In this document: positions 1 to 64,000 of the stretch, piece by piece | How the letters are laid out: every line of letters starts with the position of its first letter | Position numbering within the stretch: position 1 is the first letter of the stretch | Virus record (IMG/VR): IMGVR_UViG_3300037755_000512 | Source of the DNA: a virus | Length of the DNA stretch: 64,000 bases | Direction: 5' to 3' (one strand) | The notes under the pieces: model-generated | Told to the model about the DNA's origin: nothing | Databases searched by the model: none | Seen by the model: only the letters and a program-made list of their open reading frames with translations | Position numbers and translations under genes: made by a program

Positions 1-173
1 TTCTTAAAATCCTATGGGATGCTGTTCTATGACTGTATTTTTTTAATCAAGCCAAGGAGGTTCTCAAGAGGATTGAGGAAAGGTCAGCCCAAATTCTAAT
101 CGAAATGTACCCCTAAACTCATGACGGGACACAACAATCCCGCCGTCTTTGTCAAACCAAAACAATACAAATC

Positions 174-359
174 ATGGAAATCACCAGTAACGAGAGAAGG
201 CGTATAGCCGACTGTCCAAACCATCGCATGGTCATGATCAGTTCAGAGATGATCTGGGATAACAAATGGCAGTACGGGAATCCCGTTCTAAACAAAGTCA
301 CCTACAAGTGCAACGGGTCATGCGAACATACCCTTACTTATGAATTCAAGGAGGCGTGA
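174..359 (+). CDS. hypothetical small protein (Cys/His-containing)
   Basis: 61-aa ORF; a TCTTTGTCAAAC promoter-like box lies ~25 bp upstream of the ATG; no recognisable domain. Confidence 0.3.
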   Translation: MEITSNERRRIADCPNHRMVMISSEMIWDNKWQYGNPVLNKVTYKCNGSCEHTLTYEFKEA

Positions 360-398
360 AAAACCTCCTGTCTTTGTCAAACTTTAATCCAAATTTTT

Positions 399-863
399 AT
401 GCAAAAACTAATGGACAGCCCATCCGCTATGAGTAGATTCAGAGCGCAACACGGCTTAGGTGTTTCTTATTCCAACACAGGCTCCTCTTACATTTTCACA
501 TCTAAGATCAAGAAGATTCTTAAGAGTGAAATAACCAAGGAGGTTTTCATGGAAATGAGAAAAAAGTTCTTTTCGCCAAACACTGATGTGCCTTACGAAG
601 TGTTCATAGATCGGTTGATCTCTAAGATCGACGGATTCTCTTCGACCATGCTACAGTACGCTCTTCTTGTTTATGAAGAAGAGGGAGTCGAAAAGCTTGT
701 TGTTACTCTGCGCCAGCCACTAGTCAAAATCAAGAAAGCGTCCGAGCAGCTCAGCAAAGAAACCAAGGACAATTACGAATTTGACAAGACGGTTCTTACG
801 TCTGATCTGGTTATTCCAGAAGATATAGATGATCTTCAGCAAAACATTGAGCCGTGGGAATAA
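399..863 (+). CDS. hypothetical protein
   Basis: 154-aa ORF preceded by the same TCTTTGTCAAAC box at 372-383; consistent coding frame. Confidence 0.45.
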   Translation: MQKLMDSPSAMSRFRAQHGLGVSYSNTGSSYIFTSKIKKILKSEITKEVFMEMRKKFFSPNTDVPYEVFIDRLISKIDGFSSTMLQYALLVYEEEGVEKLVVTLRQPLVKIKKASEQLSKETKDNYEFDKTVLTSDLVIPEDIDDLQQNIEPWE

Positions 864-1042
864 CTTATTTTACATTGGTCATTCTGGTCATTACAGCAAT
901 CTGGATGGCGACTCACAAAAAGTCCGATCCCCGCATTTGCCCGTCCTGTGGGTATTCGTACATGTTCAGGATCAGCAAAAAATTGTACGAATGCCAAAAA
1001 TGTAGTCAATTACTGGTCATCAAGGATGTGGAAAACGATTAA
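854..1042 (+). CDS. small membrane-anchored zinc-ribbon protein
   Basis: N-terminal hydrophobic helix followed by CPSCG...CQKC (CxxC..CxxC) motif. Confidence 0.35.
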   Translation: MGITYFTLVILVITAIWMATHKKSDPRICPSCGYSYMFRISKKLYECQKCSQLLVIKDVEND

Positions 1043-1271
1043 GATCACGGACTTCGTGAAGAAAATGCCTCGATACGTATGCCCCGTAACGTATGAGGTT
1101 GATGAGGCGGGGATGATCCGCAAATACAACCCAATTGCCAAGACAGTGAAACATAAGCATGTCTCCCACACGGGGAGGATTACTATCGTGCTGGGGTGGG
1201 CGTACTGTGCGGTCATTCAGGCAACCCTCTCGGTAGAGGATATTGTCAAGAAGTATTTTCCAGAGAATTAA
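948..1271 (+). CDS. hypothetical protein (true start probably near 1026)
   Basis: 107-aa ORF overlapping the previous one in another frame; a later internal Met is the likely start. Confidence 0.3.
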   Translation: MGIRTCSGSAKNCTNAKNVVNYWSSRMWKTIKITDFVKKMPRYVCPVTYEVDEAGMIRKYNPIAKTVKHKHVSHTGRITIVLGWAYCAVIQATLSVEDIVKKYFPEN

Positions 1272-1389
1272 TTTACCTTTGTTCTTACTGGTTACCATCA
1301 TTTTCATGGTGTTGTCCAGTGTTTGACAAAGTGGGGGTGGGGGTGGTTCCTCACCCCTTTCGTTTTTTGTCTCACTTAAAAACAATTTT

Positions 1390-1689
1390 ATGGCAAAATC
1401 AAAATCAATAACGATGCTAAGGGCGTTAAACGGTATGGTGCTGCTTGAGCAGATTAAAGAGGAGGCTAAGACCCAATCTGGTATTATCTTGGCCGAGAAG
1501 GCTGTTAAACGAAGGCCAGCAAAGGGTCTTGTACGCCTTGTAGATTCAGGGGGAGAGGCTAAGGTTAAGATTGGCGAAACTGTTCTATACCCAAGAGGGC
1601 TGGGAACAGAAGTAATCCTGCGTGACACCGATGAATCTGATAAGACCTTTGAGATAATAGACTCTAGGGAACTATGGTTAGTTGTCTAA
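1390..1689 (+). CDS. groES: co-chaperonin GroES (Cpn10)-like
   Basis: 99 aa; pattern MLRALNGMVLLEQIKEEAKTQSGIIL...PAKGLVRLV...GETVLYP...EIIDSRELWLVV follows the Cpn10 spacing of the mobile loop and beta-core; no groEL partner follows. Confidence 0.65.
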   Translation: MAKSKSITMLRALNGMVLLEQIKEEAKTQSGIILAEKAVKRRPAKGLVRLVDSGGEAKVKIGETVLYPRGLGTEVILRDTDESDKTFEIIDSRELWLVV

Positions 1690-2789
1690 AAGTTCAACCC
1701 TCTCGGAACATCGGGAGGGTGTTTTTTAAATCAAAAACTATGAAAACGGAGGGACTAAATTCCAACATCATACAAAAGCGTGATAAAATGGATTATCGTA
1801 CAAAAGCGTGATGAGAGGGGTTGAAACACACCCTCGTCTTTGTCGCAACCTTTCACCTGTATTCTATGCGACCAGACAACAAAACCAGACAACAGGAAAA
1901 ACCCTTAAATGCGTTGATTATTGCGTTTATTGTACGCAACAATCTTGGACGCTACTAAATTGCTTGATTCTAAGCTCCGCTATTAGCCCGACCGGCTTAA
2001 CAGTGGAAGGTTGACGTTCCTGTCGGCCTAAATAAAATCCCCCAATACCCTTTTATACTGCCGTGTATGAGGCTAATACTCTTGAAACAGTTGAAACCAT
2101 TCAACAAGCTATTAGCGAAGGTTGGGTGATTCATAGTTACCAAAGTTTTAAAGAACTTGTTAAGGCGAGTTCTTTTTTTGGGGGGTAGGTGATAAAAAAA
2201 ATTATCAAAAAAGTTTGGAGGGGACGATAAAATTTTTTATCATTGTATATCAATTAACCAAACAAATACGACGATGACAAACGCACACAAACACACACTT
2301 ATCTCCGTTGACGAGTCTGACCTCGTTGACGGAGTATTTTACAACGACAAGGTCACAGAGGTAGCGGACAGATGCTTTTATAACATGCCCTCTTTGAAGA
2401 AGGTCGTATTGCCGAGAGTAACGGTTGTGGGCGGTTACTGAACAGAAACCAAGTCTTAATCCACCATTTTCAAGCGTGTATCTTTGTCAAAACGTTTTGC
2501 CTGACAGAATTGTGTTTGAAACCATTAACCCGCGCGGTGGCGGCAATTTAAAATTTTCTTTCACTGAATGACACTACGAAGAACAAACTATCCCGCGCTT
2601 TCAATGGCATATACACGGTGTTATGTGCTGTATTGCGGGAGCGGTGGGGCAAGGGCGTGAGCGTGGAACGTGCGTGGCTCCTGCCGGAAGCCCTTGTTCA
2701 GAGGAGCAATATTGCACATAATTGCACTTATACACATAGTAAGTCTTTGGGATTTCACATAATTAAATTGTCCCCAGATAGAACATCCG

Positions 2790-2822
2790 TTCTTTTGGCA
2801 TCAGCCGGTGGATGTTTTTGAA
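2790..2822 (+). terminator. stem-loop plus T-run (putative Rho-independent terminator)
   Basis: acatcc...ggatgt stem followed by ttttt; ends a GC-rich possible small transcript from 2600-2822. Confidence 0.3.
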
Positions 2823-3245
2823 ATCAAAATTGCCTAACTTTGGTTTGAAACAAGAAAACACTTCATTGATAACGCTTGAGCAAATACAGGAAGTACTAGA
2901 CCGACGGGTAAGCCCAGACGACACTAATGGTCTTGAGGGAAAGCTCGTGGCCCGCAGGGGGGACACGAAGGCTTTCGACTCGGTCAAGGACTGAGTCGAG
3001 GGCAAGCCAAAGCAGGAAATTGATGTTAACCAGGACATCACCTGGGAAGGGGTGAAGACTTACGTAGAGGAACGCGACAAAAAGAAGAAAAAATGACGCG
3101 TGTATGTCACCCATAAAAGCCTCAGCACTAGTCAAGGTTCTAGCTTGCTTTCAGCGTCGATTGCCGTCCATGTCCAAATGTCGCCCGCTCCTTTATTTCA
3201 AACTTTATTTCGTAATCTTTACGACATATCGTAAATTATTCCCTA

Positions 3246-3313
3246 TTCAGACAACGGCTTCAGACAACAGTTAAAACAAAATTGCTACCAGACAACAGAA
3301 ACCAGACAACAGA
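3246..3313 (+). repeat. iteron array (four copies of CAGACAAC) abutting the integrase start codon
   Basis: tcagacaacgg, tcagacaacag, accagacaacag, accagacaacaga, the last ending 3 bp before the ATG at 3314; a similar tandem pair at 1866-1897 and a single copy at 62167. Confidence 0.6.
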
Positions 3314-4651
3314 ATGAAAATCACGATCAGCTACTTCCAAAAACCACAACAAAAAAAGCTTATGGCCAGAGTCCGCTCTAGCGGGAAGATCATAACCGAT
3401 GTGTCCACAGGGCTTGATGCAGAGACATTTGACTTTTCAAAAAGGAGATTTACAGACACGCTTAACGCATCGCTACTGCTCGACTTTGAGAAGGGTGTGT
3501 ACGACAGGGTTGCCAAGGCGACCAAATCCGGATTAGTGCCGCGTGACGTGCTGATTTTCGCCGTAAAAACCAAGCGTGAGAGGGTTGAAAAAAGAGAAGT
3601 AAAACTCACTCTATCCTCAATGATAGGTGAGTATGAGTACAGGTTACAGCATAGCCTTATATTCAACTCAAAGACAGGGCGCAGGCTCGCTAGTGCATCT
3701 GTCACAACCCTCTTGGAGACCTGTCGGTTATTCAGGAAATACCTTGAGTCTGATGGGGTAAACATGGACTTCGATAAGTACAACATCGAGTCAATGGGTT
3801 ACTACGGCAAATCTCAGGTACACAGCGTATATGAGAAGTTCACCGGCACATTCAAGTCGTTCCTGATTGACAGGGGGTTAAGTGAATACACCATATTCAA
3901 GACCGTTTACAAGATGAAGCAAATGATCAGGTATTTCTGCGAGAAAGAATCTGTGGAATTGGGATCGCTGCTGAACGACTTGAAATTCCAGAAAGTTCAG
4001 CGAGAGGTGGAGGTAATCTCAGAAGAACAAATCAACTTCATACTGTCCAATTACCACAGAATGGTAAGGGATTGCCTGACTGAAGAACAAAAGAATACGG
4101 TTGACTATATGGTGATTGGGATACTTATGGCTGCCAGACGTAGTGACATGGATAACTGGGACAAAGCCAATCTATACGAGAATGGCGGGGCAACGTACCT
4201 AAAGTTCAAACCACAAAAGACCACTAATTCAAGTGGGGTCATAGTTGATGTTCCGGTACCGCCGATGGCCTTAAGCATATTCAAGGCCAACCTCAAAAAA
4301 CACAGCAAACTAATGCCACCATTAAGCCAGAGCATTAACAAGCGACTGAAGGCCATAACCAGACGGTATGATATATTCCACAATGAGGTCCAGATATACC
4401 GGAAAGGCAGGTATGTCAAGGTCCGACAGTGTGACGCGATTCATATCCACCAACTCAGGGCTTCAGGAACATCGCATAGGCTGATGCAAAAAATGCCAGA
4501 GGCCGCAGTGCGTGACATGACTGGTCACACACACGATTCAGAGGCCTTCGCCAGATACATAAAGGTATCCAGAGAGGCCAAGGCTAAATTTGCTGATGAG
4601 TATCTAGGAACCTTACCTCCTGAGGTTTCTGTCCCCCTCACCGAAGAGTAA
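3314..4651 (+). CDS. int: tyrosine-type site-specific integrase
   Basis: C-terminal catalytic signature HIHQLRASGTSHRLMQ...MTGHTHDSEAFARYIKV (R...HxxR...Y of tyrosine recombinases); 445 aa. Confidence 0.8.
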   Translation: MKITISYFQKPQQKKLMARVRSSGKIITDVSTGLDAETFDFSKRRFTDTLNASLLLDFEKGVYDRVAKATKSGLVPRDVLIFAVKTKRERVEKREVKLTLSSMIGEYEYRLQHSLIFNSKTGRRLASASVTTLLETCRLFRKYLESDGVNMDFDKYNIESMGYYGKSQVHSVYEKFTGTFKSFLIDRGLSEYTIFKTVYKMKQMIRYFCEKESVELGSLLNDLKFQKVQREVEVISEEQINFILSNYHRMVRDCLTEEQKNTVDYMVIGILMAARRSDMDNWDKANLYENGGATYLKFKPQKTTNSSGVIVDVPVPPMALSIFKANLKKHSKLMPPLSQSINKRLKAITRRYDIFHNEVQIYRKGRYVKVRQCDAIHIHQLRASGTSHRLMQKMPEAAVRDMTGHTHDSEAFARYIKVSREAKAKFADEYLGTLPPEVSVPLTEE

Positions 4652-5095
4652 CCACACTGGGTTTACCTTGTGTTTTTTCACAATTCTCTTGAGTAGCGGG
4701 ATCGTTACAGATGAGCGATTGCTTTCAATAAAGGATACAACATCTCTGGTTGTGCCGATAGAATCAGCGAACAAAGCTTGTGACACGCCTAGGTCGTACC
4801 TAATCGCTTTAACCCTTGCGTTTACTTCGGAGTCAAGAAGTGGCTCGTATTGCTGTTCCGAGTATTTGTATTCCTCGATATCCTTCAGTGTAAAAGGGTT
4901 TCCGTTTCCGAGTAACAGCCACTCCTCTGACACAGGAAAAATTGATACGATAGACTTAATCATCTTAAACGATGGATCGTCGTTCCTTGTTGCAGACAGG
5001 ACATTAATAATAGCCGATTTGGAGCTTCCGATTTTTTTGGCAAAAGATAGTGTACGCCCCAGTGCCCTTAGGGGTTTTGTGTTTTGCTTTTTCAT
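4613..5095 (-). CDS. XRE/CI-like transcriptional repressor with two HTH domains
   Basis: Two helix-turn-helix units (LRALGRTLSFAKKIGSSKSAIINVLS and IRYDLGVSQALFADSIGTTRDVVSFIESNRSSVTIPLLKRI); divergent from plus-strand early genes across an operator-like region 5096-5267 rich in TGTCAA repeats. Confidence 0.75.
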   Translation of the reverse strand: MKKQNTKPLRALGRTLSFAKKIGSSKSAIINVLSATRNDDPSFKMIKSIVSIFPVSEEWLLLGNGNPFTLKDIEEYKYSEQQYEPLLDSEVNARVKAIRYDLGVSQALFADSIGTTRDVVSFIESNRSSVTIPLLKRIVKKHKVNPVWLLFGEGDRNLRR

Positions 5096-5267
5096 TTTAG
5101 TTTACTTGGTTAAATTATGGGTGTCAACAATATCATGGGCTCTGTTTTCGTTTAAGTCAAAAATAAGCACAACTTGTGTCAATGTCAATAGTTGTCATAG
5201 AATATATTTTACGACACCCCCTTGTTTTAATTATAAGTATTACGTAAATTAGCATACTACACATTTA

Positions 5268-5480
5268 ATGATGACAGAAATCGGAACCCTTTCTATTGCC
5301 GCGTACAAGTTGTATGCGGTGATAAACGACGAAACGATCAAGGAGTCTGTAAGAAGGCTGTGCTTAGGGGAGGTAACAGAAATTAACAAGAAAATTTCAC
5401 GGTTATCAACTCAGCGTGGCGATAAGGATTATCCCAACCCAACAGGAAGTACTCCGAAACGGTCTGTACTTCACTATTAA
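5268..5480 (+). CDS. hypothetical small protein (Cro or antirepressor position)
   Basis: 70-aa ORF divergent from the repressor gene. Confidence 0.35.
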   Translation: MMTEIGTLSIAAYKLYAVINDETIKESVRRLCLGEVTEINKKISRLSTQRGDKDYPNPTGSTPKRSVLHY

Positions 5481-5667
5481 TCAAATCAAAAAAGTCTACG
5501 GACATTTTGTGACACAACCTTACATGAACAAATTCGTAATTCACAAAAGGTTCAACTCGGCAAGTGGAGAGATTGTGCGTAAATACGCATGGGACTCTGC
5601 ACTTGCTGAAATGAGGGCAGACGGAACTCTCGATAAAATACTGGATCATCTTGAAGAGAAAGAGTAG
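5416..5667 (+). CDS. hypothetical protein
   Basis: 83-aa ORF partly overlapping the previous one; true start probably internal. Confidence 0.3.
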   Translation: MAIRIIPTQQEVLRNGLYFTINQIKKVYGHFVTQPYMNKFVIHKRFNSASGEIVRKYAWDSALAEMRADGTLDKILDHLEEKE

Positions 5668-5965
5668 CAAAGATTTTTTCATGGAAATCTGGAACCAGAG
5701 ACCCCACTACAGTGAAGTCTCTGGAAAATACCTCGGCGAAGAACCGATGGCTTATTTTTTTGCGCATGTATGCTCAAAGGGGGCCCATCCAAAACTCAAA
5801 TTCGAAAAGAGAAACATTATGCTTATGACGCTTGTCGAGCACATAATATGGGACACTAGAGTTCCAGAGGGAAAGATGTGGGATAAGGTCAAAGACCGAA
5901 AAGAGGAAATGCAAAAATTATCTGCAAGTTTTCATAGGACACCCCTTTTATTTAATCCAAAATAG
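5651..5965 (+). CDS. hypothetical protein
   Basis: 104-aa ORF in the early operon. Confidence 0.4.
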   Translation: MKRKSSKDFFMEIWNQRPHYSEVSGKYLGEEPMAYFFAHVCSKGAHPKLKFEKRNIMLMTLVEHIIWDTRVPEGKMWDKVKDRKEEMQKLSASFHRTPLLFNPK

Positions 5966-5980
5966 AGTAATCTTTACGCA

Positions 5981-6979
5981 ATGAACGTACTGAATAAGCA
6001 CGGTCTGGAGCTGATCCCGACGCATGACATGTCGCGTGAAGAGTGGTTAATGAGAAGAAGGGAGGGTATAGGGGGTTCTGACATGGGCACTATAATGGGT
6101 GCCAACAAAAACTTCTCAAGATTGGAACTTTTCTATCAGAAATGCGGAGCGATCTCTGAGAGCGTTGAACAAAACTCCCCTATGTTCTGGGGGTCAGTGT
6201 TGGAGGAGAATGTCAGGGATATTGCTCAGTATCTCGACATGGAAACCGGTGAATATATCTCCAATTATGAGGCTGGGAATAAATTGAGGAAGCTGTCTGC
6301 ATTTAAGTACATGGTCAAAAATCCTTCCTATCCTTGGTTGATCGCTAACGTGGACGCCTTGGAGGGATTCAAGCCCAGATCATTTAAGGCAGAGGGAATC
6401 GGTGAGATTAAAACCATCTCCCGTCAGTCAGCTGAGATGTGGGAAACCTTCCCAATCTATCACTGGTTTCAGGTTGAAATGTACCACACGGTACTCAAGC
6501 CGATACTTACCACGGATGACAACAAAATATTTTATCTGGAGGACGGCAGGATACTTAGGGGTTTTGGTGTGTCTTGGTCTGAATCAATTTGCGATATCAT
6601 GCTCACTGAGTCACACGACTTTTGGGAGTTGGTTAAAAAAGGAAAGGAGATAGTTAGAAACACGCCAGAAAAAGATAAGCAACTGACCTACCTCTCACAG
6701 ATCGAACCAGAGCCAGAAGGGACACAGGTTTATCTGGACTTCTTGTCTGACCTGTACAAGATGAAGCTCAACTACAAGACAATAAAAGGCAACGAGAAAG
6801 ATAAGGATCACGCGATGACTTACGTCATGCTGGGCAGGGAAATGACCGAGCTTAAAAAACAAAGGGATTTGTCAAGAGTACACATCATTAAACGACTCAA
6901 GGATGAGAGTGCTAACGTCATGAAGTTTGACGACAAAGGAAAAATCACATACAACAGAAAGCTTTATGTTAACATCTAA
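5981..6979 (+). CDS. YqaJ-like viral recombination exonuclease (PD-(D/E)XK)
   Basis: N-terminal EWLMRRREGIGGSDMGTIMGANKNFSRLELFYQK matches the YqaJ/lambda-exonuclease-family signature; sits beside the SSB gene. Confidence 0.7.
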   Translation: MNVLNKHGLELIPTHDMSREEWLMRRREGIGGSDMGTIMGANKNFSRLELFYQKCGAISESVEQNSPMFWGSVLEENVRDIAQYLDMETGEYISNYEAGNKLRKLSAFKYMVKNPSYPWLIANVDALEGFKPRSFKAEGIGEIKTISRQSAEMWETFPIYHWFQVEMYHTVLKPILTTDDNKIFYLEDGRILRGFGVSWSESICDIMLTESHDFWELVKKGKEIVRNTPEKDKQLTYLSQIEPEPEGTQVYLDFLSDLYKMKLNYKTIKGNEKDKDHAMTYVMLGREMTELKKQRDLSRVHIIKRLKDESANVMKFDDKGKITYNRKLYVNI

Positions 6980-7301
6980 AAGGCCGTCTCTGTGGTTGAT
7001 CAGGGAAGCAGTACTCAAAAACACTTGTCGTCCATTACCTGAAGAGAGCGACCCTCTCGACCGAAAAGCATTGCGCGTATCGTCCATGAGGGAGGGGGAT
7101 TCTCAGCTGGGCCTGATGATCTTCATTGGATTGGCGACGCATTACGGTTATGGGGCCGATGAAATATCTCTTGCTGAAGGCATTGAAGAGAAAGTGATCA
7201 GGTCAAAGAGTAAAAAGTTTCACGAGAAGTGGGCGACTAAGATGGACGGAAAATTTGTCAACAAGGTAAAGTTGGTTTCTAACTACATCAATCTGAAATG
7301 A
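6927..7301 (+). CDS. hypothetical protein
   Basis: 124-aa ORF. Confidence 0.4.
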   Translation: MTTKEKSHTTESFMLTSKRPSLWLIREAVLKNTCRPLPEESDPLDRKALRVSSMREGDSQLGLMIFIGLATHYGYGADEISLAEGIEEKVIRSKSKKFHEKWATKMDGKFVNKVKLVSNYINLK

Positions 7302-7648
7302 GGACGGGGATGTATAAACAATACCGTGTCGGGAAAATCAAGTATGTGACCAATAAAAGACTTGGCAATCCGCACATACTGCTTGATGCGTGGGAGCATT
7401 GCTTGGATACGCAGGGCGCCGGATATGTGGCCACTTACAACTTGTGGATCGCTCTTGACGACAAAACAGACATTACCCGTGACGATGTGGGGAGGTTTTG
7501 TGAGGTGGGCTTTTATACACAGTCATTCAGGGTAAGGGATATGAATGATTCTTACAACACGGTACTGTCCTTGAGGAGCTTCAAATTCCTAATGGATGAA
7601 GATGAGGCCGTGCTTCGGGCAATCGAGATACGTAAATCAATTTTCTAA
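7298..7648 (+). CDS. hypothetical protein
   Basis: 116-aa ORF with 4-bp start/stop overlap with the upstream gene. Confidence 0.45.
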   Translation: MRTGMYKQYRVGKIKYVTNKRLGNPHILLDAWEHCLDTQGAGYVATYNLWIALDDKTDITRDDVGRFCEVGFYTQSFRVRDMNDSYNTVLSLRSFKFLMDEDEAVLRAIEIRKSIF

Positions 7649-7667
7649 ACATAAACTAAAATTCCAA

Positions 7668-8375
7668 ATGAGAGGCAATCCAGAACAAAACGACGACGCA
7701 TTATTCTTTCTATCCATAAGAGGGTTGAAACAAGGCGAGACGGTGCACATTACACAGGTACAGACCACAGAAACAAAAGGAGTATACAAAGAGCTGCCTA
7801 ATATCAATCAGGTTTCCGGTGTGCTTGTAAGGACAGAGACAAAAACTAGGGAGTATAAAGACGGAAGTCAGAGTGAAGAGGTCAGGCTGTGGCTAAGGGA
7901 TCCTAACGAAAAAGAGACTTACATCTTAAGCGTCGGCCTAAACATGATTGGCAGGTCAATCATTAACCTACTAGCTGGTGTTGAAGGTAAAATTGGAGAT
8001 GTGATGATTAGGGTGTATAACAATAAAGACACAGGACGTCAGGCTGTGTATATGGAGGTTGATGGCACAAAGTCACAATGGAAATACAACTACAACGAAG
8101 AAACTGTCTTGGAAGACAAAACAGTTCCGCCGCTATCTACTATGGTTACACCGATCAAGAAAAAGAAAAAGGTTGACGGTAAAATGAAAGAGGTCGTTGA
8201 GAACGATTACTTCGAGCTGAATGAATTCATGCTGAAGGTCTTCCGCGAAGAAGTGGCCTATAAAGTAGACAAGGCTGCTGCATACGTGCCGAGTTCGGTG
8301 CCACCAACTACTGCCGTCGCCATAAATGATGGGGCTGAGCCAAATGATGAGTCTGGCGACGATCTGCCATTTTAA
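7668..8375 (+). CDS. ssb: single-stranded DNA-binding protein
   Basis: OB-fold-like core and an acidic C-terminal tail ending ...ESGDDLPF (the canonical SSB D-D-D-I/L-P-F tip); start taken at the internal Met at 7668. Confidence 0.65.
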   Translation: MRGNPEQNDDALFFLSIRGLKQGETVHITQVQTTETKGVYKELPNINQVSGVLVRTETKTREYKDGSQSEEVRLWLRDPNEKETYILSVGLNMIGRSIINLLAGVEGKIGDVMIRVYNNKDTGRQAVYMEVDGTKSQWKYNYNEETVLEDKTVPPLSTMVTPIKKKKKVDGKMKEVVENDYFELNEFMLKVFREEVAYKVDKAAAYVPSSVPPTTAVAINDGAEPNDESGDDLPF

Positions 8376-8403
8376 AAAGCCTCCCAGATTGCCCCTAGTT
8401 TGA

Positions 8404-8847
8404 ATGGGAAAGACGTTAGAAATTAAAGGCTCCGGAGGGAGTATTATCCTGTCCGGTCAAATCTCTGTACAGGCTGTGGGTGAGGAGTTATTTCCTATAG
8501 AAATATCAACAGATGATCTATACAAAAAGATCAAGGGGAAGGACTTGGACAACCCTCTCGGACTTCAGAGAGTTATTGATCTCAAAATTCAATTCAATGA
8601 ATTCTGGGATAAGTACAAGCGCAAAGAGGGAAAGAAAGGATCGTTCAGGATATGGTGCAAGCTGAAGGATGAGGATCGCAAAGCAATACTCGATACTGTT
8701 GAGTTGTTTGTTCTTGCCCATCCGGATGTGCAGTTCCGCCCGATGCCTGAGACATATTTGAACGGCAGGAGATGGGAGGACGAGTTGCCTAAGCATTTTC
8801 AGAAAACAAAAAGCCCAGCATGGGCAAAACCCAATACTTGGTCATAA
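8404..8847 (+). CDS. hypothetical protein
   Basis: 147-aa ORF. Confidence 0.4.
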   Translation: MGKTLEIKGSGGSIILSGQISVQAVGEELFPIEISTDDLYKKIKGKDLDNPLGLQRVIDLKIQFNEFWDKYKRKEGKKGSFRIWCKLKDEDRKAILDTVELFVLAHPDVQFRPMPETYLNGRRWEDELPKHFQKTKSPAWAKPNTWS

Positions 8848-8851
8848 AACA

Positions 8852-9967
8852 ATGGAGCAACTATTTTCAGGAACCATATTACTGTCGGCTCTGATGTACT
8901 TGGGGTATCAGGTAAAAGAGTTACCGAAACTTCTGTATGATCAGGTTAAAAAACGAGTCATCTATACGGTTACTATCGAGGAGACCAGTGACATGTTTAA
9001 TTATCTGGAAGTATGGATGAAAAAGAATTTCGAAAACAAGTATCGAAATGTAAAGGTCAGACTATATAATGGCAATGTTTTAACCAGCCATTACGAAGAC
9101 ATGTTCTGGATCAGGTTTAACGGCAAAAGGCTATGGGTGTCAAAGGGTGTAGAGAAGTTTGAGAACGCGAAAGACTTTCATTCGGCGTTCTTTAACAAGT
9201 TCACCATATACGGTGTCTTTGCTAAAAACCACATCATGGAAATGCTAGACGAGGTAGTTAGTTATAACGCATCAATCCGGAAAAAAGAACCCCCAACTAT
9301 TTATGTTAGTGACAATATGGGTGGATGGAGGTGGTTCGGCACGGCCAGAGGTAAAGAATTATCATCTATAATCATCGAAGGTAAGGACAGGATTGTTGAT
9401 GACATAAGCAACTTCCTGTCCCGAGAGGGTTGGTACGCAAAAAGAGGACTTCCATACAAAAGAAGTTACATGTTTTCCGGAAGGCCGGGCAACGGAAAGT
9501 CCACACTGGCTATTGCGCTTGCTAAACACTTCGACAGGGATATATACTTTTTGAACTTCGGAGACCTAGACAAGGATATGTCTCTGATAAATTCATTCAT
9601 TGGTCTGGCTTCCAAAAGCTTATTGGTGCTGGAAGATATCGACAGGATTGTAGGTAAAAACAAAAAGGTATCTATGTCTGCATTGTTGAATTGTATGGAC
9701 GGTGCCCTGTCCAAGCATGGCATTATAACAATACTCACAACAAATCATCCTGAAAAATTAGATCCGGCATTAGTCAGGGAGGGCAGGGTTGACATAAGTC
9801 TTAATGTTGATAATCCATCTATAAAACAAGTTCAGGAATACTTGTCGGTATTTTACGATCAAAAAGTTTCTCTGGACAGTTATCCGAATGATTTTCCCAT
9901 GACCAAAATTCAGGAGATATGTATGCAAAACAACCTGAACGACACTATGAGCATTCTAAGTAAGTGA
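8852..9967 (+). CDS. AAA+ family ATPase
   Basis: Walker A GRPGNGKST, Walker B LLVLEDIDR, sensor region ILTTNHPEKLDPALVREGRVD. Confidence 0.7.
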   Translation: MEQLFSGTILLSALMYLGYQVKELPKLLYDQVKKRVIYTVTIEETSDMFNYLEVWMKKNFENKYRNVKVRLYNGNVLTSHYEDMFWIRFNGKRLWVSKGVEKFENAKDFHSAFFNKFTIYGVFAKNHIMEMLDEVVSYNASIRKKEPPTIYVSDNMGGWRWFGTARGKELSSIIIEGKDRIVDDISNFLSREGWYAKRGLPYKRSYMFSGRPGNGKSTLAIALAKHFDRDIYFLNFGDLDKDMSLINSFIGLASKSLLVLEDIDRIVGKNKKVSMSALLNCMDGALSKHGIITILTTNHPEKLDPALVREGRVDISLNVDNPSIKQVQEYLSVFYDQKVSLDSYPNDFPMTKIQEICMQNNLNDTMSILSK

Positions 9968-11772
9968 CAGAGCGTAAAGGAGACACTATTATAGGGGACT
10001 CGTGGGACGAGCTACAGGTCGATGTGCCAGCGTCTAAATACGCATCGGCAAACAACCTCAAGATACGTATGTGTCCTGAGTGCAAAGCTCAAAACAAGAA
10101 GAGGCCCAACGACTACTCGCTCTCCATAATCCCAATCGAAGGAAAGGGAAAATGCCACAAGTGTGGAACTAGTTTTATAGTACGAAAGAAACCAGAAGTG
10201 ACACCTCAATACGCGCCTCCATCCCGAAAAAATCTCACAAAGTTATCGGTTAAAGGATTGGGGCTATTCACTGATCGACATATCTCACAAGAAGCTGTTG
10301 TTCGCCATAAGATCGTGGAGCGGAAGGGGTCTATTGCATTCCCATACATGCTCAATGGTGAATGTGTAAACATTAAGTTCAGAAACATTGAGGATAAGGG
10401 ATTCTCACAGTCGCCCAACGGGTTGCACGTCATGTACAATCACGACAACTGCAAGGAGTGTATGGACTCATCTGGGGATTTTAGTATTGTTGTGGTAGAG
10501 GGCGAATTCGATTCTTTAGCCTATGAAACAGCTGGGGTTCATTGCTCTGTATCGGTTGATTCTGGGGCGCCAAACCCAAACGACAAGATCGAAAAGAAGT
10601 TGGAGTGCATCACTAATTCATTCGAGTTGTTCGAACAGGCTGAACTTATTTACATAGCCGTTGATAATGATGAGAATGGAAAGAGACTGGAGCAGGAATT
10701 AATCAGAAGATTAGCCTTCGACAAAATTCGGCTGGTAAACTTTGGCAAACACAAGGATGCTAATGAGTTTCTGAGGTGGGAAGGCCGTGAAGCTTTAGCT
10801 GCCACACTAAAGAAAGCCAAGCAACTCAAGATGGAGGGTATATTTACCGTGGAAGATATTGAGGACAAGTTGTTTGATATGTACAATAACGGTCTGCCTA
10901 AGGGCCAAACAACACACTTTCCATCAATTGATAAGCATTGGAAAATAAGAGAGGGAGAGGTTACTATTTTTACTGGATACAACAATGAGGGCAAGTCAAA
11001 CATTCTTCATAACATACTGATAATCAAGGCGATGGCAGACGAGTGGCCATCTGGTCTCTACACGCCTGAGAATTACCCTCTGGAGGAATGGTTTGAAGAC
11101 GCTATACATACCTATATAGGAAAGTCAGCTGACATTGATTTTGGTGGAAGGATGAGCGGTGAAGAATTTAAGGAGGGGATTGATTTTCTGCGATCAAAAT
11201 TCTTTCTGGTTCAGCCGGAGCATAGTAGCTCCGTTGACGCTCTTTTTGAGAGATTTGATTACTTGGTGAGAAAGCACGGCATAAGGGTTATTGTGATTGA
11301 CCCGTACAATCAAGTTGAACATCTGTTTCAGGGTGGCGAGACAATTGACTTATACGTGTCTCGTTTCATGGGTCGGCTGAAAAAGTTTGCGGTATCAAGA
11401 AGAGTTGCGGTTATTCTTGTCGCCCACCAGAATCCGCCAAAAACCCGAGATGCTAACGGCAACTATCCTGAGCCTGATATATACACGATCAAAGGCGGTG
11501 GTACGTTTGCAGATAAAGCAGATAATGTTGTGTCTATATGGAGACCATTCCGTCGGTCAGATGAGTCCAACCCTCTTGTGAGATGGATATCTGGTAAGAT
11601 CAAGAAAAAGAAGTTGACAGGGATTGTGGGCGAGTGTGATCTGGCTTACGACTGGAAGTCCAACAGATACTTGGACGAATTACTTGGCGGTAAAAGCCCC
11701 CTTGATGTAAGGCTCGCCTTGGTTGAAGAGGTAAGAAAACAACAATACGAAACTAAATCACTATTTGAATGA
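9964..11772 (+). CDS. DNA primase/helicase (zinc-finger, TOPRIM and DnaB-like ATPase domains)
   Basis: CPECK...CHKCG zinc ribbon, TOPRIM acidic motif VVVEGEFDSLAYE, Walker A FTGYNNEGKSN, and helicase motifs in the C-terminal half. Confidence 0.7.
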   Translation: MTERKGDTIIGDSWDELQVDVPASKYASANNLKIRMCPECKAQNKKRPNDYSLSIIPIEGKGKCHKCGTSFIVRKKPEVTPQYAPPSRKNLTKLSVKGLGLFTDRHISQEAVVRHKIVERKGSIAFPYMLNGECVNIKFRNIEDKGFSQSPNGLHVMYNHDNCKECMDSSGDFSIVVVEGEFDSLAYETAGVHCSVSVDSGAPNPNDKIEKKLECITNSFELFEQAELIYIAVDNDENGKRLEQELIRRLAFDKIRLVNFGKHKDANEFLRWEGREALAATLKKAKQLKMEGIFTVEDIEDKLFDMYNNGLPKGQTTHFPSIDKHWKIREGEVTIFTGYNNEGKSNILHNILIIKAMADEWPSGLYTPENYPLEEWFEDAIHTYIGKSADIDFGGRMSGEEFKEGIDFLRSKFFLVQPEHSSSVDALFERFDYLVRKHGIRVIVIDPYNQVEHLFQGGETIDLYVSRFMGRLKKFAVSRRVAVILVAHQNPPKTRDANGNYPEPDIYTIKGGGTFADKADNVVSIWRPFRRSDESNPLVRWISGKIKKKKLTGIVGECDLAYDWKSNRYLDELLGGKSPLDVRLALVEEVRKQQYETKSLFE

Positions 11773-12317
11773 CCTTTCCGGAATTCCAAGGATTCCCAAA
11801 GATAGCAAGGCTATCAAGGGACATTATCATCACAGAAAAAATCGATGGCACTAACGCCCAAATCTATATAGATGACTGGGGTGAAATTTTTGCCGGTAGT
11901 CGCAACAGATGGGTTACACCGCAAGATGATAACTATGGGTTTGCCAGATGGGTTGAGGGCAATAAGACTGAATTATTGAAGCTTGGAGAGGGTCGTCACT
12001 TTGGAGAATGGTGGGGACAAGGGATACAAAGGGGGTATGGCTTAAAAGAGAAAAGGTTTTCGTTGTTTAATGTCGCCAGATGGATTCCTGAGGAAGTGGT
12101 GCCTGAGGGTGTATTTACAGTTCCAATGCTATACACCGGTGAGTTTGACACGTCGGCAATAAACAGAGCACTAATGGTCTTGAGATCTGAAGGCAGCATG
12201 GCAGCTGAAGGGTTTATGGATCCGGAAGGAATAGTTGTGTATCACACGGCTGGAAATGTAGGATTCAAAAAGACTATTGAGAACGATGACCAGCCCAAAT
12301 CTTTTATCCAAAGTTGA
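11769..12317 (+). CDS. minimal ligase-like nucleotidyltransferase (putative RNA/DNA ligase adenylyltransferase domain)
   Basis: Motif I EKIDGTN (KxDG), motif IV-like PEGIVVYH (EGxV), motif V-like VGFKKT (KxK) in the correct order within 182 aa. Confidence 0.4.
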   Translation: MTFPEFQGFPKIARLSRDIIITEKIDGTNAQIYIDDWGEIFAGSRNRWVTPQDDNYGFARWVEGNKTELLKLGEGRHFGEWWGQGIQRGYGLKEKRFSLFNVARWIPEEVVPEGVFTVPMLYTGEFDTSAINRALMVLRSEGSMAAEGFMDPEGIVVYHTAGNVGFKKTIENDDQPKSFIQS

Positions 12318-12700
12318 GACGTATTACGGCGGTCGGAAAGACCGAAACTATTGGCAACAAAACGAGATACTGGCGTTCCGGTTGGGAGAGGAAGTATGCG
12401 AAGTTTCTCCAGTGGTCTAAGGAGAGGGGAGATATAAAGGACTGGGATTTTGAGTGTGAGACATTTTGGTTCCTCAATATTAAGCGAGGAACCCGTTCGT
12501 ACCTGCCTGACTTTAGGGTGATCACTAAGAACGGAGAGGTGGAGTTCCATGAAGTTAAGGGTTACATGGATGCGAAATCAAAAACCAAGCTTAAAAGGAT
12601 GGCCAAATACTATCCTGAAGTCAAATTAAAGGTGATTGACAAAAAGTGGTTCACCGCAAACAAAAACTTAGCACTAATCATTAAAGGATGGGTTACGTAG
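12314..12700 (+). CDS. DUF1064-like PD-(D/E)XK nuclease-fold protein
   Basis: Pattern ...YLPDFRV...EVEFHEVKGYMDAKSK... typical of small phage restriction-endonuclease-fold proteins. Confidence 0.35.
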   Translation: MRRITAVGKTETIGNKTRYWRSGWERKYAKFLQWSKERGDIKDWDFECETFWFLNIKRGTRSYLPDFRVITKNGEVEFHEVKGYMDAKSKTKLKRMAKYYPEVKLKVIDKKWFTANKNLALIIKGWVT

Positions 12701-13065
12701 ATCCAAAGAAACAAAGAGAGTACACAAAAAGATGGCGAGACAAAAACAAAAGTTACTGGAGGGAGTATTACAAGAAGAATAAGGAAAAAATCGGAAGCAC
12801 CAAAAGGCGACGACTTTACGGGATAACAGACGATGTTTTCCTTACGATGATCGAGGCTCAGCATGGCGTGTGTCTTATATGTGAGAGTCCTATAAATGCC
12901 AAGACTGCGCATGTGGATCATTGCCACTCAAAAGGGCATGTGAGAGGCTTGTTATGTAAGCGCTGCAATTTCCTTCTTGGGCAAGCTAAAGAAAACATTG
13001 AAACGTTAATTAAGGCATCAGAATACTTACGGCACCACGGAACAGATCAGTACAAATACAAATGA
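12688..13065 (+). CDS. endonuclease VII-type (HNH-like) Holliday junction resolvase
   Basis: HGVCLICESPI...HVDHCHSKGHVRGLLCKRCNFLLG matches the recombination endonuclease VII zinc-binding/HNH core. Confidence 0.7.
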   Translation: MGYVDPKKQREYTKRWRDKNKSYWREYYKKNKEKIGSTKRRRLYGITDDVFLTMIEAQHGVCLICESPINAKTAHVDHCHSKGHVRGLLCKRCNFLLGQAKENIETLIKASEYLRHHGTDQYKYK

Positions 13066-13547
13066 GAGGATCACCAAAAGAAATCAGAACCCTTCAGGGG
13101 GCCCATGAAAGGGGGCGAAGAGCAGAAAATGAGTTTAGGGCAACCCTCTCGGATAATGCCAGAGAGTCCACACAGCTGGAAGACATGTTTGAGCATTGGG
13201 ATTTAATGGATGACGGGGTTACCTATGATATCAAGAACATCAAAACTGTTGATGCCCACGGAAAATCTGTACATCACTGGATAGAATTTAGAAATGTAAA
13301 GGGCAAGAGTGGATCTATCGAGGGTAAGGCTGATATGATGGTGTTTGAAGATCGTGACGATTGGATAATCATCGACAGAATAAAACTCAAGAAGTTCTGC
13401 GAAGATAAAGCTGTTGGTATACTGGGTGAAGGTAAGAAGCCCTACTACTGGTATTCGAGAGGGTTGGATAAAACCATGCTTGTACCCACGTCCGACTTAA
13501 GGGTGATTGCAAATGAGTTAAGATCTAAAGTGAAACTAAAAGATTAA
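13062..13547 (+). CDS. hypothetical protein
   Basis: 161-aa ORF, last gene of the plus-strand module. Confidence 0.45.
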   Translation: MRGSPKEIRTLQGAHERGRRAENEFRATLSDNARESTQLEDMFEHWDLMDDGVTYDIKNIKTVDAHGKSVHHWIEFRNVKGKSGSIEGKADMMVFEDRDDWIIIDRIKLKKFCEDKAVGILGEGKKPYYWYSRGLDKTMLVPTSDLRVIANELRSKVKLKD

Positions 13548-13729
13548 AAGCGGGGTATACAAAGAAGCAACTGTAACCGTAAACTTTAACACAATATGAA
13601 ACCAACAGAATTTAAAGAACAGAACAACCGGAATACTTACCACTCCCTGCCTATAGAAGTAACACACAGAAAGGTGAAATGTTTGTACTACCTACTGCGC
13701 GATGGTGGCAATTTTTTTAATGGCCCTAC

Positions 13730-14368
13730 CTAGAAAATCCTGTAGTAGATTCCCCCAGCGACAATCGGTGACAGACCTTTGTTGGTGACTCCATACCCAA
13801 CCATAACACCAATACCCCAGCGTCTTTCTTCAGGAATAATGTCTATGCTCCGAATTCCGGTTAAGGTCACCTTTGGATTATAACTTATGGCCTCGGTGGT
13901 GTACTTGGTTTTTAAATTTAAAAACCCGGAGCGCTTTCCTGAACTAACCAGAGCCAAACTATCTCTTATTGAAATGGACAACGTGGCGTTCTGGTTAAGC
14001 TTAAACTCGTTCCATTGATCTCTATATAGAAAGCTGAGAGGGTTGCTGACAGGAAATGGTATTGTGTCTCGCACAACCGTAGTGACTGTTACGATGCTTT
14101 TAATTGTCTTTGGTTTGACTTTAGCGAAGTCCTTCTTAATAGAATCAAGAAGGGCTGGCATTACCTCCCTGAGCTCCTTATTGGTCAGCTGGAGCCTCTC
14201 TATTTCGGCATGAGACCGGCCTTCCTTATCCTTCCAGATGTCGGCTTTTAACTCTGTGATCCGAAGGTTTTCCCTCAGTCTGTTCTGGGCCTTGTTGACT
14301 TTTAGAATATGTCCTGCGAGCAGAAGTACGAGGACTATTAGCCCAGCTATTATTAGTTTTGTTTTCAT
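13730..14368 (-). CDS. membrane-anchored coiled-coil protein (spanin-like, lysis cassette)
   Basis: N-terminal signal-anchor MKTKLIIAGLIVLVLLLAG, coiled-coil segment, beta-rich C-terminus; overlaps the upstream membrane-protein gene as spanin pairs do. Confidence 0.35.
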   Translation of the reverse strand: MKTKLIIAGLIVLVLLLAGHILKVNKAQNRLRENLRITELKADIWKDKEGRSHAEIERLQLTNKELREVMPALLDSIKKDFAKVKPKTIKSIVTVTTVVRDTIPFPVSNPLSFLYRDQWNEFKLNQNATLSISIRDSLALVSSGKRSGFLNLKTKYTTEAISYNPKVTLTGIRSIDIIPEERRWGIGVMVGYGVTNKGLSPIVAGGIYYRIF

Positions 14369-14663
14369 TTCCTTTTAAATGGAGGAACATCTCTACGATT
14401 TTTCTTAATCCGAAGCCGTACATCACAATAACAGCCACAACACCGAACTTAAAGTCATTGAACACCTGATTCTCGGTAGTTCTTTGAGACTCTTCTACAA
14501 GCATCCAGATCAGCACAGGAGTGAAAATCATCCCAGCTATCTCGTAATTGTCTATGCGGCCAAACGCCTCACGCAGCAGAGCGAAGATCTTCTTGGTTTG
14601 AGTAAGTAGCCAGATTACTCCGGTTGCCTTTAACGCCAGCAAGAACCAGTCGTCCCAAGTCAT
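14226..14663 (-). CDS. multi-TM membrane protein (holin/lysis-associated)
   Basis: Hydrophobic helices; lies within the lysis cluster. Confidence 0.35.
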   Translation of the reverse strand: MTWDDWFLLALKATGVIWLLTQTKKIFALLREAFGRIDNYEIAGMIFTPVLIWMLVEESQRTTENQVFNDFKFGVVAVIVMYGFGLRKIVEMFLHLKGNENKTNNSWANSPRTSARRTYSKSQQGPEQTEGKPSDHRVKSRHLEG

Positions 14664-14860
14664 TTTTTCAGTTTCTTTTTAGCCCATCGAAGGGCTTCTG
14701 TGACAAGCCAACCACCAGCCGCACCTATGGAGGCTAATATTATTGTATCAAAAGCCAGTTGCCACGTGATTTGTCCTGTAAATAAATTGAGTCCCTCGAC
14801 TCCCTTAATAATACCTGCCAAAAAACCAATTCCGGTGCCTGCTGCGTGTTGTGAATCCAT
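14660..14860 (-). CDS. small TM protein (holin-like)
   Basis: 66 aa, hydrophobic core, basic C-terminal KKKLKK. Confidence 0.35.
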   Translation of the reverse strand: MDSQHAAGTGIGFLAGIIKGVEGLNLFTGQITWQLAFDTIILASIGAAGGWLVTEALRWAKKKLKK

Positions 14861-15267
14861 TACCTTTTTTCTGAGATTGTGAGTAAAAATTCTTCAGGAA
14901 GATTCTCTGTCATCCACGTCAGCTTCACAGAGCTTTGGGCCATGTCTGGAACCCCATCCCCATTGAAGTCATGGAACCTTGATCCAACACCGATACACCC
15001 GCGCAGATCTTCCACGTAGGTGATTCTGTGTAGCAAAATTCCGCTTCTGTTAGGCACATCTAGCACCCTGAAATAAGGATAAGGTCTGGATTCTTTTGGT
15101 GGTTGCAGGATTACCTTGTAGGTTCCCTCGGGTATGCATGATACGTTGCGGTTATTGTTACGCCACGGCAACTCCATAGTCTTGCAGATTAACTCACCAT
15201 CTATGTCATAGATGCTTCCAAGTGTCTCGGTTTCAAGGTAAACTCGCTTAAGAGATAGCTCTTCCAT
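14860..15267 (-). CDS. putative cell-wall hydrolase with L,D-transpeptidase-like H...GC catalytic motif
   Basis: ILLHRITYVEDLRGCIGVGS resembles the YkuD-fold His ... Gly-Cys active-site spacing; adjacent to holin-like genes. Confidence 0.3.
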   Translation of the reverse strand: MEELSLKRVYLETETLGSIYDIDGELICKTMELPWRNNNRNVSCIPEGTYKVILQPPKESRPYPYFRVLDVPNRSGILLHRITYVEDLRGCIGVGSRFHDFNGDGVPDMAQSSVKLTWMTENLPEEFLLTISEKR

Positions 15268-15313
15268 AAGGCGTAAAGGTACGATAAATCAACGCAACAT
15301 GCGTAAATTATAC

Positions 15314-18300
15314 CTATTCCTCCTTGATCTCTTTTACAATCCTCTCGGCCTCCGTGCTGGAGTATGCCTCTTTCTCGAAGTACTTGTAGGTTTTATTGAA
15401 GGGATTCAGTGATGCCTCGTTTTCAGATATGGATTTTAGCACCCGAGCTTTTACATATTCACGCGCCGCTCGGTTATAGACCTGATTAATACTGCTTAAC
15501 ACCAATATCTTTTCTTCGTCAGAATACTCCGTCCATTCATCACCCTCTACGAATGTGGCGATGAATGCTCTCTTGGTTTGTCCGGCGATTTGCTGCGCAG
15601 CCACATAATCCTTCTCATCTAGTTTGACGTTGACTTTTTTAATCCTTACATCTTCTTCGTCATACTCACCGTCTATCGGCAGTACCCTTCCATCTTTGTC
15701 CTCTATGTAGGGTATTTCAATGTTTGGATCTGGATGCGTTATAGGAAAGCCCTCATCGTTCTTTTTTACCAGATTATACAGGTCGATTGTAAGTGGGTCT
15801 GTTAGTTTCTCAGATCTGAACACATTGAAGAATTGGTTCATGATTGGGTTGCCTTCACTTCTGTTCTGCTTAACCTTCTCACCCCACATGCTCAGGATTG
15901 GATAAACACCTGTTCTTGAATCTTCGAGTGAGGGAAAGAATGGATCTTTTAATGACTGTTTCTCAAGCCACGCCTCAATAATGTCGTTATCTTTGCCTGT
16001 AAGAATATATTCACGCCTTCCTCTTGCAACAGCCGCAGCAACGTTAGGTATAGCTACAGATGACATTGTGTCCATAATGCTGGTGACAAGGTGCTGGAAT
16101 CCGTCAGCCTCAGCGGCCTTGATCATGTTGGCTGTGCCCTGCATGAAAGGAATCTCAAGTGAAGTTCTGAATACAGCCGAAAGCAAGGACAATTGTCTGT
16201 CGAAACTAAAATCACTCAGAGACTCAAACTCAATGCCCTCTTTTTTCTTCATTCTCTCAGCCGCATTTGCTCTGGCGAGAATCGCAACTCCTATAGGACC
16301 AAGTTTTTCCATGCCCCATATAGTATCACCCTTCTGCTGCCCCCTTTCTTTAGCTAGATTAGTACCGTTAAGTACATCATAGAAAGCCAGCATGGCAAGC
16401 GTGACATTTACTTTGTTTCCACCACCGAATAACTGGTATTTTATACCCCTCTCTTTATCATCATCATCACCAAGGGTAGCGACAACAGCTCCGGACGAAA
16501 TCATGATGTCGGCTATTTTTGCGACGCCAAACGCGACAGCTGCACGAGTCATATATTTAGTTGCCTCCTGTATGTGTTTAGCCCTTTCTTCACCCTTTGT
16601 TTTAATGGCTCTGCCAGAGTGGTATAAACTGGCAGAAAAAGGAATAGCAGGCATGGTCATCTCGATGGTCATTTGTATCAGATTAGCAGGTACCTGCACG
16701 AACGGCGCCATAGCGCTGAAAGCAAGTTTACCCACCGTCCCAACAACCGGTAGTTTTTGTATAGTCTCGTCACCTATACCCTTAGCGGCTTTAATGAATT
16801 TCTTTGTGCCCTCAGACAAAGTTCTTTTGTCAGTCCAAGTAGCTTCTCTTTCAGCCACCTCCAACTGATCTAGCATCTCGCCGGTCATGTTGGCCAAGAA
16901 TTTATGGAAGTCAAGACTGAATACATTTCCCCTTCCTCCCTTTTGGGCATATATCCTGAATGCCTGAGCGCGGCGTGCGGCTATGCGGAAAGGAGCGTCG
17001 GTTGCATATAGTGCTCTGAACCAAAACGTAGCAGGCACACCTATAGTGCCCTCTGCTAATTTACTCAGGTACGTGAGTAATTTTACGTTACCCCTAGCAT
17101 TAACCGGCAGAGTAGATCTTCCTTTCTTAGTCAGTAACTGCCACCATGCTACCAGCGGACGCAAAGTACCCGCTCGTTCAACTTTTTCGGACTCCACCAT
17201 TGAAGTCTCGCCGGCCCATGTGTTCTTAAGGATGGTGGGTGTGTGTACGATGGCCTCAACAATAGCTCCAGCTGCGGCTTGCAGAGATACCGATACAGGA
17301 ATTTTCTTCGCTTCTTTTGTTGAGGCGAAAGAGACAACGTCTTTCGCGGCTAACTCAGCCTGACGAGCGGGGACAAATACAATGTTACCAACAACGTTAG
17401 TAACTATCGATACAGGGGCCATAAGGTTGCCCTTAAGTATCGTGCCAAGCAAATCGCTTTGCGGTAACAGTAACCCAACAAAGTTGTGTATCTTATCGAA
17501 TGCCTCTGACTTTTTCTTTTCAATTTCTTCGATTTTGTCTTCACCTTGCTTGCTTGGGTTTTTAATAAAGTCGTCAATTGCCTTTTGATGTTCTCCCTTG
17601 GCTTTCAGAAACTCATCGGACAGTTTGGTTAACTCAGTTTCCTGTTCATCTGTCAGGAACTGATTTGAATTACCCAAGTACTCCTTCACGTAATCAATAA
17701 TTCCCTCAGGGGTTTCTGTACTAAACTCTGCGATCTGCCTCAACACCTGACCGGCGAACGTGCCTAGTTTTTTGATCTGATCGAACAGTGGTTTAGTATC
17801 CTGACCCATAGCTCGGGCAAGGTTCATTGCATTGATGAATGTCAGAACGCCGATATTATTGTTAAGATCAATCTTGCCAAGCATATCCGTATAGTCATCC
17901 ATGATGCGCTGCCTTTCGGCTCTCGTCATTCTACTGATGTCACCGGTGGCCTCGGCGATATTAATCACCTTATGCTTGTAGTCGTCAGGATTTTCAAGGA
18001 CATTCTTGCGAAGGTCACTCCATACCGTACTAACATCATTGCCAACACGCCATGCCGTTCTGTTGATCAGTCGGTCGTTTTCGTCTTTGGTGTACTTGAG
18101 CTTTTGGGTTTTGCCTTTCTTGGATGTGGATACATCTTCGCTGTCGATGACAGCTGCCTGATCCGAATCAGGTCTTCTAGGCGCTTTTTTGGCTGCCTGC
18201 ACGGATTCTTTGGCTGTAGCTGATTTACCAACCTTAATCGCTCGGCCCTCATTGAACGCTTGAGATATTGTTCTGGCAACATCTTTTAATGTAGCCGCAT

Positions 18301-21181
18301 CATTAAGGTCCAGACCCAGCGTCTCAGCGCTTAATCCGATGGCCTCCAAAAATTGGACAACAACCTTCTTGACGCGAGTTGTGAAATCAGGCTGATCGAA
18401 ATGTCCGTCAGCAAAGTCGCCTAGGAAATCCACAAGCTGTTCATCGATAGGCTCTCCCTCGTTTCTTTTTGCATAAGACTCCATAGCACCCTCACCGGTA
18501 ACAAAAAGAACCTTGCCAGCCTCTTCAGCTAAAGCCCTGAACCTTTCTGGATTCTCAGCGGCCAAAGCATTGATAATAGGGTGAATAGCCTCATGGAATG
18601 GAGTATCGGATGTGTAATCAGGATGGTTAATATATATGGTTTTTGATTTTGGGTCATAGAAACCATTCTTACCGTCAGTGTCCTGACCTAGACCTTCCAG
18701 TATTTTTGCGCCAGCTTCATCGCCCTCGTATAACGCAAACTTGACATCAGGAACAATAACCCCAAGCGCCTTCCGTGAAGCGCCAATAACACCAGCGAGT
18801 CTCTTTCCTCTTGGTGTGGTTTGAGACTCCTGAAACTGTTTTAATTGAGTATCGTCAGAGATGATTTGTACCCCTGACTCATCAATGTCCACTTTTTGCT
18901 CCTGTTCACGTTCCGTGAACGTCTCGGTTTTCTGAACACCCTTTCTTTCCCTTACGAGGTCAATTATCTTGTCGCCAAGCTCCTTGTCGTTGTATATGGT
19001 TACACCTGTAAGATTTCCTTCTTCAATCCTCTTAGACACCTCTTCTTTCGTGGACTCCTTGTCGTCGATAAGATAGACAGGCTCCGCAGCCTCAGGCACC
19101 TTCACACCGGATATATCGTCAAGTACTTTTGCAACCCTTTCGGACTGAATTCCCTGTTCCTTGAATGCAGCCTCAAGCATAGGCATGTACTTAGCTTTAT
19201 CTTCTGCGACCAATCTTATAGCCTCATTATAGTTACTGTCAAGGTTAACTGCTTTTCTGACAGAAGCCCCAGCTGCTGGCAAACCAGACACAATGCTCGT
19301 CAAAACAAATGTCTCAAGTGATTGCTCAAAGAAGCTCTCGTTGCTCAGGTCATCACGACCGGTTATATGATTCGTGTATGATCTTACGGCCAGATCAGAT
19401 AGATTCTGAGAAAATTCCTGAAGATTTTCTCCGGCGATCTGTTTAGTTGTAAATACACCCGCCTCCTTGAGTGCCTCCTTGCGACTCATTCCCGCCCTAA
19501 TATTCTTGAGAAAACCCTTTGCCGCGTTATTTGTGTCAGCCCACAAGTATTTCTGTGGAGATATAAGCTCCAGAAGTGACTGCCCCGCAGCCGAGGTGTG
19601 AGCAAACCAATGCGCTTCGTCAGGACTTAACCCTTCGCTAATCGCAGTTTTTTTGTATTTATCAAAAGTCTGCAAGTATGAAGACCCAAACAAACCTATC
19701 GCAGAAGAAGCTTCAGACCCAACCCCTATGAATTTAGTTGCAGCCGATAGTTTGCTGGCACCATAAAACAAAGCAGCCATATCACCCCCAAGCTTAGCAG
19801 CCTTAGGAATTATAAGGTCAGACTGCCACACCTCATTACCATTTTTATCTATGTATACAAGTGGGCTGTTGTATTTTGATGGGATGGGAAACAGGGTGTC
19901 ATCAACAAAATTTGTCACTTCATCAACAGTGTCAACCCATTTATCCACAGCTCCATACTTGTTGTCAGCGTCAATAAAAGAAGGTAGCTTCAATATGTTA
20001 GCAAAAAACTCGGTAGCTGATCGTCCAAGCTGACTTCCTACGCCTTTCGCAAGTCCCTTTACTGGACCGAATCCATCAAACTGTGCATCTATCTTCTTTT
20101 GATTATTGATTTTGTCAAGCCTTTCGGAAAGCCTTTCATCAATTATTCCCTGATGGTTCTCAACAATAGACTTTGCTTCGCCAGATAACATCTCCTGATG
20201 CTTATACAGATTGCTCAGTTTGGCTAAACCAGGATCTTGGACCATTTTATTATAGGTCTGTACTAATGAGTTATGCCTGTCAGCATCTTCCTGAGATGTG
20301 ATTTTCTTTTCTGATTCGGATATGGTCTTTTGTATATCCTCAATAGCCTTTATCTTATTAGCAAAATCACCAGACTTCAATAAGCTCTCAGCCTTAGCGT
20401 TAAGAATAGCCTGATTAAACTGAATAGCTTCTTCTTTTAGTTGAAGACCTGTTTGTGTAGCTTCAGCATCTCGGTTCTTTGACGTCCATTCCTTTGCGGA
20501 CGCAAGCAACTCAGGACTTACTTCGTCAGGGTGCTCAATGGCGTATTCAGCCATATTGATTGCGTTGGCCTTATTTTTACTTTCCTCTATAGCCTTACTT
20601 TCAAGGTAATCTATCCTTCCTGATCTGCCTTCCTTTGCAGACCAGTCTTTGTACATTGAATAAATTAAAGAGGGATCATCGCTTTGTTCAAGCTCAGGCT
20701 CAACAGAATCATAATACTCGACAAACTTTCTTTTCTGAGCATCTTCATCCTCTGTCCCTGTGTATTTTTGTGCTGAAGAAAGCAACTCAGGACTTACTTC
20801 TTCGGGATGACTCAGGATGTACTCCTTCATCCCTTTAGCGGTTTTCTGCTCGTGGGTAGGTTCTTCTTTCTTATTCTCTTTTTGTTCCTTTTGAACCGGA
20901 GTAAGCCCTAGTTGACTTCGTAGGGTTGGATCATCTCTAAGAGCCTGTAAACCAGAAGGGGAGTAATCTATTGAGGAAGAACTTTTTTTTTTAAGTCCTA
21001 ATGTTTCTGCGAATGACTCATAAGTATCTGGGGCGTCAAGTCCAGAAGATTTTACGTAATCGTAATATTTCTTTGCGAACTCTTCGTCCTGAAGAGTGCG
21101 TGAGAAAGATTCAAATGTGTCCGGCACATCAGCCCCTGATTCCTTGAGGTAGTCGTAATATTTTTGTAGTTCTTCGTTCAT
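15314..21181 (-). CDS. giant virion protein (1955 aa; internal/ejection or tape-measure-like) with embedded HExxH motif
   Basis: Uninterrupted 5.9-kb ORF; N-terminal tandem ~30-aa repeats (KYYDYLKESGADVPDTFESF / KYYDYVKSSGLDAPDTYESF); long helical regions; FHEAIHPI zincin-like motif encoded near 18577-18600. Confidence 0.7.
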   Translation of the reverse strand: MNEELQKYYDYLKESGADVPDTFESFSRTLQDEEFAKKYYDYVKSSGLDAPDTYESFAETLGLKKKSSSSIDYSPSGLQALRDDPTLRSQLGLTPVQKEQKENKKEEPTHEQKTAKGMKEYILSHPEEVSPELLSSAQKYTGTEDEDAQKRKFVEYYDSVEPELEQSDDPSLIYSMYKDWSAKEGRSGRIDYLESKAIEESKNKANAINMAEYAIEHPDEVSPELLASAKEWTSKNRDAEATQTGLQLKEEAIQFNQAILNAKAESLLKSGDFANKIKAIEDIQKTISESEKKITSQEDADRHNSLVQTYNKMVQDPGLAKLSNLYKHQEMLSGEAKSIVENHQGIIDERLSERLDKINNQKKIDAQFDGFGPVKGLAKGVGSQLGRSATEFFANILKLPSFIDADNKYGAVDKWVDTVDEVTNFVDDTLFPIPSKYNSPLVYIDKNGNEVWQSDLIIPKAAKLGGDMAALFYGASKLSAATKFIGVGSEASSAIGLFGSSYLQTFDKYKKTAISEGLSPDEAHWFAHTSAAGQSLLELISPQKYLWADTNNAAKGFLKNIRAGMSRKEALKEAGVFTTKQIAGENLQEFSQNLSDLAVRSYTNHITGRDDLSNESFFEQSLETFVLTSIVSGLPAAGASVRKAVNLDSNYNEAIRLVAEDKAKYMPMLEAAFKEQGIQSERVAKVLDDISGVKVPEAAEPVYLIDDKESTKEEVSKRIEEGNLTGVTIYNDKELGDKIIDLVRERKGVQKTETFTEREQEQKVDIDESGVQIISDDTQLKQFQESQTTPRGKRLAGVIGASRKALGVIVPDVKFALYEGDEAGAKILEGLGQDTDGKNGFYDPKSKTIYINHPDYTSDTPFHEAIHPIINALAAENPERFRALAEEAGKVLFVTGEGAMESYAKRNEGEPIDEQLVDFLGDFADGHFDQPDFTTRVKKVVVQFLEAIGLSAETLGLDLNDAATLKDVARTISQAFNEGRAIKVGKSATAKESVQAAKKAPRRPDSDQAAVIDSEDVSTSKKGKTQKLKYTKDENDRLINRTAWRVGNDVSTVWSDLRKNVLENPDDYKHKVINIAEATGDISRMTRAERQRIMDDYTDMLGKIDLNNNIGVLTFINAMNLARAMGQDTKPLFDQIKKLGTFAGQVLRQIAEFSTETPEGIIDYVKEYLGNSNQFLTDEQETELTKLSDEFLKAKGEHQKAIDDFIKNPSKQGEDKIEEIEKKKSEAFDKIHNFVGLLLPQSDLLGTILKGNLMAPVSIVTNVVGNIVFVPARQAELAAKDVVSFASTKEAKKIPVSVSLQAAAGAIVEAIVHTPTILKNTWAGETSMVESEKVERAGTLRPLVAWWQLLTKKGRSTLPVNARGNVKLLTYLSKLAEGTIGVPATFWFRALYATDAPFRIAARRAQAFRIYAQKGGRGNVFSLDFHKFLANMTGEMLDQLEVAEREATWTDKRTLSEGTKKFIKAAKGIGDETIQKLPVVGTVGKLAFSAMAPFVQVPANLIQMTIEMTMPAIPFSASLYHSGRAIKTKGEERAKHIQEATKYMTRAAVAFGVAKIADIMISSGAVVATLGDDDDKERGIKYQLFGGGNKVNVTLAMLAFYDVLNGTNLAKERGQQKGDTIWGMEKLGPIGVAILARANAAERMKKKEGIEFESLSDFSFDRQLSLLSAVFRTSLEIPFMQGTANMIKAAEADGFQHLVTSIMDTMSSVAIPNVAAAVARGRREYILTGKDNDIIEAWLEKQSLKDPFFPSLEDSRTGVYPILSMWGEKVKQNRSEGNPIMNQFFNVFRSEKLTDPLTIDLYNLVKKNDEGFPITHPDPNIEIPYIEDKDGRVLPIDGEYDEEDVRIKKVNVKLDEKDYVAAQQIAGQTKRAFIATFVEGDEWTEYSDEEKILVLSSINQVYNRAAREYVKARVLKSISENEASLNPFNKTYKYFEKEAYSSTEAERIVKEIKEE

Positions 21182-22474
21182 TTATTTCCATTTACGTTCC
21201 CTGCTGTACCCGTTGGGTTTGGTCACCTGCGATCCGGATGGCGTTCCTTTGTCCTTAACCCAGCCCAAGAAATTCTGAACTGTAGATGGATTTGAAAGAT
21301 CAACAGTAAAAGAAACCTCTCCTGAAGCTGGTTTCTTTCCAGCGCGGACGTTATTGAAAATGTCTTTGCTGTATCTCAATGGCGTAATGGTTAGCAGCGA
21401 TCCGTTCCTTTTTACATCAAAACCAGAAACACTTCCGCTGGAAGCCTTATTCTCAACATAAGGAGCCAGAGCTTGCTCGGGATTAATCTTTAAGTTCTCG
21501 AAGAAATCCAAGGCCGCTTTCTTCTCTTCCTCAGCCTTTTTGTCTGAGGCTGTTGGTCTGGTTATAATCTTCTCTATTCCCTTTGTTTCTCTTGCTTTAA
21601 GCTCTTCAACTTTACCCACGTACTGTCTGGCGAATTCAAGCGTTGCTTGGTGCTTAGCCTCGGTGTTACCCGAATCAACAGCACCCTTGGCCTTATTTGA
21701 TTCTAGGGCCATATTCTCCATGACAGCCCAAAACCTCGGGTCTTTTTCCGCCAGCTGCTCGATTGTTTCATTTGAGATAGTAAGAACTTCTTTACCATTT
21801 TCATCCATCGAATAAACAGTTGGAAGAAATTCCTTCTGTCCACTGTAAAGAATATTGTTAGTTATACGACGATATGGCGACACAGATCTCTTGCCACTAC
21901 CAAGTTCTTTGGTAATAAAGTCAACCGCATTAAAATACTGTGGATCGGTACTGAATTCATTCACAAGGTCGATACCACCCCTATCCTGAACAGGTAGGTT
22001 GATATACTCTTCAAGTCTTTTCCTCATTTCAAGCTGTTTACCATGAGGGGCGTTCTTCATAAACTCACGTGCGGCTGTAGCAACATTCTTAGAGGTAGTT
22101 AACCCATTGCGGATCGACATAAGCTCCTTTTTTTTATCAAAAAGCTTTTTCTGGAATTCTGGAGTGTTGTAGTCTTTTAATTTTTTGCCCCTGAATATAT
22201 TAGTAAACTCATCACGGGCAGCAACAACAGATTGCATCATTGACTCGTAATCTTTCCCCTCAAGACCATCGACCAGTTTGTTTAGGTTATCAGTCTCAGC
22301 TCTCTGAAGATCATAGAAGTCAGTGCTGTCTTTGTATTTCTTGTCGACAGCAGCCTGAACATCCTTTGATGCCTGCTGGAACTGGTCAAATTCCTGATCA
22401 AGATTCACACTCAAAGCAGGGGCTCTGAAGTCCCTTTCTCCGCTACGAATAGTTTCTACTCTTGGCGTGTACAT
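21182..22474 (-). CDS. virion structural protein (430 aa)
   Basis: ORF tightly packed (adjacent coordinates) with flanking structural genes. Confidence 0.5.
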   Translation of the reverse strand: MYTPRVETIRSGERDFRAPALSVNLDQEFDQFQQASKDVQAAVDKKYKDSTDFYDLQRAETDNLNKLVDGLEGKDYESMMQSVVAARDEFTNIFRGKKLKDYNTPEFQKKLFDKKKELMSIRNGLTTSKNVATAAREFMKNAPHGKQLEMRKRLEEYINLPVQDRGGIDLVNEFSTDPQYFNAVDFITKELGSGKRSVSPYRRITNNILYSGQKEFLPTVYSMDENGKEVLTISNETIEQLAEKDPRFWAVMENMALESNKAKGAVDSGNTEAKHQATLEFARQYVGKVEELKARETKGIEKIITRPTASDKKAEEEKKAALDFFENLKINPEQALAPYVENKASSGSVSGFDVKRNGSLLTITPLRYSKDIFNNVRAGKKPASGEVSFTVDLSNPSTVQNFLGWVKDKGTPSGSQVTKPNGYSRERKWK

Positions 22475-23130
22475 TATGCCTGTTGTTTAGCTGAATACAG
22501 GCCACCAAGGAAACTTCCGGCTCCTGAGATAAGATTGCCAGTAAGTCCGGATGAGTCGATTTCAGCTTGAGTTGCGGCACCCTTCAATGAATAGCCAGCT
22601 GCTATTTTCCCCTGAGCCAATTCAAGTCTTTGAAGAAACGGCATATTGACGTTTTGGTCGTATTGGATCCCATGATAGTCGGCCAGAAGCTGATTGGCGT
22701 TCAATACATTTCCGATATCCTGATTTCTCTCCTGAGCGCCAGCAACGGCTGCCTGAGTGTTTAGCTCGTTAGTTTGACCTTGTAGTTTTGATATTGCCGC
22801 CAAAGCATCTGATCCGGATGTCGCAGTTCTTTTAACAAGTCCGGCAGAACTAGCCAGAGCAGCGTTGTTTTTCTCCTCAAGAGCCTGCTGGATTCTGTTT
22901 GTGCCTAATTCATTCTGAGCCAATGCGAGAGATGCCCTTGCTTCATCGGGGATCTCAAAAGGATTTTCTTCCCTGAAGGCCAAAGCCTTTTCCGCCGCAG
23001 CTTCGCCCCGTCTAATGAGTTTACTGCCCTCACGCGACCTTCTTTTGGCAGCTCTTCTTTTTCCGATACCAGAAAATAGTCCGCCTATTAATTTTGCTCC
23101 ACCTGCTATTGCTGCTGCTGTTACCGGCAT
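22474..23130 (-). CDS. virion protein with Gly-rich N-terminus (218 aa)
   Basis: MPVTAAAIAGGAKLIGGLFSGIGK... then a coiled-coil region. Confidence 0.5.
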   Translation of the reverse strand: MPVTAAAIAGGAKLIGGLFSGIGKRRAAKRRSREGSKLIRRGEAAAEKALAFREENPFEIPDEARASLALAQNELGTNRIQQALEEKNNAALASSAGLVKRTATSGSDALAAISKLQGQTNELNTQAAVAGAQERNQDIGNVLNANQLLADYHGIQYDQNVNMPFLQRLELAQGKIAAGYSLKGAATQAEIDSSGLTGNLISGAGSFLGGLYSAKQQA

Positions 23131-23543
23131 AATTGTAATCTTGTTATTGAATTATTGGATTCTACTACCTGCATACCCATGCGTTTTAACCATTTAATTG
23201 CTCTGGTGTTATTGCTCCATAAAAAGCATCCGAACCGATTCCCCAAATTAGACACTATCTCTTCCCAGAATTTTTGCAACCCTCTCGGAGATCGGTTGTT
23301 GATGTTGAGACCAAAACTCACCAGTAACACAGGGTCCTTCATCCAAAATATGTAGCCGGTCTCAAGAGTTTTAAAAGCACACTCTCCCAATTTTAGATAC
23401 TGATCTATCTTTTTGCAAACGTCGTTAACCAGTTCATCCAGATCACTGTATTCTATGTTTGGATCTGAGAATTTACTCATCAGCTCCCCATCACCCTTAA
23501 AGGCGTCACGTATACTGGTCTTAAAGCCGTCTATTGTACGCAA
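23121..23543 (-). CDS. hypothetical protein
   Basis: 140-aa ORF; the TACGCAAAGATAGT promoter-like box lies just upstream (23548-23561). Confidence 0.45.
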   Translation of the reverse strand: MRTIDGFKTSIRDAFKGDGELMSKFSDPNIEYSDLDELVNDVCKKIDQYLKLGECAFKTLETGYIFWMKDPVLLVSFGLNINNRSPRGLQKFWEEIVSNLGNRFGCFLWSNNTRAIKWLKRMGMQVVESNNSITRLQLCR

Positions 23544-23574
23544 AGATAGTATAAATTACGTGTAAAATAAGAAT

Positions 23575-26500
23575 TTAAAGCTCGTGGCCTCGACTTACCT
23601 CAAACCCTACCTTGGCGTACAGAAGGTATTTATTGATTCCTGACAGCATTGTAATCCGACATTGAGCGGTGTTGCTGTACATAGTGTCCCCATCCAAAAC
23701 TCCGCCGGTGTTTTTGTCGCCCCTGATCTCACCGTATACCATGTTTTCATTCACCTCGAACTCATCCCACAGAATGTCTGTCGTTTGATTGTGTCTGTTG
23801 TATACGTCTGTCTTCAGACCGTTAGTAATCACCTTTTGATCCACACCATTAAAGGCATATAGATTAGGGGAGCACCCAACCCCCAATGAAAGCCACTCCT
23901 TAACAAAGTCAGGACCGTCATTAAATGATAGCTCAACCATAGAGTCAAAATCAACACCATAGAACCTATTGTTGTTAACAGTGTCATTATGTTTGTACAG
24001 CACACCACCCTTTATTGAATACATTGAATTACTTCCGACAACATACCCCTCCGGGGCGAAATCAAAGAACGATATCCATCTCTCTTTCACTAAAGACCAC
24101 CCTATTGTTTTTCTGGTATTTGTAGCAGCGTTGGTAAATGTCACAAACAGGATTTTGTAGAATGGATCATATCCAGTCACCACCTCATCATCCTCACTAT
24201 TCAGAGCAGCCTGATCTTCAAAATGTGTTACTGCCTTGTATTCTGATATAGGGAATATCCCATTGGTAGCGTACCTACAGAATGACCTTGAAAGTTTGTC
24301 GAAGAAATATACATACCCATCCTCTTCATGAACAGACTCCGGATGAAGTGTTCCAAATCCTGACTTTTGTTTTCGAACATCTCCAACAACTTTTGTTGCG
24401 CCTATAAGGAATGAAGAAGTTCCCGTTGTTAATCTTGCCTCATCTATATATATAGAGTACGTATCGGAGTTGGAAACAGCCAATAGCACGTCCCCTTCTG
24501 TTGCTTCCTTGTTTGTTGATTGAAGTCTTTGAATTGTCCCCGATTCAACAGGTATGTTGCCTTCGTCACCAGAATCAAAATCACTCAAGCCATTTATTTT
24601 TGTTCCAGCAATAAACGTAGCTGAATGACGGAAGTATGCAGATTTCAAAACCTCACCAACAGGTGTTTGTATAAATGGACGACCGATGTCAGTGTTCCAA
24701 ATGCTGTTGTTGTCTAGCGATATTGTTTTGAACGCAGCACTTGTGTCGGTCTTCTCTACCTCGGTGTTCTGAACATACACCTCTCTGCCGGTTATTACGG
24801 TATCACCCTCTATTACGCCTGACGTTACAGAAAACAATGGCGTAGTGGATGTTTGTATGATTTTGTAAGTATGACCTATTTCATAGAACACCACATCAGC
24901 CCCCCCCGTGGTTATTGGCCTGTATATTTCTATCTCGTTGTAGGCGAGTTCGGTTAATGGAACCTCCATATCGCCGCGTTCGCACAACAGGTATTCACCG
25001 TCGAATGACTTGATAACAAGATCAAGGTCGTACTTGGTAGACGTGCCGACTTGCTTCAGTAAAATTCTGTCACCCTCAACAAAGGAATAACTCAATCCGT
25101 TTAATGGAAAATTTTTAATATTAACCCTTACGTAAGGATAGTTTTTATACAGATTAGATCCGTCGCCATGATATATGTCTTCGCTTGAGTCGCTTTTAAC
25201 TCTATAATAATGAACATCAATAGAGTAATTCTCTACGAACCAACTCTTTTTCAAGTTCTTCGTAAGAACAATGCTAAACGTATCAGCCCACGAAGGTATG
25301 TTATCATGAGTGCTTAGCGACCAATTAATCTTGATGCTGTTAACTTTCCTGTCCGGCGTGTCAATTTGAAGCGACTCTTTAGTGAGTACGCCGCACTTTT
25401 GTCCTTCGCTGTCGCTATATAATATACCAAGCTTATACGAACTATCAGATGGAAATGTCTTTGTTCCTTCAAGATCAGATAGTAAAGGATTGAAGTTCAC
25501 CAACACATCGGCCTGAGTCAACACATAGGTATAGGTATAGTACTGCTCTCCTCCGGCATGTGGTGATGGTGGTGGTGTTTGGCTTGTATAATCACTCTGA
25601 GGAATGTTTGTAAACCCTGAATGCCTTGAAAGCGGAGCATCCCCTGTCCCCCATGTAGGGGTGTACTCAACAACATCAATAACGCCGTCCCTCTTTATTA
25701 TATATTGAAAAGACGTGTCCCATACAACGGTTTCAGTGGATATTAGAATCCACTTCCAAGGCGGTCCATTGCCAAGTGCTTCGTAGGTTTTTTTTACCAA
25801 CGTATAAACACTGTATGTAGATGGGGTTGCTGACTCAGCAACCTCAATACCATACTCAAGATCTACATCCTCTGGCGTGTCATACCCCTCTAATATGTTA
25901 CCCATCCATAATCTACTCTTACTCAATGACATAGATCCAGCGCGTCTTGGCACCAAAGAGTATGGCTGAGACAAGAATGGATCTAACAGGTTGCCGTTGG
26001 TATTGTTATAAAAATCAAAATACAGCACATCAAACACACCAGCACTTCGCTTTAATCTTCCTATTTCAAAGAAAGAGCCGGTGTTGTTTACCCGCGCCGA
26101 AATGACTATCTCCTTAACCTTAACTGGTATCTCTTCATCTGCGGGAATAGTTACCCTTACTTTCTTGTAATCCTCCTGAATAACACTTCTTGTGCATAGC
26201 GATGAGTATGGTGAGAGCACAGAAATTTGGTTGTCATAGTATTCATAATGATAAGCATATTGAAAACTAAAGTCATTGATCAGGTTAGCTAAAATATACT
26301 CATGAACCTTAACGGTTCCTGTTTCACCAACTGGTGACGGAGAAACTCCAGCAAACGTATTTGATGAAAACGAATTGTATGTGTATACATTCCCATTAAT
26401 GACAATATTGCCCCGTTGAGGCAACGACGGATCTATTGTTGTTGTTACCGAGAGGGTTGTTGTTGTTGTCGAAGACTCAGTGTAAGAACCAAGCTCATCA

Positions 26501-27024
26501 CCATAAAATAGCTTCTCGAATGTAGGCGGAAGGGTAGGCCCTCTATGAATAACTAAAATCTCCTCTTCCTTGACAGGCGGAGTTACGGCATGTCTTGTTC
26601 TGTGAATGCAACGTGGTTTGTTAAAATTGTCTGTCAGGAATATAAGGTCACCAGCGATTCCTCCTCCGTTAATTCTATGCTCCTTCAATGGGCTGAAGTT
26701 CAATCCAGACCATGTTATTACATTTGTAACTACATCTTTATTTAACTCAAGGACACAATTCTTGTCGGGGTCCGTGTTATAGAAACAAAGAAAATGTACA
26801 TCGTCAGTTACAGACCTGATACCCCCTATAAACTTGGAGTTTGTGTCAAGAAAAGATCCTGTATTAACAACAGTAGTCCCACGAACATTCTCAATAGCGC
26901 CTCTTTGGGAGGCCTGAGAACGACCGGAAATAAAGTTGGCCGCGAACTGATAGTCATCAGGAGATAAAATCTCAACCGAATCGTCGGTATTGAGACCACC
27001 AGTAAACGTTCTGATTTGTTCCAT
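23575..27024 (-). CDS. tail fibre/tailspike-like protein (1149 aa)
   Basis: Large beta-rich ORF with poly-Thr linker and a GVSPSPVGETGTV module shared with the 265-aa protein at 27764-28561. Confidence 0.6.
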   Translation of the reverse strand: MEQIRTFTGGLNTDDSVEILSPDDYQFAANFISGRSQASQRGAIENVRGTTVVNTGSFLDTNSKFIGGIRSVTDDVHFLCFYNTDPDKNCVLELNKDVVTNVITWSGLNFSPLKEHRINGGGIAGDLIFLTDNFNKPRCIHRTRHAVTPPVKEEEILVIHRGPTLPPTFEKLFYGDELGSYTESSTTTTTLSVTTTIDPSLPQRGNIVINGNVYTYNSFSSNTFAGVSPSPVGETGTVKVHEYILANLINDFSFQYAYHYEYYDNQISVLSPYSSLCTRSVIQEDYKKVRVTIPADEEIPVKVKEIVISARVNNTGSFFEIGRLKRSAGVFDVLYFDFYNNTNGNLLDPFLSQPYSLVPRRAGSMSLSKSRLWMGNILEGYDTPEDVDLEYGIEVAESATPSTYSVYTLVKKTYEALGNGPPWKWILISTETVVWDTSFQYIIKRDGVIDVVEYTPTWGTGDAPLSRHSGFTNIPQSDYTSQTPPPSPHAGGEQYYTYTYVLTQADVLVNFNPLLSDLEGTKTFPSDSSYKLGILYSDSEGQKCGVLTKESLQIDTPDRKVNSIKINWSLSTHDNIPSWADTFSIVLTKNLKKSWFVENYSIDVHYYRVKSDSSEDIYHGDGSNLYKNYPYVRVNIKNFPLNGLSYSFVEGDRILLKQVGTSTKYDLDLVIKSFDGEYLLCERGDMEVPLTELAYNEIEIYRPITTGGADVVFYEIGHTYKIIQTSTTPLFSVTSGVIEGDTVITGREVYVQNTEVEKTDTSAAFKTISLDNNSIWNTDIGRPFIQTPVGEVLKSAYFRHSATFIAGTKINGLSDFDSGDEGNIPVESGTIQRLQSTNKEATEGDVLLAVSNSDTYSIYIDEARLTTGTSSFLIGATKVVGDVRKQKSGFGTLHPESVHEEDGYVYFFDKLSRSFCRYATNGIFPISEYKAVTHFEDQAALNSEDDEVVTGYDPFYKILFVTFTNAATNTRKTIGWSLVKERWISFFDFAPEGYVVGSNSMYSIKGGVLYKHNDTVNNNRFYGVDFDSMVELSFNDGPDFVKEWLSLGVGCSPNLYAFNGVDQKVITNGLKTDVYNRHNQTTDILWDEFEVNENMVYGEIRGDKNTGGVLDGDTMYSNTAQCRITMLSGINKYLLYAKVGFEVSRGHEL

Positions 27025-27764
27025 TAACCCTTAACAGCTAGATTTACATTTCTACGCATAGCCCTCTTGATTTCGGTTGCGGTCATTTTTCCCTTTCTGG
27101 CGCGCAGCTTTCTGTATTCGTTATAGAATTCTCTCCTGCGATAATCAATCTCCCTGTATTCCTTGAAGTACACGGCTTTCTGCCATCCTATAAACTCAAG
27201 CACAGCTCGTTGAGCAAATGGATGGATCACCGATTTGTTGGACGTCTTCTTCGGTAGAGTGAGATATGAAAGATGAACCTCTGTCGCTGAGTTTTTGTTG
27301 TCGATACGGATGATTCCCAACTCGAGATTAACAGTGTATCCTTCGTCCCAAGTTACGTTTCTTCCGAACTGCTTCCCCTTATAGTTGCCGTACTCATTAT
27401 AGAAATTCTCCAGATATGTACCGATGTTGTTAAAGTTCTGGCCATACACATATTGGTCTGATGTGCTTGGAAATGCTGCGCCACTATTGTCTCTTGGGTT
27501 AAGCCTCCTGTCGAAACCGAAATCTCGTATCTTATCACCCGTCTCATAACCAACCGCTACAACCTCAACACAATCACTTGGAATAGTTACCTCATTACCA
27601 TCGCTTACAGGCAACACAACCCTCTTCAGCTTCCCAACAGAATCGAAGTGCATTTCATCCAGTCCCTGCTTTGCAATAACAAGCATAGGCACATAGTAGT
27701 GCATAGGCAACCTAGCCAAGCTAAGGTATCGTCTTATAATAGCATCTAATGTTATGTCTACCAT
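27024..27764 (-). CDS. virion/tail protein (246 aa)
   Basis: ORF abutting (stop/start adjacent) the structural genes on both sides. Confidence 0.5.
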   Translation of the reverse strand: MVDITLDAIIRRYLSLARLPMHYYVPMLVIAKQGLDEMHFDSVGKLKRVVLPVSDGNEVTIPSDCVEVVAVGYETGDKIRDFGFDRRLNPRDNSGAAFPSTSDQYVYGQNFNNIGTYLENFYNEYGNYKGKQFGRNVTWDEGYTVNLELGIIRIDNKNSATEVHLSYLTLPKKTSNKSVIHPFAQRAVLEFIGWQKAVYFKEYREIDYRRREFYNEYRKLRARKGKMTATEIKRAMRRNVNLAVKG

Positions 27765-28561
27765 TATGCTTTAGGTTTTTCGGGTTGAACACCAGCGCCG
27801 ACTATGAGCTCTAAGGCTCTCTGTAGAACTGTGGCTTCATACTCGGGCGGAACAGGGTACGGATCGTTCTCACCAAGAAGGGCAGGGTCAATGATAAGCA
27901 GTTTAACCTTTACGGTCGGAGAGGGTTGATCCGTAAACATCACCTTCCGGCCCTCTACATAAAACCCAACAGAGTCTTCGAGTAGCGCTTCATCGAGTGA
28001 TCCTAGTAAATCCCAAGCCGCAGTCGTTATAGGTATATATGCCAAGCCAGCAGAAGACACTACAGACCACACCCCCATATCCTGAGGGAGGTGTATAGGA
28101 TATGCTGGTAGTTTAAGTAAGAATCTTACAATTACAGACAATGTTCCGGTCTCTCCTGTAGGATCTGGTGATACACCAGAGAATACCGATCCGGCAAATG
28201 AATCGTAACTGTATATACTGTTCCCTATCTTAACAAACCCACTCGACGGAACTTCTGTTGTTGATATGGATGAGTCAACCGTTATTGAATTTGTGGTGAC
28301 GGTACTTATTGTATATGTGGTCGTTGCCAGTTTCTGAGATACTGTCTGATTATCATAAGTGGCAATCATACAGGAAGGAATCTCAATCTCTGCCAGTCTT
28401 GCTTTCTTCTTTGGCTCCATAGCAAGAGTTTCGTGAGTCGCCTGAACAACATAAAGCTTCGCCTCACGATCCTCGAGGGTAGGCTTGATGTTTTCACCCT
28501 CGCCGACGAATCTGGCGTAATTTCTTCTCAGCTGCTCGGTTAACTTATTGAGTGTTGTCAT
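27764..28561 (-). CDS. tail-associated protein sharing an N-terminal module with the 1149-aa fibre
   Basis: ...SIYSYDSFAGSVFSGVSPDPTGETGTLSV... parallels ...NVYTYNSFSSNTFAGVSPSPVGETGTVKV... in the neighbouring gene. Confidence 0.55.
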   Translation of the reverse strand: MTTLNKLTEQLRRNYARFVGEGENIKPTLEDREAKLYVVQATHETLAMEPKKKARLAEIEIPSCMIATYDNQTVSQKLATTTYTISTVTTNSITVDSSISTTEVPSSGFVKIGNSIYSYDSFAGSVFSGVSPDPTGETGTLSVIVRFLLKLPAYPIHLPQDMGVWSVVSSAGLAYIPITTAAWDLLGSLDEALLEDSVGFYVEGRKVMFTDQPSPTVKVKLLIIDPALLGENDPYPVPPEYEATVLQRALELIVGAGVQPEKPKA

Positions 28562-29187
28562 TATTTGCTTGGAGGGTTGTCAGACATACCGATTACAACA
28601 GCCTCTTGATTTTGAGTGCCAGCACCTAAGTACAATAAGGCTCTACGGATTATTTCGCCTGACACGGTGGTGTCAAACTCTACATCAATTGAATTTCCCG
28701 CATCAAATGTTTCGCCACGACCGTCTCCGTCAGGGGTGGTTGCATAAACAAAATCAACCGGCGCTCGGAAGTAGTCTAGGTCGATCGATGGGTATTCTTC
28801 TGGCTCGATAATAATTTGATTGTCCTGTATTTTTCCGATAGAATTATCGTCGTCAGGACCAAGGATATAGGAAGTAACCCTGTCTTGAAACTCCTCCTGC
28901 GTGAGGATTGTCCCTTCTTTTCCTGTATTGGTGACAAAGTTAATTTCCCTTACGAAATCAGACGGCAGGGGGCCTGCGCCAGAAGTTAGTGTTACAGAAC
29001 CCGTCTTTACAAACCGCTTAATCTTGGATGATATAAGGCCGGTTTGCCTGTATAAATCTAACTCAGAATTATACAGGTCATTGACCGCCATCTTAACAGC
29101 GGTAGAGATCATGGATTTCTTCACGAATCCACGTCTGGTCTTATTCAGGACAAGTCGTATTGAAGAGAATATGTGATCGATTACCAT
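28561..29187 (-). CDS. virion/tail protein (208 aa)
   Basis: ORF abutting the flanking structural genes. Confidence 0.5.
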   Translation of the reverse strand: MVIDHIFSSIRLVLNKTRRGFVKKSMISTAVKMAVNDLYNSELDLYRQTGLISSKIKRFVKTGSVTLTSGAGPLPSDFVREINFVTNTGKEGTILTQEEFQDRVTSYILGPDDDNSIGKIQDNQIIIEPEEYPSIDLDYFRAPVDFVYATTPDGDGRGETFDAGNSIDVEFDTTVSGEIIRRALLYLGAGTQNQEAVVIGMSDNPPSK

Positions 29188-29254
29188 CGTTTATACCATT
29201 GCGTGAATTCTACACAAAGGTACAAACGATGGTATTGATTACAGGATTTTCGGC

Positions 29255-29560
29255 CTACTTGTTTTTTGCTGGGATTTTGGTGGCGGCCGCCTTGACTTCG
29301 GAGGTGTAGGATAAAATTTGGGCTTTAACCAAAACAGTCAACGTTGCAGCCTGCTCAACGATGGTCGTCAATACTTCAAAGTCAGTGCTGTCCAGCTCAA
29401 GAGGTTTGTCGTTGTACAGTTTCAGGGCCCAATCCCAGAGCTTAATGGAGTTACCTTTGTTTTCTTGAGAAAGTGCCCCCGCGAGTACTTTTCCGGCTGA
29501 CGTTCCTGTGATCTCTTCCCCAGACAGGTGTTTTAGCGTAAAATTTAAATCTAGCTTCAT
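29255..29560 (-). CDS. hypothetical virion protein
   Basis: 101-aa ORF; palindromic GCGTAAATATAACGC box upstream at 29590. Confidence 0.45.
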   Translation of the reverse strand: MKLDLNFTLKHLSGEEITGTSAGKVLAGALSQENKGNSIKLWDWALKLYNDKPLELDSTDFEVLTTIVEQAATLTVLVKAQILSYTSEVKAAATKIPAKNK

Positions 29561-29627
29561 TTTTTGTTTGTGTTAATGATTACGATTAAGGCGTAAATAT
29601 AACGCAATGAGTCATATAAAACAAGGG

Positions 29628-29963
29628 TTAGGTAGTAATAATTGCTGGCCCTGACAGGCCATCATTATACACCTTTCTCTTCCATGCTTGGTTATGGTTG
29701 ATAAGGGAGGTTCTTAGCTTGTCATCAATCCAAGCTTGAGCGAATTGACCTTTTGTTTGCGGGTTAGGCACCTGATTTCCGTTACCGTCATTAACTGTGT
29801 CTGTATATCCATTAAGATAACATACACCGTCAAGGGTGTTGTTAACCTCTGCGTCCGGAATTTGTGCATTTGCTGAAAGTGTTAGTGGCATATTCGTATT
29901 ATTTAGTTTATGATATGTTAAAAATTCTTCTTGTTGCAGGAGGCGCGGCGTCTGGGATCTCAA
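29628..29963 (-). CDS. hypothetical protein
   Basis: 111-aa ORF. Confidence 0.4.
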   Translation of the reverse strand: MRSQTPRLLQQEEFLTYHKLNNTNMPLTLSANAQIPDAEVNNTLDGVCYLNGYTDTVNDGNGNQVPNPQTKGQFAQAWIDDKLRTSLINHNQAWKRKVYNDGLSGPAIITT

Positions 29964-30402
29964 ACACTACCCAGCTAATTTCAACAGTCCTCCTGTTTCC
30001 ACCAGCTCCACCGGTGGTGCCCGTTGATGTTAATTGAAGTGTTAAATCTGAATAATCAGTTACTGATTCGGTAATTACAATCTCAATCGTAGTAAATTCA
30101 TCCGTAAGATTCGCCTCTACTGTGCCAGATTGAACTGATACACCACCTTGTAATAAATCATAATCAAGACCACGCTGATTTCCACCTTCCGCCCCTTTTC
30201 TTGTTCGAACATATAAGCTACGAACACCAGACTCTGGCGTACTGACTGCGCCCATATCCAATTCGCAGGTAGTATTAGAACTGTTTGGACATTCAATAAA
30301 ATCTATATCGTCAGGGTCACCCTCATCCAGTTTGCTCCATAATGGAGATGTGAACCATGTTCCAAATGATATATCGTCTTCTGGTCTGCTAAACTGTGCC
30401 AT
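29908..30402 (-). CDS. hypothetical tail-associated protein
   Basis: 164-aa ORF immediately downstream of the giant fibre gene. Confidence 0.45.
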   Translation of the reverse strand: MAQFSRPEDDISFGTWFTSPLWSKLDEGDPDDIDFIECPNSSNTTCELDMGAVSTPESGVRSLYVRTRKGAEGGNQRGLDYDLLQGGVSVQSGTVEANLTDEFTTIEIVITESVTDYSDLTLQLTSTGTTGGAGGNRRTVEISWVVFEIPDAAPPATRRIFNIS

Positions 30403-33400
30403 TAATCTTCAGTATAACTTAGTGTAACATTTAGCTCGTCAACCGTGCCAGATTGCGCTGTGGTTTCCAGCCATACCCAGCTTCCTGCGGGTATAGTCGC
30501 ATCTGAGAACGATCCAGATGTAAACTCTGATCCCGTGGTTTGTCCTGTTATAGCCTGAGCAGATGTTAGAATCGCATTACCGGCAGCACTTCTGTCTGTG
30601 CTGTGTCTTACTTGAATGGTTACGGACGGCGTAGTTCCACGAACAACAGCATTAATTTGATGTACTGTTATTGCTTTATCCGTGAACCACATTGTAATAT
30701 CTTCTGCATTCGTAGGGCTTTCTACAGTAACACCCTTGGTTAACAAACTCTGAAGATTATAAACTCTTCCTGTTGTGTCCTTACTCTTTAGTACACCACT
30801 TTCGCTGTAGATGTATGCAGAGCTCGTTGGTGTTGATGGCACCGAACTAGTATTATTAACAAGTATATTTCCATCAGAATCAACGCTAAATCTATCTATT
30901 CCTCCAGCAGCCTCAAGCAATAATAGCGTTCCAGAAAAATTCCCCCTCACCTGAAGAGTTGCTGAAAGAGCTGTGTTTTCTAATAAACCAACACCAAACT
31001 GCGTATTTGCTATATCATTAGAAACTGAAGCTCCCTGACCAAGCAATTTATACAAATAAATGCCATTATTAGCATGGCTTATTACCATGTCATACCTACG
31101 ACCTGTTGCAGTATCTACATCTAATGTCATACTGTCATCATGCCACGAAATACCAAGACCAGAAGAATCTCCTGTAAGGGAGAGTATTCCTCGTTTTGTG
31201 CCTGACGAATCTCTTACACCAACGCCAAATGCGCCGTCGGCACTAATTCTAACAACCTTGGTTGCTTGGGTATATAATTCTATTGAAGCGTCGGCGTTTG
31301 AGAACAAGTCAGTGGTCACTCTAAAATTACCTCTGCTTGTTATCCGTATAATCTCATCATACGCTCCACCATTAATAGACGCTAGAAGCCTCCAGTCACC
31401 TGTTGGGGCAGCTGCGCCCTGTACAGGCAAAACATAAGTTGCAAATCGAACCGACTGACTTGCTGCTGTTGCATTTGTTTTCCATCCCTGCCCCTCCCAC
31501 ACTACTGAAGGAGATATTTGTTGAACACCATCAGCAGCAGCTGTAGTGTTGACGAATAGCGCCCCAGCACCATTTGTTTGAGTTGTTCCAAGAGAATCAA
31601 ATTGATAAGACAGGATATTTGTAGCTGTTCCTACTATTGTGTTTGCTCCAGTAAGAGTTCCTCCACTGGCTAATAGCCATGATGGGGCTCCGCCAAGCGA
31701 TCCAGCTGTACGATATTTAATCTCTCCTGTTGACCCATCACGAACCAGCACCTGAGTAAGGGTATCATCATTTGCCGGCGCTTCTACAATCGCAATTTTA
31801 CCGGACCCGAAATATGCGGCCCAGTGAGTACCTAGAACTGAAGTAACTGTTGGGTTATAGTATATTCCATAAGCATTACCAGTTGCTGCAACTGTAAAAT
31901 TATAAGTAGGCGAAAGCTCAATAGCTGCTACATTACCTACGTTTGTATCGTCTGCCCAATTCCATGTTATATTGAAGGCATAGGGTCTGGTCGCATTAGC
32001 AGTTACTCCAGTGTTATCTAATTTGAATTTATAACCTGAGTTTGTGAATCTTAGATTCAGAGTATTTGTATCTATACTCTTCATTCCACCTACAGTAATC
32101 CAATCAATACCACCTTGAAATCCAACATCTACACCAATAATATTTGATCCATAACTTATTAAACCTCCGTTTGTATTCGAAATTACCCATCCTGAAGCGG
32201 CAGCTTGTCGTTCAAATCTTACAATATTTGAATATGAGGAGCTTCCTTTCACCGTAATTAATGCTGTATTTGGAGTTGCGGTGTTAAATATAACAGCCCC
32301 ATCGTTCTGAACAGTTAAGATTGGAGTGTTTGCATCATCAGCAAATCTAGCAATGTTGCCTCCACTAATACCGTTTACTGCTAATGAAGTATTAGTTACA
32401 GGAGCTGTTCTAACAGATACTTCACCATCAGAATTAATTTGAAAAGCATCTGTCCAAGTTATTACACCATCAGCAGTTCCTGATTGGGCTACCCTCATTA
32501 GAAAACCAAAATTATCCCCAATCCTTAGTGTATTTGCCGACCCAGTAGCTTTATATCGCCAATTGCCATCATGATAAGCATTTGTTGCCAAATTAGAAAA
32601 TGCAGCACTTCCAGATAAACCATAAAACCAAGCAACACCGGGCATTTCAATAGCATTTCCTGAACTCCACGCCTCAATATCAGTGGTGTTAACACCTAAA
32701 TTACCGTCTCCACGAATAGTAAATTTTCTATCTGAGTTTACATTAACTCCACCATTATTATTGATTGCAAAAGCAAATTCTACTGGAACAGTTGATTCGC
32801 TAATTGCTCCGTTGGACATTAAAGCCAATGTAGCATAAAGAGCATAAGTAGTTGTATTTCTTACCTCCCATATAAATTGACCAAGACGATCACCGTTATC
32901 TACCACAGTTGGAGATGATCTTGACCCCCTTGACGTCTTAATATTAACTACAGCATGATTTAAATTACTTACGTGAGATCCTAATGTAAAGAATCTGTCA
33001 CTAGTTATAGCACTTTCTGTATACCACTCAAATGAACCGACAGGAGTGTCAATGTTTGGGCCGATACCAAAATATCCTGAATTAAGAAGAACAACTTTTG
33101 GAGAGTCACTATCATCAGCAATCCTAAGAGCATTACCACCGCTTATTCCTCTTACATCAAGAGTAGTAGCAGCTGTAATTGTTCCAGTACTACCAACAAG
33201 AGCGCTAACTGCTATTTTTGTATTATCTACACTTAGTGTGTTAGTTCCTGCAATGTATTCAAATCCTGCTTCTGCACTTAAGCTTGCAACAACGCTAGAA
33301 TTATAATATGGTATTCTGTTAGCAGCATAAGAACCTGTTACAACTACTTCTCTAGTAATTGCTTGTTGTACTTTGAGGTTGCCATTATTAGTTAATATCC

Positions 33401-35981
33401 AAATGTCCCCTTGTACAGGAGTGGATGGATCACTCACCACATTACCTACATTAACCCCCGCTATAGTAGCATCAGGGGTAAAAGTTGTCCTGAATCCTCC
33501 ATCAATAGTAACATCACCTGTTAGAGTGGTTGTACCAGCTACCTTCCAAAACGCGGCGTTAGCTTGTGCTTGTGTGTATGCATCAGTTATTCCGTATCCT
33601 GCAAGAGTAGTGGGCGTGCTTGTGATCTTACCCCATGCTACGTCAGTTACTTTCGCGTCTGTAACGGCTCCTGCTGCCAGCTTGGCAGTAGTAACACCTA
33701 GATCGGCTATACCTACAACGCTGGCGTTATTGCCAACATCATCAATAGCATCTAAACCGTCTGTGAAATTGAGGTTAGTTCTGGCTGTTAATGGTGTTCC
33801 TGAATCTTGGATAGTGTGACCGCTTCCGCCACCAGCTCCTAGCGATATCCAAAAAGAGTTAATGTAAGCACGAAGCAGGTTATTGGTGCTGTCGTAATAC
33901 ACATCTCCATTTATAGGAGATGATGGATCAGCTGTGTGTGACCCAACATTAAGTCCTGCGTTTGTTGCGTCGGGATTAAATGTAATCCTTAGCCCATCTG
34001 TTATAGACGGTGCCACTGACCATACAGTACCAGATCCAAGGGTTTTGTTTGTAAGTGTTGCAGCAAGAGACTCTAGTACAAAAACACCATCTGCATCAGG
34101 GAATGTAAACGTTCTGGTTGTGGCCGCAGAAATTGATCCAGCCTCAAACTTTGCGACCTTCGTTTGTACAGCGCTATCAAGAATGCTGAAATTCGCATCA
34201 AGGAATGAGTGCGTACCAGTCCAAGCATAGTTGTCGCCAAGGGCTATTGTAAGCCCAGAGCTTAAAAGTAATTGCCAATTCGCTAGTATAGCGGGGTCTG
34301 TTCCTAATAACCTGTAAGAGTCAGATGTATCGGTACGAACAGCAATGTCGCCTTTCTTTGCAGAGAGAGCGAGCATGTTGGCTTCAGACGAAACCACAAA
34401 AGTATCTTGTCCGGTTACGTCGGTGATTTTAGTAAACGCAAGTGAAGTAATCCAAGATGGGTTTGGATAAGATCCAGCTATGGAAACAACAGCACCCGAA
34501 TCCAACTCAAGAGCACTTCCTGTAAATTGCAGGCCATACCCAAGAGATATTTCAGCGACATTAGCCAGAGCACCGCTTGCGTTACCAAGCAGACTAGAGG
34601 CTGTTACCTGTTGTATCTTCCCATAACTCCATAAATTATTTGGGGCCATACCCACAGTCAAAGAACCAAAGCTCAGTGTGCCTGATGTTCTTCGTAATAC
34701 CTGTTCATCGGCAGACGCAGTTATGTCTGCGACATCAGCCAGCGACGCCGTGGCATTGCCAATAACAGATCTGGCGACAGACTGACGGATGTGCGTGTTA
34801 AGCACAGCGTTAGTTCCTATGCCAACCACACTCGCGTCGTTGCCAGAGTCGTCAATAGCAACAAGTCCATTGTTGAAATTTAAGCTAGATCTGTTGGTTA
34901 ACGGAGATCCGTCATTCTGAATAGTGTGTCCCGTGCCGCCCGTTAGATCAAAGGTTATTGTCTTTCCAGAGGCTGATATGCTCAACCCTGTCCCGCCTAC
35001 GAATTTGAATGCGTCTGAAGGCTGGTTAACCACAGCCGCACCGTTAGATGTGATAATAGAGGCTAGGTCATTCTTTTCTTTTGATACACCAACAAGACCA
35101 GATTGTATTACAATATCGTCAAGCTGGAATCCAGTGGCATTACTTCCTTTCAATTCAATATACAGCGTGTCGAATTGACCGTTGTTAATTACAAGATCCT
35201 TTACAGGAATAGATATCAATTGATAAGTTCCGACAACACTTTGATCAAACCCGTATCGGCCATCGGTTACCGTAACGCCTGAAGAGACTTCAGTGGCACC
35301 GCTATATAATTTAACGACAAAACCTGCTGATGCGCCGAACGCCGCCTTCAGGTTTACATAAAATCTTATTACATCGTAGTCGGCAAACTCCTTAGGAGTG
35401 TCTACAAACTTTATGAACTGGCCATTAGTAAACGCACCTACATCAACATGTTTGGTTCCGGATAATGGATTGGTTGTTGCGGCAAAATTGACAGTACCAT
35501 TATCTGAACTGCCAGTCCACTCGGTATTCTCCAGATATACATCTTCGTTTATAACTCCCGCCGGTACTGTTGTTGCGGCATTAACACGAGCCGTGGTGAT
35601 GGCGATCTGAGTCAAAACATCAACCATAGCCCTGACAGGGTTGACCGAAGGAACACCTGTAATTTTTATTGCGCCGGTAGCGTCTATCGCAATTGTATCA
35701 AGTCTTGGGTTGGCTGGATCTGCGGCGTCAAGTGTTACCTGAGTTGATCCGGCTGGATAACGGACTCCCTGAATGTAGTATACCGGCCAGCGAACATCAA
35801 ATGTAAGGCCTGTTCCGGTCCATGTTGCTGTAGCAATCCCAGTAAACCCTGTATATGGGTTCCAGTCTTGTCCTGTCTGATATAACTCGTCAGCGTTATC
35901 ATTAATCTTGATAAACGCATTTCTTAAAAGATCACCAGTTCCGTCGTTAGGAGCTGCACCAACATTTACAAGTTGCTTCAT
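30402..35981 (-). CDS. giant tail fibre protein (1859 aa) with internal duplicated modules
   Basis: 5.6-kb ORF, Gly/Ser/Thr/Asn-rich beta composition; duplicated segment GGTGHTIQNDGSPLTNRSSLNFNNGLVAIDDSGNDASVVGI vs GGGSGHTIQDSGTPLTARTNLNFTDGLDAIDDVGNNASVVGI. Confidence 0.65.
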   Translation of the reverse strand: MKQLVNVGAAPNDGTGDLLRNAFIKINDNADELYQTGQDWNPYTGFTGIATATWTGTGLTFDVRWPVYYIQGVRYPAGSTQVTLDAADPANPRLDTIAIDATGAIKITGVPSVNPVRAMVDVLTQIAITTARVNAATTVPAGVINEDVYLENTEWTGSSDNGTVNFAATTNPLSGTKHVDVGAFTNGQFIKFVDTPKEFADYDVIRFYVNLKAAFGASAGFVVKLYSGATEVSSGVTVTDGRYGFDQSVVGTYQLISIPVKDLVINNGQFDTLYIELKGSNATGFQLDDIVIQSGLVGVSKEKNDLASIITSNGAAVVNQPSDAFKFVGGTGLSISASGKTITFDLTGGTGHTIQNDGSPLTNRSSLNFNNGLVAIDDSGNDASVVGIGTNAVLNTHIRQSVARSVIGNATASLADVADITASADEQVLRRTSGTLSFGSLTVGMAPNNLWSYGKIQQVTASSLLGNASGALANVAEISLGYGLQFTGSALELDSGAVVSIAGSYPNPSWITSLAFTKITDVTGQDTFVVSSEANMLALSAKKGDIAVRTDTSDSYRLLGTDPAILANWQLLLSSGLTIALGDNYAWTGTHSFLDANFSILDSAVQTKVAKFEAGSISAATTRTFTFPDADGVFVLESLAATLTNKTLGSGTVWSVAPSITDGLRITFNPDATNAGLNVGSHTADPSSPINGDVYYDSTNNLLRAYINSFWISLGAGGGSGHTIQDSGTPLTARTNLNFTDGLDAIDDVGNNASVVGIADLGVTTAKLAAGAVTDAKVTDVAWGKITSTPTTLAGYGITDAYTQAQANAAFWKVAGTTTLTGDVTIDGGFRTTFTPDATIAGVNVGNVVSDPSTPVQGDIWILTNNGNLKVQQAITREVVVTGSYAANRIPYYNSSVVASLSAEAGFEYIAGTNTLSVDNTKIAVSALVGSTGTITAATTLDVRGISGGNALRIADDSDSPKVVLLNSGYFGIGPNIDTPVGSFEWYTESAITSDRFFTLGSHVSNLNHAVVNIKTSRGSRSSPTVVDNGDRLGQFIWEVRNTTTYALYATLALMSNGAISESTVPVEFAFAINNNGGVNVNSDRKFTIRGDGNLGVNTTDIEAWSSGNAIEMPGVAWFYGLSGSAAFSNLATNAYHDGNWRYKATGSANTLRIGDNFGFLMRVAQSGTADGVITWTDAFQINSDGEVSVRTAPVTNTSLAVNGISGGNIARFADDANTPILTVQNDGAVIFNTATPNTALITVKGSSSYSNIVRFERQAAASGWVISNTNGGLISYGSNIIGVDVGFQGGIDWITVGGMKSIDTNTLNLRFTNSGYKFKLDNTGVTANATRPYAFNITWNWADDTNVGNVAAIELSPTYNFTVAATGNAYGIYYNPTVTSVLGTHWAAYFGSGKIAIVEAPANDDTLTQVLVRDGSTGEIKYRTAGSLGGAPSWLLASGGTLTGANTIVGTATNILSYQFDSLGTTQTNGAGALFVNTTAAADGVQQISPSVVWEGQGWKTNATAASQSVRFATYVLPVQGAAAPTGDWRLLASINGGAYDEIIRITSRGNFRVTTDLFSNADASIELYTQATKVVRISADGAFGVGVRDSSGTKRGILSLTGDSSGLGISWHDDSMTLDVDTATGRRYDMVISHANNGIYLYKLLGQGASVSNDIANTQFGVGLLENTALSATLQVRGNFSGTLLLLEAAGGIDRFSVDSDGNILVNNTSSVPSTPTSSAYIYSESGVLKSKDTTGRVYNLQSLLTKGVTVESPTNAEDITMWFTDKAITVHQINAVVRGTTPSVTIQVRHSTDRSAAGNAILTSAQAITGQTTGSEFTSGSFSDATIPAGSWVWLETTAQSGTVDELNVTLSYTED

Positions 35982-36193
35982 AAGCTATAGTCAGCGGTAA
36001 TTAAAGTTGTGTCGGCCTTCAGCAACGTTGTGTCGGCCCTGTGTATTTGTTGTTGAGACTCTGGCGCCTGAGCTAAAATCAGATCACCTATCTCTGAGTT
36101 TCCGTGGACAGATAGCGCCCCTTGTTCAGATCTTTTTCCGCGGACAAATAGATTTGAACCCTCGGATTGCCCAACTATAAACAGCTCATCCAT
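35978..36193 (-). CDS. hypothetical small protein
   Basis: 71-aa ORF with 4-bp overlaps to both neighbours. Confidence 0.35.
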   Translation of the reverse strand: MDELFIVGQSEGSNLFVRGKRSEQGALSVHGNSEIGDLILAQAPESQQQIHRADTTLLKADTTLITADYSL

Positions 36194-36570
36194 TACGGCA
36201 CATTTTCAACATCGAGCAGTTCTTCGTCTACTATTATCGTATAGGCAGAATCTTCGAGGTCAGCGTCAGGGACAACGAATGTGTAATAGGCAACCACCTT
36301 TCCCCCTTTGAACTTGGATGATACAGTGGTTGATATCTCAAGTTCAATCTCGTTGAGAGCAGTACCTGCCCTTAAATAGCTATCCGGAAAGGCATAAGAC
36401 TGGATAGTAACCCCGTTTTGAACCAAGTCAACAGACATAGTTGTAAACTCGGTTCTGTTAAAGTCTGTCTTGTCTTTTTTCTTTAGAAACCTTTTGATTA
36501 AGGCATTCTCACCCTTCTTGATATTCAGCATAGATTTAGACTGTTTCTTCCTCCCATTCGAATTCCACAT
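36193..36570 (-). CDS. hypothetical virion protein
   Basis: 125-aa ORF. Confidence 0.45.
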   Translation of the reverse strand: MWNSNGRKKQSKSMLNIKKGENALIKRFLKKKDKTDFNRTEFTTMSVDLVQNGVTIQSYAFPDSYLRAGTALNEIELEISTTVSSKFKGGKVVAYYTFVVPDADLEDSAYTIIVDEELLDVENVP

Positions 36571-37060
36571 TCACCGTAACAGCTGTTGCTGGAGCCGTTG
36601 TAAACCTAAGACCAAGGCCTTCAGTTGCGGATCTTAGGATGGGCGCATTGTCATCATCAAACCTAAACACATGCTCTTCTGGACGCCCCGCCGCTGCGGG
36701 GGTTGTGGCCTGAGCTAAAAATCTTTTGCTGGCAATATCACCAACCAGTGTTCCTCCTGTGTTAACGGCAGTGTAACCTTTAAGCAAGGTTAAGATGGAT
36801 GCGGGAGAGATTAAGTCAATAGGTACTTTTGTTCCTTCTGTCGATGTGCCACCTGTTGGGAGGGCAGAGTATTTGCCTATAGCAAGAGACAGATAAGCAA
36901 TAGCGGTCAGTGTAGCGCCCGAGATTTTGATTGACCTTAATCTTATGATCTTTTTATTAGTGCCACCCATGACCGTGAATGGCTGAGTGGATGCAGGCGC
37001 CACCAAGGCGTTAAATACAGATCTGTATGTTCCTGTGTATTTTGATATGCTTCTCTTCAT
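36536..37060 (-). CDS. virion protein (174 aa, possible tail tube or decoration protein)
   Basis: Beta-rich; TACGCAAAGATAGT box upstream at 37078. Confidence 0.5.
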   Translation of the reverse strand: MKRSISKYTGTYRSVFNALVAPASTQPFTVMGGTNKKIIRLRSIKISGATLTAIAYLSLAIGKYSALPTGGTSTEGTKVPIDLISPASILTLLKGYTAVNTGGTLVGDIASKRFLAQATTPAAAGRPEEHVFRFDDDNAPILRSATEGLGLRFTTAPATAVTVNVEFEWEEETV

Positions 37061-37106
37061 TAACTTTGCGGATTATTTACGCAAAGATAGTGAGAAGTGT
37101 TTATGA

Positions 37107-37409
37107 TTACGGAAATTCGGGGTTGTTGCGGTTTCTGGCAGCTTCTAGTTTTTCAACCCTCTCGGTTAAGTTTTGGATGTGTTGTGTAAGAACCGATATC
37201 AATTGTGTGTACGCCACTGATTTGATGCCATCCCTGTTGGAATACACCAGATTTGCATACTCAGTTTCCTCCATGTCCTGAGCAATAAATCCGTATTGCA
37301 GCTTACTTCCGCCCTTCAGGGTAAACTGAACAGGCATGAGCTCCAGCAGTGTGCCAGTGTTTTTGATTGGCTCAATGTTTTCTTTGAGTGTTCTGTCAGA
37401 AATGTCCAT
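37107..37409 (-). CDS. hypothetical protein
   Basis: 100-aa ORF, followed on the plus strand by a GGGGCT...AGCCCC hairpin at 37421-37441. Confidence 0.45.
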   Translation of the reverse strand: MDISDRTLKENIEPIKNTGTLLELMPVQFTLKGGSKLQYGFIAQDMEETEYANLVYSNRDGIKSVAYTQLISVLTQHIQNLTERVEKLEAARNRNNPEFP

Positions 37410-37471
37410 TGTTAAAAAAAATAGGGGCTGTATTTCAAGCCCCCAGAATAGTGCCTTTTTGCAGGTAGATT

Positions 37472-38338
37472 TTATTCTTCGATTTTTCCTTCGTTGGCAC
37501 CCTCAAGCCCCTTGAGTTTCACCAATGATTCGGCGCCTTTCTTGGTGGTCAGGAATTTTGCAAAATCACCAACAGGTGACTTACCTATACCCTTGTCGAG
37601 TATGAATAGCAACGTGCCGTCCTTTGCGGTCCATGATCTTGTTGTTTTGTCATAAGCAATCCTCTCCGACTTCTTAAGGGCTTCGATTGTTTTGGCGTGG
37701 TCAGCGCCTGTAGGCTCAGAAGAAACTGAGGATTTCAGTAGTTTTTCAGCTTCACCCTTTTCGATCATCTCTTCCACTGTATCCCTGCGCGCAAACTCAG
37801 AAGATCCGACAGGCATGTTGTTGGCCCTCAGGAATGAAGTAATCTCTTCATCTGACATTGTGTCAACAAGATTGAATGCTTGCTGCTTATTTTTACGAAT
37901 CTTACGTAGTGTGTTGGAGTCGGTCGACTCATCGACGCGCTCAATTAGGATTGGAGCAGACTGATCCCTATTAGGATTATCGGCTAAATAATTTGACATC
38001 TCAATGAAGTCATAAATTTTTCTATGTTGAACCCTATTCCCGTGCAGCGTGAATTGACACAAGCCGGTTGCATCGAACCAAATATCGCCGAATACTGGCT
38101 GCATATTCGGGCCATAGTTCTTCACAAAAGCAATTTCGTAGGTCTTCCCCGTTTCAGGATCCGTTACGATATCCCTATTCGGAATACAAACATCCCTCAG
38201 ATTGTATTTTTTTGTGACAGGATTGTAAGAGTTGTAAAGCCTGTATTTAACTGTATCTTTTGAGCCTAGCGGCTTGATACGCTTCCTGATTTTAGAATCA
38301 TCAGGAACTTTGTTGATCTCGATAGCGATCTGTTGCAT
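37472..38338 (-). CDS. virion protein (288 aa) downstream of the capsid gene
   Basis: ORF position in the head-module gene order. Confidence 0.5.
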   Translation of the reverse strand: MQQIAIEINKVPDDSKIRKRIKPLGSKDTVKYRLYNSYNPVTKKYNLRDVCIPNRDIVTDPETGKTYEIAFVKNYGPNMQPVFGDIWFDATGLCQFTLHGNRVQHRKIYDFIEMSNYLADNPNRDQSAPILIERVDESTDSNTLRKIRKNKQQAFNLVDTMSDEEITSFLRANNMPVGSSEFARRDTVEEMIEKGEAEKLLKSSVSSEPTGADHAKTIEALKKSERIAYDKTTRSWTAKDGTLLFILDKGIGKSPVGDFAKFLTTKKGAESLVKLKGLEGANEGKIEE

Positions 38339-38420
38339 ATTAAATTATTGTTTGATTTTTCGAAATAATTAAAAGAAGAAGGAGGCCCCCTTTGTTGAAC
38401 CTCCTGCTTTTTATTCAGGA

Positions 38421-39773
38421 CTAGGCTGCTGCTTTGCTAAAGATACCGAATTGACGGATACCTAAAGCTTGCAGACCCATTACTGACTGATAGCCTACCT
38501 TAAGCGAGGCTTCGTCATCTGTAGGCACAGGTGCCAATTTCCCAGTCAACGTCTCCAAGTGCTTAAGATCTGTACCATCGCCGCTCATATATCTCATACA
38601 CAGGCGATCTTGCATATTGCCACTCTTGTCAGCTTTGATTTTCCCAGTAGGGATAAGATATCCTTCAGCTGCGAAATCAAAATTTGTAGCCCCAAATACC
38701 TGTGGGTTATCATAAGCCATTAGGTCTTTGATGTGGAATGTGCGTCCATAAAGTTTTACAGAATCAACACCAAGATCAAATGCTCTTTTCTTCCCGTCGC
38801 CAATTCCCCATGAATTGTAAACGATACCCACATCAACTCCGGGGAGCTGAAGTAACACATCGTTTAGGTCAGCACGAAGATCTCCTCCTGACCATAGCCA
38901 GAACTCCTTAGGAGCACCACGCTTATCAAGCGCACGGCTCATTGTACGGAAGTTAGCTTGTGTTACGGCAGCAGTCAAAGGAAGATCGACACCGCCGGAT
39001 GTATTAACAACTCCATCACCACCAAGAATGTATTTACGGATGCCCTGTGTGAAGTACACATCTTCACCAGTGTTAGGGTCGGCAATTTTAGCTTGCTTTC
39101 CAACAAGGATCTGGTGAGCGATATCGGCACGGTGCTTTTGAAGTGTATCGTGCTGAAGTTTATACATAACGTAAGGCTTGCCACCGTATGTTACCTCAAT
39201 CTTAGAAACCTTCTGCAAGTCAGTGATTTTAGCAGCTGTCTTGAAGATTTGAACAGAGTTCTGAGAACGAGTGAACCTTGGACGACGACCTTCAGGATCA
39301 TTAGAACCTTCTGGGCTGGCGTTAGAGTAGAAGATAACAGTTTCCCCTACCTCTGTCGGTGTTGCAGCAGGAGAAAGTGCATCTGCCGCAGTAGCCCCAA
39401 GAGGAGCTACGTCAACGACTAGCGTTGATTTATTTACCGATTGAACAAGGCCTTCGCGCTTGTTTTCGAACATGGCGATCTCGTTAACAACAGGAAGCTC
39501 ATCTTCAGTGGTTAGGGTGATACGAAGAACCTCGTTGGTTTCTCCGTTAAGTGTCACATCGATAGCTGCGATCACACCTGATTGATACAGGTATTGGTTT
39601 TCAAAATGGTCATATAACGGAACATCGGTTACCTTGAACCGGTTCGTCATCTCCATAATATCGAGGATCGTAGCGTCTTCAGACGTTACGTCCAGTACTT
39701 CTGCAAGAATGTCACGCTTATCAAGAAAGTTGATAGACGAGATATAATTCTTATTGGTTGATCCAATTAACAT
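38421..39773 (-). CDS. putative major capsid protein
   Basis: 450-aa ORF immediately after the scaffold-like gene in a portal-scaffold-capsid order; assignment by synteny only. Confidence 0.5.
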   Translation of the reverse strand: MLIGSTNKNYISSINFLDKRDILAEVLDVTSEDATILDIMEMTNRFKVTDVPLYDHFENQYLYQSGVIAAIDVTLNGETNEVLRITLTTEDELPVVNEIAMFENKREGLVQSVNKSTLVVDVAPLGATAADALSPAATPTEVGETVIFYSNASPEGSNDPEGRRPRFTRSQNSVQIFKTAAKITDLQKVSKIEVTYGGKPYVMYKLQHDTLQKHRADIAHQILVGKQAKIADPNTGEDVYFTQGIRKYILGGDGVVNTSGGVDLPLTAAVTQANFRTMSRALDKRGAPKEFWLWSGGDLRADLNDVLLQLPGVDVGIVYNSWGIGDGKKRAFDLGVDSVKLYGRTFHIKDLMAYDNPQVFGATNFDFAAEGYLIPTGKIKADKSGNMQDRLCMRYMSGDGTDLKHLETLTGKLAPVPTDDEASLKVGYQSVMGLQALGIRQFGIFSKAAA

Positions 39774-39798
39774 TTAAGTTTTCTTAGTTTAAAATGGT

Positions 39799-40974
39799 TT
39801 AACTTTTCTTTTGCTGCTTAGCGGCTTGTAAGAATCCATCCCTCCAATCTCCAGAACCAACGGCTGGTAACTTGGTTTTGTCATCAAGATTTCCATCTGT
39901 GTTTCTTTTCTCCTTCAGCGTCTTTTCTACCGCCAGCGTTTTCCCGAACTCCACCAATTGCTTTTCATAAGCCGCAGGATTTTTTGCGAAAGCGTAAACC
40001 TTTGCTTGTTTTGAGTGATCAACAACCCCTTTGTCGTTGATGAACAATTTCCAGAACTGCCTGTCATCAACCATCATCTCGATTATTGAGTCAGGGTTCT
40101 CCACTTCGTAACCAAACTTGGTTCCGTCTTCTTTTTCTACAGCAACCTCCAGCAGTTTGCTTTCACGGAACTTGGCCAAGTCCACGTTTTCACCTAATTG
40201 CTTCTTCCAAGTTTCCTGTTGAACCTTGGGGTCTGCCGCAGATTCTGCGGCCTTACGCTTTACTTCCGGAATAACGAACTTTGCCTGCTGTTCCTTGAAG
40301 TTGGTTCTGGCCTTTGTAGCATCTCGCTTTAAAAGCGCCTGACCAATCTTGTGGGCTTGCGACTCGGTATCTATTTCCTCCGGAGAGGCGTTCAGGTCAA
40401 TTTTGTATTTGTTCTGAAGCTCATCCTGAAACAACATATCTCTTGTTGCTTGGTCGAGATCAGAGTTCTCTTTGTCGAATTGCTTACTAAGCACAGATAA
40501 ATCATCCTGCTTATCCCAATCAATTGCCTTGGCCTCTAAATATGCCGTGGCGTCCCCTGTAGCTTCGTAGTGATCCAAGAATCCCTTGAGGAATTCGTTT
40601 GAATCAATTTTTGCAACCCTCTCGGCTAATTGATCTCTCTCTTGTAGAAGAGAGTTGACTGATCTGCTTTCGCCATTCACTTCCACCTCATACTCATCCA
40701 GATTTAATTCTGCTGGAGGTGTTGGCTCTGGGATTGGATCAGGTTCCGGATCAACGGGTTCAGGCGCTGGTTCCGGATCAACGGGTTCAGGCGCTGGTTC
40801 TGGATCAACCGGGTCCGGATCAGGAGTCGGGTCAGTTGGAACCGGCTCAGGTTCAGGATTCGGATCTACCGGATCAGGCGTTGGATCAGCTGGATCTGTC
40901 GGCGTTGGATCAGGAGTTGGTTCAGTTGGTTCGCCATTACTCTTTGCGAGTAGAGCGTCGATATCAATTGCCAT
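39799..40974 (-). CDS. scaffolding-like protein with Pro/Glu/Asp-rich tandem repeats
   Basis: N-terminal PEPEPVPTDPTPDPDPVDPEPAPEPVDPEPAPEPVDP... (DNA tandem repeats 40733-40925) followed by a coiled-coil-rich region; sits between the portal and capsid genes. Confidence 0.5.
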   Translation of the reverse strand: MAIDIDALLAKSNGEPTEPTPDPTPTDPADPTPDPVDPNPEPEPVPTDPTPDPDPVDPEPAPEPVDPEPAPEPVDPEPDPIPEPTPPAELNLDEYEVEVNGESRSVNSLLQERDQLAERVAKIDSNEFLKGFLDHYEATGDATAYLEAKAIDWDKQDDLSVLSKQFDKENSDLDQATRDMLFQDELQNKYKIDLNASPEEIDTESQAHKIGQALLKRDATKARTNFKEQQAKFVIPEVKRKAAESAADPKVQQETWKKQLGENVDLAKFRESKLLEVAVEKEDGTKFGYEVENPDSIIEMMVDDRQFWKLFINDKGVVDHSKQAKVYAFAKNPAAYEKQLVEFGKTLAVEKTLKEKRNTDGNLDDKTKLPAVGSGDWRDGFLQAAKQQKKS

Positions 40975-41037
40975 AAATATTTTTTGGGTTTGCTTTCAAT
41001 GAATAGTGATGGCAAAGCTACGACCATAAAGTGAATA

Positions 41038-43332
41038 TTACACAATTTTGGGCGCGTTTGCTTTTTCCTTAGATTTAATCAATGCAGTTTCTCTGGTAGC
41101 ATCAGCAGCAGTTTGCGCTACCGTTTTCTTTGCCTCGTTCTGCTCAGAAGATACTCCACCCTTCAGTTCCCATTCGCGTTCTAACAGAACCAATTTCCAT
41201 TGATTCTCCTTATCCACAAGAGTGCCTTTAACCATAGCCTCAAGCTCAAACGTTTTCCTTTTCTCTTCTTCTGCTGCCCGAGCGGCTATGGCAGATGCTT
41301 CGGCATTACCCATTTTGTCTGCCTGAGCAAGGGCCGCTTGTTTTTCTTGGTTCTTCTGAATTCTGAACGCAAGCAGCAGCTCCGCTTGCTTTAAGTTCCG
41401 GACACGCTTAATCGCTATCGAGTCTGCAATTGTTATTTGTCCTGACTGAATAGCAAGGTTGATCATATTTTGTAAATTAATCTTCTCTTCGCTGTCAGCG
41501 TCATACTCAATTGCAATTCCATAAATTCTATGCAGCGGACCTTCATCTTGCTTAAGACTCTTGATATTTGATGGAGCAACTATGTTTCTGTAAACAGAGT
41601 TCTTTTTGAAGGTCATCGAATCATGCACTCTTACCGCTATCTCGTCTGCCAGAACTTCAATCAAGTATCTCTCCGCCATTAACAGGTGGTGGAGCGCGTT
41701 AGATGTTGCTTCTTGGGCCAGTCCAGCCACCCCATTTAGAAGTTTGGGGTCTGGCGTAGATCCATCGGTAACCTCATTCATACCTATAAGTCCAGCCATG
41801 TAAGACATGAACTTGTCTATTACAGCAAAGTACTCTGCGGCCTCAGTCCCAAGACCGTTCTTCAATTCCTCAATAGGCCTGTAGTTTGATGCTGTACCAT
41901 CTGGTGCCAGCTTTCTATACACCAGCACACCGGTCTGTGTAAACATGTCAAGAATAGACAGGGGCGACATGGCGGCGGATTCATCCCCACCCTCACCTAG
42001 TGATATATCCTCAAGGGCTCCGATTTCAATCAGAATACCTTTAGGTCTCGCTTTCGCTATTACGTTTTGAAGTTTGTACCACGCCAGAACAACCTGATCA
42101 ACAATTGGCATCATTTGCTCAATCATTGGGTTGGTCTCCATAGCGTTTAGCTCAGGAGCTACAGCCAAGTAACTTAGCCTTGTGTCCCAGATGTGAGAAT
42201 CTTTCCTGTAGACATCAGACTTCAGGCCATAGTTGAACATTATGTCAGTGTCAATGATCCATTTATGCCTATACACAACAATATCGGTATCCGAATAATA
42301 CTCTCGATCAGATTTCCTTGATGGTCCCTCCACTCCTCCTATGACCGGATTACCCCTTTTGTCCCACCTCTTTTCGTACCAGTATTTATTGCATGACAAG
42401 AACTCGCCGTCATACACGGGTATCTTTACACTGTCGTAGGCGAAAGACCCAATAGCGCCAACAGAATAACTGTTCTTATTTCCATGATTCCCTATGTGCT
42501 TTTGGGCAATACTCTCAAGCTGATCCTCACTCACATCAACACCACTCGCCTTGCACTCTCTCCTTATTTCATCAATAGTCATTAACACCGCTTCGCCTGC
42601 ATACCAGATGTCTTTGAAGTATGGATCGAGGGTAGGGGAGACAATAAAATTATTTGGATTAACAACCCTAAACCCAACCTTGCCAGTCTCAAGGTCAGTG
42701 AAGGCCTTGAAGATAGCCACCCCAGAATCAAACAGCCTATCACGTATAACCGTCAAGGCCTCTTTTATTCTGCCGTCAGTAAATACAGCGTCCACCTTTT
42801 TCTCAATGTCAATGGCCATGTTGTGCTTGTAACCAAACTCCATTTTGATAGCCAGCTCTTCTTCTTCTATTGGTTGGTCAAACTCTCCACTCGATAACAC
42901 ATCAACCGGCAGCCCTAGCTCGGTGAGCATATCACGAACTTTGATGTTTGCCTGCTCTGTTGCCTCATAGTCCAATTTGTCCTCAAGCGCATAGTTGTCA
43001 ATGGCTTGAGCGTTAATTACAAAATCGATCTTTGAGTGTTTGTTATTGATGATTCTCTTGAACCTTGGAATGATTGCCGGTGGAGACAAATCCAGATTAA
43101 CAAAAGATGTGTTCGTATCGTCAGATACCTCAAACATTGGTTTGTATATGTCGTTAGGCTGTTTCCCAAGAGAATAAAGCCTGTTGAGATTGTACCTATC
43201 GGCACCCTTGTTGAAGCTTTTTATCGACTGATTGTCGAATTCCTCCCAGATAGCCTTGATCATCTGGAGCATCCACTTCTCACCCTTTTCTTTTGGGTTG
43301 ACGTAATGATTTGGAAAGGTGTAATTTGCCAT
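41038..43332 (-). CDS. putative portal protein
   Basis: 764-aa ORF directly downstream of the large terminase gene with overlapping stop/start; assignment by size and synteny. Confidence 0.5.
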   Translation of the reverse strand: MANYTFPNHYVNPKEKGEKWMLQMIKAIWEEFDNQSIKSFNKGADRYNLNRLYSLGKQPNDIYKPMFEVSDDTNTSFVNLDLSPPAIIPRFKRIINNKHSKIDFVINAQAIDNYALEDKLDYEATEQANIKVRDMLTELGLPVDVLSSGEFDQPIEEEELAIKMEFGYKHNMAIDIEKKVDAVFTDGRIKEALTVIRDRLFDSGVAIFKAFTDLETGKVGFRVVNPNNFIVSPTLDPYFKDIWYAGEAVLMTIDEIRRECKASGVDVSEDQLESIAQKHIGNHGNKNSYSVGAIGSFAYDSVKIPVYDGEFLSCNKYWYEKRWDKRGNPVIGGVEGPSRKSDREYYSDTDIVVYRHKWIIDTDIMFNYGLKSDVYRKDSHIWDTRLSYLAVAPELNAMETNPMIEQMMPIVDQVVLAWYKLQNVIAKARPKGILIEIGALEDISLGEGGDESAAMSPLSILDMFTQTGVLVYRKLAPDGTASNYRPIEELKNGLGTEAAEYFAVIDKFMSYMAGLIGMNEVTDGSTPDPKLLNGVAGLAQEATSNALHHLLMAERYLIEVLADEIAVRVHDSMTFKKNSVYRNIVAPSNIKSLKQDEGPLHRIYGIAIEYDADSEEKINLQNMINLAIQSGQITIADSIAIKRVRNLKQAELLLAFRIQKNQEKQAALAQADKMGNAEASAIAARAAEEEKRKTFELEAMVKGTLVDKENQWKLVLLEREWELKGGVSSEQNEAKKTVAQTAADATRETALIKSKEKANAPKIV

Positions 43333-45358
43333 TCTTTTTTAGTTTATATCTTCTTTGAAACTTGTTGGGGTTAATTCTTCCCCTGCTTTGTAGTGTTTGA
43401 TGACGGCGCTTAATTCTTTTGGCCGCAATCAAAGCGTACCCCGACGCCATGCCTAGGTCAAACTTTTCAGTGTCATCAAGCTTAAAATCCTTCCAATCTC
43501 TCAATAGTTCTGGATGGTTTACCCTGTGGCAATGCTCGTCTATAAATAATTCCGTATGCTCTACAATTGATTGGTGAGACTTGGTTGACGCAGAAATGCC
43601 CTCGTTTCCTTTTTCATCAACCATGATAAACGCCGCATAACCCCTGTCATGGAAATACGCTCTGATCCCCTGCTTCTGATCTTCAAACAGCATCTGACAT
43701 CCGAAATAATGGCAGAGCTTAATCATGTCCTCGTAAAATATCGCCGCAGTTTGTGGTCGGTTTGCGTAGATAGCCACAAAGTTATCTGAGTCACCCTGAT
43801 CGAACGGATCAAACTTTCTGTATACCGCCGCAGCCCCTTTAGAAAATCTCCCTGTCTTAGTCCTGTTGTGATCGTATGGGTCAATTCCAATTACGAAATG
43901 AAGTATGTTCTTTGGGATCACATTAGTTCCTCGGATATGTACATTGTTTGCCTTATCCGGATCCTCGAATATCCAGCTAAACTGGAATCTTCCCTTCGAT
44001 GTTTTTACCAGCTTTACTTTTGTTTTTTCTTCATCCTCCCATAACAGATCGTATCTGGTTTCGTAATCTTTCTTCCAATTCAACAAGTCAAGACGGTCAT
44101 CTATTTTGATCGCGTTGTATAAACAGTTGTCGCCATCAGTTCTGAAGGCTTCCTGCCATGTAGTCGGGTTTTTGCGGATGAAAGAAGCGAGTGCCCTCGG
44201 ATCATCTATAAGATCCAGTCTCCTCTTCATTAAGTGTTCCAGTCCTCTCTTGCTATCAGGAATCCCGTACTTATCAAGGTAGATCATATCCTGAGCCGGA
44301 GTAAAGAATCTGTACAGTCCAGATTTAGTCCTGCTGTCAGACTGTCTCTTGCTTTGATCTGAGTCTTTCCATAATTGCTCGTAAGACTCAAGGTATCCTT
44401 CCATATCTTCTACGGTGGAAGTATAAATAGCCTTACCTAAAATTGTCCATCCATCTGAGTCTTCGAAACACGGCTTAACCTGATAGTGCCTCTTCAAAAC
44501 GTCAAGATCTATTGTCTTGAACACCTCGTCACACATGTATCTGGTTAGTTTCTCTCCGTCATAAGCCTCAGGTTTTGAGTTTCTATAATTGATCAACGAC
44601 TCTAATTCTGAATCGACATCGTACTGGTTTGAATCTAACTCTCCCCTCTTAGAAGATTTATAGAATCTTAATTCCCTCTTCGGCACATCGCCCTGAGACC
44701 TGTCGTATTGTGGTTTGAAAAAGTCTGGCAGTTTTCTGAAGGGCTGAACACACGCCTTTCCAAACACACTCTTTGCGTCCGCCTCGACCTTTGACTGGAT
44801 GCCGGACCACGAGTTAGGAACCCTTGTGGCATGTTCAGTAATGAAGCATCCTGCCCAAAAAGTTTTTCCAATCCGACGTTTAGTTATCTCAATTAGCCCA
44901 TAAGCATCAGGATCATTAACCACATAATCAGTTATGTAGGCTTTTTTTAAGTCTGGAAGACGAAACTTCGGCAGCCCAATATCTATCCGCCAGTGCGTGA
45001 GGTAGTAATAGTACAACCCTGTCAAATAAGTCATCTTTCCATTGTTCAGGAACCAAGCCCCGAACTTGCGACGATGCCATTCTCTGGCTCTGTACTTTTG
45101 AAGATCAGTGTCAACGTAGTTGGCATCAAGTCTCTTCATCTCCTTCTCCCTTGACATTCTACGGGAGTAATCCTTTGACGGGGTGGGTGGCTCCCAGAAT
45201 TGCTCGGTCTTAATTGTAGACCGAACTATTACATCGGTGTCGTCAAGCCTTCCTGTTTCATAATTCCACACCTTTCCTTCTGGTGGTAAATACACCCTTA
45301 TAGCAAGGTCTCCCTCGCCAACAACCATCGATGACCCTCCTTTAATTTTATTGTACAT
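43280..45358 (-). CDS. terL: terminase large subunit
   Basis: 692-aa ORF; ATPase-like ...ITKRRIGKTFWAG... and a nuclease-domain-like VIGIDPYDH acidic motif; first gene of the structural operon. Confidence 0.55.
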   Translation of the reverse strand: MYNKIKGGSSMVVGEGDLAIRVYLPPEGKVWNYETGRLDDTDVIVRSTIKTEQFWEPPTPSKDYSRRMSREKEMKRLDANYVDTDLQKYRAREWHRRKFGAWFLNNGKMTYLTGLYYYYLTHWRIDIGLPKFRLPDLKKAYITDYVVNDPDAYGLIEITKRRIGKTFWAGCFITEHATRVPNSWSGIQSKVEADAKSVFGKACVQPFRKLPDFFKPQYDRSQGDVPKRELRFYKSSKRGELDSNQYDVDSELESLINYRNSKPEAYDGEKLTRYMCDEVFKTIDLDVLKRHYQVKPCFEDSDGWTILGKAIYTSTVEDMEGYLESYEQLWKDSDQSKRQSDSRTKSGLYRFFTPAQDMIYLDKYGIPDSKRGLEHLMKRRLDLIDDPRALASFIRKNPTTWQEAFRTDGDNCLYNAIKIDDRLDLLNWKKDYETRYDLLWEDEEKTKVKLVKTSKGRFQFSWIFEDPDKANNVHIRGTNVIPKNILHFVIGIDPYDHNRTKTGRFSKGAAAVYRKFDPFDQGDSDNFVAIYANRPQTAAIFYEDMIKLCHYFGCQMLFEDQKQGIRAYFHDRGYAAFIMVDEKGNEGISASTKSHQSIVEHTELFIDEHCHRVNHPELLRDWKDFKLDDTEKFDLGMASGYALIAAKRIKRRHQTLQSRGRINPNKFQRRYKLKKNGKLHLSKSLRQPKRKG

Positions 45359-45982
45359 TTAACGTTTTGCTTGACCTTCTGGTGAGTAATCGATATTCAA
45401 GTGCTCTGCGACTTCACCTGATCCAAATAGCATTTGGTAGTATTTATCAATCCTCTCCGAGGTGTTGCTTGACTCCTCCATGAGTTTTGATTTGATCGCC
45501 ACTGCCGTGAGGCGATCTCTGTCAGTTGTAGCCAAAACCTCGGTAAGCAACACCTTTTGGAACTCGTAAAAGGTTTGTTCATTTGACACAATCATGCTCC
45601 ACACCCTAGAGTTCTGATCTTTCAAGAACTCTATCACCATTGCAGCAAACTCGGGGTCTGTGAAGTTGAAGATGCCGGTAAGTATATCTTTATCTTTTTC
45701 AAGATCATACCCAGCGTATGCCGCACATTCCTTTTTACGCAGATCAACATCCTGAAAAACCTTTGTGAATGGGGATTTCTTGTCGTACATAATCACAACA
45801 AACTTTATCAGCTTATCAAGATCAGCACGAAGTGGCGTTGTGAATGACTCGAACTTGTTTAGTTCGGGCAGACTCTCAAGCAACGGTTTGGTTTTTGGGG
45901 CGGCAAACACATTATACTTGAGGGATAAAAGACTGTCTGGATTAAATATAGAGTACTCCATGTAAATGCAAAAGTACCCCAA
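45359..45982 (-). CDS. hypothetical protein upstream of terL (small-terminase position)
   Basis: 207-aa ORF abutting the terL start. Confidence 0.4.
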   Translation of the reverse strand: MGYFCIYMEYSIFNPDSLLSLKYNVFAAPKTKPLLESLPELNKFESFTTPLRADLDKLIKFVVIMYDKKSPFTKVFQDVDLRKKECAAYAGYDLEKDKDILTGIFNFTDPEFAAMVIEFLKDQNSRVWSMIVSNEQTFYEFQKVLLTEVLATTDRDRLTAVAIKSKLMEESSNTSERIDKYYQMLFGSGEVAEHLNIDYSPEGQAKR

Positions 45983-46146
45983 CTTATTTGAAAATGTAGA
46001 AATTACGCAATAAGTGCTATATTTACATATTCAAAACAAACACAAATCATGGCAAACTACAGAAAAGCAAAATTGAAAGACAAAGAAAAAAAACAGGCGC
46101 CCTCAAAAAAGAAAGCGCCTGTTGCGAAGCGGGTTGGTGGTAAGTA

Positions 46147-46395
46147 CTAAACTCTGTTCTGGCCCTCGACATTTCTGGCAACCCTGTCAAGGGTTCTTTT
46201 GTTGAGCCACATTAGGGCCTCCTCAAGTTTTGTTATGGCTAAAGAATTTTCACGACAAGAAAATTTTTTATTCAGGTAATTCAGTCTGTCTATCAATATA
46301 GCAATAAATGCCAAAGAGCAATACCAATGAGCTTCTTTGATAAGCATTACGGAAAGGCTGTCTTTAATCCAGACTAAAGACAGGATCAACATCAA
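46147..46395 (-). CDS. hypothetical protein
   Basis: 82-aa ORF. Confidence 0.3.
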   Translation of the reverse strand: MMLILSLVWIKDSLSVMLIKEAHWYCSLAFIAILIDRLNYLNKKFSCRENSLAITKLEEALMWLNKRTLDRVARNVEGQNRV

Positions 46396-47006
46396 AAGCC
46401 TGTGCTACTTTGATTTCTAAAGTATTGGCTAATTGACTAATAACTTCTCTGTCAGTTGATTCATTGAGACTCTGGGCTAATGCAATAATCTCTTTTGCTA
46501 TTGGTGTTGTAATATCTGGCAATGGGTATCGCTCAACATATTGGGTGAAATATCTTCTCCGACCAGAATAAAGCTTATTGTTGAAGACTAAGTCATGATA
46601 TTTTGTCATAAGCTTTGAATTAGCAATGCCTTGAATCAGTAAGAGTCTTTCAACTTCTTCTTCGTTTTGCGCGACAATCCAGTAGCAATTTCCATTTACT
46701 ATCTTTCCTCCCTTTATCAAAATAAAATCTTGGAGCTAGGCTAATGTCAGGAAATACAAGCTTGGGCAGTGACCAAAATTCCGGTCTATGGGGTACCCAT
46801 ATTTCAAACCATTGCCTTCCAGCTTCAATGACATATTTCCGTGATTTCAACTGCGCTTCATGAAGCAGGAAGTAATTCTTAGCCTTTGGAAACTTCTCAA
46901 TATCAATTGTAAACTTTGTTCCGTTCTTTCCATAGTGTGGATAAAGAACCTTAAGGCTTAGATTTTCAGTTGCGCTCCACGCCTCAATATTTTCCTGAGA
47001 AATCAA
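46364..47006 (-). pseudogene. frameshifted fragment of a DNA-methyltransferase target-recognition (TaqI_C / Eco57I-type) domain
   Basis: Two overlapping ORFs in different frames (46650-47006 and 46364-46720) together encode ...GRQWFEIWVPHRPEFW..KLVFPDIS..PRFYFDKG.. / ..CYWIVAQNEEE..LLLIQGIANSKL..YSGRRRYFTQYVERYPLPD; no methyltransferase catalytic domain upstream. Confidence 0.4.
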
Positions 47007-47085
47007 TTCCTTTAATAACTCTTCTTCAGGTTTCTTATCCCCTAAAGCCTCCCATTTATCACCTATAAAAACTTTGTCAGCCTAG

Positions 47086-47271
47086 TTATAAGTTTATGTT
47101 TGTTAATTCCCACCCCTGAGCGATCAGATAATTGACCATCTCCTCGGTAAGACGACAGTCGTCATCACCGTTTATCTCGTACTGGAGCTGTTCCCACAGC
47201 TCTTCCTGAGTCGCCTCTATTGATTCCTCTTCCATGTTCTGCTGATTTTTTTGATTGTTACATTCATCCAT
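47086..47271 (-). CDS. small acidic hypothetical protein
   Basis: 61-aa ORF. Confidence 0.3.
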   Translation of the reverse strand: MDECNNQKNQQNMEEESIEATQEELWEQLQYEINGDDDCRLTEEMVNYLIAQGWELTNINL

Positions 47272-47702
47272 TTACCGGTGTTTCGAGAGGACTGATGAAA
47301 TAATAAATCACCTCTGTTTCGGTACCTTCTGTTCATGGTGTCATGCACTATCCAATAACCATCTATCTCAGGGTCATTAGCAGTAATTAGCACCGTGTCC
47401 CCATAGACAAATGTTTTGCTACGAATGATATCTTGAGACAAAGCCATCCACCTGATTTCACCAGACTTAAGCCTTGCTAGGTTTATCCTTGCTCCAGAAG
47501 CAGTTATCAACGGCGCGTCATCTGTTTGACTCGGGACAGGGTTGTATACAGTCAGCACGTCCAGCACAATCCTCTCCGGTGTGGCCTCCCTAGAAGAAAA
47601 GCTGATCATTATGAATAGAAATAGCAATATTCTCATGAGCTTGGTTTTAAGTGAAACTTTCTTCATCTTCTTACAAAATCTTTTCTCTCTTTCTATTGTC
47701 AT
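47217..47702 (-). CDS. secreted 3D-domain (MltA-like) peptidoglycan hydrolase
   Basis: N-terminal signal/TM (MKKVSLKTKLMRILLFLFIMISF), then DDAPLITASGARI...GDTVLITANDPEIDGYWIVHDTMNRRYRNRGDLLF with the three conserved Asp of the 3D domain. Confidence 0.5.
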   Translation of the reverse strand: MTIEREKRFCKKMKKVSLKTKLMRILLFLFIMISFSSREATPERIVLDVLTVYNPVPSQTDDAPLITASGARINLARLKSGEIRWMALSQDIIRSKTFVYGDTVLITANDPEIDGYWIVHDTMNRRYRNRGDLLFHQSSRNTGKWMNVTIKKISRTWKRNQ

Positions 47703-48646
47703 ACTAACTCCTTAAGATCTTTGATTCGTTTATACCCAACATCATATCTTTGGTTATGAGCAGCATCCATCAGGTATGTACACACACCACCTTTGTTTAA
47801 TTCGACAAACGTCTCAAACCTGTCGTCAACAAAAATTTCTATTCCGGATGACTTGGCGATATCAAGCTTTGAGTTATTGTGGCCTACGGTATACACGGGC
47901 GCTTTTGGAAAACCATAAATATCCAACCACTCCATAGTTACCTCACTCGGAACGGTTCGGCTGGTTATGTAGCAATGCGGTTCGAAAGGGAGTCCGAGAG
48001 GGTTGACTTTGACCGGAATACTCATCCAAAAATAAATATCATTGGCAACCTCAGAGAACCTCTTGGATAAAAGAGGATCGTTCCAGTAAACAGGACGTGT
48101 TTTGATTTCTGGAAACCTGAGCATCATAGCGCCAATAAAGTCGGCAAGCACTTCATCGACATCCAGTCCGATCTTGCGGCGTTGCAGATATAAATGATTT
48201 CGGTTGTCAAACTCAGGATGGGTTTTTTCAAACTCCATTAACGCCAGCAGACCCCATCCAGCATTTGCCAAGTGTTTTGTTTTTAAGTCAGGATCAAGAT
48301 CTTCTCCGTTTTTCCATGCGGTAATATGGCGCTCAACACTCTCCATGCACTCAAGCCACCCCTGACCCTTGCGCCAGTTGTCTGCGCCAGACTCAATGAC
48401 GGTCAGCCTTTTTTTTGCGACATCATTGATCGGTATATCCTTACCCAGCACTCTGTTTCCTTCCTCGTCCCCGTACACAGTATATTTATGTGCCCCCTCA
48501 GTATAAACATCAACTATTGACTTGATCGGAGACGTTGGAACTAAACCATACCTTGGTTTTCCTGCGTTGTATCTTTTTGCCTGTTCTGCCATAATATTTA
48601 TTCCAAGACTGACATTACCGTATTGAGAACTTTTGGGTCTAACCAT
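47699..48646 (-). CDS. fusion protein: N-terminal nucleotide pyrophosphohydrolase-like region + C-terminal HAD-superfamily 5'-deoxynucleotidase
   Basis: HAD motif I IGLDVDEVLADF (DxDxV) and motif IV FVDDR in the C-terminal half; N-terminal ~130 aa helical (MazG-like?) region. Confidence 0.5.
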   Translation of the reverse strand: MVRPKSSQYGNVSLGINIMAEQAKRYNAGKPRYGLVPTSPIKSIVDVYTEGAHKYTVYGDEEGNRVLGKDIPINDVAKKRLTVIESGADNWRKGQGWLECMESVERHITAWKNGEDLDPDLKTKHLANAGWGLLALMEFEKTHPEFDNRNHLYLQRRKIGLDVDEVLADFIGAMMLRFPEIKTRPVYWNDPLLSKRFSEVANDIYFWMSIPVKVNPLGLPFEPHCYITSRTVPSEVTMEWLDIYGFPKAPVYTVGHNNSKLDIAKSSGIEIFVDDRFETFVELNKGGVCTYLMDAAHNQRYDVGYKRIKDLKELV

Positions 48647-48894
48647 TTGTGGAGATAAGACCTAACCCCAAGTTTTCCTCCCCGAAGAAATGCAAGCTGT
48701 AGTTTCCGTTTATGATCTTGACGTATGATCACCGGCACCTCCATTTCGTACATCCTGTTTGGAATTATCTTTTCGTCATTGATCTCTTTCTGGCCTGATA
48801 AGAGGAGGTCTGATCCGGATATTAACTCAGTGGTCTTTTTTACGTCCTGCTTAAGCTTCGGGTAGACTATCTCAATGAATTCATCTATCGTCAT
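48598..48894 (-). CDS. hypothetical protein
   Basis: 98-aa ORF. Confidence 0.4.
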   Translation of the reverse strand: MTIDEFIEIVYPKLKQDVKKTTELISGSDLLLSGQKEINDEKIIPNRMYEMEVPVIIRQDHKRKLQLAFLRGGKLGVRSYLHKWLDPKVLNTVMSVLE

Positions 48895-49277
48895 AAATCG
48901 GTTGTTACAGTCATTACATCATTAAAATCTAAGTAGGCGTAGATTGCTTTTTCAACCCTCTTGAGCCTATTGTGTTGAGGGGCATCAAAGACGTCTATGA
49001 ATATTTTTCCCTTCAGTTTTTCTTCCGCCAACGATCTGAGGTCCTTTGTTTTTGCAGCGTACTGCAATCCGTTAAGAGTAAAAGCAACCATTCTGACGTC
49101 GGAGTACAACCATCCCAATTCTCCATTTTGGTCTTTCACCTCCACCTCAAACACTAGCCGTCCAGTTAAATCGCCCAGCCAATAAGCCTCAAAACTCACC
49201 CTAGCTTTTATAGGGATGCTCTGATCGGCCTTGGCCACCAAGTCAAGGCAGTGCATAAATGAATCTTTAAGAAACAT
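48891..49277 (-). CDS. hypothetical protein (target of the leader-proximal CRISPR spacer)
   Basis: 128-aa ORF; protospacer at 48968-48997. Confidence 0.45.
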   Translation of the reverse strand: MFLKDSFMHCLDLVAKADQSIPIKARVSFEAYWLGDLTGRLVFEVEVKDQNGELGWLYSDVRMVAFTLNGLQYAAKTKDLRSLAEEKLKGKIFIDVFDAPQHNRLKRVEKAIYAYLDFNDVMTVTTDL

Positions 49278-49831
49278 TAGTAGTCGAGTGAGTCTTCTGT
49301 TTCGCCAGTCAGTTGCATGTATGGGAAAAAGCGGTCAATTACGACCTGAGCATCTTCGGTAGAGTTAGCCCAAATACCCTTGCCTTCCGACTCTTCGATT
49401 TTTCCATTTTTGTCGAGATATGATATCGTTGTCTTATAGCACTTTGACTCCTTTTTATCAGAGATCATGTCCATAATCGCCGAGAATGCTTTTTCATAAG
49501 AATCGTATTCAACTGAATTCCCCTCCGTGTTCTCCACAGCAACCTTGTTATTGTATGTGGCGAATACATTTATTCCACTGATTCTAGCGAGAGCCTTAAT
49601 AAAGTCGTTCTCGATAGAGTTGTGGGTCACCTTGTCTGTTAAGAAATTCCCAGCAATTAATTCGCTATAAAATTTGGGCGCTCGCTCTCGGAGATACTCC
49701 AAGAATTTTCTTTTCCGGTCAATACCGGACGCTAGTTTTAGTATTGGATTCATGATTGTTTTGGTTCGTGCATTAATATGTCTTCCTGAGTCATGCAGAA
49801 ATATTTCTTGCCCATAATTTCGTTCTCCCAA
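49277..49831 (-). CDS. hypothetical protein
   Basis: 184-aa ORF. Confidence 0.45.
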   Translation of the reverse strand: MGERNYGQEIFLHDSGRHINARTKTIMNPILKLASGIDRKRKFLEYLRERAPKFYSELIAGNFLTDKVTHNSIENDFIKALARISGINVFATYNNKVAVENTEGNSVEYDSYEKAFSAIMDMISDKKESKCYKTTISYLDKNGKIEESEGKGIWANSTEDAQVVIDRFFPYMQLTGETEDSLDY

Positions 49832-50397
49832 TCCGCATCTCTCGGGTATGCGATTACATCTCCAATTTTTACCGAAAGGGTTGGCGATCCTTTTAGCGGT
49901 GTTCCTATGTGGGAGAGGGTTGCAAATTTTGCATCATGTGGAACGTTGATAGCTGTTATTATCCCCGATGGTGATTTAATTACATTTATACCATCGTCAT
50001 TAACCACCCCTTCAGCCTGAATCGCCTCGCACAGAACTCGGCCTCCGATCATAACTATCTCTCCATTCCTTATGGCGGCAAATATGTACTCGTATGGCAC
50101 GAGATACAATCGCTCCCCGTTGTGCTCAATAGCCATTGTGTCGTCGATCGCCGAATAGTGTAAAACTACGTCGTCGTCCACCTGTACCTCGGGTACGATG
50201 TACTTATAAGGTATGCCGTTACTCATTCCACGTGGAACATTTACGACATGCCCCATAGTCTGGGCGTACTTACTCACGTCCTCAAGCCCCTCCGTGCCTG
50301 CCACCTTCAGCTCGAGTGAACCGTAGTGAATCATGTCTACTTTCTCTGATTCAACGGTGACAAGCACATGGTTGAGAATGGGCTGCGGGTAAGTCAT
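49750..50397 (-). CDS. hypothetical protein (215 aa)
   Basis: ORF; possible duplicated beta-barrel segments. Confidence 0.4.
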   Translation of the reverse strand: MTYPQPILNHVLVTVESEKVDMIHYGSLELKVAGTEGLEDVSKYAQTMGHVVNVPRGMSNGIPYKYIVPEVQVDDDVVLHYSAIDDTMAIEHNGERLYLVPYEYIFAAIRNGEIVMIGGRVLCEAIQAEGVVNDDGINVIKSPSGIITAINVPHDAKFATLSHIGTPLKGSPTLSVKIGDVIAYPRDADWENEIMGKKYFCMTQEDILMHEPKQS

Positions 50398-50402
50398 TAT
50401 CC

Positions 50403-50870
50403 TTAAAACCCTTCATTTATCTCTACGCCGGCACGGCGAAACTCGTTCTCGAAGTACTTCCCAAACAGCTGCTCAAAGAGTTTTTTCTTCTGCTCAAGTT
50501 CGTCGGTTTCGGCTCTCTTCTTCTCGATCTCAGAATTGAACCTATCAAGAACTTGTTGCTTGCTGACTGGCAAGTCCCAATCATTCAACGGGCAAATCTC
50601 AGCGGTCTTTGTGGTGCTATTGAAATAAAGGAACTTAATCGTGGCCGAGCTATATTCAGTCTCCAGATAAGCGATTACAATTGTCGGATGCTGTTCGAAC
50701 TGGTCAAACCCAATGATTGTTCCTATGTAAGACTTGAATGTATCACCATAAGATTCCTTAATAAGAACCTTGATGTTGTCGCCAACCTTGTAGTTATCAA
50801 CTACTTTAGCATGCCTGAGATCGACCTCCATCTTGACGCCGTTAATCTCTATGATTTTAGTCTGTACCAT
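50403..50870 (-). CDS. hypothetical protein
   Basis: 155-aa ORF; palindromic GCGTAAATATTACGC box upstream at 50913-50927. Confidence 0.45.
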   Translation of the reverse strand: MVQTKIIEINGVKMEVDLRHAKVVDNYKVGDNIKVLIKESYGDTFKSYIGTIIGFDQFEQHPTIVIAYLETEYSSATIKFLYFNSTTKTAEICPLNDWDLPVSKQQVLDRFNSEIEKKRAETDELEQKKKLFEQLFGKYFENEFRRAGVEINEGF

Positions 50871-51180
50871 GATGCAAATAAAGGAAAAGCTTATATATAA
50901 TACAAGGGTAGTGCGTAAATATTACGCCTACCGAGAGGGTTGAAAAAATAAAACATCCGGAAAATGTTGCATTATAGGATTATACGCAGTATATTTGTGT
51001 TAATATTACATTATGAAAAGAAGTTTACGCCACAGTTATCAGCTACCCTTGTCCTCACCGACACAGGAGGCCTACGCTATGGAGTAAATTCAAAATACTA
51101 GTTTGACAAAACCCATTACTCCCCCGCTTAGGCCTTGACGAAAGTTGAGGCCTTTGTTTTTTGTGTGGGTTAAATTAAAT

Positions 51181-51257
51181 CGCGGAGCGATCCACAAAGA
51201 GAGAGGTTACCCGCCTTGGAAGCGGGGTTATTGCAAGTTCGAGTCTTGCCTTCGCGA
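51181..51257 (+). tRNA. tRNA-Pro (anticodon TGG), irregular D-arm
   Basis: Hand-folded: acceptor cgcggag/cttcgcg, anticodon arm cccgc-cttggaa-gcggg, T-arm gcaag-ttcgagt-cttgc; D-arm lacks the usual GG and pairs poorly. Confidence 0.4.
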
Positions 51258-51327
51258 CGGAACGTATTTCTGGCTCGAGTCCAGACGAAGGTCGGTCAGG
51301 GATTTCTGTAGTGTAATCGGCAACACG

Positions 51328-51412
51328 CGTTCATATCCTGATCCGCCAGAGCTGGGACTGTCTGTAAAACAGTTGCCTTCTGGCTGAGTGGGTTCGAATC
51401 CCACGTGATGGA
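51328..51412 (+). tRNA. tRNA-Tyr-like (anticodon GTA), long variable arm; 5' end uncertain
   Basis: Anticodon arm actgt-ctgtaaa-acagt at 51357-51373, T-arm gtggg-ttcgaat-cccac at 51386-51404; could not pair a clean acceptor stem. Confidence 0.3.
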
Positions 51413-51419
51413 CTAATAT

Positions 51420-51492
51420 TTCTGGTTAGTATAACGGCAAGTACGCCTGACTTTGACTCAGGTATCTGTCAGTTCGACTCCGACCTTTCACC
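51420..51492 (+). tRNA. tRNA-Gln-like (anticodon TTG), acceptor stem apparently unpaired (possible pseudo-tRNA)
   Basis: D-arm gtat-aacggcaa-gtac, anticodon arm cctga-ctttgac-tcagg, T-arm gtcag-ttcgact-ccgac; the 5'/3' ends do not form a 7-bp stem. Confidence 0.3.
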
Positions 51493-51555
51493 CTTAATGG
51501 AAAATATTATTTACAATAAACGGCTGTTTTTGTAAAGAATATTTGACAACACTAT

Positions 51556-51600
51556 CCTCCTGTAGTTTAACTGGTCGGGGTTCGAATCCCCGCAGGAGGC
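51556..51600 (+). other. 45-nt tRNA-like minihelix (acceptor stem + consensus T-arm only)
   Basis: cctcctg ... cgggg-ttcgaat-ccccg caggagg c: perfect 7-bp acceptor-like stem plus canonical GGTTCGAATCC T-loop, with no D or anticodon arm. Confidence 0.3.
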
Positions 51601-51621
51601 CTGAGAGGATTGCAAAAAAGA

Positions 51622-51710
51622 GCCCCAGTGATGGAATTGGCGAGACATGTCAGATTTAGACTCTGATGCGAAATAACAGTAGCGTGTAGGTTCGGGTCCT
51701 ACTTGGGGTA
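51622..51710 (+). tRNA. tRNA-Leu (anticodon TAG), type II
   Basis: Acceptor gccccag/ttggggt (2 G-U), D-stem atg/cat, anticodon arm tcaga-tttagac-tctga, long variable arm, T-arm gtagg-ttcgggt-cctac. Confidence 0.55.
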
Positions 51711-51715
51711 CTTAT

Positions 51716-51805
51716 AGGCTCATGGTGAAAACGGTAAACACGTCAGGCTTAAACCCTGATGCGAACTAAAAAATAAGCTTGCCGGTTCGAGTCCGGCTGG
51801 GCCTA
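51716..51805 (+). tRNA. tRNA-Leu (anticodon TAA), type II
   Basis: Acceptor aggctca/tgggcct, D-stem gtg/cac with GG loop, anticodon arm tcagg-cttaaac-cctga, long variable arm, T-arm gccgg-ttcgagt-ccggc. Confidence 0.55.
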
Positions 51806-51941
51806 CTATATGGAGAGTAAACCTGCTAGGGTAGGGGCGCTCTGCTAAGGCGCACGTGCGGTAATACGCATGTGGATCATGACCACTGCTCTCCGCGTTC
51901 ATTACAGTAAACGAACGTTTACTAATTTTGTTTAATGTTAC

Positions 51942-52024
51942 GGAGGTCGTCCGAATGAACGAGGACACTATTTTGAAAACAGCTGGGCTTAACGGCTTTG
52001 GGGGTTCGATTCCCTTGGCCTCCG
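51942..52024 (+). tRNA. tRNA-like gene, identity unresolved
   Basis: Acceptor ggaggtc/ggcctcc and T-loop ttcgatt present; anticodon arm could not be resolved by hand. Confidence 0.3.
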
Positions 52025-52159
52025 CTGACCAAGGGATATATTAAAGATGTTAAGAGAAGGGATGGAGCTCTACCCCCCACCCTTCCATTCATTGTATGCT
52101 TTTAAATATATAACCGCAAAAACACTAAAAAATATATGCTTTTACGTCGGTCTCCCCAG

Positions 52160-52226
52160 AGTTCATGGTGAGATTCGAACTCACGCTTCGAGTTTTGCAG
52201 ACCCGATTTTGCACCGAGCCATGAAC
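52160..52226 (-). tRNA. tRNA-Cys-like (anticodon GCA) with a shortened D region
   Basis: Minus strand: acceptor gttcatg/catgaac, anticodon arm cgggt-ctgcaaa-actcg, T-arm gtgag-ttcgaat-ctcac; only ~14 nt where a D-arm should be. Confidence 0.25.
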
Positions 52227-52354
52227 TTAAAAAAACCCCACAAGGTGCGCTTGGATCAGAGGCGTATGGGGTGTGTTGGGCGACAGGAGAGGGTTGAAGC
52301 AAAAGACTCGTTCTTGGGGCGCTGTTCTTATGGGTGAGCGTGGCGAGTACTTCG

Positions 52355-52426
52355 TGCAAAGGGCTGGAGTCGAACCAACGGCCACCGGCTTTTCAGACCG
52401 GCACTCTACCACTGAGTTACCGATGC
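52355..52426 (-). tRNA. tRNA-Phe (anticodon GAA); acceptor stem has 2 central mismatches
   Basis: Minus strand: gcatcgg-ta-actcagtggtagagt..., anticodon arm ccggt-ctgaaaa-gccgg, T-arm gttgg-ttcgact-ccagc, 3' acceptor cctttgc. Confidence 0.45.
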
Positions 52427-52435
52427 AATTTAGTA

Positions 52436-52522
52436 GCGGAGGTGGGAATCGAACCCAGTAGAAGTGCTTATGAGACACCCAAGCTCACCAGAGCTGCCTA
52501 CAACCGCAATTTTGTAGTGATG
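52436..52522 (-). tRNA. tRNA-Met/Ile-like (anticodon CAT); acceptor pairing not found
   Basis: Minus strand: D-stem aggc/gctt, anticodon arm ggtgt-ctcataa-gcact, T-loop ttcgatt; possible pseudo-tRNA. Confidence 0.25.
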
Positions 52523-52595
52523 ATAGGTTACGATCCTACTCTCTCGAACGTATCAGATTCGCGCTTTCCCGATTAAGCTACATCACTATTTTTAG

Positions 52596-52670
52596 TTCCG
52601 CCGGTGGGAATCGAACTCACTTTTTGTCTGGTTAAAAGCCAGAAGCAATACCAAATTTTGCTACGACGGA
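52596..52670 (-). tRNA. tRNA-Lys (anticodon TTT)
   Basis: Minus strand: acceptor tccgtcg/cggcgga, anticodon stem ctgg/ccag with loop cttttaa, T-arm gtgag-ttcgatt-cccac. Confidence 0.5.
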
Positions 52671-52851
52671 GTAAACCTTGTCGTAGTCCTTTTTATTTGT
52701 TTTCATATTAGCTTTTGTTTGCTGTTACTATTTTTAACCTTTAATGTAACAATCTTGTTAGTTACAACTTTGTTAGTTGGCCCTGCGGGTACCGATCCCA
52801 CGCCCTGTTCATTATGAGTGAACTGCTCCTCCATTAAGCTAAGGGCCGATG

Positions 52852-52923
52852 AACTCCTGTCGGGATTCGAACCCGAACTGATGAGGTAGAAACACATAGT
52901 TCTTCCGATTAAACTACAGGAGT
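52852..52923 (-). tRNA. tRNA-Arg-like (anticodon TCT)
   Basis: Minus strand: perfect acceptor actcctg/caggagt, D-stem agtt/aact, anticodon loop tttctac, T-arm tcggg-ttcgaat-cccga. Confidence 0.4.
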
Positions 52924-52957
52924 TTATTAGAATAATCTATGTCTTCTTCTTTCCATG

Positions 52958-53030
52958 AGGTCCCTCAGAGAATCGAACTCTGTATCTTCTGGTTACAAAT
53001 CAGTGGCATCGCCAGCAATGCTTAGGAACC
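52958..53030 (-). tRNA. tRNA-like gene, anticodon unresolved
   Basis: Minus strand: acceptor ggttcct/agggacc, D-stem gcat/atgc, T-arm cagag-ttcgatt-ctctg; anticodon arm irregular (ctg-atttgtaac-cag). Confidence 0.3.
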
Positions 53031-53055
53031 TTTTTATTTCGCATTTCGCGAATTG

Positions 53056-53127
53056 CACGGGTGGTAGGACTCGAACCTACAGTCACGGTTTTGGAGACCG
53101 TTGGTTTACCGATTAACCGACACCGGT
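53056..53127 (-). tRNA. tRNA-Trp (anticodon CCA)
   Basis: Minus strand: D-stem ggtt/aacc, anticodon arm acggt-ctccaaa-accgt, T-arm gtagg-ttcgagt-cctac; one C-C mismatch in the acceptor stem. Confidence 0.5.
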
Positions 53128-53161
53128 GTTTTGAGAGGTTGTAAATGCAATCCTCTCGGTG

Positions 53162-53233
53162 AGGGAAGGGAATGATTCGAACATTCGTAAGGCACATTAA
53201 CAGTGTGCTGCCTGACCACTAGGCTACCAACCC
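53162..53233 (-). tRNA. tRNA-Asn (anticodon GTT); acceptor has 2 U-U mismatches
   Basis: Minus strand: gggttgg-ta-gcct-agtggtc-aggc, anticodon arm gcaca-ctgttaa-tgtgc, T-arm gaatg-ttcgaat-cattc. Confidence 0.45.
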
Positions 53234-53242
53234 TTTTTATTG

Positions 53243-53315
53243 CAGTACTGACGGGAGTCGAACCCGCTCCGTTCTTCGTGACAGGAAGACATCTTATCCA
53301 TTTGACCTCAGCACT
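53243..53315 (-). tRNA. tRNA-Asp (anticodon GTC)
   Basis: Minus strand: acceptor agtgctg/cagtact, anticodon arm tcttc-ctgtcac-gaaga, T-arm gcggg-ttcgact-cccgt. Confidence 0.5.
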
Positions 53316-53425
53316 GTGATAGTCCGACAGGGTCGAGCGGTTGACCTGACGCTTTTGATCCGCAACTCCCAGTTGAATGTACGCTTTACTGGGCACGTCA
53401 TTTCGACCCTGTCGGAACTTTGTTG

Positions 53426-53500
53426 TGGAACCATAGGGGATCGAACCCTACTCGCGGATCTTGCAAGGATCTGCCGCCAAGCCGAGGAACATGTGGCCCC
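53426..53500 (-). tRNA. tRNA-Ala (anticodon TGC)
   Basis: Minus strand: acceptor ggggcca/tggttcc (2 G-U), anticodon loop cttgcaa, T-arm taggg-ttcgatc-cccta. Confidence 0.45.
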
Positions 53501-53673
53501 AAATTAAAAAGCTCCAGATTTTACTTTGGAGCTTTTTTGTCGACATCTATTCACCTTACTAAATGAGTTGCTCCAATGGAATACCTCCCTTGCCCCAATT
53601 AATTGTGGCGCCGTTCATTCTCGCGATATTAAAGCAACTCATTTTCATTTCATGTAGTTTTATACCAAAAATA

Positions 53674-53720
53674 TATACATCATATCTGTCAGGGGACTTG
53701 TGAAGTCCCCTGACAGATAT
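53674..53720. promoter_or_regulatory. perfect 19-bp inverted repeat with 9-bp loop (bidirectional terminator or recombination/regulatory site)
   Basis: catcatatctgtcagggga-cttgtgaag-tcccctgacagatatgatg. Confidence 0.6.
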
Positions 53721-53807
53721 GATGTCATTGCCTTTTGATAGCTTTCAAACTCATCGTTAGAAGCGTAATTCAATTGGATAGAGCGTCGTTGGTGGTAACA
53801 CGGTTAG

Positions 53808-53882
53808 TACTGCTGACGAGACTCGAACTCGCTAGTACACGCCTTGAAAGGGCGCGGCCTCGACCACTTCGGCTTCAGCAGC
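53808..53882 (-). tRNA. tRNA-Glu (anticodon TTC)
   Basis: Minus strand: acceptor gctgctg/cagcagt, anticodon arm gcgcc-ctttcaa-ggcgt, T-arm gcgag-ttcgagt-ctcgt. Confidence 0.45.
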
Positions 53883-54095
53883 GTAACGCTCCTCAGCTTC
53901 AGTTTGTTCGAATGAGATCAGCAGTTCTTTTTTCATCATGGCGTAAATATAACGCAATAAATTTGATAATGTAACATTTCCGGATGTTTTATTTTCTAAA
54001 TGTCTTCCCGCACCGGCGACACTTGTATCTTATTGTGAATCTGCCGGTGTGAATCATTTCGAGTTTGTGATCGAAAAGAAAACACAGTATCTGTT

Positions 54096-54470
54096 TCATT
54101 TTGCCAGAAATATAAATAGCCTTTCCCCAAGGTACCCCGCCAGATAAGCTTGGGGCTCGTCGTTTTCTATGTCATGAGCGATCCCTCTTGTTATACATAG
54201 GTAATTAACCGCGTGAATAATTTCATGGAAGACAACATTAACGCTAAGCTCGTCCTCTTGAAAAACCATACATAAAACCCCCTTATTGTCTACATATGTC
54301 ATGGCCGCAGCATCCTCGGCTTCCAGACCAAGCGCGTCGACTATATCCACCACCACAACCTGCCGCACCTCCATGTTGTAAATAGGGATTACGTAGGTTG
54401 TATCATTCAGAATTTGCGCACTTCCGGATATCGACACTAGCAGAAAGAAAGTCATAAGAAGTCTTTTCAT
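54096..54470 (-). CDS. small secreted HExxH protein (putative minimal zinc metallopeptidase)
   Basis: Signal peptide MKRLLMTFFLLVSISGSAQ; single HEIIHAV motif with downstream acidic HDIENDE; start trimmed to the signal-peptide Met so that it is coupled by a 4-bp overlap to the upstream SPFH gene. Confidence 0.4.
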   Translation of the reverse strand: MKRLLMTFFLLVSISGSAQILNDTTYVIPIYNMEVRQVVVVDIVDALGLEAEDAAAMTYVDNKGVLCMVFQEDELSVNVVFHEIIHAVNYLCITRGIAHDIENDEPQAYLAGYLGERLFIFLAK

Positions 54471-54979
54471 TGCATTAACCTTATGGTTGGAATTTTTCCC
54501 AAAGACTTTATTGTGACCTTGACGACTTTGATCCCCCATTGTGTAGCTTCTTTTTTCGCCAGCTTTATAATCTCGTCTTCAAGATCCAGATTGTTCACGC
54601 TTGCATAGGGCGTGGCGATGATCACCGACCTTATTATGGCTTGGGTCAGTTCCGCCACAGCATCCACTTCATTATCCACGTCGAGCAAGGCAACGGCGGG
54701 ATTTTTTATTTCGTACTTAACTATCGCCTGAAGGCCTACTGTTACGCCGTCAGCAGTGGTTATGGTTTGTACGCCGAGCTCTTTTACCGACGGGACATGA
54801 TTGATAGTTAGGATTTTGTCGAACTTAAATGGGAGCTGCCAGTGTAACCCCTCGGTGAGAATTTTTCTGTTTGATTTTCCGAACCTTATCCTTACGCCCT
54901 GCTCGTAAGGATCTATCACTTCCCAAAACCTGAACAAGTCAAGGCAGTCGATCAGTAGCTCTACTAGTTTATCAAACAT
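54467..54979 (-). CDS. SPFH/band-7 (stomatin/prohibitin-like) domain protein
   Basis: ...GVRIRFGK...LHWQLPF...KILTINHVPSVKELGVQTITTADGVTVGLQAIVKYEI... matches the SPFH core. Confidence 0.6.
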   Translation of the reverse strand: MFDKLVELLIDCLDLFRFWEVIDPYEQGVRIRFGKSNRKILTEGLHWQLPFKFDKILTINHVPSVKELGVQTITTADGVTVGLQAIVKYEIKNPAVALLDVDNEVDAVAELTQAIIRSVIIATPYASVNNLDLEDEIIKLAKKEATQWGIKVVKVTIKSLGKIPTIRLMQ

Positions 54980-55325
54980 TCTTAATGATTTAAGAGTTTA
55001 GGTTCTAAAAAACTCTGCTTTTAGATTCTCAGTTGGTTTTGAGGAGCTTTCATATAACCCCCCTTTCCCCCCATTAAGAAAAATGGACGAAAAGGAAGTT
55101 TTTTGGGCTCAAGAATCTGCTTTTGAGTTCTTCAGTGTTTCGTGTCGCCTCCATCCGATATTAAGAAGATGATCTGTTTAAAGTGCTTCATCGAGGCATA
55201 TCGGAGCCTCCCCCGCACTATAAGACGCAATGTAAGTAAACTTTACGTACAAAACAAATTTTAGTGTACAATTTATTTTACGTGGTCCTCTTGCATATAA
55301 TGTACGCAATGTATACCTTGCACTC

Positions 55326-55865
55326 ATGTTGGCAATAGAACTGAAATCTGACGGCTTGATAATGAAGGCCTATAATTATGCGAGAAAGTGTCATGACGGC
55401 ACTAATCAGGAGTATGACGGCAATTCGTACATGGTCCATGTGATAGGTGCATTTGGGTATGCAGCGAAATATATAGACCTGATATCTAAGCCGGATCGGG
55501 CCACGGTCCTTGCAGCAGTCTTTGCCCATGATGTTATTGAAGACACGCGTCAAACATACGGCGACGTGAAGAAAGAGCTAGGGGAGAGAGTTGCAGAAAT
55601 TGTATATGCTGTAACTAATGAGAAGGGAAAAAACAGGAAAGAGAGAGCTAATGATGTTTATTATTCAAGAATAAGGCGGAAAAAAAACGCCGACTTCGTG
55701 AAGTTGTGTGACAGGCTGTCTAACGTAAGGTATTCGGTCGATCACGGGGCGAGTCAAGCTAAAATGTACAGAAATGAGAATAAGCTATTTGTGTACGAAG
55801 TAACAAATCGCCACGGCCATCTCCAGCCAATGATTAGTGAATTATATTACCTGTTAAGCGAATAA
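55326..55865 (+). CDS. HD-domain (RelA/SpoT-like) small alarmone hydrolase
   Basis: H...HDVIEDT metal-binding signature (VFAHDVIEDTRQTYGD) and spacing typical of (p)ppGpp hydrolase HD domains; 179 aa with no synthetase domain. Confidence 0.65.
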   Translation: MLAIELKSDGLIMKAYNYARKCHDGTNQEYDGNSYMVHVIGAFGYAAKYIDLISKPDRATVLAAVFAHDVIEDTRQTYGDVKKELGERVAEIVYAVTNEKGKNRKERANDVYYSRIRRKKNADFVKLCDRLSNVRYSVDHGASQAKMYRNENKLFVYEVTNRHGHLQPMISELYYLLSE

Positions 55866-55866
55866 T

Positions 55867-56067
55867 ATGAGAAAATTCCTAAAAGAACTTTTTGACAGCA
55901 GCGGAGCAACATCATTGACCGTTGTCGCTGCTGTCACAATAGTTGGTAGCGGCACTTATGACGCTATTACATACGGATATATTGACACAGACGTTCCATT
56001 CTTGATGGGTGGTTTGTATGTGCTGGTCATGCTTTGCGTCTGGATCGACAAAAAAATCAAAGAATGA
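55867..56067 (+). CDS. small membrane protein
   Basis: 66 aa with two hydrophobic helices. Confidence 0.35.
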   Translation: MRKFLKELFDSSGATSLTVVAAVTIVGSGTYDAITYGYIDTDVPFLMGGLYVLVMLCVWIDKKIKE

Positions 56068-56474
56068 TAAGTGTAATTTTATTGTTCGTAGTTGGTTTGG
56101 CTTACTCGTATCGGGAATGGAGAGAGTTCCGAGGAGGATCTCTTGAAAACCGATACGGGTTTTGGGGTAAGGATAGCTGGGTAAGGAAGTATAAATACGA
56201 ATTTTTTCTTGGTGCTTTGTCCTTTGAATGCGTGTCAAAACGAAACCTGTACTACAGGATTTTCGGAATCAGATACAAAGAAGCATTTCCCTTTTCGGCG
56301 ACAGCGCTAGTATGGCTGACCGATTGGTACCATGCCTTTCAGTTTGTAATGCTTAAAGCAATATTTCTAGCAGTGTACTTCCGAGAGGATTGGAACAACT
56401 GGCCGCTGGAAGTTGGGTCGTATGCAGCCGCGTATTATTTGGGGTTCAACCTAATCTGGAAAAGACAGAGGTGA
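56034..56474 (+). CDS. multi-TM membrane protein
   Basis: 146 aa with several hydrophobic segments. Confidence 0.4.
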   Translation: MRLDRQKNQRMISVILLFVVGLAYSYREWREFRGGSLENRYGFWGKDSWVRKYKYEFFLGALSFECVSKRNLYYRIFGIRYKEAFPFSATALVWLTDWYHAFQFVMLKAIFLAVYFREDWNNWPLEVGSYAAAYYLGFNLIWKRQR

Positions 56475-56565
56475 TAATCGCGATGGTATCACTGGCTGTG
56501 ATTGTATACACCTTTCAGGTGGTGTTCTGGTTTGATTGGGTGGTGTTGTGTGGGAAATCAATTAA

Positions 56566-56826
56566 GTGGAGAGCTTCAAAACTAAAGTACCTGATACCGT
56601 TCTTTTTTGTGATAGAAATTATAAACGAAACGAAATGATAATCCAGATTCTTATTCTAGCCTACCTGATCCAATTGTTTTACATCGGATACGTCAAGCTT
56701 TTTGGAGACCCCATTAGCGACAAAGCGTTTTTGGTCTGGATGTTTCCGTTTGTAGCTCCTCTGGTTTATGTGATCGGAGAGTTTACGGGATACTTCGATG
56801 ATGATAACGATACAGGATTCGCATAA
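56566..56826 (+). CDS. small membrane protein
   Basis: 86 aa, hydrophobic helices. Confidence 0.35.
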   Translation: MESFKTKVPDTVLFCDRNYKRNEMIIQILILAYLIQLFYIGYVKLFGDPISDKAFLVWMFPFVAPLVYVIGEFTGYFDDDNDTGFA

Positions 56827-56838
56827 AGCTTAGAAACC

Positions 56839-57099
56839 ATGATAACAATCACAGCGCAGAAAAGACAGGACATTGAGCTTGTTAAGGAAGCTCTAAATCA
56901 CTATGGATTCCAGTATCACGTTGGGGTGACAAAGAAATATAGATTCTTTGGGCCTCCTGTTTTTAAGCTGAAGATGTATTTCTTCCCGTCTATTGAATTT
57001 ATGGAGGAGCTTGTAAAGAAGGCGATTGACGTCGATGATTTTGAGAATGCCGAGCGCATAAGGAGAGTAATTTTTGCACGTAAAAACCAAATACAATGA
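56839..57099 (+). CDS. hypothetical protein
   Basis: 86-aa ORF. Confidence 0.4.
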   Translation: MITITAQKRQDIELVKEALNHYGFQYHVGVTKKYRFFGPPVFKLKMYFFPSIEFMEELVKKAIDVDDFENAERIRRVIFARKNQIQ

Positions 57100-57353
57100 A
57101 TAACATTTTTGAAAACACAGCTGAGAACTTCATGGATCACAGTTTTTTCCTGACAGAGGAAGAAGCAAAGAAAAGCTCAATCTTCACAAAAGCGCATGAG
57201 CTGTTTGGTTTTCTACACAATGGTGGCGGGGATGTCTTAGATGGAGATACACTTCAGGAACACTCAGATAATGTGGTTTTCGCCGCTAAGGAGCTGATCG
57301 ACGCATATAAAGGCAAATTCGTTCGTGAGTACACACCTGTAAGGAAGAAATAG
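57096..57353 (+). CDS. hypothetical protein
   Basis: 85-aa ORF with coupled start/stop. Confidence 0.4.
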   Translation: MNNIFENTAENFMDHSFFLTEEEAKKSSIFTKAHELFGFLHNGGGDVLDGDTLQEHSDNVVFAAKELIDAYKGKFVREYTPVRKK

Positions 57354-57629
57354 ATGTACAGGGATAAGCAATACTTTTTAACAACCCTCTCCGACTTGAC
57401 CGAGCTAGAGCAGAGGTCTCTCATAGAGGCCTTCAATGAGCTGGGTTATAAACTTCCACCAGATGAGAATTTACAGTGTGAGTTGCATAGTGTGGAGAGC
57501 GGGCTGGAGGAGCTTCAGGATGAAGTAAATGATTTGCAGCGCGACATAACCAACCTACAAACGGCGGTGCATGAACGCGACTTGGCGCTGGAGGAAATAA
57601 AAGAACTATCAACAAGATTTGAGAAATAA
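57354..57629 (+). CDS. hypothetical coiled-coil protein
   Basis: 91-aa ORF. Confidence 0.4.
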   Translation: MYRDKQYFLTTLSDLTELEQRSLIEAFNELGYKLPPDENLQCELHSVESGLEELQDEVNDLQRDITNLQTAVHERDLALEEIKELSTRFEK

Positions 57630-57907
57630 TGCTGAACACAAAAACGCCCAACCTTGGCCACGGCCTCAGTCTAGGTACCTTTACGCCAGACCCGTCGGGT
57701 CCTGATTCCACAACAATAGAGATAAAAATCTCGCCATTAACCCACGGATTTGTGTGTGAGATAGGACTTCAAACAATAGCGGTAGAAAGAACTGACGACC
57801 TCATATTAGTACTGCGGAGGTATTTGGAAAACCCAAGCAAAACAGAAAGAGATATTCTGGCACTTAGGAATTTCAAAAACACTTTCTTGAACGTAAAAAT
57901 TCAATGA
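57629..57907 (+). CDS. hypothetical protein
   Basis: 92-aa ORF. Confidence 0.4.
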   Translation: MLNTKTPNLGHGLSLGTFTPDPSGPDSTTIEIKISPLTHGFVCEIGLQTIAVERTDDLILVLRRYLENPSKTERDILALRNFKNTFLNVKIQ

Positions 57908-58212
57908 AAGTCCTGTTGATCATATTCTTTCTGTGGACGGACCAGTATATACTGTTCGATAAGAAATCCAATAAGGTGGGCAGTATGGCTGTTCATGGGG
58001 ATACGTTGTGGCTAAAGATCAACGGATACAAAGCGGACACATTTGTTGTTGAGTTTACTGAGAGGATTGTAGAAGGCAAACACTACGCAGTAAAGAATGA
58101 CTATTCATTTGGCATAATAACAGTAAGGTACGACATAGTACACGTTGACCTGATCATTAGCGGGAATCAGCATTTGTACAGGAGGTATTATTTGAAACGA
58201 AAAACAAATTAA
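57904..58212 (+). CDS. hypothetical protein
   Basis: 102-aa ORF. Confidence 0.4.
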   Translation: MKVLLIIFFLWTDQYILFDKKSNKVGSMAVHGDTLWLKINGYKADTFVVEFTERIVEGKHYAVKNDYSFGIITVRYDIVHVDLIISGNQHLYRRYYLKRKTN

Positions 58213-58309
58213 TTTTTTATGGGACATGTAATTCAGGTGGATATGGATAGTTCTATCAGAAATGCTACAGACTTAGCGTATCGTGAAGTTCTAAGAGCAA
58301 AAGAAAAGC

Positions 58310-58618
58310 ATGGAAACAAGCTGTTTGCATCTATTCATGAAGGATATGCGGTATTACTTGAAGAGGTTTCCTCTACCTAATGCGGGGAATCAATCAAAGA
58401 GGCTAAATATTGGCATGGAACTTATTAAAACCGAACGCCAGCGTCAGATCACAGAAGAAGGATTGGTTCCAGAACTGACGATGCTCATGATTCAGGAGAA
58501 CTTGGGCGTGCCGGTTACTGCTATGAAGCTGTATATTTTTATTCGACTGGGTACGTTTCTCATAATTGGCCGTGGGAAGACAGATGGCGGAAACATAAAG
58601 ATAAGATACGTAATTTAG
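58310..58618 (+). CDS. hypothetical protein
   Basis: 102-aa ORF. Confidence 0.35.
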   Translation: METSCLHLFMKDMRYYLKRFPLPNAGNQSKRLNIGMELIKTERQRQITEEGLVPELTMLMIQENLGVPVTAMKLYIFIRLGTFLIIGRGKTDGGNIKIRYVI

Positions 58619-58830
58619 TCCGCGCAGGCGCTTTGTATTTGGCGGAGTCAGATAAGCAGATTCGTGAAGGCGACACTATTAAAAGTGATTACTGGTATGA
58701 GCGCGCATTACTGACAGCCAAACTTATCGACAGTGATGATAGTGAATTAAAAAAAATCTAAGCATCTCCATAAACAAACAAGAAGCACTTGAGCGCCTTA
58801 CAGCCTAAGAGGGTTGCTAAACTAAACCAC

Positions 58831-59031
58831 ATGGCAAAGAAAAAACTAACAACGAAGAACTTCGATAAGGTTATGGATAATCTTAAGAAATATTTCAAGG
58901 AAGAAATTAAAGGAACGGGAGAGTCAAAACTTTTTCTTATGTATTTCAATAATTGTCTTGATGATTTGGCCGCTGAAGATGCCTTTGGGACTGAGGGTCA
59001 GTTGGATCCAAGGGGAGATCAGAGGGATTAA
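58831..59031 (+). CDS. hypothetical small protein (ATG-initiated part of ORF 58789-59031)
   Basis: MAKKKLTTKNF...; upstream 39-bp sequence duplicated at 60631-60669. Confidence 0.3.
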   Translation: MAKKKLTTKNFDKVMDNLKKYFKEEIKGTGESKLFLMYFNNCLDDLAAEDAFGTEGQLDPRGDQRD

Positions 59032-59040
59032 CTGAGAGGG

Positions 59041-59418
59041 TTGCAGAAAATGCAAGTAATTAAAGATATACTTAGATCTATCACCTGTGATGTCATGGGG
59101 ACGACTGTACAAATAAACGTACACGTCGACAAGACATACGGTTCCAGATTATACCTACAAGCAAGCTACGTGGCGCCATGCACGAAAACTGGGGGATCTG
59201 AGCCGTGGTTTGGCCGGAAATGGTACCTGTCGTCACACATGACCAGAGACGAAGTGGTAAAGACCGCATTCGCTGCATTTAAGGCAGCTGTTGAGCATGA
59301 GGTCATGGAGGGATTTAAGTTCAACGGGAAGATTGTGTTTAATCCGCATGTGTCTTTTGAGGCCCTGCTAAGCATAACGGATCAGGAAGTTTCGCGTCAC
59401 ATAGTTGAAAAAAGATGA
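59041..59418 (+). CDS. hypothetical protein
   Basis: 125-aa ORF. Confidence 0.4.
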   Translation: MQKMQVIKDILRSITCDVMGTTVQINVHVDKTYGSRLYLQASYVAPCTKTGGSEPWFGRKWYLSSHMTRDEVVKTAFAAFKAAVEHEVMEGFKFNGKIVFNPHVSFEALLSITDQEVSRHIVEKR

Positions 59419-60035
59419 TTGATAACATAGACATAATAAAGCCATTATTGAGTTTCGATGATGAGGGTGATTTTTACATGCTATATATATTTGTACGCAA
59501 GAAAGATCAGACCACGGACAAGGCGAATCACCAGTCAGTGAGGACAATCAAATCGTACTGCATTGACTCGACTGAACATTTGGAGAAACGGTACGATGAG
59601 ATAAAAAAGTTGGCAGAAATGTTTCGTGCAAGGGTGTATATCCATATTCAAAAACAAAACCACAAGGACGTGGCGATGGATATGATTGTTGCGATTGCCG
59701 ATAGAATTAAGTCGGGCCAAATTAATCAGAAATATGTTTTTGATTCTGTCGTTGGAAGCGTTAAGGCGAGGGAGAAAAGATGGATTGTTGATGTTGATGT
59801 CGATAAGTTTAATGGATCGAACGCAGAGATGGCATTTTATATAAACGTGCATTGTATGCCGTTTTATCAAAGAAAAATAATCTCTGTTGTTCCAACGCCA
59901 AATGGAGTTCATTTAATAACTAAGGGGTTTGATGTAGCAAAATTCAAAGAGAGGTACCCATACATCGAGATACATAAGAAAAATCCGACGCTGTTGTATT
60001 ATCCGGAGAGCTTGAACGAGTCTGGAGAGGGTTGA
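59415..60035 (+). CDS. hypothetical protein (carries the degenerate target of the oldest CRISPR spacer)
   Basis: 206-aa ORF; imperfect protospacer at 59438-59468. Confidence 0.45.
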   Translation: MIDNIDIIKPLLSFDDEGDFYMLYIFVRKKDQTTDKANHQSVRTIKSYCIDSTEHLEKRYDEIKKLAEMFRARVYIHIQKQNHKDVAMDMIVAIADRIKSGQINQKYVFDSVVGSVKAREKRWIVDVDVDKFNGSNAEMAFYINVHCMPFYQRKIISVVPTPNGVHLITKGFDVAKFKERYPYIEIHKKNPTLLYYPESLNESGEG

Positions 60036-60038
60036 AAA

Positions 60039-60419
60039 ATGGAAGCTAACGAACTCCGCATAGGGAACATGGTAAAGTACTCCGATCAATTCGGGGAAGA
60101 TTTTGATTTTGTGATAGAAATCGGTAGTGAATCTTGTCTGTTGGAGAATTACGGAGAGCTGTTTTATTATAATGGTCTTGAACCCATCCTTCTTACTCCT
60201 GAATGGCTGGAAAGAGCTGGTTTTGAATTAAAAGGAAGTCGTTATTACCACCATAAGTATAGTGGTCTGCCATTAGAATTTGAATTGGGTGCTTGGTTCT
60301 TAAAAATTGATGACCACCCCTATGCTGAACCCCTGTATGTACATCAGCTCCAAAACCTTTATTTCGCACTTACAGGAGAAGAGTTGAGTTTTAATTTAAA
60401 TCAATTTAAAAGAAAGTAA
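60039..60419 (+). CDS. hypothetical protein
   Basis: 126-aa ORF. Confidence 0.45.
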   Translation: MEANELRIGNMVKYSDQFGEDFDFVIEIGSESCLLENYGELFYYNGLEPILLTPEWLERAGFELKGSRYYHHKYSGLPLEFELGAWFLKIDDHPYAEPLYVHQLQNLYFALTGEELSFNLNQFKRK

Positions 60420-60600
60420 TGGCAGACATATCCATGTGCGATAATGCCTTGCGCCCCCTCAGAGAGGGTTTGTTAACTTGGTAAAGAAGATGTAGTGCTC
60501 AAACATCTCTTGGAATCTTCCTTGGCTGGGGGGCAAGAAGTGTTTACTGGGTGAGCATGGAGAAATTAATTTAACCGAAATTTAACCTAACATTAATATC

Positions 60601-60990
60601 ATGGATTTATCCAACAAACCGGCATTCATAAACAAACAAGAAGCACTTGAGCGCCTTACAGCCTTAGAGGCAGAAGCGAAGAAATTAAGAACCGTCATAG
60701 GAAGCGAACCAAAAAAATCAAAAGAAGAGCGATTTTGGGAGCTAATTCTTCGGACGGATTCGGTTAAAATGTGTAAGGAAACATATCCCAATTCAATTTT
60801 TGGGTTCAGGGGTGAGGATTTTTTGTGGGAGTACGATTCAGAAAATCGCCATCTATGGTTAAGTTATAGGCTTATTTGGTCGGTTCTTGAAGATGAATAC
60901 TCACTGCAACACCATGATATTCAGGCATATATAAAGACGGAGGTAGAACAGCGTTTCAAAACACAGGCTGTGACACCTAGACGTCTTTGA
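60601..60990 (+). CDS. hypothetical protein; the 3' end of the ORF runs into the first CRISPR repeat
   Basis: 129-aa ORF; last ~16 codons are translated repeat/spacer sequence (VEQRFKTQAVTP), so the real stop may be earlier or the gene may be disrupted by the array. Confidence 0.3.
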   Translation: MDLSNKPAFINKQEALERLTALEAEAKKLRTVIGSEPKKSKEERFWELILRTDSVKMCKETYPNSIFGFRGEDFLWEYDSENRHLWLSYRLIWSVLEDEYSLQHHDIQAYIKTEVEQRFKTQAVTPRRL

Positions 60991-61689
60991 TGCCCCTCAA
61001 CACAATAGGTAGAACAGCGTTTCAAAACACAGGCTGTGACACCCACACATCCTCGGGATGATCGATCAGTACTGGTAGAACAGCGTTTCAAAACACAGGC
61101 TGTGACACCCCAGCTTTCTATACACCAGCACACCGGTCTGGTAGAACAGCGTTTCAAAACACAGGCTGTGACACCATACTTAGGGGTTTTGGTGTGTCTT
61201 GGTCTGGTAGAACAGCGTTTCAAAACACAGGCTGTGACACCTACTTTTGAAGATCAGTGTCAACGTAGTTGGGTAGAACAGCGTTTCAAAACACAGGCTG
61301 TGACACCGGACCCCGACAAGAATTGTGTCCTTGAGTTGGTAGAACAGCGTTTCAAAACACAGGCTGTGACACCCACGCGCGGTCGAGTACGGTCATGCTA
61401 TAGGGTAGAACAGCGTTTCAAAACACAGGGTGTGACACCAGATTCCTTTCATGCAGGGCACAGCCAACAGGTAGAACAGCATTTCAAAACACAGGGTGTG
61501 ACACCTTTCAGCCGACCCATGAAACGAGACACGTATGGTAGAACAGCATTTCAAAACACAGGGTGTGACACCAAAGCCGTTATTGAGTTTCAATGATGAG
61601 GAGGTAGAACAGCTTTTCGGAGTAAAAATATCCACTAATGTCAAGTTTAAGGTATATAAAACTGGCAGAACAACACTTCAAAACGAAGA
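60942..61689 (+). CRISPR. CRISPR array: 10 intact 36-bp repeats (GGTAGAACAGCGTTTCAAAACACAGGCTGTGACACC), 30-31-bp spacers, plus 2 degenerate terminal repeats
   Basis: Read directly: repeats at 60942, 61008, 61074, 61140, 61206, 61272, 61338, 61404, 61470, 61537; repeats 8-10 carry point mutations and two further decayed copies start at ~61603 and ~61654, so the leader is at the low-coordinate end; no cas gene or anti-repeat seen in the window. Confidence 0.9.
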
Positions 61690-62275
61690 GGGGACGCCTG
61701 ATAGGTGTATCACGGACAAGGCGAGCAGGGTTGTTTCGATAAAAAGGTTAAGGTGATGTATTATGGGGCCAATTACAGGCACAGAGAACGACCACAGTTT
61801 TTAGGCGCAGGGGAAGCTGTGTTTTTGGAGATCTACCGCCACAGAGCCCCTGTTAAAGCCCTGCATGTCGTAATTCTTACGCGAGAATCTTAAGTGTTAA
61901 TTTTACCCAGGATTTGGGCTCCTACAAAAGTGGCGACCTATATACCTGACGGGGACGAAACGAAAAGGAAAAACGCGAATTTCGAGGGGGGTGGGGGTTC
62001 ATTTCTGGCAAAAAAAATAGGAAAATAGGGGAAATGAGAACGAAATTAAGGTATTGGATGGCAAGGCGAAATGACCGCACCGGTCTACCTTGGAAGGTTG
62101 ACCTAATAATGTAAACAGTTGATTATCAGTAGTATTGAGAGAAAAAACACGTTGTCTGACCTATAAACCAGACAACAAATACACATTGGGAATATGCAGC
62201 CATTCGGTTGCATATCCGCGTGTCCATATACCTAACAACCGCAACGCTATAATCCATCCCGATAGCCAGCACTGA

Positions 62276-62323
62276 AGTCAGCCTATAACCTGACAAACTA
62301 CGACCAAAAGTCAGCCTATAACC
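62276..62323. repeat. two direct copies of an 18-bp site with palindromic arms (GTCAGCCTATAACCTGAC), plus a variant at 62155
   Basis: agtcagcctataacctgaca ... agtcagcctataacctgacg; variant gtctgacctataaaccagac at 62155-62174 next to a CCAGACAAC iteron. Confidence 0.5.
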
Positions 62324-62420
62324 TGACGAAATCATCATAACTCGAACAAGCTTTTTCTAGCAACCAGAAAAATAATCTCATTGACTGTGATAAATTATTG
62401 GCAAACTAAACAACAAGACG

Positions 62421-62981
62421 ATGAAAACACCACATCCATCCGGCCAAGCATACAAAAAAATCATCCCATCCGACCGCAAGCATTACGAAAAACGGGCCAA
62501 AGTTTTCGCCGACAAGGCCAAAAGACGTATACACAAGCACCATAGAAAGACCTCGCAGGTATACCGAAACTGGAATATCCAAAAGGTTGGTATTGCGTAC
62601 TCCTATTATACGCTCGACGTGGCGATGGAACATACCCGCAAGGGATTCCAGCAACAGTATGGACAAAAACTTAGACCTGCCTCTATGAGGTTTCTTTGTT
62701 GCGTACATTCATATTGCGCATACACCAACCAAAGTACATTCACCTATACAGACCTGTATGACTGGATTGCAAAGCACGAACATGCACCACGGCTATTAAT
62801 ATTCACACCACGAGAGGTTTCTACCCGTATAGGGGAACTACTGAAGCTTCATTTTCTCAACCCTCTCCCGTACCATGCCTTCACTCCCACGCATCGCATG
62901 AACCTGATCATGAAAATGATGGAGAGTAACCATCGCATGATACTCGACAAGCATTTTCCAATAGACCAACCAGAAAAATAA
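62421..62981 (+). CDS. basic hypothetical protein (186 aa) flanked by ~30-50-bp direct repeats
   Basis: Lys/Arg/His-rich N-terminus; the 3'-terminal sequence caaccagaaaaataatctca[c/t]tgactgtga also occurs 30-60 bp upstream of its start (62361-62392 vs 62968-62999). Confidence 0.45.
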   Translation: MKTPHPSGQAYKKIIPSDRKHYEKRAKVFADKAKRRIHKHHRKTSQVYRNWNIQKVGIAYSYYTLDVAMEHTRKGFQQQYGQKLRPASMRFLCCVHSYCAYTNQSTFTYTDLYDWIAKHEHAPRLLIFTPREVSTRIGELLKLHFLNPLPYHAFTPTHRMNLIMKMMESNHRMILDKHFPIDQPEK

Positions 62982-63447
62982 TCTCACTGACTGTGAGCAA
63001 GTTACGCTCATCGCGTAAAAATTATTTGCGTATTGTTTTGGTGCTTTGAGTAAAACCTACGATCATTGCATATCGAATTGACGCAACAACGCGGGGGCCA
63101 GATGGGCCCACAATTCGCTCCCTCCTTTGAAGTGCTTAACTTCCCATGGTGTTACACGGATATTAACAGGTACACTAAGGACTCATAATAGTTTGCGGTC
63201 ATCGTTGTGAAACGTAGCGAGCAGGAGGCCTTCATAAGGTTTTTAAAAAGCACTTTGACCCGACAAACTGATGAGCGGGACATATTATACCCAAAACGCA
63301 AACTTACGAGGGGTGGTACCCTTTCTGGTAGATGTTCTAACCAGATTAAGTAAGGGAGATGCAGGGCCAAAGATCAATGCTAAAAGCATCGAAACATCCC
63401 ACTAGAAATAGTGGGTGGGTTTTTGTCAAACTAAAACATCAAAAACC

Positions 63448-64000
63448 ATGAAAACAATTTATTTGTATGACGGCCATTCGAACAAAGTTTCGTTTCAGTA
63501 CAATGATATTTCTGAGCTAAAATCAGAGCTAGAAAAAAGAAATATCACCATCGGAAACAGGGTCACCATCGGAGACGGGGCCACCATCGGAGACTGGGCC
63601 ACCATCGGATACGGGGCCACCATCGGATACAGGGCCACCATCGGATACGGGGCCAACATCGGAGACAGGGCTAGAATCGGAGACGGGGCCAGCATCGGAT
63701 ACAGGGCCACCATCGGAAACGAGGCCACCATCGGAGACAGGGCCACCATCGGAAACAGGGCCGGCATCGGAAACGAGGCCACCATCGGAGACGGGGCCAC
63801 CATCGGATACAGGGCCACCATCGGATACAGGGCCACCATCGGATACGGGGCCACCATCGGAGACTGGGCTAGAATCGGATACAGGGCCAACATCGGATAC
63901 AGGGTCACCATCGGAAACGAGGCCACCATCGGAAACGAGGCCACCATCGGAAACAGGGTCAGCGTCGGGTTCGAGGCCACCATCGGGGACTGGGCCACCA
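63448..64000 (+). CDS. hexapeptide-repeat (left-handed beta-helix-like) protein, 3'-truncated by the window end
   Basis: ATG at 63448 preceded by a TTTTGTCAAAC box; after ~35 aa the frame encodes >25 tandem [TA]IG[DNY]xA hexapeptides from an 18-bp DNA tandem repeat (accatcggaNacNgggcc). Confidence 0.45.
   Translation, partial: MKTIYLYDGHSNKVSFQYNDISELKSELEKRNITIGNRVTIGDGATIGDWATIGYGATIGYRATIGYGANIGDRARIGDGASIGYRATIGNEATIGDRATIGNRAGIGNEATIGDGATIGYRATIGYRATIGYGATIGDWARIGYRANIGYRVTIGNEATIGNEATIGNRVSVGFEATIGDWAT
63552..64000 (+). repeat. 18-bp tandem DNA repeat array (>=25 copies) underlying the hexapeptide-repeat ORF
   Basis: accatcggagacggggcc / accatcggatacagggcc ... continuing to the window edge. 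Confidence 0.8.

Follow-up and report, generated by a model that had tools for sequence, protein, structure and literature searches.

A partly decayed phage tRNA gene array with a leader ORF and terminator ahead of each block: a candidate for ribosome-mediated attenuation

The tRNA array and its layout

Positions 51181-53882 of the window (the whole 64,000-nucleotide stretch of DNA analysed here) hold a real phage tRNA gene cluster, decayed in part, with 21 tRNA or tRNA-derived units (8 plus-strand, 13 minus-strand). ARAGORN at default settings reported 14 tRNAs, all 14 inside this interval and none in the rest of the 64 kb, and the Rfam tRNA model returned 13 matches at gathering score, none of them outside these 2.7 kb, as well as a local Gln-like match (51427-51484) and a Cys-like match (52160-52226); relaxed ARAGORN added Tyr-GUA, Ser-GCU, Ser-UGA, Ala-UGC and Cys. 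The initial annotation had described a dense bidirectional tRNA cluster here, and these searches, together with the terminase, portal, capsid and primase-helicase genes that the window carries, establish it as a phage tRNA array. The 15 anticodons named there are all correct; its count of seven plus-strand and eleven minus-strand units was too low, and Ile-GAU, Thr-UGU, a second CAU, Ser-GCU and Ser-UGA had been missed. The source phage is about 68 kb in size and probably has a host among the Bacteroidota.

The locus is laid out as two convergent operons, A on the plus strand and B on the minus strand. Operon A runs from a promoter-like site through the leader A ORF and a terminator to Pro, the Tyr, Gln::His and Arg remnants, Leu-UAG, Leu-UAA, Ser-GCU and Ser-UGA. 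Operon B starts with a promoter-like site, a Glu-rich ORF overlapping tRNA-Glu, the leader B ORF, a terminator and then tRNA-Ala, after which come Asp, Asn, Trp, Thr, Arg-UCU, CAU, Lys, Ile, CAU, Phe and (Cys). The gene order of the array was found again in five other phage contigs (L033, L037, L038, L125 and L133), and no sequence homologue was present among 50,697 GenBank phage records.

Block A, plus strand
51181-51257: tRNA-Pro(UGG); ARAGORN
51259-51327: tRNA-fragment debris, including a second Gln-like 5' half (ATTTCTG-TAGTGTAATCGGCAACAC)
51328-51413: tRNA-Tyr(GUA), probable pseudogene; relaxed ARAGORN only
51420-51493: probable Gln::His fusion pseudogene; Rfam local match, 35.2 bits
about 51556-51601: unit X, Arg tRNA remnant; minihelix-type Rfam match, inverted repeat
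51622-51710: tRNA-Leu(UAG); ARAGORN, Rfam 42.4 bits
51716-51805: tRNA-Leu(UAA); ARAGORN, Rfam 56.7 bits
about 51812-51896: tRNA-Ser(GCU); relaxed ARAGORN
about 51941-52025: tRNA-Ser(UGA)-like, status uncertain; ARAGORN -ps80

Block B, minus strand
52160-52226: tRNA-Cys(GCA)-like; Rfam 31.8 bits, relaxed ARAGORN
52355-52426: tRNA-Phe(GAA); ARAGORN, Rfam 60.6 bits
52433-52508: CAU tRNA no. 1; ARAGORN
52515-52587: tRNA-Ile(GAU); ARAGORN, Rfam 56.1 bits
52596-52670: tRNA-Lys(UUU); ARAGORN, Rfam 54.3 bits
52777-52848: CAU tRNA no. 2 (Met or Ile2); ARAGORN, Rfam 49.2 bits
52852-52923: tRNA-Arg(UCU); ARAGORN, Rfam 58.7 bits
52958-53030: tRNA-Thr(UGU); ARAGORN, Rfam 39.6 bits
53056-53127: tRNA-Trp(CCA); ARAGORN, Rfam 57.3 bits
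53162-53233: tRNA-Asn(GUU); ARAGORN, Rfam 54.5 bits
53243-53315: tRNA-Asp(GUC); ARAGORN, Rfam 49.6 bits
about 53425-53500: tRNA-Ala(UGC); relaxed ARAGORN
53808-53882: tRNA-Glu(UUC); ARAGORN, Rfam 44.8 bits

Leader ORFs and terminators ahead of the tRNA blocks

Ahead of each tRNA block lie a promoter-like site, an ORF of 24-29 codons and an intrinsic terminator that adjoins the first tRNA, an arrangement that is repeated in the five other phage contigs. No other feature of the locus tells as much as this combination of leader ORF and terminator.

Leader elements
50940-50963 and 53977-54000: left and right arms of a 24-nt inverted repeat, 92% complementary; repeat search
50967-50997, plus: promoter-like site P_A (TTG, 20 nt, TAtaTTTG), read from the sequence
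51013-51087, plus: leader A ORF, MKRSLRHSYQLPLSSPTQEAYAME
51067-51077, plus: region 2 of attenuator A (GAGGCCUACGC); truncated folds
51126-51163, plus: predicted intrinsic terminator of attenuator A (stem, GAAA loop, T run)
53944-54000, minus: promoter-like site P_B, with a TAtaTTTA box (53944-53951) and the right arm of the inverted repeat
53832-53939, minus: Glu-rich leader ORF (MMKKELLISFEQTEAEERYA...), running into the 5' half of tRNA-Glu
53559-53648, minus: leader B ORF, MKMSCFNIARMNGATINWGKGGIPLEQLI
53501-53537, minus: predicted intrinsic terminator of attenuator B (5' arm 53527-53537, 3' arm 53506-53516)

The 24-nt repeat is an upstream element common to both inward-facing promoter-like regions. 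P_A, a putative promoter of the Bacteroidota -33/-7 type, is separated by 15 nt from the start codon of leader A, and a TAnnTTTG box stands 4-7 nt ahead of the leader ATG in L033, L037, L038 and L133. Terminator A is placed 17 nt ahead of tRNA-Pro, with the same layout in those four contigs, and terminator B ends right at the first base of tRNA-Ala; in every case examined the terminator was directly upstream of the first tRNA, with 0-25 nt between its T run and that gene. The leader ORFs and terminators had not been remarked on in the initial annotation.

The composition of the leaders follows the tRNA genes behind them. Residues 3-16 of leader A form a 14-residue run made solely of Pro, Tyr, Gln, His, Arg, Leu and Ser, the amino acids of the block-A tRNA set, with codons for 9/9 block-A tRNA species, and leader B has a 19-residue run solely of block-B amino acids. 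Across the phages such runs span 13-15 residues in A leaders, covering 7/7 block-A amino acids, and 19-22 residues in B leaders, covering 13/13 (11/13 in the window); codons for all nine block-A tRNA species occur in 5/5 A leaders, and 14/14 species are covered in four of the five B leaders. In simulations a run of this kind arose 0-1 times in 200,000 per leader (60 in 200,000 for the window's leader B). Arginine is written CGN inside every block-A run, matching the block-A Arg-ACG, the AGA codons in the A leaders of the window, L033 and L038 being at or beyond the run edge, and B leaders use AGR only, matching the block-B Arg-UCU. The match in the window has exceptions: leader A still carries His, CGN-Arg, Tyr and Gln codons for which the phage tRNAs are lost or damaged, and in leader B there are no Asp, Val or AUA codons, while Gly codons are present in a phage without a Gly tRNA. 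Being homologous, the six arrays are not independent samples; the A and B leaders form two unrelated families within which residue order varies, as in the L133 leader A, where the order differs and the composition is the same.

The leaders can also pair in alternative ways. In folds of the 11 leaders tested, the terminator 5' arm paired with a segment near the ORF 3' end in every one, and this pairing was gone once a ribosome was set at the stop codon. The duplex energies were better than those of shuffles in each leader (p 0.0015-0.03; Fisher 4e-10 for the first eight), and the pairing segments vary between phages, tracking each phage's own terminator sequence. For instance, region 2 of attenuator A is predicted to pair with the terminator 5' arm as a possible antiterminator (-16.4 against -9.8 for shuffles, p=0.0085), and in leader B region 1 (53628-53644) pairs with region 2 (53561-53577), within which UGGAGC (53570-53575) is able to pair with the terminator 5' arm; region 1:2 pairing was seen in free folds, and for leader B the repeat search picked it up as an inverted repeat. 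The Glu-rich ORF overlaps tRNA-Glu in L037, L038 and L133 as well, and in 4/4 phages tested the free minimum-energy fold of this leader sequesters one or other acceptor strand of tRNA-Glu, the cloverleaf appearing only when the leader is blocked; the strands used differ between the window and its relatives.

We consider it probable that ribosome-mediated attenuation of tRNA arrays explains the locus. Each leader would be an attenuator of the trp/his type with a codon checklist in place of a single-codon run, offering about one or two codons per tRNA species encoded downstream. With all of the listed aminoacyl-tRNAs plentiful, the ribosome would clear the checklist; region 2 would then be hidden by the ribosome at the stop codon or would pair again with region 1, so that the terminator forms and the tRNA genes are off. 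Were any listed tRNA scarce, through defence-nuclease cleavage of host tRNA, host shut-off or a phage codon demand out of balance with the host tRNA pool, the ribosome would stall within the checklist, region 2 would capture the terminator 5' arm and transcription would continue into the array; the phage tRNAs so made would relieve the stall, closing a negative feedback loop. The Glu-codon-rich ORF might act on a single tRNA, its free RNA pairing with one acceptor strand of tRNA-Glu and a ribosome stalled on Glu codons leaving that tRNA free to fold and be processed. We infer leader translation, termination, read-through on stalling and the biological trigger from the sequence; if they hold, the phage would express its tRNA genes only once translation begins to lack the products.

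An ordinary phage tRNA array with constitutive or temporal expression, in which each ORF and hairpin would be an incidental short gene with its terminator and the tRNAs would come from read-through or unrecognised promoters, is in our judgement unlikely. Clusters of tRNA genes are frequent in phages, and most descriptions give them no dedicated regulation (PMC6409571, PMC10264068); the reading of the ORFs as translated leaders is itself deduced from sequence. The terminator moreover wins in full-length equilibrium folds of 7/8 leaders, stalled ribosome included, so attenuation here has to rely on co-transcriptional kinetics, like that of classical attenuators; when the folds were truncated and no ribosome was included, region 2 in many cases favoured region 3 over region 1 from the start, and the off-state therefore depends on ribosome position or kinetics. 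Against an ordinary array stands a fit between leader make-up and downstream tRNA genes that greatly exceeds chance and extends over two unrelated leader families and six contigs; the split between CGN and AGR follows the blocks, each ORF 3' end varies in step with its terminator 5' arm, and the spacing from T run to first tRNA leaves no room for a promoter.

Irregular units, working or decayed

Three of the irregular units are probably functional, since related phages carry the same designs with base changes that compensate one another. The odd D arm of tRNA-Pro (C8, an 11-nt loop lacking GG) is also kept in L033, with 3 compensatory pairs between the two; tRNA-Ala has G3:U70 and A73, a non-canonical D region common to L033 and 8 compensatory pairs, G3:U70 being invariant in 4 phages; and tRNA-Ser(GCU) combines a non-canonical T loop with helices kept across phages (9 compensatory pairs with L033 and L038). 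They look like ordinary working tRNAs of a divergent lineage.

Three other units differ from canonical orthologues by discrete deletions or a fusion, which points to decay, and are best read as deletion products. Alignment to the L037 Tyr gene places an 8-nt deletion where the Tyr unit should have its D loop, and its acceptor stem has 2 mismatches. The Gln::His unit joins Gln D and anticodon (UUG) arms and a T arm to a His-type 3' strand (CCTTTCACCC), as alignment with Gln and His of relatives shows, and is unable to form an acceptor helix; the lack of an acceptor stem noticed earlier in this unit is borne out by the Rfam match, which is local and spans model positions 8-63. Unit X, in the slot of Arg-ACG in relatives, aligns to the window's Arg-UCU as acceptor stem and T arm only, without some 30 nt that comprise the D-stem 3' strand, anticodon arm and variable loop. 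Operon A is decayed in part, with His lost and Tyr, Gln and Arg-ACG apparently damaged by deletions. In the adjacent debris (51259-51327), three ATTTCTG copies could be aligned and likeness to other tRNAs was not above chance.

The Cys, first CAU and Ser-UGA units are of doubtful status. The Cys unit has perfect acceptor, anticodon and T arms and, as the initial annotation had read from the sequence, about 14 nt where the D arm would be, an arm that is normal in the L033 Cys; the unit may be a pseudogene or else a D-arm-poor tRNA. CAU tRNA no. 1, earlier thought to lack an acceptor stem, has a weak one (4/7 pairs) and no Rfam match, against 56.4 bits for its L038 orthologue. The Ser-UGA unit has an A.C mismatch in its anticodon stem, a D loop without GG and a tRNA-Sec model score of 26.8 bits. 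Rfam alignments confirm two central acceptor mismatches (4:69 and 5:68) in Phe (U4.U69, C5.U68) and Asn (tandem U.U). What had been taken for an isolated tRNA 5' half at 53762-53784 found no support: it scored 20 against the tRNAs of the six related arrays, with a shuffled mean of 19.8, and had no Rfam tRNA-family match at E<=10.

An alternative, raised in part by the initial annotation, is that such irregularities are adaptive, the units being variants or decoys that evade or absorb anticodon nucleases or alter synthetase recognition. To our knowledge a tRNA without an acceptor helix would be neither processed by RNase P nor charged, which counts against this. Phage tRNAs do escape tRNA-targeting defences, mainly by anticodon-loop changes (PMC10264068, PMC11464382, PMC11555353), and 10 metagenome contigs carry the irregular units at 100% identity, which is uninformative since these contigs are the same strain. 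The L033, L037 and L038 orthologues are canonical (47-63 bits, against a local 35 bits or no match in the window), and single events, namely the 8-nt D-loop deletion, the 30-nt internal deletion and the joining of a Gln 5' part to a His 3' strand, account for Tyr, Gln and X; compensatory changes preserve the helices of Pro, Ala and Ser-GCU. We regard an adaptive origin as highly improbable.

Relation to known systems

T-box elements are leader RNAs that read tRNAs and switch terminators, and a further reading is direct tRNA sensing of that sort, by contacts between codons and anticodons without a ribosome, or else leader peptides that are functional micro-proteins constrained in composition for some other reason. 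This is the least probable reading, even with peptide sequence partly conserved across leaders (HSYR, RDCGKV), given that no Rfam T-box or other leader-family match appeared even at E<=10, that the codons lie in one unbroken frame from an ATG just behind the promoter box to a stop codon, that the close relatives L125 and L133 differ in leader B by 2 changes, both synonymous, and that the reshuffled residue order of L133, with composition retained, argues against a specific peptide fold. T-box riboswitches do resemble codon-checklist attenuation in coupling tRNA status to a choice between terminator and antiterminator through a leader RNA; each of them makes direct contact with a single uncharged tRNA and controls synthetase or amino-acid genes, whereas the present leaders have an ORF with many codons and no T-box sequence.

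Ribosome-mediated attenuation has its models in the amino-acid operon attenuators (trpL, hisL, leuL, thrL, ilvL and pheL, with pheM for pheST), which likewise have a short leader ORF with regulatory codons, an intrinsic terminator between ORF and regulated genes and exclusive 1:2, 2:3 and 3:4 pairings, and whose read-out is ribosome speed as set by charged tRNA (PMC1183508, PMC3082878). The phage-encoded leaders described here, which match no Rfam leader family, differ in that the regulated genes are tRNAs rather than biosynthetic enzymes or synthetases and in listing 9 or 14 tRNA species that match downstream genes rather than a run of one or two codons.

Among phage tRNA clusters, those of T4, T5 and Sf14 (26 tRNAs) are similar as dense arrays of lytic-type phages that cover most amino acids, and both they and the present array probably serve to keep translation going when host tRNAs are in short supply or under attack (PMC10264068, PMC11464382, PMC11555353, PMC12482277, PMC6409571); the tRNAs of PA5oct are scattered among protein genes without the layout of this array. 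In the literature searched we found no description of leader-peptide control of T4-, T5- or Sf14-type clusters, nor of a leader-controlled tRNA array of the present kind. A parallel in behaviour may be the long tRNA arrays of cyanobacteria, accessory operons that are normally silent and come on under impaired translation (PMC8421152, whose text says nothing of an attenuator, leader or terminator). Organism and sequences differ, but an accessory tRNA operon switched on by translational stress is what the two would have in common.

The tRNA cluster and its relatives

We note that this locus is a phage tRNA gene cluster, with dense tRNA genes in a window that also encodes a large terminase, portal, capsid protein, primase-helicase and long tail genes. 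ARAGORN at default settings, run on the whole 64-kb window, called 14 tRNA genes, all within 51181-53882, which bears out the cluster proposed in the initial annotation. The Rfam tRNA model gave 13 matches at gathering score in the same 2.7 kb and none elsewhere in the window, and 12 units scored 39-61 bits. The main features of the locus are as follows.

51013-51087, plus strand: leader A, a short ORF before block A (the plus-strand tRNA group, Pro first)
51126-51163, plus strand: hairpin and T run of an intrinsic terminator
51427-51484, plus strand: Gln-like unit
51556-51599, plus strand: unit X, an acceptor stem and T arm alone
52160-52226, minus strand: Cys-like unit
52433-52508, minus strand: CAU-1, a tRNA with a CAU anticodon
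53501-53537, minus strand: hairpin and T run of a second intrinsic terminator
53648-53559, minus strand: leader B, a short ORF before block B (the minus-strand tRNA group, Ala first)
53939-53832, minus strand: Glu leader, a third ORF, associated with the tRNA-Glu that precedes block B

The Gln-like unit appears in the Rfam list only, as a local match to model positions 8-63 with the acceptor stem unaligned, and Rfam also adds the Cys-like unit at 31.8 bits. Pro (51181) and CAU-1 have no match to the Rfam tRNA model; Glu is absent from the whole-window gathering search and scores 44.8 bits in a regional Rfam search. A relaxed ARAGORN threshold also calls Tyr-GUA, Ser-GCU, Ser-UGA, Cys-GCA and Ala-UGC, and with unit X the total comes to 21 tRNA or tRNA-derived units, of which the plus strand carries 8 and the minus strand 13. 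Every one of the 15 anticodons given in the initial annotation is correct; its list had overlooked Ile-GAU, Thr-UGU, a second CAU unit, Ser-GCU and Ser-UGA.

The best GenBank terminase relatives are those of Flavobacterium and Cellulophaga phages, at 29% identity, and GenBank phages gave no nucleotide match to the window. Ten metagenome contigs, the longest of about 67.8 kb, carry the same phage and are 100% identical across the locus (one with a single mismatch), and strain-level covariation is thus uninformative. Promoter-like boxes of the TAnnTTTG type stand immediately before the leader ORFs; we take this box to be the Bacteroidota -7 element, from which we infer a Bacteroidota host.

In L030, the closest relative by synteny, with a terminase 68% identical, the site of the array, between the Band_7-like and GroES-like genes, is devoid of tRNAs. 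In L033, L037 and L038, related phage contigs with terminases 52-55% identical to that of the window phage, the array is present at the same site, and it is also carried by two 120-kb IMG/VR contigs, L125 and L133; the six arrays compared share a common ancestry. The conserved order of block A is Pro, Tyr, Gln, His, Arg-ACG, Leu-UAG, (Leu-CAA), Leu-UAA, Ser, Ser; Glu comes next, ahead of block B, which runs Ala, (Asp), Asn, Trp, Thr, Arg-UCU, CAU, Lys, Ile, CAU, Phe, Val, Gly, Cys. All 20 amino acids are represented in the ancestral set. Relative to the GroES-like gene, both blocks face away in L037 and L038 and the opposite way in L033; the blocks of the window converge because block B is inverted there. 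Eighty IMG/VR terminase relatives of at most 47% identity have at most one tRNA-Arg, without a leader, and IMG/VR searches with a second flanking protein, a Pro-tRNA 28-mer, an Ala-tRNA 20-mer and a GroES-like alignment returned nothing useful. The flanking 155-aa gene at 50403-50870 (minus strand; phrog_15098) was rejected as a synteny anchor, as it occurs in unrelated phages without the array; since its homologues, 60-76% identical, lie in many unrelated phages with no synteny, it looks like a mobile moron and not like a component of the array. In a further relative the terminase gene (L034:14791-17868; 1025-aa product) is split by an intein/homing-endonuclease domain (Hom_end_hint, LAGLIDADG).

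Several other elements lie in or around the array. The whole cluster is bracketed by a 24-nt inverted repeat (50940-50963 / 53977-54000, 92% complementary), which the two promoter-like regions, both facing inward, share as their upstream part (AAAATAAAACATCCGGAAA.TGTT.CATTAT). The repeat includes a small palindrome built on CCGG and may be an operator serving both operons, or a trace of the inversion of block B. Between tRNA-Ala and tRNA-Asp is a 109-nt insertion (53316-53424; 4-9 nt at that point in L033 and L133) with a terminal stem of about 16 bp (GTTCCGACAGGGTCGA...TCGACCCTGTCGGAC), which may be a small RNA or a miniature mobile element. Neighbouring genes at 55326-55865 (plus strand), 46147-46347 (minus strand) and 47699-48646 (minus strand) encode domains associated with counter-defence or nucleotide signalling: HD_4 (a RelA/SpoT-type hydrolase resembling small alarmone hydrolases), an Acb2/Tad1-type hairpin and a dGTP diphosphohydrolase N-terminal domain. 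Certain enzymes reverse the pyrophosphorylation of tRNA 3' ends by toxic RelA/SpoT homologues, and the HD_4 hydrolase beside the tRNA array recalls, by analogy, such enzymes.

Damaged and divergent tRNA units

The initial annotation had drawn attention to irregular units in the cluster, and its individual readings fared differently. It described Gln and the Met-like CAU-1 as having no pairable acceptor stem, which holds for Gln, with no acceptor helix, and fails for CAU-1, which forms 4/7 acceptor pairs (its L038 orthologue scores 56 bits). The two central acceptor mismatches that it described in each of Phe and Asn are confirmed by the Rfam alignments, and the 14 nt that it noted in the D-arm position of Cys are as read from the sequence. 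A supposed tRNA 5'-half look-alike at 53762-53784 resembles tRNA no better than shuffled sequence, and we have discarded it as a tRNA remnant.

Three consecutive units of block A carry lesions found in the window phage alone, their orthologues being canonical. Tyr is about 88% identical to the L037 Tyr over the tRNA body and lacks 8 nt (AGAGTTGG), a deletion that leaves a D "loop" of 2 nt without G18-G19. The Gln unit has Gln-type D and anticodon arms and ends in CCTTTCACCC, identical to the 3' acceptor strand of the L038 His tRNA; His immediately follows Gln in every relative, and the window has no His. A Gln-His fusion by deletion would explain the presence of all arms but the acceptor helix. 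Both ends of unit X match the Arg-UCU tRNA of the window, with about 30 nt missing between them (the 3' strand of the D stem, the anticodon arm and the variable loop), and the unit occupies the Arg-ACG slot of the relatives. Introns, or permuted or split genes, were considered for Tyr and Gln; ARAGORN in intron mode gave one spurious call, and deletion and fusion are favoured as the better fit. Given the loss of an essential helix or loop and the intact orthologues, Tyr, the Gln::His fusion and X are probably tRNA pseudogenes. The Gln unit starts with ATTTCTG, and the debris in the gap between Pro and Tyr holds this sequence twice more, once with a D arm after it.

The status of Cys, CAU-1 and Ser-UGA is doubtful. 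The D-region truncation of Cys is common to no relative, the L033 Cys, with a normal D arm, being the sole orthologue compared, and a functional tRNA lacking the D arm, of the mitochondrial type, is an alternative candidate to a pseudogene for this unit; Ser-UGA has an A.C mismatch in the anticodon stem and a D loop without GG. Directly 5' of the Cys unit is a hairpin with a U run (52235-52271, minus strand), which has a weak Rfam abiF-RNA match of 25.9 bits, below gathering; as this hairpin precedes Cys and there is no leader ORF there, the Cys gene may fall outside the end of operon B. AGR makes up 65% of Arg codons in the window phage and, Trp aside, no residue is rarer there than His and Cys; relaxed selection on a part of the lost genes would be compatible with this usage. 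Two ORFs stand within the L033 array, at L033:6556-6915 (in the Pro/Tyr gap) and L033:7661-8113 (between the blocks), both HNH-endonuclease-like as judged by eye alone. Homing endonucleases could have driven the rearrangements and deletions of the window array.

Other units are odd and maintained. In Pro, C8 goes with a D stem of 3 pairs and a D loop of 11 nt; the L033 Pro has the same design, and three double compensatory changes separate the two. Ala shares with L033 an unpaired-looking D region (ATGTTCC..GGCT.GGCG), keeps G3:U70 in 4/4 phages and has 8 compensatory pairs; Ser-GCU has a non-canonical T loop and 9 compensatory pairs. The best reading of Pro, Ala and Ser-GCU, on this comparative evidence, is that they are functional tRNAs belonging to a divergent lineage. 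The tRNA-Leu(UAG) genes of the relatives (L033:7219-7294, L037:2678-2752, L038:4000-4074) are just 75-76 nt and lack a long variable arm, which is unusual for a bacterial-type tRNA-Leu; that of the window has an A-rich variable region of 18 nt. The deletion and fusion pseudogenes suggest that such arrays erode quickly, and they warn against reading low-scoring tRNA-like units as adaptations.

Leader ORFs and alternative RNA pairings

Each block is preceded, in 6/6 contigs, by a strong hairpin and T run that abuts the first tRNA, and upstream of the hairpin a short ORF starts a few nucleotides past a promoter-like box. The encoded peptides are listed below.

Leader peptides of block A and block B in the window phage and its relatives
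Leader A, window: MKRSLRHSYQLPLSSPTQEAYAME
Leader A, L033: MNNKLQHSYRLLQSPRLGG...
Leader A, L037: MKQQSLHSYRSLQLPSSGSGGISM
Leader A, L038: MNQQLHSYRHSQLPLSGVRG...
Leader A, L133: MKQYLRPSQQHSLPSYLGGEG...
Leader B, window: MKMSCFNIARMNGATINWGKGGIPLEQLI
Leader B, L033: MKRNWFNTITMFATRDCGKVGILCWGQFER
Leader B, L037: MQNWTNIIGTWNFTAMRDCGKVAALYWDQG
Leader B, L038: MQNWTIIMTTNFIARDCGKVGSHCVGT
Leader B, L133 and L125: MKRNWFNIIFTMFATRDCGKVGVYCWSQ

Every A leader contains a 13-15-residue run made of P, Y, Q, H, R, L and S alone, with all seven present; this is the exact amino-acid set of block A, and it accounts for 32% of the phage proteome. The B leaders have runs 19-22 residues long in which only the 13 block-B amino acids occur, and include 13/13 of them, rare Cys, Trp and Met among these (11/13 in the window). 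When peptides of equal length and proteome composition were simulated in 200,000 trials for eight leaders (those of the window, L033, L037 and L038), the observed values were equalled in 0-1 of 200,000, and for window leader B in 60 of 200,000. The correspondence extends to codons: each A leader has codons for 9/9 block-A tRNA species, including both Leu and both Ser boxes, and 4/5 B leaders have codons for 14/14 block-B species, including AUA, the window having 11/14. Window leader B is thus an imperfect checklist. Arg inside every block-A run is CGN, matching the block-A Arg-ACG, with the AGA codons of the window, L033 and L038 A leaders at or beyond the edge of the run; all Arg codons of the B leaders are AGA or AGG, matching the block-B Arg-UCU. 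The L133 A leader keeps the composition with a different residue order, which argues for selection on codon content and not on a particular peptide, and two substitutions, each of them synonymous, separate the B leaders of L125 and L133. These are leader ORFs with codons cognate to the downstream products, as in an attenuator.

The position of the two intrinsic terminators is conserved in all relatives. As a co-transcriptional test, each leader was folded up to the terminator loop, the point before the 3' arm is transcribed. In these truncated folds the terminator 5' arm (region 3) pairs with a 6-16-nt segment near the 3' end of the ORF (region 2) in 8/8 leaders, and with a ribosome footprint on the stop codon the arm is free, or has 2-3 nearby pairs, again in 8/8; the L133 and L125 leaders behave in the same way, which brings the count to 11/11. 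The pairing segment varies between phages and tracks the sequence of each terminator, being AGGCCUACGC, GGAGGGGUU, GUGGAGGUAUUU and GUUAGAGGCU... in the A leaders and UGGAGC, GUUGGGGCC..., UUGGGACC and GUUGGGACCU in the B leaders. Duplex energies beat those of shuffled ORFs in all leaders (p 0.0015-0.032, Fisher 4e-10 for the eight; p 0.0015-0.026 for the other three). A 2:3 antiterminator that excludes the terminator, and that is blocked by a ribosome at the ORF end, is therefore predicted, on thermodynamic grounds, from these folds.

In free full-length folds region 1, the checklist codons, pairs with region 2; in window leader B this 1:2 pairing (repeat I8) spans 17 nt and is 88% complementary. 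In truncated folds 2:3 often outcompetes 1:2. Full-length equilibrium folding was uninformative as a test of antitermination since the terminator dominates, and the truncated folds were used instead. Because the equilibrium fold mostly keeps the terminator, the proposed switch must be kinetic, as in trp-type systems, and its off-state would depend on kinetics.

The Glu leader differs in design. Starting from the block-B promoter, it carries many Glu codons (..TEAEE[I/R]YA) and overlaps the first 12-50 nt of tRNA-Glu. When the RNA is free, its GAG GAG codons pair in L037, L038 and L133 with the 5' acceptor strand of the tRNA; in the window CUGCUGAUC pairs with the tRNA-Glu 3' strand instead. 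The tRNA-Glu cloverleaf is the minimum-energy fold solely when the leader is blocked, in 4/4 phages, and we tentatively regard the predicted arrangement as a switch by which translation would gate both folding and processing. Between tRNA-Glu and leader B is a perfect 23-bp hairpin (53677-53725) followed by a T-rich run on the minus strand, part of a phage-specific insertion of about 150 nt, given that L037, L038 and L133 have about 15-25 nt there. This hairpin may end the Glu transcript; leader B would then have to be transcribed from a promoter of its own.

A proposed demand-regulated array among known attenuators

The best-supported reading of these sequences is that the phage tRNA array would be under ribosome-mediated attenuation, each leader acting as a checklist of the tRNAs downstream. 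Quick decoding of the checklist would lead to termination, leaving the tRNA genes off; a stall at any listed codon would allow read-through, so that phage tRNAs are made, and these would then relieve the stalled ribosome. Transcription and translation would have to be coupled for a rise in read-through when a cognate charged tRNA is limiting. We think it reasonably likely that such phage tRNA arrays are regulated by demand in this way, the checklist leaders opening the attenuator if any listed tRNA is limiting, and stalling at Glu codons freeing tRNA-Glu. Likely triggers would be cleavage of host tRNAs by defence nucleases, host shut-off and the codon demand of late genes (PMC10264068, PMC11464382, PMC11555353). 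Block A of the window is partly decayed and leader A still lists the lost species, which fits recent erosion.

The purpose and timing of phage tRNA genes have been debated for some 50 years, the main candidates being codon compensation, survival of host shut-off and escape from tRNA-targeting immunity (PMC10264068). A sensor that switches an array on only at a shortage of listed tRNAs would make this debate directly testable, in that the leader sequence names the relevant tRNAs, the switch is portable to a reporter and depletion of a single tRNA, by an anticodon nuclease for instance, should open it. If our reading is true, these leaders would form a new class of sensor for the availability of tRNAs, one that plausibly counters host tRNA-cleaving defences directly and may prove more widespread; they could also serve as compact in vivo reporters of decoding capacity.

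Control of tRNA arrays by leader peptides or attenuators was not found in the full-text literature searched, and the paper on stress-induced cyanobacterial tRNA arrays mentions neither. T-box elements had no Rfam match in the window at gathering score, nor in 50900-54200 at E<=10; no Rfam leader family matched either. GenBank phages hold no homologous cassette and no homologue of leader B, and the tRNAs of phage PA5oct have a layout different from that of the window array. Cyanobacterial matches to the pattern RDCGKV were set aside as unrelated. They are chance matches to a recurring tiny ORF (MMFLGRNRDCGKVY[NH]C...) in Anabaena, Cuspidothrix and related cyanobacterial genomes (L141, L151, L254, L216), and the 8-kb loci around it have no tRNA genes.

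The predicted 1:2 / 2:3 / 3:4 layout of the leaders is that of classical attenuators (PMC1183508), and the proposed mechanism belongs with the trp- and his-type. The leaders differ from described attenuators in their proposed target, tRNA genes, and in a checklist of many species, features that we found in no described system. If our reading is true, classical attenuation would be extended in two ways: the regulated product is itself tRNA, and one leader monitors many codons in parallel.

Follow-up and report, generated by a model that had tools for sequence, protein, structure and literature searches.

Does an imperfect match between the oldest spacer of a CRISPR-like array and its target record the escape of a phage from immunity, or does it record the age of the spacer? 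This question is raised by a locus in the IMG/VR virus record IMGVR_UViG_3300037755_000512, of which a stretch of 64,000 nucleotides was analysed (the window, to which all positions below refer). An earlier note on this DNA had proposed that the leader-distal spacer was escaped through mutation of its target and loss of the PAM, at the old end of a gradient left by successive rounds of adaptation against this phage lineage. In this study, the array, the origin of its spacers, the genome that carries it and the nature of its repeat were considered in turn.

Structure of the array and origin of its spacers

The array lies at 60942-61638 on the plus strand and comprises 10 full repeats of 36 nt (GGTAGAACAGCGTTTCAAAACACAGGCTGTGACACC), 10 spacers and a terminal repeat, R11 (61603-61638, plus strand), in which repeat-like sequence is confined to the first 16 nt. 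Nine of the spacers are 30 nt in length and spacer 9 is 31 nt; together with the seven identical repeats, this corresponds to the repeat and spacer geometry of a canonical CRISPR array. Two other hallmarks of such arrays were not observed. Neither adjacent cas genes nor a cas-linked array with the same repeat was found, and the place of a non-coding leader is taken by a conserved protein domain, with repeat 1 as in-frame coding sequence.

Seven of the ten spacers match the window perfectly, and their protospacers lie on both strands and are spread across the genome. The protospacer of spacer 1 is located at 48968-48997 (minus strand, flank ggcTCAA), that of spacer 3 at 41907-41936 (plus strand, antisense to the portal gene, flank gtgTAAA) and that of spacer 4 at 6551-6580 (plus strand, in the RecE-like exonuclease gene, flank gaaTCAA). 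Spacer 5 matches 45093-45122 (plus strand, antisense to the large terminase gene, flank gcaTCAA), spacer 6 matches 26744-26773 (minus strand, in a crAss muzzle-like gene, flank aaaTAAA) and spacer 8 matches 16126-16155 (minus strand, in a gene of 1955 aa, flank tgaTCAA), while the 31-nt spacer 9 matches 11352-11382 (minus strand, antisense to the primase/helicase gene, flank aagTCAA). All seven protospacers are followed by NNNT(C/A)AA, a motif that occurs at 1.25% of window positions (p = 5e-14 for seven of seven). The spacers thus come from mobile DNA beside a conserved motif, though the source is the carrier genome itself. No match to spacers 2 and 7 was found in the window at up to 6 mismatches, nor at up to 8 mismatches in loci covering the 3.6 kb of the genome outside the window; the earlier statement that all newer spacers are perfect therefore holds for seven of the nine and fails for these two.

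With spacer 10 included, the matched protospacers comprise five in sense and three in antisense orientation, which is no strand bias. The reverse complement of the repeat resembles Cas13b repeats; a type VI-B (RNA-targeting) reading was considered and set aside for lack of strand bias.

Phage genome carrying the array

The window belongs to a crAss-like phage with a genome of approximately 67.6 kb (67,582 bp). In two other contigs (L081 and L109), the genes past the array continue into those at the start of the window (a 186-aa gene, DUF932, Cpn10 and integrase), and this wrapping of the gene order indicates that the genome is circular or permuted. The window carries genes for an integrase, a RecE-like exonuclease, a primase/helicase, a portal protein and a large terminase, encodes a crAss muzzle domain and an HTH repressor, and contains 14 tRNAs; at least one counter-defence-like gene (an Acb2/Tad1 hairpin match) is also present on the phage. 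The integrase and the repressor suggest that the phage is probably temperate-like.

The array is flanked on both sides by phage genes, and array and targets share one phage genome. The same locus was recovered from many samples by exact-protein look-ups. Contigs from at least seven samples were 100.000% identical to the window over the stretches covered (up to 22 kb). The array itself, with an unchanged set of ten spacers and repeat variants, was likewise seen in at least seven samples, and a single contig (L112) has it without spacer 4. A host junction or a chimeric contig was ruled out by the phage genes on both sides, the circular gene order and the agreement of at least seven assemblies. 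Protospacers 1, 3 and 5 and their motifs were intact in other assemblies covering those sites. The sampled genomes do not differ by a single SNP and all represent one clone, so that persistence does not demonstrate a long-term tolerance of the self-matching spacers.

No cas-like match was detected among the 39 window ORFs scanned, a set that included the three largest, the remaining ORFs being mostly small. No phage similar at the DNA level was found in GenBank, and the spacers likewise had no GenBank phage match. Close relatives of the large terminase were absent from IMG/VR, and relatives of the N-domain family were absent from GTDB genomes. A host array with the 36-nt repeat was found neither in 185,579 species genomes (GTDB) nor in IMG/VR or JGI metagenomes, and when a host array was sought by look-up of the ORF inside the array, no copy beyond the phage contig was returned. 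In the region 60000-64000, no tracrRNA, Rfam CRISPR-DR or other known RNA family was detected, and scans for promoters and terminators gave no excess over shuffles.

An array in such a setting could be a working one, in which host Cas proteins and crRNAs from the phage exclude close competitors or superinfecting copies, while the phage's own DNA is shielded by an anti-CRISPR, by DNA modification or by timing. Viral arrays with spacers against related viruses have been described (PMC6858448; PMC11656645), but these avoid self-matches, whereas seven of the eight matched spacers here are 100% self and carry the motif. The temperate-like nature of the phage and its Acb2/Tad1-like counter-defence gene would suit this role; in a lysogen, however, a DNA-targeting effector would cut the prophage, and the strand bias that selection for RNA targeting would give is missing. 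Moreover, the repeat evolves as protein-coding sequence, as described below, and no host repeat was found. A working array is hence considered improbable.

The imperfect protospacer of spacer 10

Spacer 10 (AAAGCCGTTATTGAGTTTCAATGATGAGGA; 61573-61602, plus strand) is the oldest intact spacer of the array. As reported in the earlier note, it aligns to 59438-59467 (plus strand) with three mismatches (27/30), which fall at spacer positions 7, 20 and 30. The site covers codons 8-18 of a gene at 59415-60035 (plus strand), whose 206-aa product belongs to phrog_14949, is of unknown function and contains an N-terminal KPLLxFxxxGDFYM motif conserved in Bacteroidota phages. A match of this kind occurred in none of 100 dinucleotide shuffles, and the chance of three or fewer mismatches anywhere in 128 kb is about 1e-8 by an analytic estimate. 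Furthermore, the similarity of spacer and protospacer ends exactly at the spacer borders in local alignment. A larger duplication of the 206-aa gene 3' of the array was examined and rejected: the shared 14-mer (61711 and 59513) has random flanks and is hence a chance match, and similar 13-14-mers occur elsewhere.

The 3' flank of the site (59468-59474) is TGATTTT and does not contain the NNNT(C/A)AA of the seven perfect protospacers. This observation was also made earlier, but its interpretation as a lost PAM was not supported. The site encodes K9-P-L-L-S-F-D-D-E-G18, followed by D19-F20, and a T(C/A)AA at flank positions 4-7 would turn Phe20 into Gln or Lys. Since Phe20 is invariant in 200 homologues (80 from IMG/VR and the 120 best database homologues), the acquisition motif was most probably never present at this site.

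The earlier note had asked whether the substitutions are synonymous; the three differ in their effect on the protein, and one of them is. At spacer position 7, the gene has CCA and the spacer CCG, both of which encode Pro10. At position 20, GAT in the gene (Asp15) stands against AAT (Asn) in the spacer, at a variable residue that is E, D, T, S or N in homologues. At position 30, GG in the gene is opposed to GA in the spacer, which affects the second base of the Gly18 codon. Of the 120 best database homologues, 119 have Gly at this residue, and the G-D-F triplet is invariant in 80/80 homologues from IMG/VR. As Gly18 is near-invariant, the phage gene would hold the ancestral Gly, and the mismatch at position 30 is most likely derived on the spacer side.

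The earlier note had expected related phages to carry an intact protospacer, and had reasoned that, if all of them carried the mismatched version, the alignment would be a chance near-match. No intact ancestor was found in the collections searched: all 18 contigs read (18/18) carry the mismatched version, a 24-mer taken from spacer 10 has no exact occurrence in IMG/VR or the JGI metagenomes, and no variant of the 206-aa protein at 71-99% identity was present among 5.8 billion proteins. The match itself, however, is far too good for a chance near-match.

If the array were a host immune record, the phage would have escaped its oldest spacer by mutation of the protospacer and destruction of the PAM. 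In type II systems, escape mutations are typically found within the 12 nt next to the PAM, a stretch that contains two of the three mismatches (those at positions 20 and 30); the polarity of the array, the source of its spacers and the absence of a PAM also fit. However, the change at position 30 is the one that appears to be spacer-side, and loss of a PAM by a viable point mutation is impossible where Phe20 is invariant and Gly18 near-invariant. The array resides with its targets on one phage genome, and no cas genes or host DNA were found. Escape would also imply an intact, PAM-bearing ancestor and interference pressure on the genome; in the collections searched no intact version exists, and seven perfect motif-flanked self-targets are untouched, with no sign of such pressure. 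The escape of an old spacer is therefore regarded as highly improbable, and the mismatches of spacer 10 look like a record of age, not of escape. An acquisition without a motif would be unremarkable, because about 37% of the spacers of the F. columnare II-C system, which also has 36-nt repeats, lack the canonical motif and about 63% have it (PMC8092290).

Polarity and age of the array

The polarity assumed in the earlier note was supported: the array is youngest at 60942 and oldest at 61600, and spacer 10 is its oldest intact unit. The gene-proximal repeats, R7 to R1 on the 60942 side (plus strand), encode VEQRFKTQAVTP. In R8-R10 (61404-61572, plus strand), C27G is present in all three repeats and G12A in R9 and R10, giving the peptides VEQRFKTQGVTP in R8 (one change) and VEQHFKTQGVTP in R9 and R10 (two changes). 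A degenerate older repeat, R12 (61665-61699, plus strand; GGCAGAACAACACTTCAAAACGAAGAGGGGACGCC), starts 26 nt past R11, is about 26/36 identical to the repeat and encodes AEQHFKTKRGR, with the consensus His4 and Lys8. The peptides of R8-R10 are closer than those of R1-R7 to the family consensus VEEHFKCKGVTP, and the series from R12 through R10/R9 and R8 to R7-R1 departs stepwise from it. The repeat variants thus do cluster toward the distal end, as was noted before, but they were then taken for accumulated mutations; being nearer to the consensus, the distal repeats preserve older states of the C-terminus of the gene and are fossils rather than products of decay. This order supports the view that new units were copied from the gene-proximal repeat.

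Mismatches do not increase gradually along the array. Instead of the gradient described earlier there is a step, with 0 mismatches in 211 nt followed by 3 in 30, and the unmatched spacers are interspersed. R9 does not differ from R10, and spacers 8 and 9 match perfectly; R11, on the other hand, has lost 20 nt, and spacer 10 differs at 3/30 positions. This contrast indicates two epochs, an old one (R12, R11 and spacer 10) and then a recent burst (spacers 9 to 1). The proposed successive adaptation is correct to the extent that most spacers derive from this lineage beside the motif; it is not correct as to the place, since the array lies in a phage gene and not in a host.

The repeat as the coding end of a phage gene

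The coding region that occupies the place of the leader, upstream of repeat 1, is that of P0001 (60601-60990, plus strand), an ORF of 129 aa in which a 113-aa domain is followed by repeat 1 in frame as VEQRFKTQAVTP and which is terminated by a stop inside spacer 1. P0001 has no Pfam family above threshold and no PHROG match, and its AlphaFold (AF2) model (pLDDT 91.9) has no PDB neighbour. Homologues of P0001 at 48-63% identity share the C-terminal sequence VE[ED]HFKCKG[VI]TP, and it is this conserved C-terminal motif of the family (VE..FK....TP) that the 36-nt repeat encodes in frame. In the homologues P0004 and P0005 and in a neighbouring paralogue of 23% identity, which also ends in ..F.YKGITP, the motif occurs once and there is no array. 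L088 and L093 contain the 36 nt once and no array. In L091 and L092, a single full repeat is followed by a 30-nt spacer and a partial repeat. The repeats of L092 and L093 differ at four positions, three of which are synonymous third-codon positions; this predominance of third-codon differences indicates that the repeat evolves as coding DNA.

A profile search with the family gave 1022 cluster representatives, and the family counts rest on the 213 top-scoring motif-bearing members examined, a sample enriched for multi-unit proteins because the search profile contained the motif. Within this enriched sample, two to six in-frame units (36 + 30 nt) are present in 109 of 213 members, and the units lie exactly 22 aa (66 nt) apart in 136 of 173 intervals. 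In at least six further members a second repeat is out of frame (WKNIS), which means spacers of 29 or 31 nt. Five other members that were checked on DNA have lineage-specific 36-nt repeats with spacers of 29-31 nt; a 36-nt repeat of its own, with spacers of 29-31 nt, is found in each of L108, L118, L119 and L121. Immediately before the repeat, a G stands at a synonymous position in 9/9 lineages. At the repeat end, ACACC, the Thr codon is ACA in 7/7 lineages with Thr there, and this end resembles the leader-distal ACAAC common to the II-C and VI-B repeats of F. columnare (PMC8092290). The last repeat is incomplete in the seven arrays checked, with just 11-30 nt retained at its 5' end before a sharp break.

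The spacers of other members were also searched. No second copy of the newest spacers of L060, L015 and L119 was found in IMG/VR, and the spacers of L118, L119 and L121 gave 0 matches within 10 kb on either side, against about 1.6 expected. For L118, the newest spacer aligns at 27-28/30 with coding DNA in five related phage contigs that have no repeats, and these near-matches may be taken as supporting the generality of phage-derived spacers. A second family (L015 and relatives) is encoded beside homologues of the 206-aa gene and has uninterrupted ORFs of up to 632 aa, composed of units of VEDTIQNGVKHT plus 10 aa with the 36 + 30 geometry. An hhalign comparison of the P0001 family with this L015-type family gave a probability of 3.9%.

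Given a repeat that is coding, the locus could be a false-positive CRISPR call on an ordinary tandem repeat of a protein; its variable 30-nt segments would then have formed without CRISPR machinery, for example via template switching or gene conversion. The 632-aa ORF of the L015 type, which spans more than 24 units with repeat variation of a synonymous type, agrees with such an origin (the N-domain of that family differs from that of P0001, the two being possibly related), and so do the eight consecutive spacers of the window that are stop-free in frame (p about 0.02-0.08). Yet spacers of 29-31 nt break the frame, the newest spacer brings stops, and slippage duplicates spacers without importing new ones. 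In particular, the seven exact copies of 30-31 nt come from scattered sites that all have one 4-base motif beside them, always at an offset of 3 nt, as is characteristic of PAM-guided spacer capture. An ordinary tandem repeat is thus very unlikely.

Proposed mechanism of array growth

The best explanation, which is held with moderate confidence, is an outgrowth of the end of a phage gene, in which spacer 10 is an old and drifted copy of the phage's own sequence and Cas1-Cas2 is the presumed agent. According to this explanation, the array would be a tandem outgrowth of the 3' end of gene 60601-60990, to which units of 36 + 30 nt were added singly on the gene-proximal side, each addition duplicating the 36 nt that coded for the motif at the time. 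As the agent we infer the Cas1-Cas2 of a Bacteroidota host, type II-like, with a 36/30 geometry and a 3' acquisition motif, which would have treated the gene end as a leader-repeat junction. This integrase is deduced solely from the 36/30 geometry and the motif, because no cas gene was found among the window ORFs scanned and no host array in the collections searched. Prespacers would have been drawn from replicating, abundant phage DNA beside NNNT(C/A)AA, with Cas9 probably selecting the motif. Since the perfect, motif-flanked self-targets persist, the transcripts would be unused for interference, or interference would be blocked. Spacer 10 would predate spacers 1-9, having been acquired in an earlier epoch and without a motif, and would since have drifted from its source; the gene side would have changed only where the protein permits (the synonymous site and the variable residue), and the spacer side would have changed freely (the Gly-codon change).

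Neo-CRISPR arrays are expected to have a repeat that is duplicated local sequence and to coexist with single-copy alleles, and such single copies were found in L088, L093 and the paralogue. Moreover, the one-spacer alleles of L091 and L092 and the common members with 2-6 units fit a series from unexpanded to expanded. The terminal repeat speaks against Cas1-Cas2: clean duplication predicts a full one, and it is truncated in the seven arrays checked, which favours a recombinational origin of at least the founding unit. The orientation of the spacers relative to the leader, opposite to that in F. columnare II-C, likewise counts against this agent.

A sharp partial repeat at the terminus is what would be left if a host-built array had been captured, for example as an excised circle (3' half-repeat, spacers, 5' half-repeat) recombining at the single copy in a repeat-like phage gene end. 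Spacer 10 would in that case have been acquired long ago by the host, from a variant that preceded this phage or was related to it, and the lack of a phage match for spacers 2 and 7 would fit this reading. Recombination of phages with CRISPR arrays through spacers was reportedly described in staphylococci by Varble in 2019. Nevertheless, the repeat of each member encodes that member's own version of the motif, so host repeats would need to match each phage gene, and the distal repeats follow ancestral peptide states of the phage protein. In addition, no host array with the repeat was present in the collections, and the array ORF was found on the phage contig alone. Capture of a host array is accordingly judged unlikely, and growth in place from the gene end is preferred.

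A role for the locus can be tentatively imagined, although we would rather doubt it: the P0001 family could be a phage 'spacer trap', whose 3' end would be maintained, in its DNA as well as its protein sequence, to mimic a Bacteroidota leader-repeat junction. With similar reserve, the many phage genomes in an infected cell could be thought to absorb the Cas1-Cas2 integrations that would otherwise immunise the host, which would amount to an anti-adaptation counter-defence, the arrays being the footprints of these events. The occurrence of arrays in about half of the members examined (the enriched sample), together with the conserved G, the ACA codon and the resemblance of the repeat end to ACAAC, provides hints in this direction. 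In a weaker variant, spacer integration by the host may serve the phage as a means of varying the C-terminal tail of the protein.

Significance

Taken together, the surrounding locus is a new form of phage-borne CRISPR-like array, the mechanism of which we infer. It is notable in three respects: a natural array has as its repeat the translated end of a phage gene that is itself conserved, its spacers include exact copies of the carrier genome, and the arrangement recurs across a family of more than 1,000 sequence clusters. If growth is Cas-driven, this would be the first natural, large-scale case in which adaptation machinery writes into the genomes of viruses. As such, the arrays would directly record Cas1-Cas2 sampling in infection, free of selection by interference. 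Decoy integration sites, and arrays that arise from or decay into coding sequence, would then become testable ideas. There are also consequences for the interpretation of such loci. Before a 'gradient' of spacer-protospacer mismatches is read as escape, it should first be established on which replicon the array lies and whether a PAM was possible at the site. CRISPR finders will report arrays of this kind, and false host assignments in viromics could follow.

Comparison with known systems

Virus-borne mini-arrays (Medvedeva et al. 2019, PMC6858448; PMC11656645) are likewise viral, have no adjacent cas genes and contain spacers from their own lineage. These mini-arrays possess one or two spacers and host-identical repeats, and they target related but distinct viruses. 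In contrast, the window array has 10 spacers, seven of them exact self-matches with the motif, and its repeat is the coding end of a gene; of its eight matched spacers, seven are 100% identical to the carrier and not to related viruses.

Off-target formation of 'neo-CRISPR' arrays by Cas1-Cas2 at leader-like or repeat-like sites is said to have been described by Nivala et al. in Nat Microbiol in 2018. The term neo-CRISPR occurs in bioRxiv 10.1101/148544. As in neo-CRISPR formation or ectopic acquisition (PMC7999890), a non-CRISPR sequence is duplicated in the window family as the 'repeat' with each insertion, and the spacers keep their normal length and motif. However, neo-CRISPR events are rare and concern E. 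coli chromosomes and plasmids under Cas1-Cas2 overexpression, whereas the window family is natural, recurrent (109/213 members of the enriched sample) and located within coding sequence. The sharply truncated terminal repeat of the family is not predicted by the neo-CRISPR mechanism.

Racrs and solitary repeat units (Camara-Wilpert et al. 2023, PMC10651486) are likewise CRISPR-repeat-like sequences in phages, and the single-copy members of the P0001 family would resemble solitary repeat units. Racrs are non-coding, have no acquired spacers and bind Cas proteins, whereas the window repeat is predicted to be translated and the locus accumulates spacers.

The orientation of the spacers can also be compared with that of known systems. 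In type II-A systems, the motif-adjacent spacer end faces away from the leader, which is the orientation found in the window. In the F. columnare II-C system (Hoikkala et al. 2021, PMC8092290), this end is leader-ward, and a further difference is that the receiving array of the window is on the phage. The II-C and VI-B systems of F. columnare share with the window family the 36-nt repeats and the setting of Bacteroidota phages and hosts, and one adaptation module there serves arrays with different repeats (PMC8092290). Both motifs are A-rich and lie 3' after an N-gap (NNNNNTAAA in F. columnare, NNNT(C/A)AA in the window), with a gap of 3 in the window phage and 5 in F. columnare.

Finally, spacer 10 resembles a classical case of type II escape in its imperfect protospacer, its seed-region mismatches and the absence of a PAM. 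It differs from such a case in that the residue under the would-be PAM is invariant, one mismatch appears to be derived in the spacer and the other targets are intact. A literature search yielded no description of such a locus. None of the known systems combines a translated repeat, recurrence across a whole family and exact self-derived spacers, and it is this combination that distinguishes the array described here.

Coding frame and unit organization

The array studied here comprises 36-nt repeats and their spacers at the 3' end of a phage gene. Within window 61506-61602, the reading frame was shifted by spacer 9, which is 31 nt in length, and repeat R10, in the frame after this shift, again encoded VEQHFKTQGVTP. 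In the shifted frame, spacer 10 read KPLLSFNDEE and the corresponding peptide of its source gene, the 206-aa gene holding the imperfect protospacer, was KPLLSFDDEG; spacer 10 is thus read in the array in the same frame as in its source gene. Moreover, three proteins of the family, P0006 (760 aa), P0008 and P0023, were found to be fusions of 3 to 6 complete N-domains. Every N-domain of P0006 and P0008, and at least one of P0023, was followed by its own 1 to 3 motif-plus-spacer units, and domains and units all lay within a single reading frame.

A second phage gene family adjoins homologues of the window's 206-aa gene. It is represented by the repeat gene at L015:11452-13350 and by those of L008-L028, L057, L059, L060, L078 and L044, and its ORFs are uninterrupted, reaching 632 aa and more than 24 units. 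Each unit consists of VEDTIQNGVKHT followed by 10 variable residues, with a period of 66 nt. The near-identical alleles of L015 and L060 differed in unit content, and L057 carried two such genes in tandem. In the array itself, the only variation seen among samples was in L112 (ENA ERZ27256803), an assembly of the same phage in which spacer 4 was missing together with one repeat, a loss of exactly one unit.

Other features of the phage genome

Two motifs recurred to either side of the array, at window 1868-1895, 3250-3314 and 62150-62176 and also at 130-160, 365-400 and 63415-63440. Direct and inverted copies of CAGACAAC were present near the integrase gene, and the TCTTTGTCAAA-type element lay immediately upstream of several small genes; both are probably regulatory or recombination sites. 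A gene extending past the window end contained an 18-nt tandem repeat of more than 25 copies (63546-64000), which was translated as repeated ATIGxx hexapeptides; the copy pattern of this tandem repeat varied between the window and L109, another assembly of this phage. The 67.6-kb phage genome also carried a cluster of 14 tRNA genes (51181-53882). Furthermore, a small ORF on the minus strand (46147-46395) had a precomputed Pfam match to PF24729, Acb2_Tad1_hairpin, an anti-CBASS/anti-Thoeris sponge family, which suggests that the phage carries counter-defence genes.

Borders, degenerate copy and terminal truncation of the repeat

The base directly 5' of the repeat was G, at a synonymous third position (GAG, CAG, GGG or AGG), in all nine lineages compared (the window, L088, L091, L092, L093, L108, L118, L119 and L121). 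The Thr codon at the repeat end was ACA (ACACC) in all seven lineages with Thr there. This fixed G and uniform ACA, in small samples of nine and seven lineages, hint at a DNA-level constraint on the repeat borders in addition to the protein constraint.

The degenerate repeat R12 (61665-61699) differed from the repeat at 4 positions in its first 21 nt, and all four differences were transitions (T>C, G>A, G>A, T>C). Judged by sequence, these changes are anti-repeat-like, because a transcript of the minus strand would still be able to form G-U pairs with repeat RNA made from the plus strand. No convincing tracrRNA tail or terminator was found 3' of R12, and an Rfam scan of this region (60000-64000) returned zero matches.

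In all seven readable family arrays (window 61603-61638, L091, L092, L108, L118, L119 and L121), the last repeat retained only its 5' 11-30 nt, mostly 16-21, beyond which the sequence switched suddenly to unrelated sequence. At the protein level, the trace of this terminal repeat was often VEEHFK, followed by 1 to 4 residues and a stop. Such a sharp truncation is predicted neither by gradual decay nor by clean Cas1-Cas2 duplication.

Follow-up and report, generated by a model that had tools for sequence, protein, structure and literature searches.

The 64,000-nucleotide stretch of viral DNA analysed here (IMG/VR record IMGVR_UViG_3300037755_000512; the window) contains a CRISPR-type array that is physically part of a phage gene. 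The repeat is formed by the last 36 coding nucleotides of that gene, and seven of the ten spacers are perfect matches to the phage's own genome, with an eighth matching at 27 of 30 positions. The phage genome is roughly 67 kb, no cas gene was found in it, and the same gene-plus-array arrangement recurs in many other uncultured phages. No description of such an array was found in the literature.

Array organization and protospacers

The array (60942–61618, plus strand) consists of ten full 36-nt repeats (R1–R10), ten unrelated spacers (S1–S10; 30 nt each, except S9, which is 31 nt), and a terminal truncated repeat. The repeat, GGTAGAACAGCGTTTCAAAACACAGGCTGTGACACC, starts at positions 60942, 61008, 61074, 61140, 61206, 61272, 61338, 61404, 61470 and 61537. 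Copies 1–7 are identical, copy 8 has one SNP and copies 9–10 have two SNPs. The eleventh copy (61603–61618) retains only its first 16 nt with one mismatch, and a decayed remnant of a further repeat (GCAGAACAACACTTCAAAACGAAG...) is located at the trailer end (about 61665–61700, plus strand).

The earlier note had described this array and reported seven perfect spacer matches, as well as an eighth imperfect match, within the same genome; this observation was confirmed, with all seven perfect matches found at the coordinates and strands that it gave. The protospacer of S1 (48968–48997, minus strand, 30/30) is located in a gene for a 128-aa hypothetical protein, with a 3′ flank of ggcTCAAg. The protospacer of S3 (41907–41936, plus strand, 30/30; gtgTAAAc) is antisense to the portal gene, that of S4 (6551–6580, plus strand, 30/30; gaaTCAAt) is in the YqaJ/RecE-like exonuclease gene, and that of S5 (45093–45122, plus strand, 30/30; gcaTCAAg) is antisense to the large terminase gene. 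S6 matches a 1149-aa structural gene (26744–26773, minus strand, 30/30; aaaTAAAg) in the same reading frame as the array, S8 matches a gene for a 1955-aa protein (16126–16155, minus strand, 30/30; tgaTCAAg), and S9 is antisense to the primase-helicase gene (11352–11382, minus strand, 31/31; aagTCAAt). The oldest spacer, S10, matches a 206-aa gene with three mismatches (59438–59467, plus strand, 27/30), and the adjacent motif is degraded (tgaTTTTt). S2 and S7 match nothing at up to six mismatches, either in the window or in the approximately 3 kb of the genome that lies outside it, and have no match in IMG/VR or GenBank phages. Chance cannot produce seven exact 30-mers. The gene identities given in the earlier note hold for the portal, large terminase, YqaJ/RecE-like exonuclease and primase-helicase. 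The peptide YLGVLVCLGL, however, which it had listed as shared between the array ORF and a real protein, is shared with an alternative-frame ORF (6402–6653) and not with the YqaJ protein; only S6 and S10 are in the frame of their source genes.

Seven of the eight protospacers carry the 3′ motif NNNT[C/A]AA and all eight have T at position +4. The background frequency of the motif is 1.25% per site, and none of 5000 random sets reached the observed information. The protospacers are spread across the genome and divided equally between the two strands (4:4), with five sense and three antisense to genes, which fits sampling of DNA rather than targeting of RNA.

The repeat SNPs form a series from R1–R7 (CGT..GCT) through R8 (CGT..GGT) to R9–R10 (CAT..GGT). 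Since R9–R10 encode the family consensus residues H and G, the oldest units are on the right and units were added one at a time at the gene-proximal end. Polar growth is also supported by two sister arrays of the family (loci L044 and L077), which share trailer units and differ at the 5′ end.

The array in the phage genome

The earlier note had offered three explanations, namely a host array beside or inside a resident prophage, a truly phage-borne array, or an assembly chimera joined through spacer/protospacer identity. This interpretation was partly supported, in that the second option is correct while the other two were rejected, and the origin of the repeat in a phage gene was not recognized. 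The left junction, spacer order and right flank are identical in seven contigs from separate JGI and ENA assembly records, including a k141 (MEGAHIT-style) ENA contig, and a 30-nt identity cannot bridge k = 141. One further variant differs only by a clean 66-nt loss of the S4 unit. The junctions do not lie in spacers. Both flanks of the array are phage DNA, and one contig (L004) runs from the array through about 3 kb of further phage genes into the start of the window, giving a roughly 67-kb circular or terminally redundant genome with no host DNA. These assemblies are nearly clonal and share one fixed spacer set apart from the loss of the S4 unit; their independence is therefore limited and they do not show ongoing acquisition. 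An integrase-like gene is present (3314–4651) and self-targeting arrays do occur in lysogens. No convincing direct repeat that might represent att sites links the two ends of the window. A prophage-associated host array or a chimera is thus very unlikely.

No Cas family was found in any called gene or large ORF by precomputed Pfam assignments, PHROGs or PADLOC, and none of the 1955-, 1859- or 1149-aa ORFs matches a Cas9 family. No cas genes were found near the related arrays either; a 1266-aa ORF beside one of them (L117) has no Pfam, PADLOC or PDB match and cannot be called a Cas protein. The tracrRNA anti-repeat that the earlier note had proposed to look for was not detectable. A candidate at 61812–61843 looked convincing by eye, but its duplex energy (−22.8 kcal/mol) is within the window-wide chance range and its alignment score (19) is below the median of shuffled sequence (21). 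No anti-repeat was found near three related array loci (L101, L104 and L105), and there was no Rfam tracrRNA hit in the phage.

The repeat as the 3′ end of a conserved phage gene

Repeat 1 lies inside an ORF (60601–60990, plus strand), such that the array starts within a gene whose body takes the place of a leader. The gene encodes a 129-aa protein, whose last 12 conserved residues, VEQRFKTQAVTP, are encoded by repeat 1, and it stops at a TGA inside S1. The protein has 424 homologous clusters. The AlphaFold2 model is confident (pLDDT 94), with residues 115–126 predicted to form the end of a helix (104–119) plus a strand (125–128); no known fold or family matches. Alignments show that homologues without an array carry the same segment once, end in VEEHFKCKGVTP, and diverge in DNA in a codon-like way. 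Thus, the data indicate that the repeat is native phage coding sequence, rather than a captured host repeat. The exact repeat was not found elsewhere, with no hits in IMG/VR, in GTDB genomes (185,579 species genomes) or in the JGI metagenome set, and it matches no Rfam CRISPR-DR family at E ≤ 10. The protein family is almost absent from GTDB genomes (one hit, in a 3.8-kb MAG contig), and a protein search with the translated array found nothing.

The design is a family-wide trait. Of 150 representatives, 49 have an internal repeat, and in 48 of those the period is exactly 22 aa (36 + 30 nt). One scan identified 40 metagenome loci with arrays, of which 35 of the 36 with enough upstream sequence abut the N-domain ORF, and gene-plus-array modules are in places multiplied in tandem. 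Spacer lengths in these relatives are 29 nt (24 spacers), 30 nt (85), 31 nt (2), 32 nt (5), 33 nt (3) and 36 nt (1), so that 26% are not multiples of three. Terminal repeats are often truncated, being cut to the first 16–21 nt, and several spacers have perfect matches to kin phage contigs. Repeat sequences differ widely between family members. The distant relatives L044, L077, L074 and L095 carry 15–25 units as one long ORF, with repeats that diverge in a codon-like way, whereas in the window (TGA in S1, 31-nt S9) and in L105 the array contains stops and frameshifts. In the L044-type arrays, no self-match was found within the ±8 kb examined of these partly covered genomes, and the newest L077 spacer has no other exact match in IMG/VR. 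Spacers are enriched for being stop-free in the frame of the gene (88/107 against about 60%, P about 1e-6), and synonymous sites at repeat positions 1, 19 and 34 are conserved. Together with the 22-aa periodicity in about a third of the sampled relatives, these features indicate selection on the array.

Origin of the array and related systems

The explanation that we favor, with moderate confidence, is that the array grew by one 66-nt unit at a time at the junction between the gene body and the first repeat, each step duplicating that repeat and inserting a 30 ± 1 nt fragment cut from the phage's own DNA next to the NNNT[C/A]AA motif. The most likely agent would be the type II adaptation machinery of the host (Cas1-Cas2, with Cas9 reading the PAM) acting in trans on replicating phage DNA, since the prespacer pool during infection would be dominated by the phage itself. 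The type II assignment is based on the 36-nt repeat, the 30-nt spacers, the PAM located 3′ of the protospacer with an N3 offset, the PAM end of each spacer facing away from the growing end, and the terminal repeat, which keeps the portion that a type II crRNA retains. In this view, the self-matching spacers are tolerated because the array does not currently direct interference against this phage, as the protospacers and PAMs are intact in all assemblies, apart from those of the oldest spacer. The spacers derive from this genome, but that they target it is unproven. Our analysis establishes that the array is real and phage-borne, that its spacers are self-derived and have a PAM, that growth was polar, that the repeat is embedded in a gene and that the design is family-wide; the identity of the acting enzyme as a host type II integrase and the absence of interference are inferences, as would be any function of the array for the phage. 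No host, host CRISPR-Cas locus or host repeat could be identified, and the acting integrase is therefore entirely inferred. The diversity of the repeats is also not readily explained by host integrases that would have to accept them all, and the signs of selection suggest that a tolerated by-product is probably an incomplete description. Acquisition in trans with the PAM of the donor system by arrays that lack cas1/cas2 (PMC8092290), and viral mini-arrays without cas genes (PMC6858448, PMC11656645), provide precedents.

Other explanations are less likely. The array may be a working weapon against kin, transcribed with its gene and processed with the host's tracrRNA and Cas9 to destroy superinfecting genomes of the same or closely related phages (superinfection exclusion or inter-phage competition), while the resident phage survives through copy number, timing, recombinational repair or DNA modification. 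This possibility, although doubtful, is consistent with viral mini-arrays that target relatives (PMC6858448, PMC11656645), the matches of other arrays of the family to phage contigs of their own group, the retained part of the terminal repeat, and synonymous-site conservation in repeat positions 1–19 and 32–36, which suggests an RNA- or DNA-level function. The RecE/YqaJ-type exonuclease and a dGTP_diPhyd_N-family protein encoded by the phage hint at repair or base modification. However, with seven perfect self-matches and intact PAMs a working array would be suicidal without a protection mechanism, of which there is no evidence; no tracrRNA or anti-repeat was found in the phage, the repeat was not found in any host array, and there are no escape mutations apart from the oldest spacer. 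A decoy is also possible but unlikely, in which the gene-end repeat mimics a host leader-repeat junction and/or crRNA handle, and either soaks up spacer integrations that would otherwise immunize the host (an adaptation sink) or yields repeat RNA that titrates Cas9 or tracrRNA into dead complexes, as an RNA anti-CRISPR does, the self spacers being harmless scars. A decoy would explain why the spacers come from the carrier and carry the host PAM yet do no harm, as well as the family-wide retention, the tandem modules and the constraint on the repeat ends, and repeat-mimicking RNA anti-CRISPRs are encoded by phages (PMC10651486). On the other hand, these copy host repeats closely whereas no host repeat resembling this one was found, a decoy has no obvious need to be translated although the spacers are enriched for being open in the gene frame, and the benefit of a sink would be an undemonstrated public good.

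Similarly unlikely is a protein-coding 22-aa tandem repeat unrelated to CRISPR machinery, with linkers filled by gene conversion, template switching, a phage enzyme or some other templated process. The repeat does encode an integral part of a protein with a confident predicted fold, the distant relatives have long in-frame arrays, stop-free spacers are enriched and no cas genes were found nearby. However, the 3′ motif is offset by 3 nt from the copied segment without microhomology to the repeat ends, the 29–33 nt length distribution breaks the frame in about a quarter of spacers, and the ORF is maintained through all units only in the distant L044-type subfamily. The repeats are identical or nearly so in DNA while the linkers are unrelated to each other and match distant genes, growth is polar and the terminal repeat is truncated, which are hallmarks of Cas1-Cas2 integration that no other known process produces. 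Two other CRISPR readings were rejected. A type VI-B (Cas13b) array was suggested by the 36/30 geometry and by a GGTGGAA...ACAAC-like repeat shape, the latter not being a test in itself, but the spacers show no bias towards targeting mRNA (3 of 8 could pair with transcripts), and type VI-B needs a full repeat 3′ of each spacer, whereas the terminal repeats here are truncated. A Cas12-type reading on the minus strand would place the motif 3 nt away from the protospacer and contradicts the polarity of growth.

The array shares with virus-borne mini-CRISPR arrays (Medvedeva et al. 2019, PMC6858448; reviewed in PMC11656645) its location on a virus without cas genes, a presumed dependence on host Cas proteins, and spacers that match virus genomes of the carrier's own group. 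The known mini-arrays have one or two spacers and repeats identical to those of the host, and target relatives rather than the carrier; the present array has ten spacers, seven of which match the carrier perfectly with intact PAMs, and a repeat that is the coding 3′ end of a conserved phage gene. Spacer acquisition in trans, as for the VI-B array of F. columnare using II-C machinery (PMC8092290) and type IV-A3 plasmid arrays (cited in PMC11656645), likewise yields spacers with the PAM of a co-resident system, with 36-nt repeats, 30-nt spacers and an A-rich, offset, downstream PAM (NNNNNTAAA there, NNNT[C/A]AA here). Here, the recipient is on a lytic-type phage genome instead of in the host, the spacer orientation is opposite, with the PAM end facing away from the growing end as in type II-A, and the leader is protein-coding. 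In neo-CRISPR loci formed by off-target Cas1-Cas2 integration (Nivala et al. 2018), an ordinary sequence reportedly becomes a repeat by duplication at each integration, as appears to be the case here; those events are reported as rare accidents at scattered chromosomal sites, whereas the same site in one gene family carries arrays in many phages, with signs of selection on the repeat ends and on translatability. RNA anti-CRISPRs and solitary repeat units in phages (Camara-Wilpert et al. 2023, PMC10651486) are also repeat-like elements without cas genes, and family members with a single repeat resemble solitary repeat units, but those elements are non-coding close copies of host repeats, whereas this repeat is coding, has no known host counterpart and is interleaved with real spacers. 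Canonical type II-A/II-C arrays share the repeat and spacer lengths, the 3′ PAM with an N offset, polar growth and a degenerate terminal repeat, but here no cas9, cas1, cas2 or tracrRNA was found on the replicon, there is no AT-rich non-coding leader and the repeat is translated as part of a protein.

Phage-borne arrays are normally described as small, non-coding copies of host arrays aimed at rival viruses. The present array differs in that its repeat is part of a conserved protein with a confident predicted fold, its matched spacers are samples of the carrier's own genome with a PAM, and the same module occurs in many uncultured phages. If our inference holds, host spacer-integration machinery writes into infecting phage genomes and leaves a natural record of in-trans adaptation, new CRISPR arrays can be born from coding sequence, and both CRISPR-finder hits in viral contigs and host predictions based on spacer matches can be misled by such self-matching arrays. 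A more speculative reading, which we consider only tentatively, is a translated CRISPR array, in which the gene body would serve as the leader and its last 12 codons as the repeat, while host adaptation machinery would be exploited to add 10-codon cassettes from the phage's own genome. The product would be selected both as DNA/RNA (repeat ends, half-repeat handle) and as protein (read-through translation), so that a virus would use Cas1-Cas2 to build or diversify a protein or to run a dual RNA/protein counter-defense; this possibility is raised by the enrichment of translatable spacers and by the long in-frame arrays, with up to 25 units, in some lineages.

An array of self-matching spacers carried by the phage

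The region 60942–61618 contains ten copies of the 36-nt repeat GGTAGAACAGCGTTTCAAAACACAGGCTGTGACACC at a 66-nt period, followed by an eleventh copy that keeps only its first 16 nt and by a decayed remnant at about 61665–61700. The spacers are 30 nt in length, except for S9, which is 31 nt. A mismatch-tolerant search of both strands reproduced every spacer match listed in the earlier note, whose observation is therefore confirmed. S1, S3, S4, S5, S6, S8 and S9 are exact, and S10 matches 59438–59467 at 27 of 30 positions. No match was found for S2 or S7, either in the window or in the approximately 3 kb of the genome outside it, nor for S2 in IMG/VR or for S7 among GenBank phages. The targets are the portal, the large terminase, a RecE/YqaJ-type exonuclease, the primase-helicase, two very large structural proteins, a hypothetical gene and a 206-aa protein. 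One detail of the note, the sharing of the peptide YLGVLVCLGL with a real protein, needs correction, since this peptide belongs to an alternative-frame ORF and not to the exonuclease; only S6 and S10 are read in the array in the same frame as their source gene.

The window is a tailed-phage genome, with genes for terminase, portal, an SU10-type capsid protein and primase-helicase, and 14 tRNAs. The terminase is 29% identical to those of Flavobacterium and Cellulophaga phages. Exact-protein look-ups found the flanking genes on contigs from several JGI samples, two ENA assemblies and Logan assemblies. Seven of these contigs cover the array, and all seven have the same left junction. Six have the same ten spacers, and those that extend past the array have the same right flank, whereas the seventh variant differs only by a clean 66-nt deletion of the S4 unit. 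All assemblies of this phage are near-clonal and may come from related samples, such that the agreement across separate assembly records is strong evidence for the junctions rather than for independence in time and place. A 30-nt identity cannot bridge a k = 141 assembly graph, and the junctions are not in spacers. One contig (L004) continues from the array through a 186-aa ORF, a DUF932 gene and other small genes into the first 3.4 kb of the window; the genome therefore closes at about 67 kb without any host DNA. No Cas family is detectable in any gene. The interpretation offered in the earlier note is thus partly supported: of its three alternatives, a truly phage-borne array is supported, while a host array beside or inside a prophage and a chimeric assembly joined through spacer/protospacer identity are both rejected.

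In spacer orientation, seven of eight protospacers are followed by NNNT[C/A]AA, and all eight have T at +4. This motif occurs at 1.25% of positions, and none of 5000 random sets of eight sites reaches the observed four-column information. There is no microhomology with the repeat ends. The protospacers are spread over the genome, four on each strand, with five sense and three antisense to genes, which fits DNA sampling and argues against selection for RNA targeting.

The repeat variants form a series, in which R10 and R9 encode VEQHFKTQGVTP, R8 encodes R..G at the two variable positions, and R7 to R1 encode R..A. H and G are the family consensus. The right end is therefore the oldest, and new units were added at the gene-proximal end by copying the first repeat. 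The 36/30 geometry, the 3' PAM with an N offset, the PAM end facing away from the growing end and the truncated terminal repeat are, by the established biology of type II systems, the signature of a type II array in the II-A orientation. A similar motif (NNNNNTAAA) and in-trans acquisition are described for the F. columnare II-C/VI-B case (PMC8092290). Comparisons of repeat shape with Cas13b or II-C repeats are not used as evidence here.

A repeat embedded in a phage gene family

ORF 60601–60990 (129 aa) runs into repeat 1, which encodes its last conserved residues VEQRFKTQAVTP, and stops in S1. Its closest homologues are small stand-alone proteins of 116–135 aa. At some of these loci (L098, L102), no second repeat copy follows and the next gene follows within about 200 nt; these proteins still end in ...VEEHFKCKGVTP, and the DNA of this segment diverges in a codon-like manner. 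An exhaustive profile-free search found 424 clusters of the family. An AlphaFold2 model (pLDDT 94) places the repeat-encoded residues at the end of the last helix and in a terminal strand, such that they are part of the predicted fold. Neither the fold nor the sequence matched anything characterised in the searches made. The repeat is therefore native phage coding sequence and not a captured host repeat. Consistent with this, the exact repeat is absent from 185,579 species genomes, from IMG/VR and from the JGI metagenome set, and it matches no Rfam CRISPR repeat family.

The gene-plus-array design is a family trait. Among 150 family representatives, 49 contain an internal repeat, and in 48 of these the distance is exactly 22 aa, i.e. 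12 conserved residues plus 10 unrelated ones. Many proteins end in a half repeat, VEEHFK.K followed by the stop. At the DNA level, three individual loci of the family (L101, L104 and L105) show a 36-nt repeat, spacers of 29–31 nt and a half repeat of 19 nt at the end, and both spacers of L105 carry stops. A metagenome scan for two VEEHFK-coding motifs 66 nt apart returned 40 loci. In 35 of the 36 with enough upstream sequence, the first repeat abuts the N-domain ORF in frame, and none is a free array or lies next to cas genes. Their 120 spacers are 29 nt (24), 30 nt (85), 31 nt (2), 32 nt (5), 33 nt (3) and 36 nt (1) in length, a ruler-type distribution that ignores the reading frame. About half of the arrays end in a truncated repeat, most often of 19–21 nt.

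Some contigs carry two or three gene-plus-array modules in tandem. In L125, L128, L141 and L146, and in proteins P0006, P0017, P0023, P0027 and P0085, whole modules of N-domain gene plus array are repeated, with arrays 324–352 nt apart, and in some phages they are fused into single ORFs of 280–860 aa containing 2–5 N domains, each followed by 1–3 repeat units. In the family locus L117, a 1266-aa ORF (1603–5403, +) lies directly downstream of an array and has an N-domain-like segment at its own C-terminus (5126–5377), but has no Pfam, PADLOC or PDB sequence match.

Several spacers of the family have perfect matches outside arrays. One from L114 hits L123, a contig with a sister array, and one from L152 hits a repeated intergenic element of L123. 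One from L132 and one from L105, two phage arrays from different samples, hit the same tail-protein gene (7628–8107) of phage contig L107 (IMGVR_UViG_3300009852_000051), where the two protospacers are about 100 nt apart and both are followed by CAAA. Self or kin derivation is therefore not peculiar to this window, and the rates of self-matching outside it are lower bounds, since the genomes of relatives were only partly covered.

A remote subfamily, found next to homologues of the neighbouring 206-aa gene, has an N domain that aligns with this family at an hhalign probability of 81% (E = 1.3e-5). It carries 15–25 units (VEDTIQNGVKHT plus 10 aa) as single ORFs of up to 633 aa, and its repeats diverge in a codon-like way. 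Its evolution is nevertheless CRISPR-like, with a shared trailer end, unique 5' units and block deletions. The 206-aa protein itself (59415–60035, +; PHROG 14949, unknown function) has 55–66% identical relatives in at least 80 IMG/VR contigs, including contigs of 130–300 kb. In otherwise unrelated phages (L044, L077, L074, L095), it sits next to, or within about 1.7 kb upstream of, a gene-plus-array module, as it does here, and it may be a functional partner of the array gene.

Signs of selection on the array and its possible roles

Across 107 spacers, 88 are stop-free in the gene's frame, compared to 56–65% in the other five frames and 61% for random 30-mers of the window (P about 1e-6). Read-through translation is therefore favoured, although not obligatory; in the window, S1 carries a TGA and S9 shifts the frame. 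In 29 non-redundant junctions, the synonymous sites at repeat positions 1, 19 and 34 are 97–100% invariant, while third-codon positions upstream are only 31–76% invariant. This points to DNA- or RNA-level constraint on the repeat ends and on the boundary of the half repeat.

The analysis establishes that the array is phage-borne, that its repeat is embedded in a gene, and that it grew by polar, unit-by-unit insertion of 30 (±1)-nt pieces of the phage's own DNA taken next to a PAM. The identity of the agent is inferred: it would be the type II adaptation complex of the host, acting in trans on replicating phage DNA, where the phage itself dominates the prespacer pool. It is likewise an inference that the array does not direct interference against its carrier. 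All seven perfect protospacers keep their PAMs in every assembly, and only the oldest spacer has diverged, with its target having lost the motif. Searches for a phage tracrRNA and for a host array with this repeat found neither.

The candidate functions are a tolerated by-product, exclusion of kin phages through host Cas9, a decoy for adaptation or for Cas9/tracrRNA, and a role for the translated repeat region. The signs of selection at both the protein and the nucleic acid level make a pure by-product unlikely as the whole story.

The nearest known systems are virus-borne mini-arrays (PMC6858448, PMC11656645), in-trans acquisition by arrays that lack cas1/cas2 (PMC8092290), RNA anti-CRISPRs (PMC10651486) and neo-CRISPR loci, which reportedly form by off-target integration. 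None of them combines a repeat that is an integral coding part of a conserved protein, a long array of spacers matching the carrier itself, and recurrence across a large phage gene family, and literature searches found no description of such a system. We regard it as a virus-borne CRISPR array that is distinguished by this combination. There is a real chance, although on balance it is unlikely, that it is something categorically new, namely a translated CRISPR array that a virus uses host adaptation machinery to build.

Additional features of the phage genome

An 18-nt tandem repeat (CACCATCGGATACAGGGC, more than 25 copies) occupies 63546–64000 and continues beyond the window. Its length and sequence differ between assemblies (contigs L004, L005 and L008), several contigs break there, and in L004 a DUF932 gene is called in this region. 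Two pairs of direct repeats, at 62275–62297 and 62308–62330 and at 62361–62390 and 62967–62996, lie in or next to the non-coding stretch downstream of the array, and the first pair (AAGTCAGCCTATAACCTGAC) contains an internal palindrome. The motif ACCAGACAACA appears as a perfect 14-nt tandem pair (3287–3314) immediately upstream of the integrase-like gene (3314–4651), twice at 1871–1894, and once about 0.5 kb downstream of the array (62165–62179); these may be recombinase or regulator binding sites. The motif (C)GTCTTTGTCAAA(C) recurs upstream of small genes, at about 140–160, 365–385, 1840–1860 and 2555–2575. It may be a phage promoter element and resembles the Bacteroidota-type TAnnTTTG element.

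The 14 tRNA genes (Pro, Leu x2, Phe, Met x2, Ile, Lys, Arg, Thr, Trp, Asn, Asp, Glu) form a cluster at 51181–53882, between the two divergent gene blocks. In precomputed Pfam results, one small gene (about 46147–46347, −) hits the Acb2/Tad1 hairpin family (sponges for anti-CBASS/Thoeris signals) and a 297–315-aa gene (47699–48646, −) hits PF18909 (dGTP diphosphohydrolase N-terminal domain), which could point to modified nucleotides in the DNA of this phage. Two Cpn10/GroES-like genes are also present, at 1390–1689 (+) and 49750–50397 (−), the second being only a faint hit.
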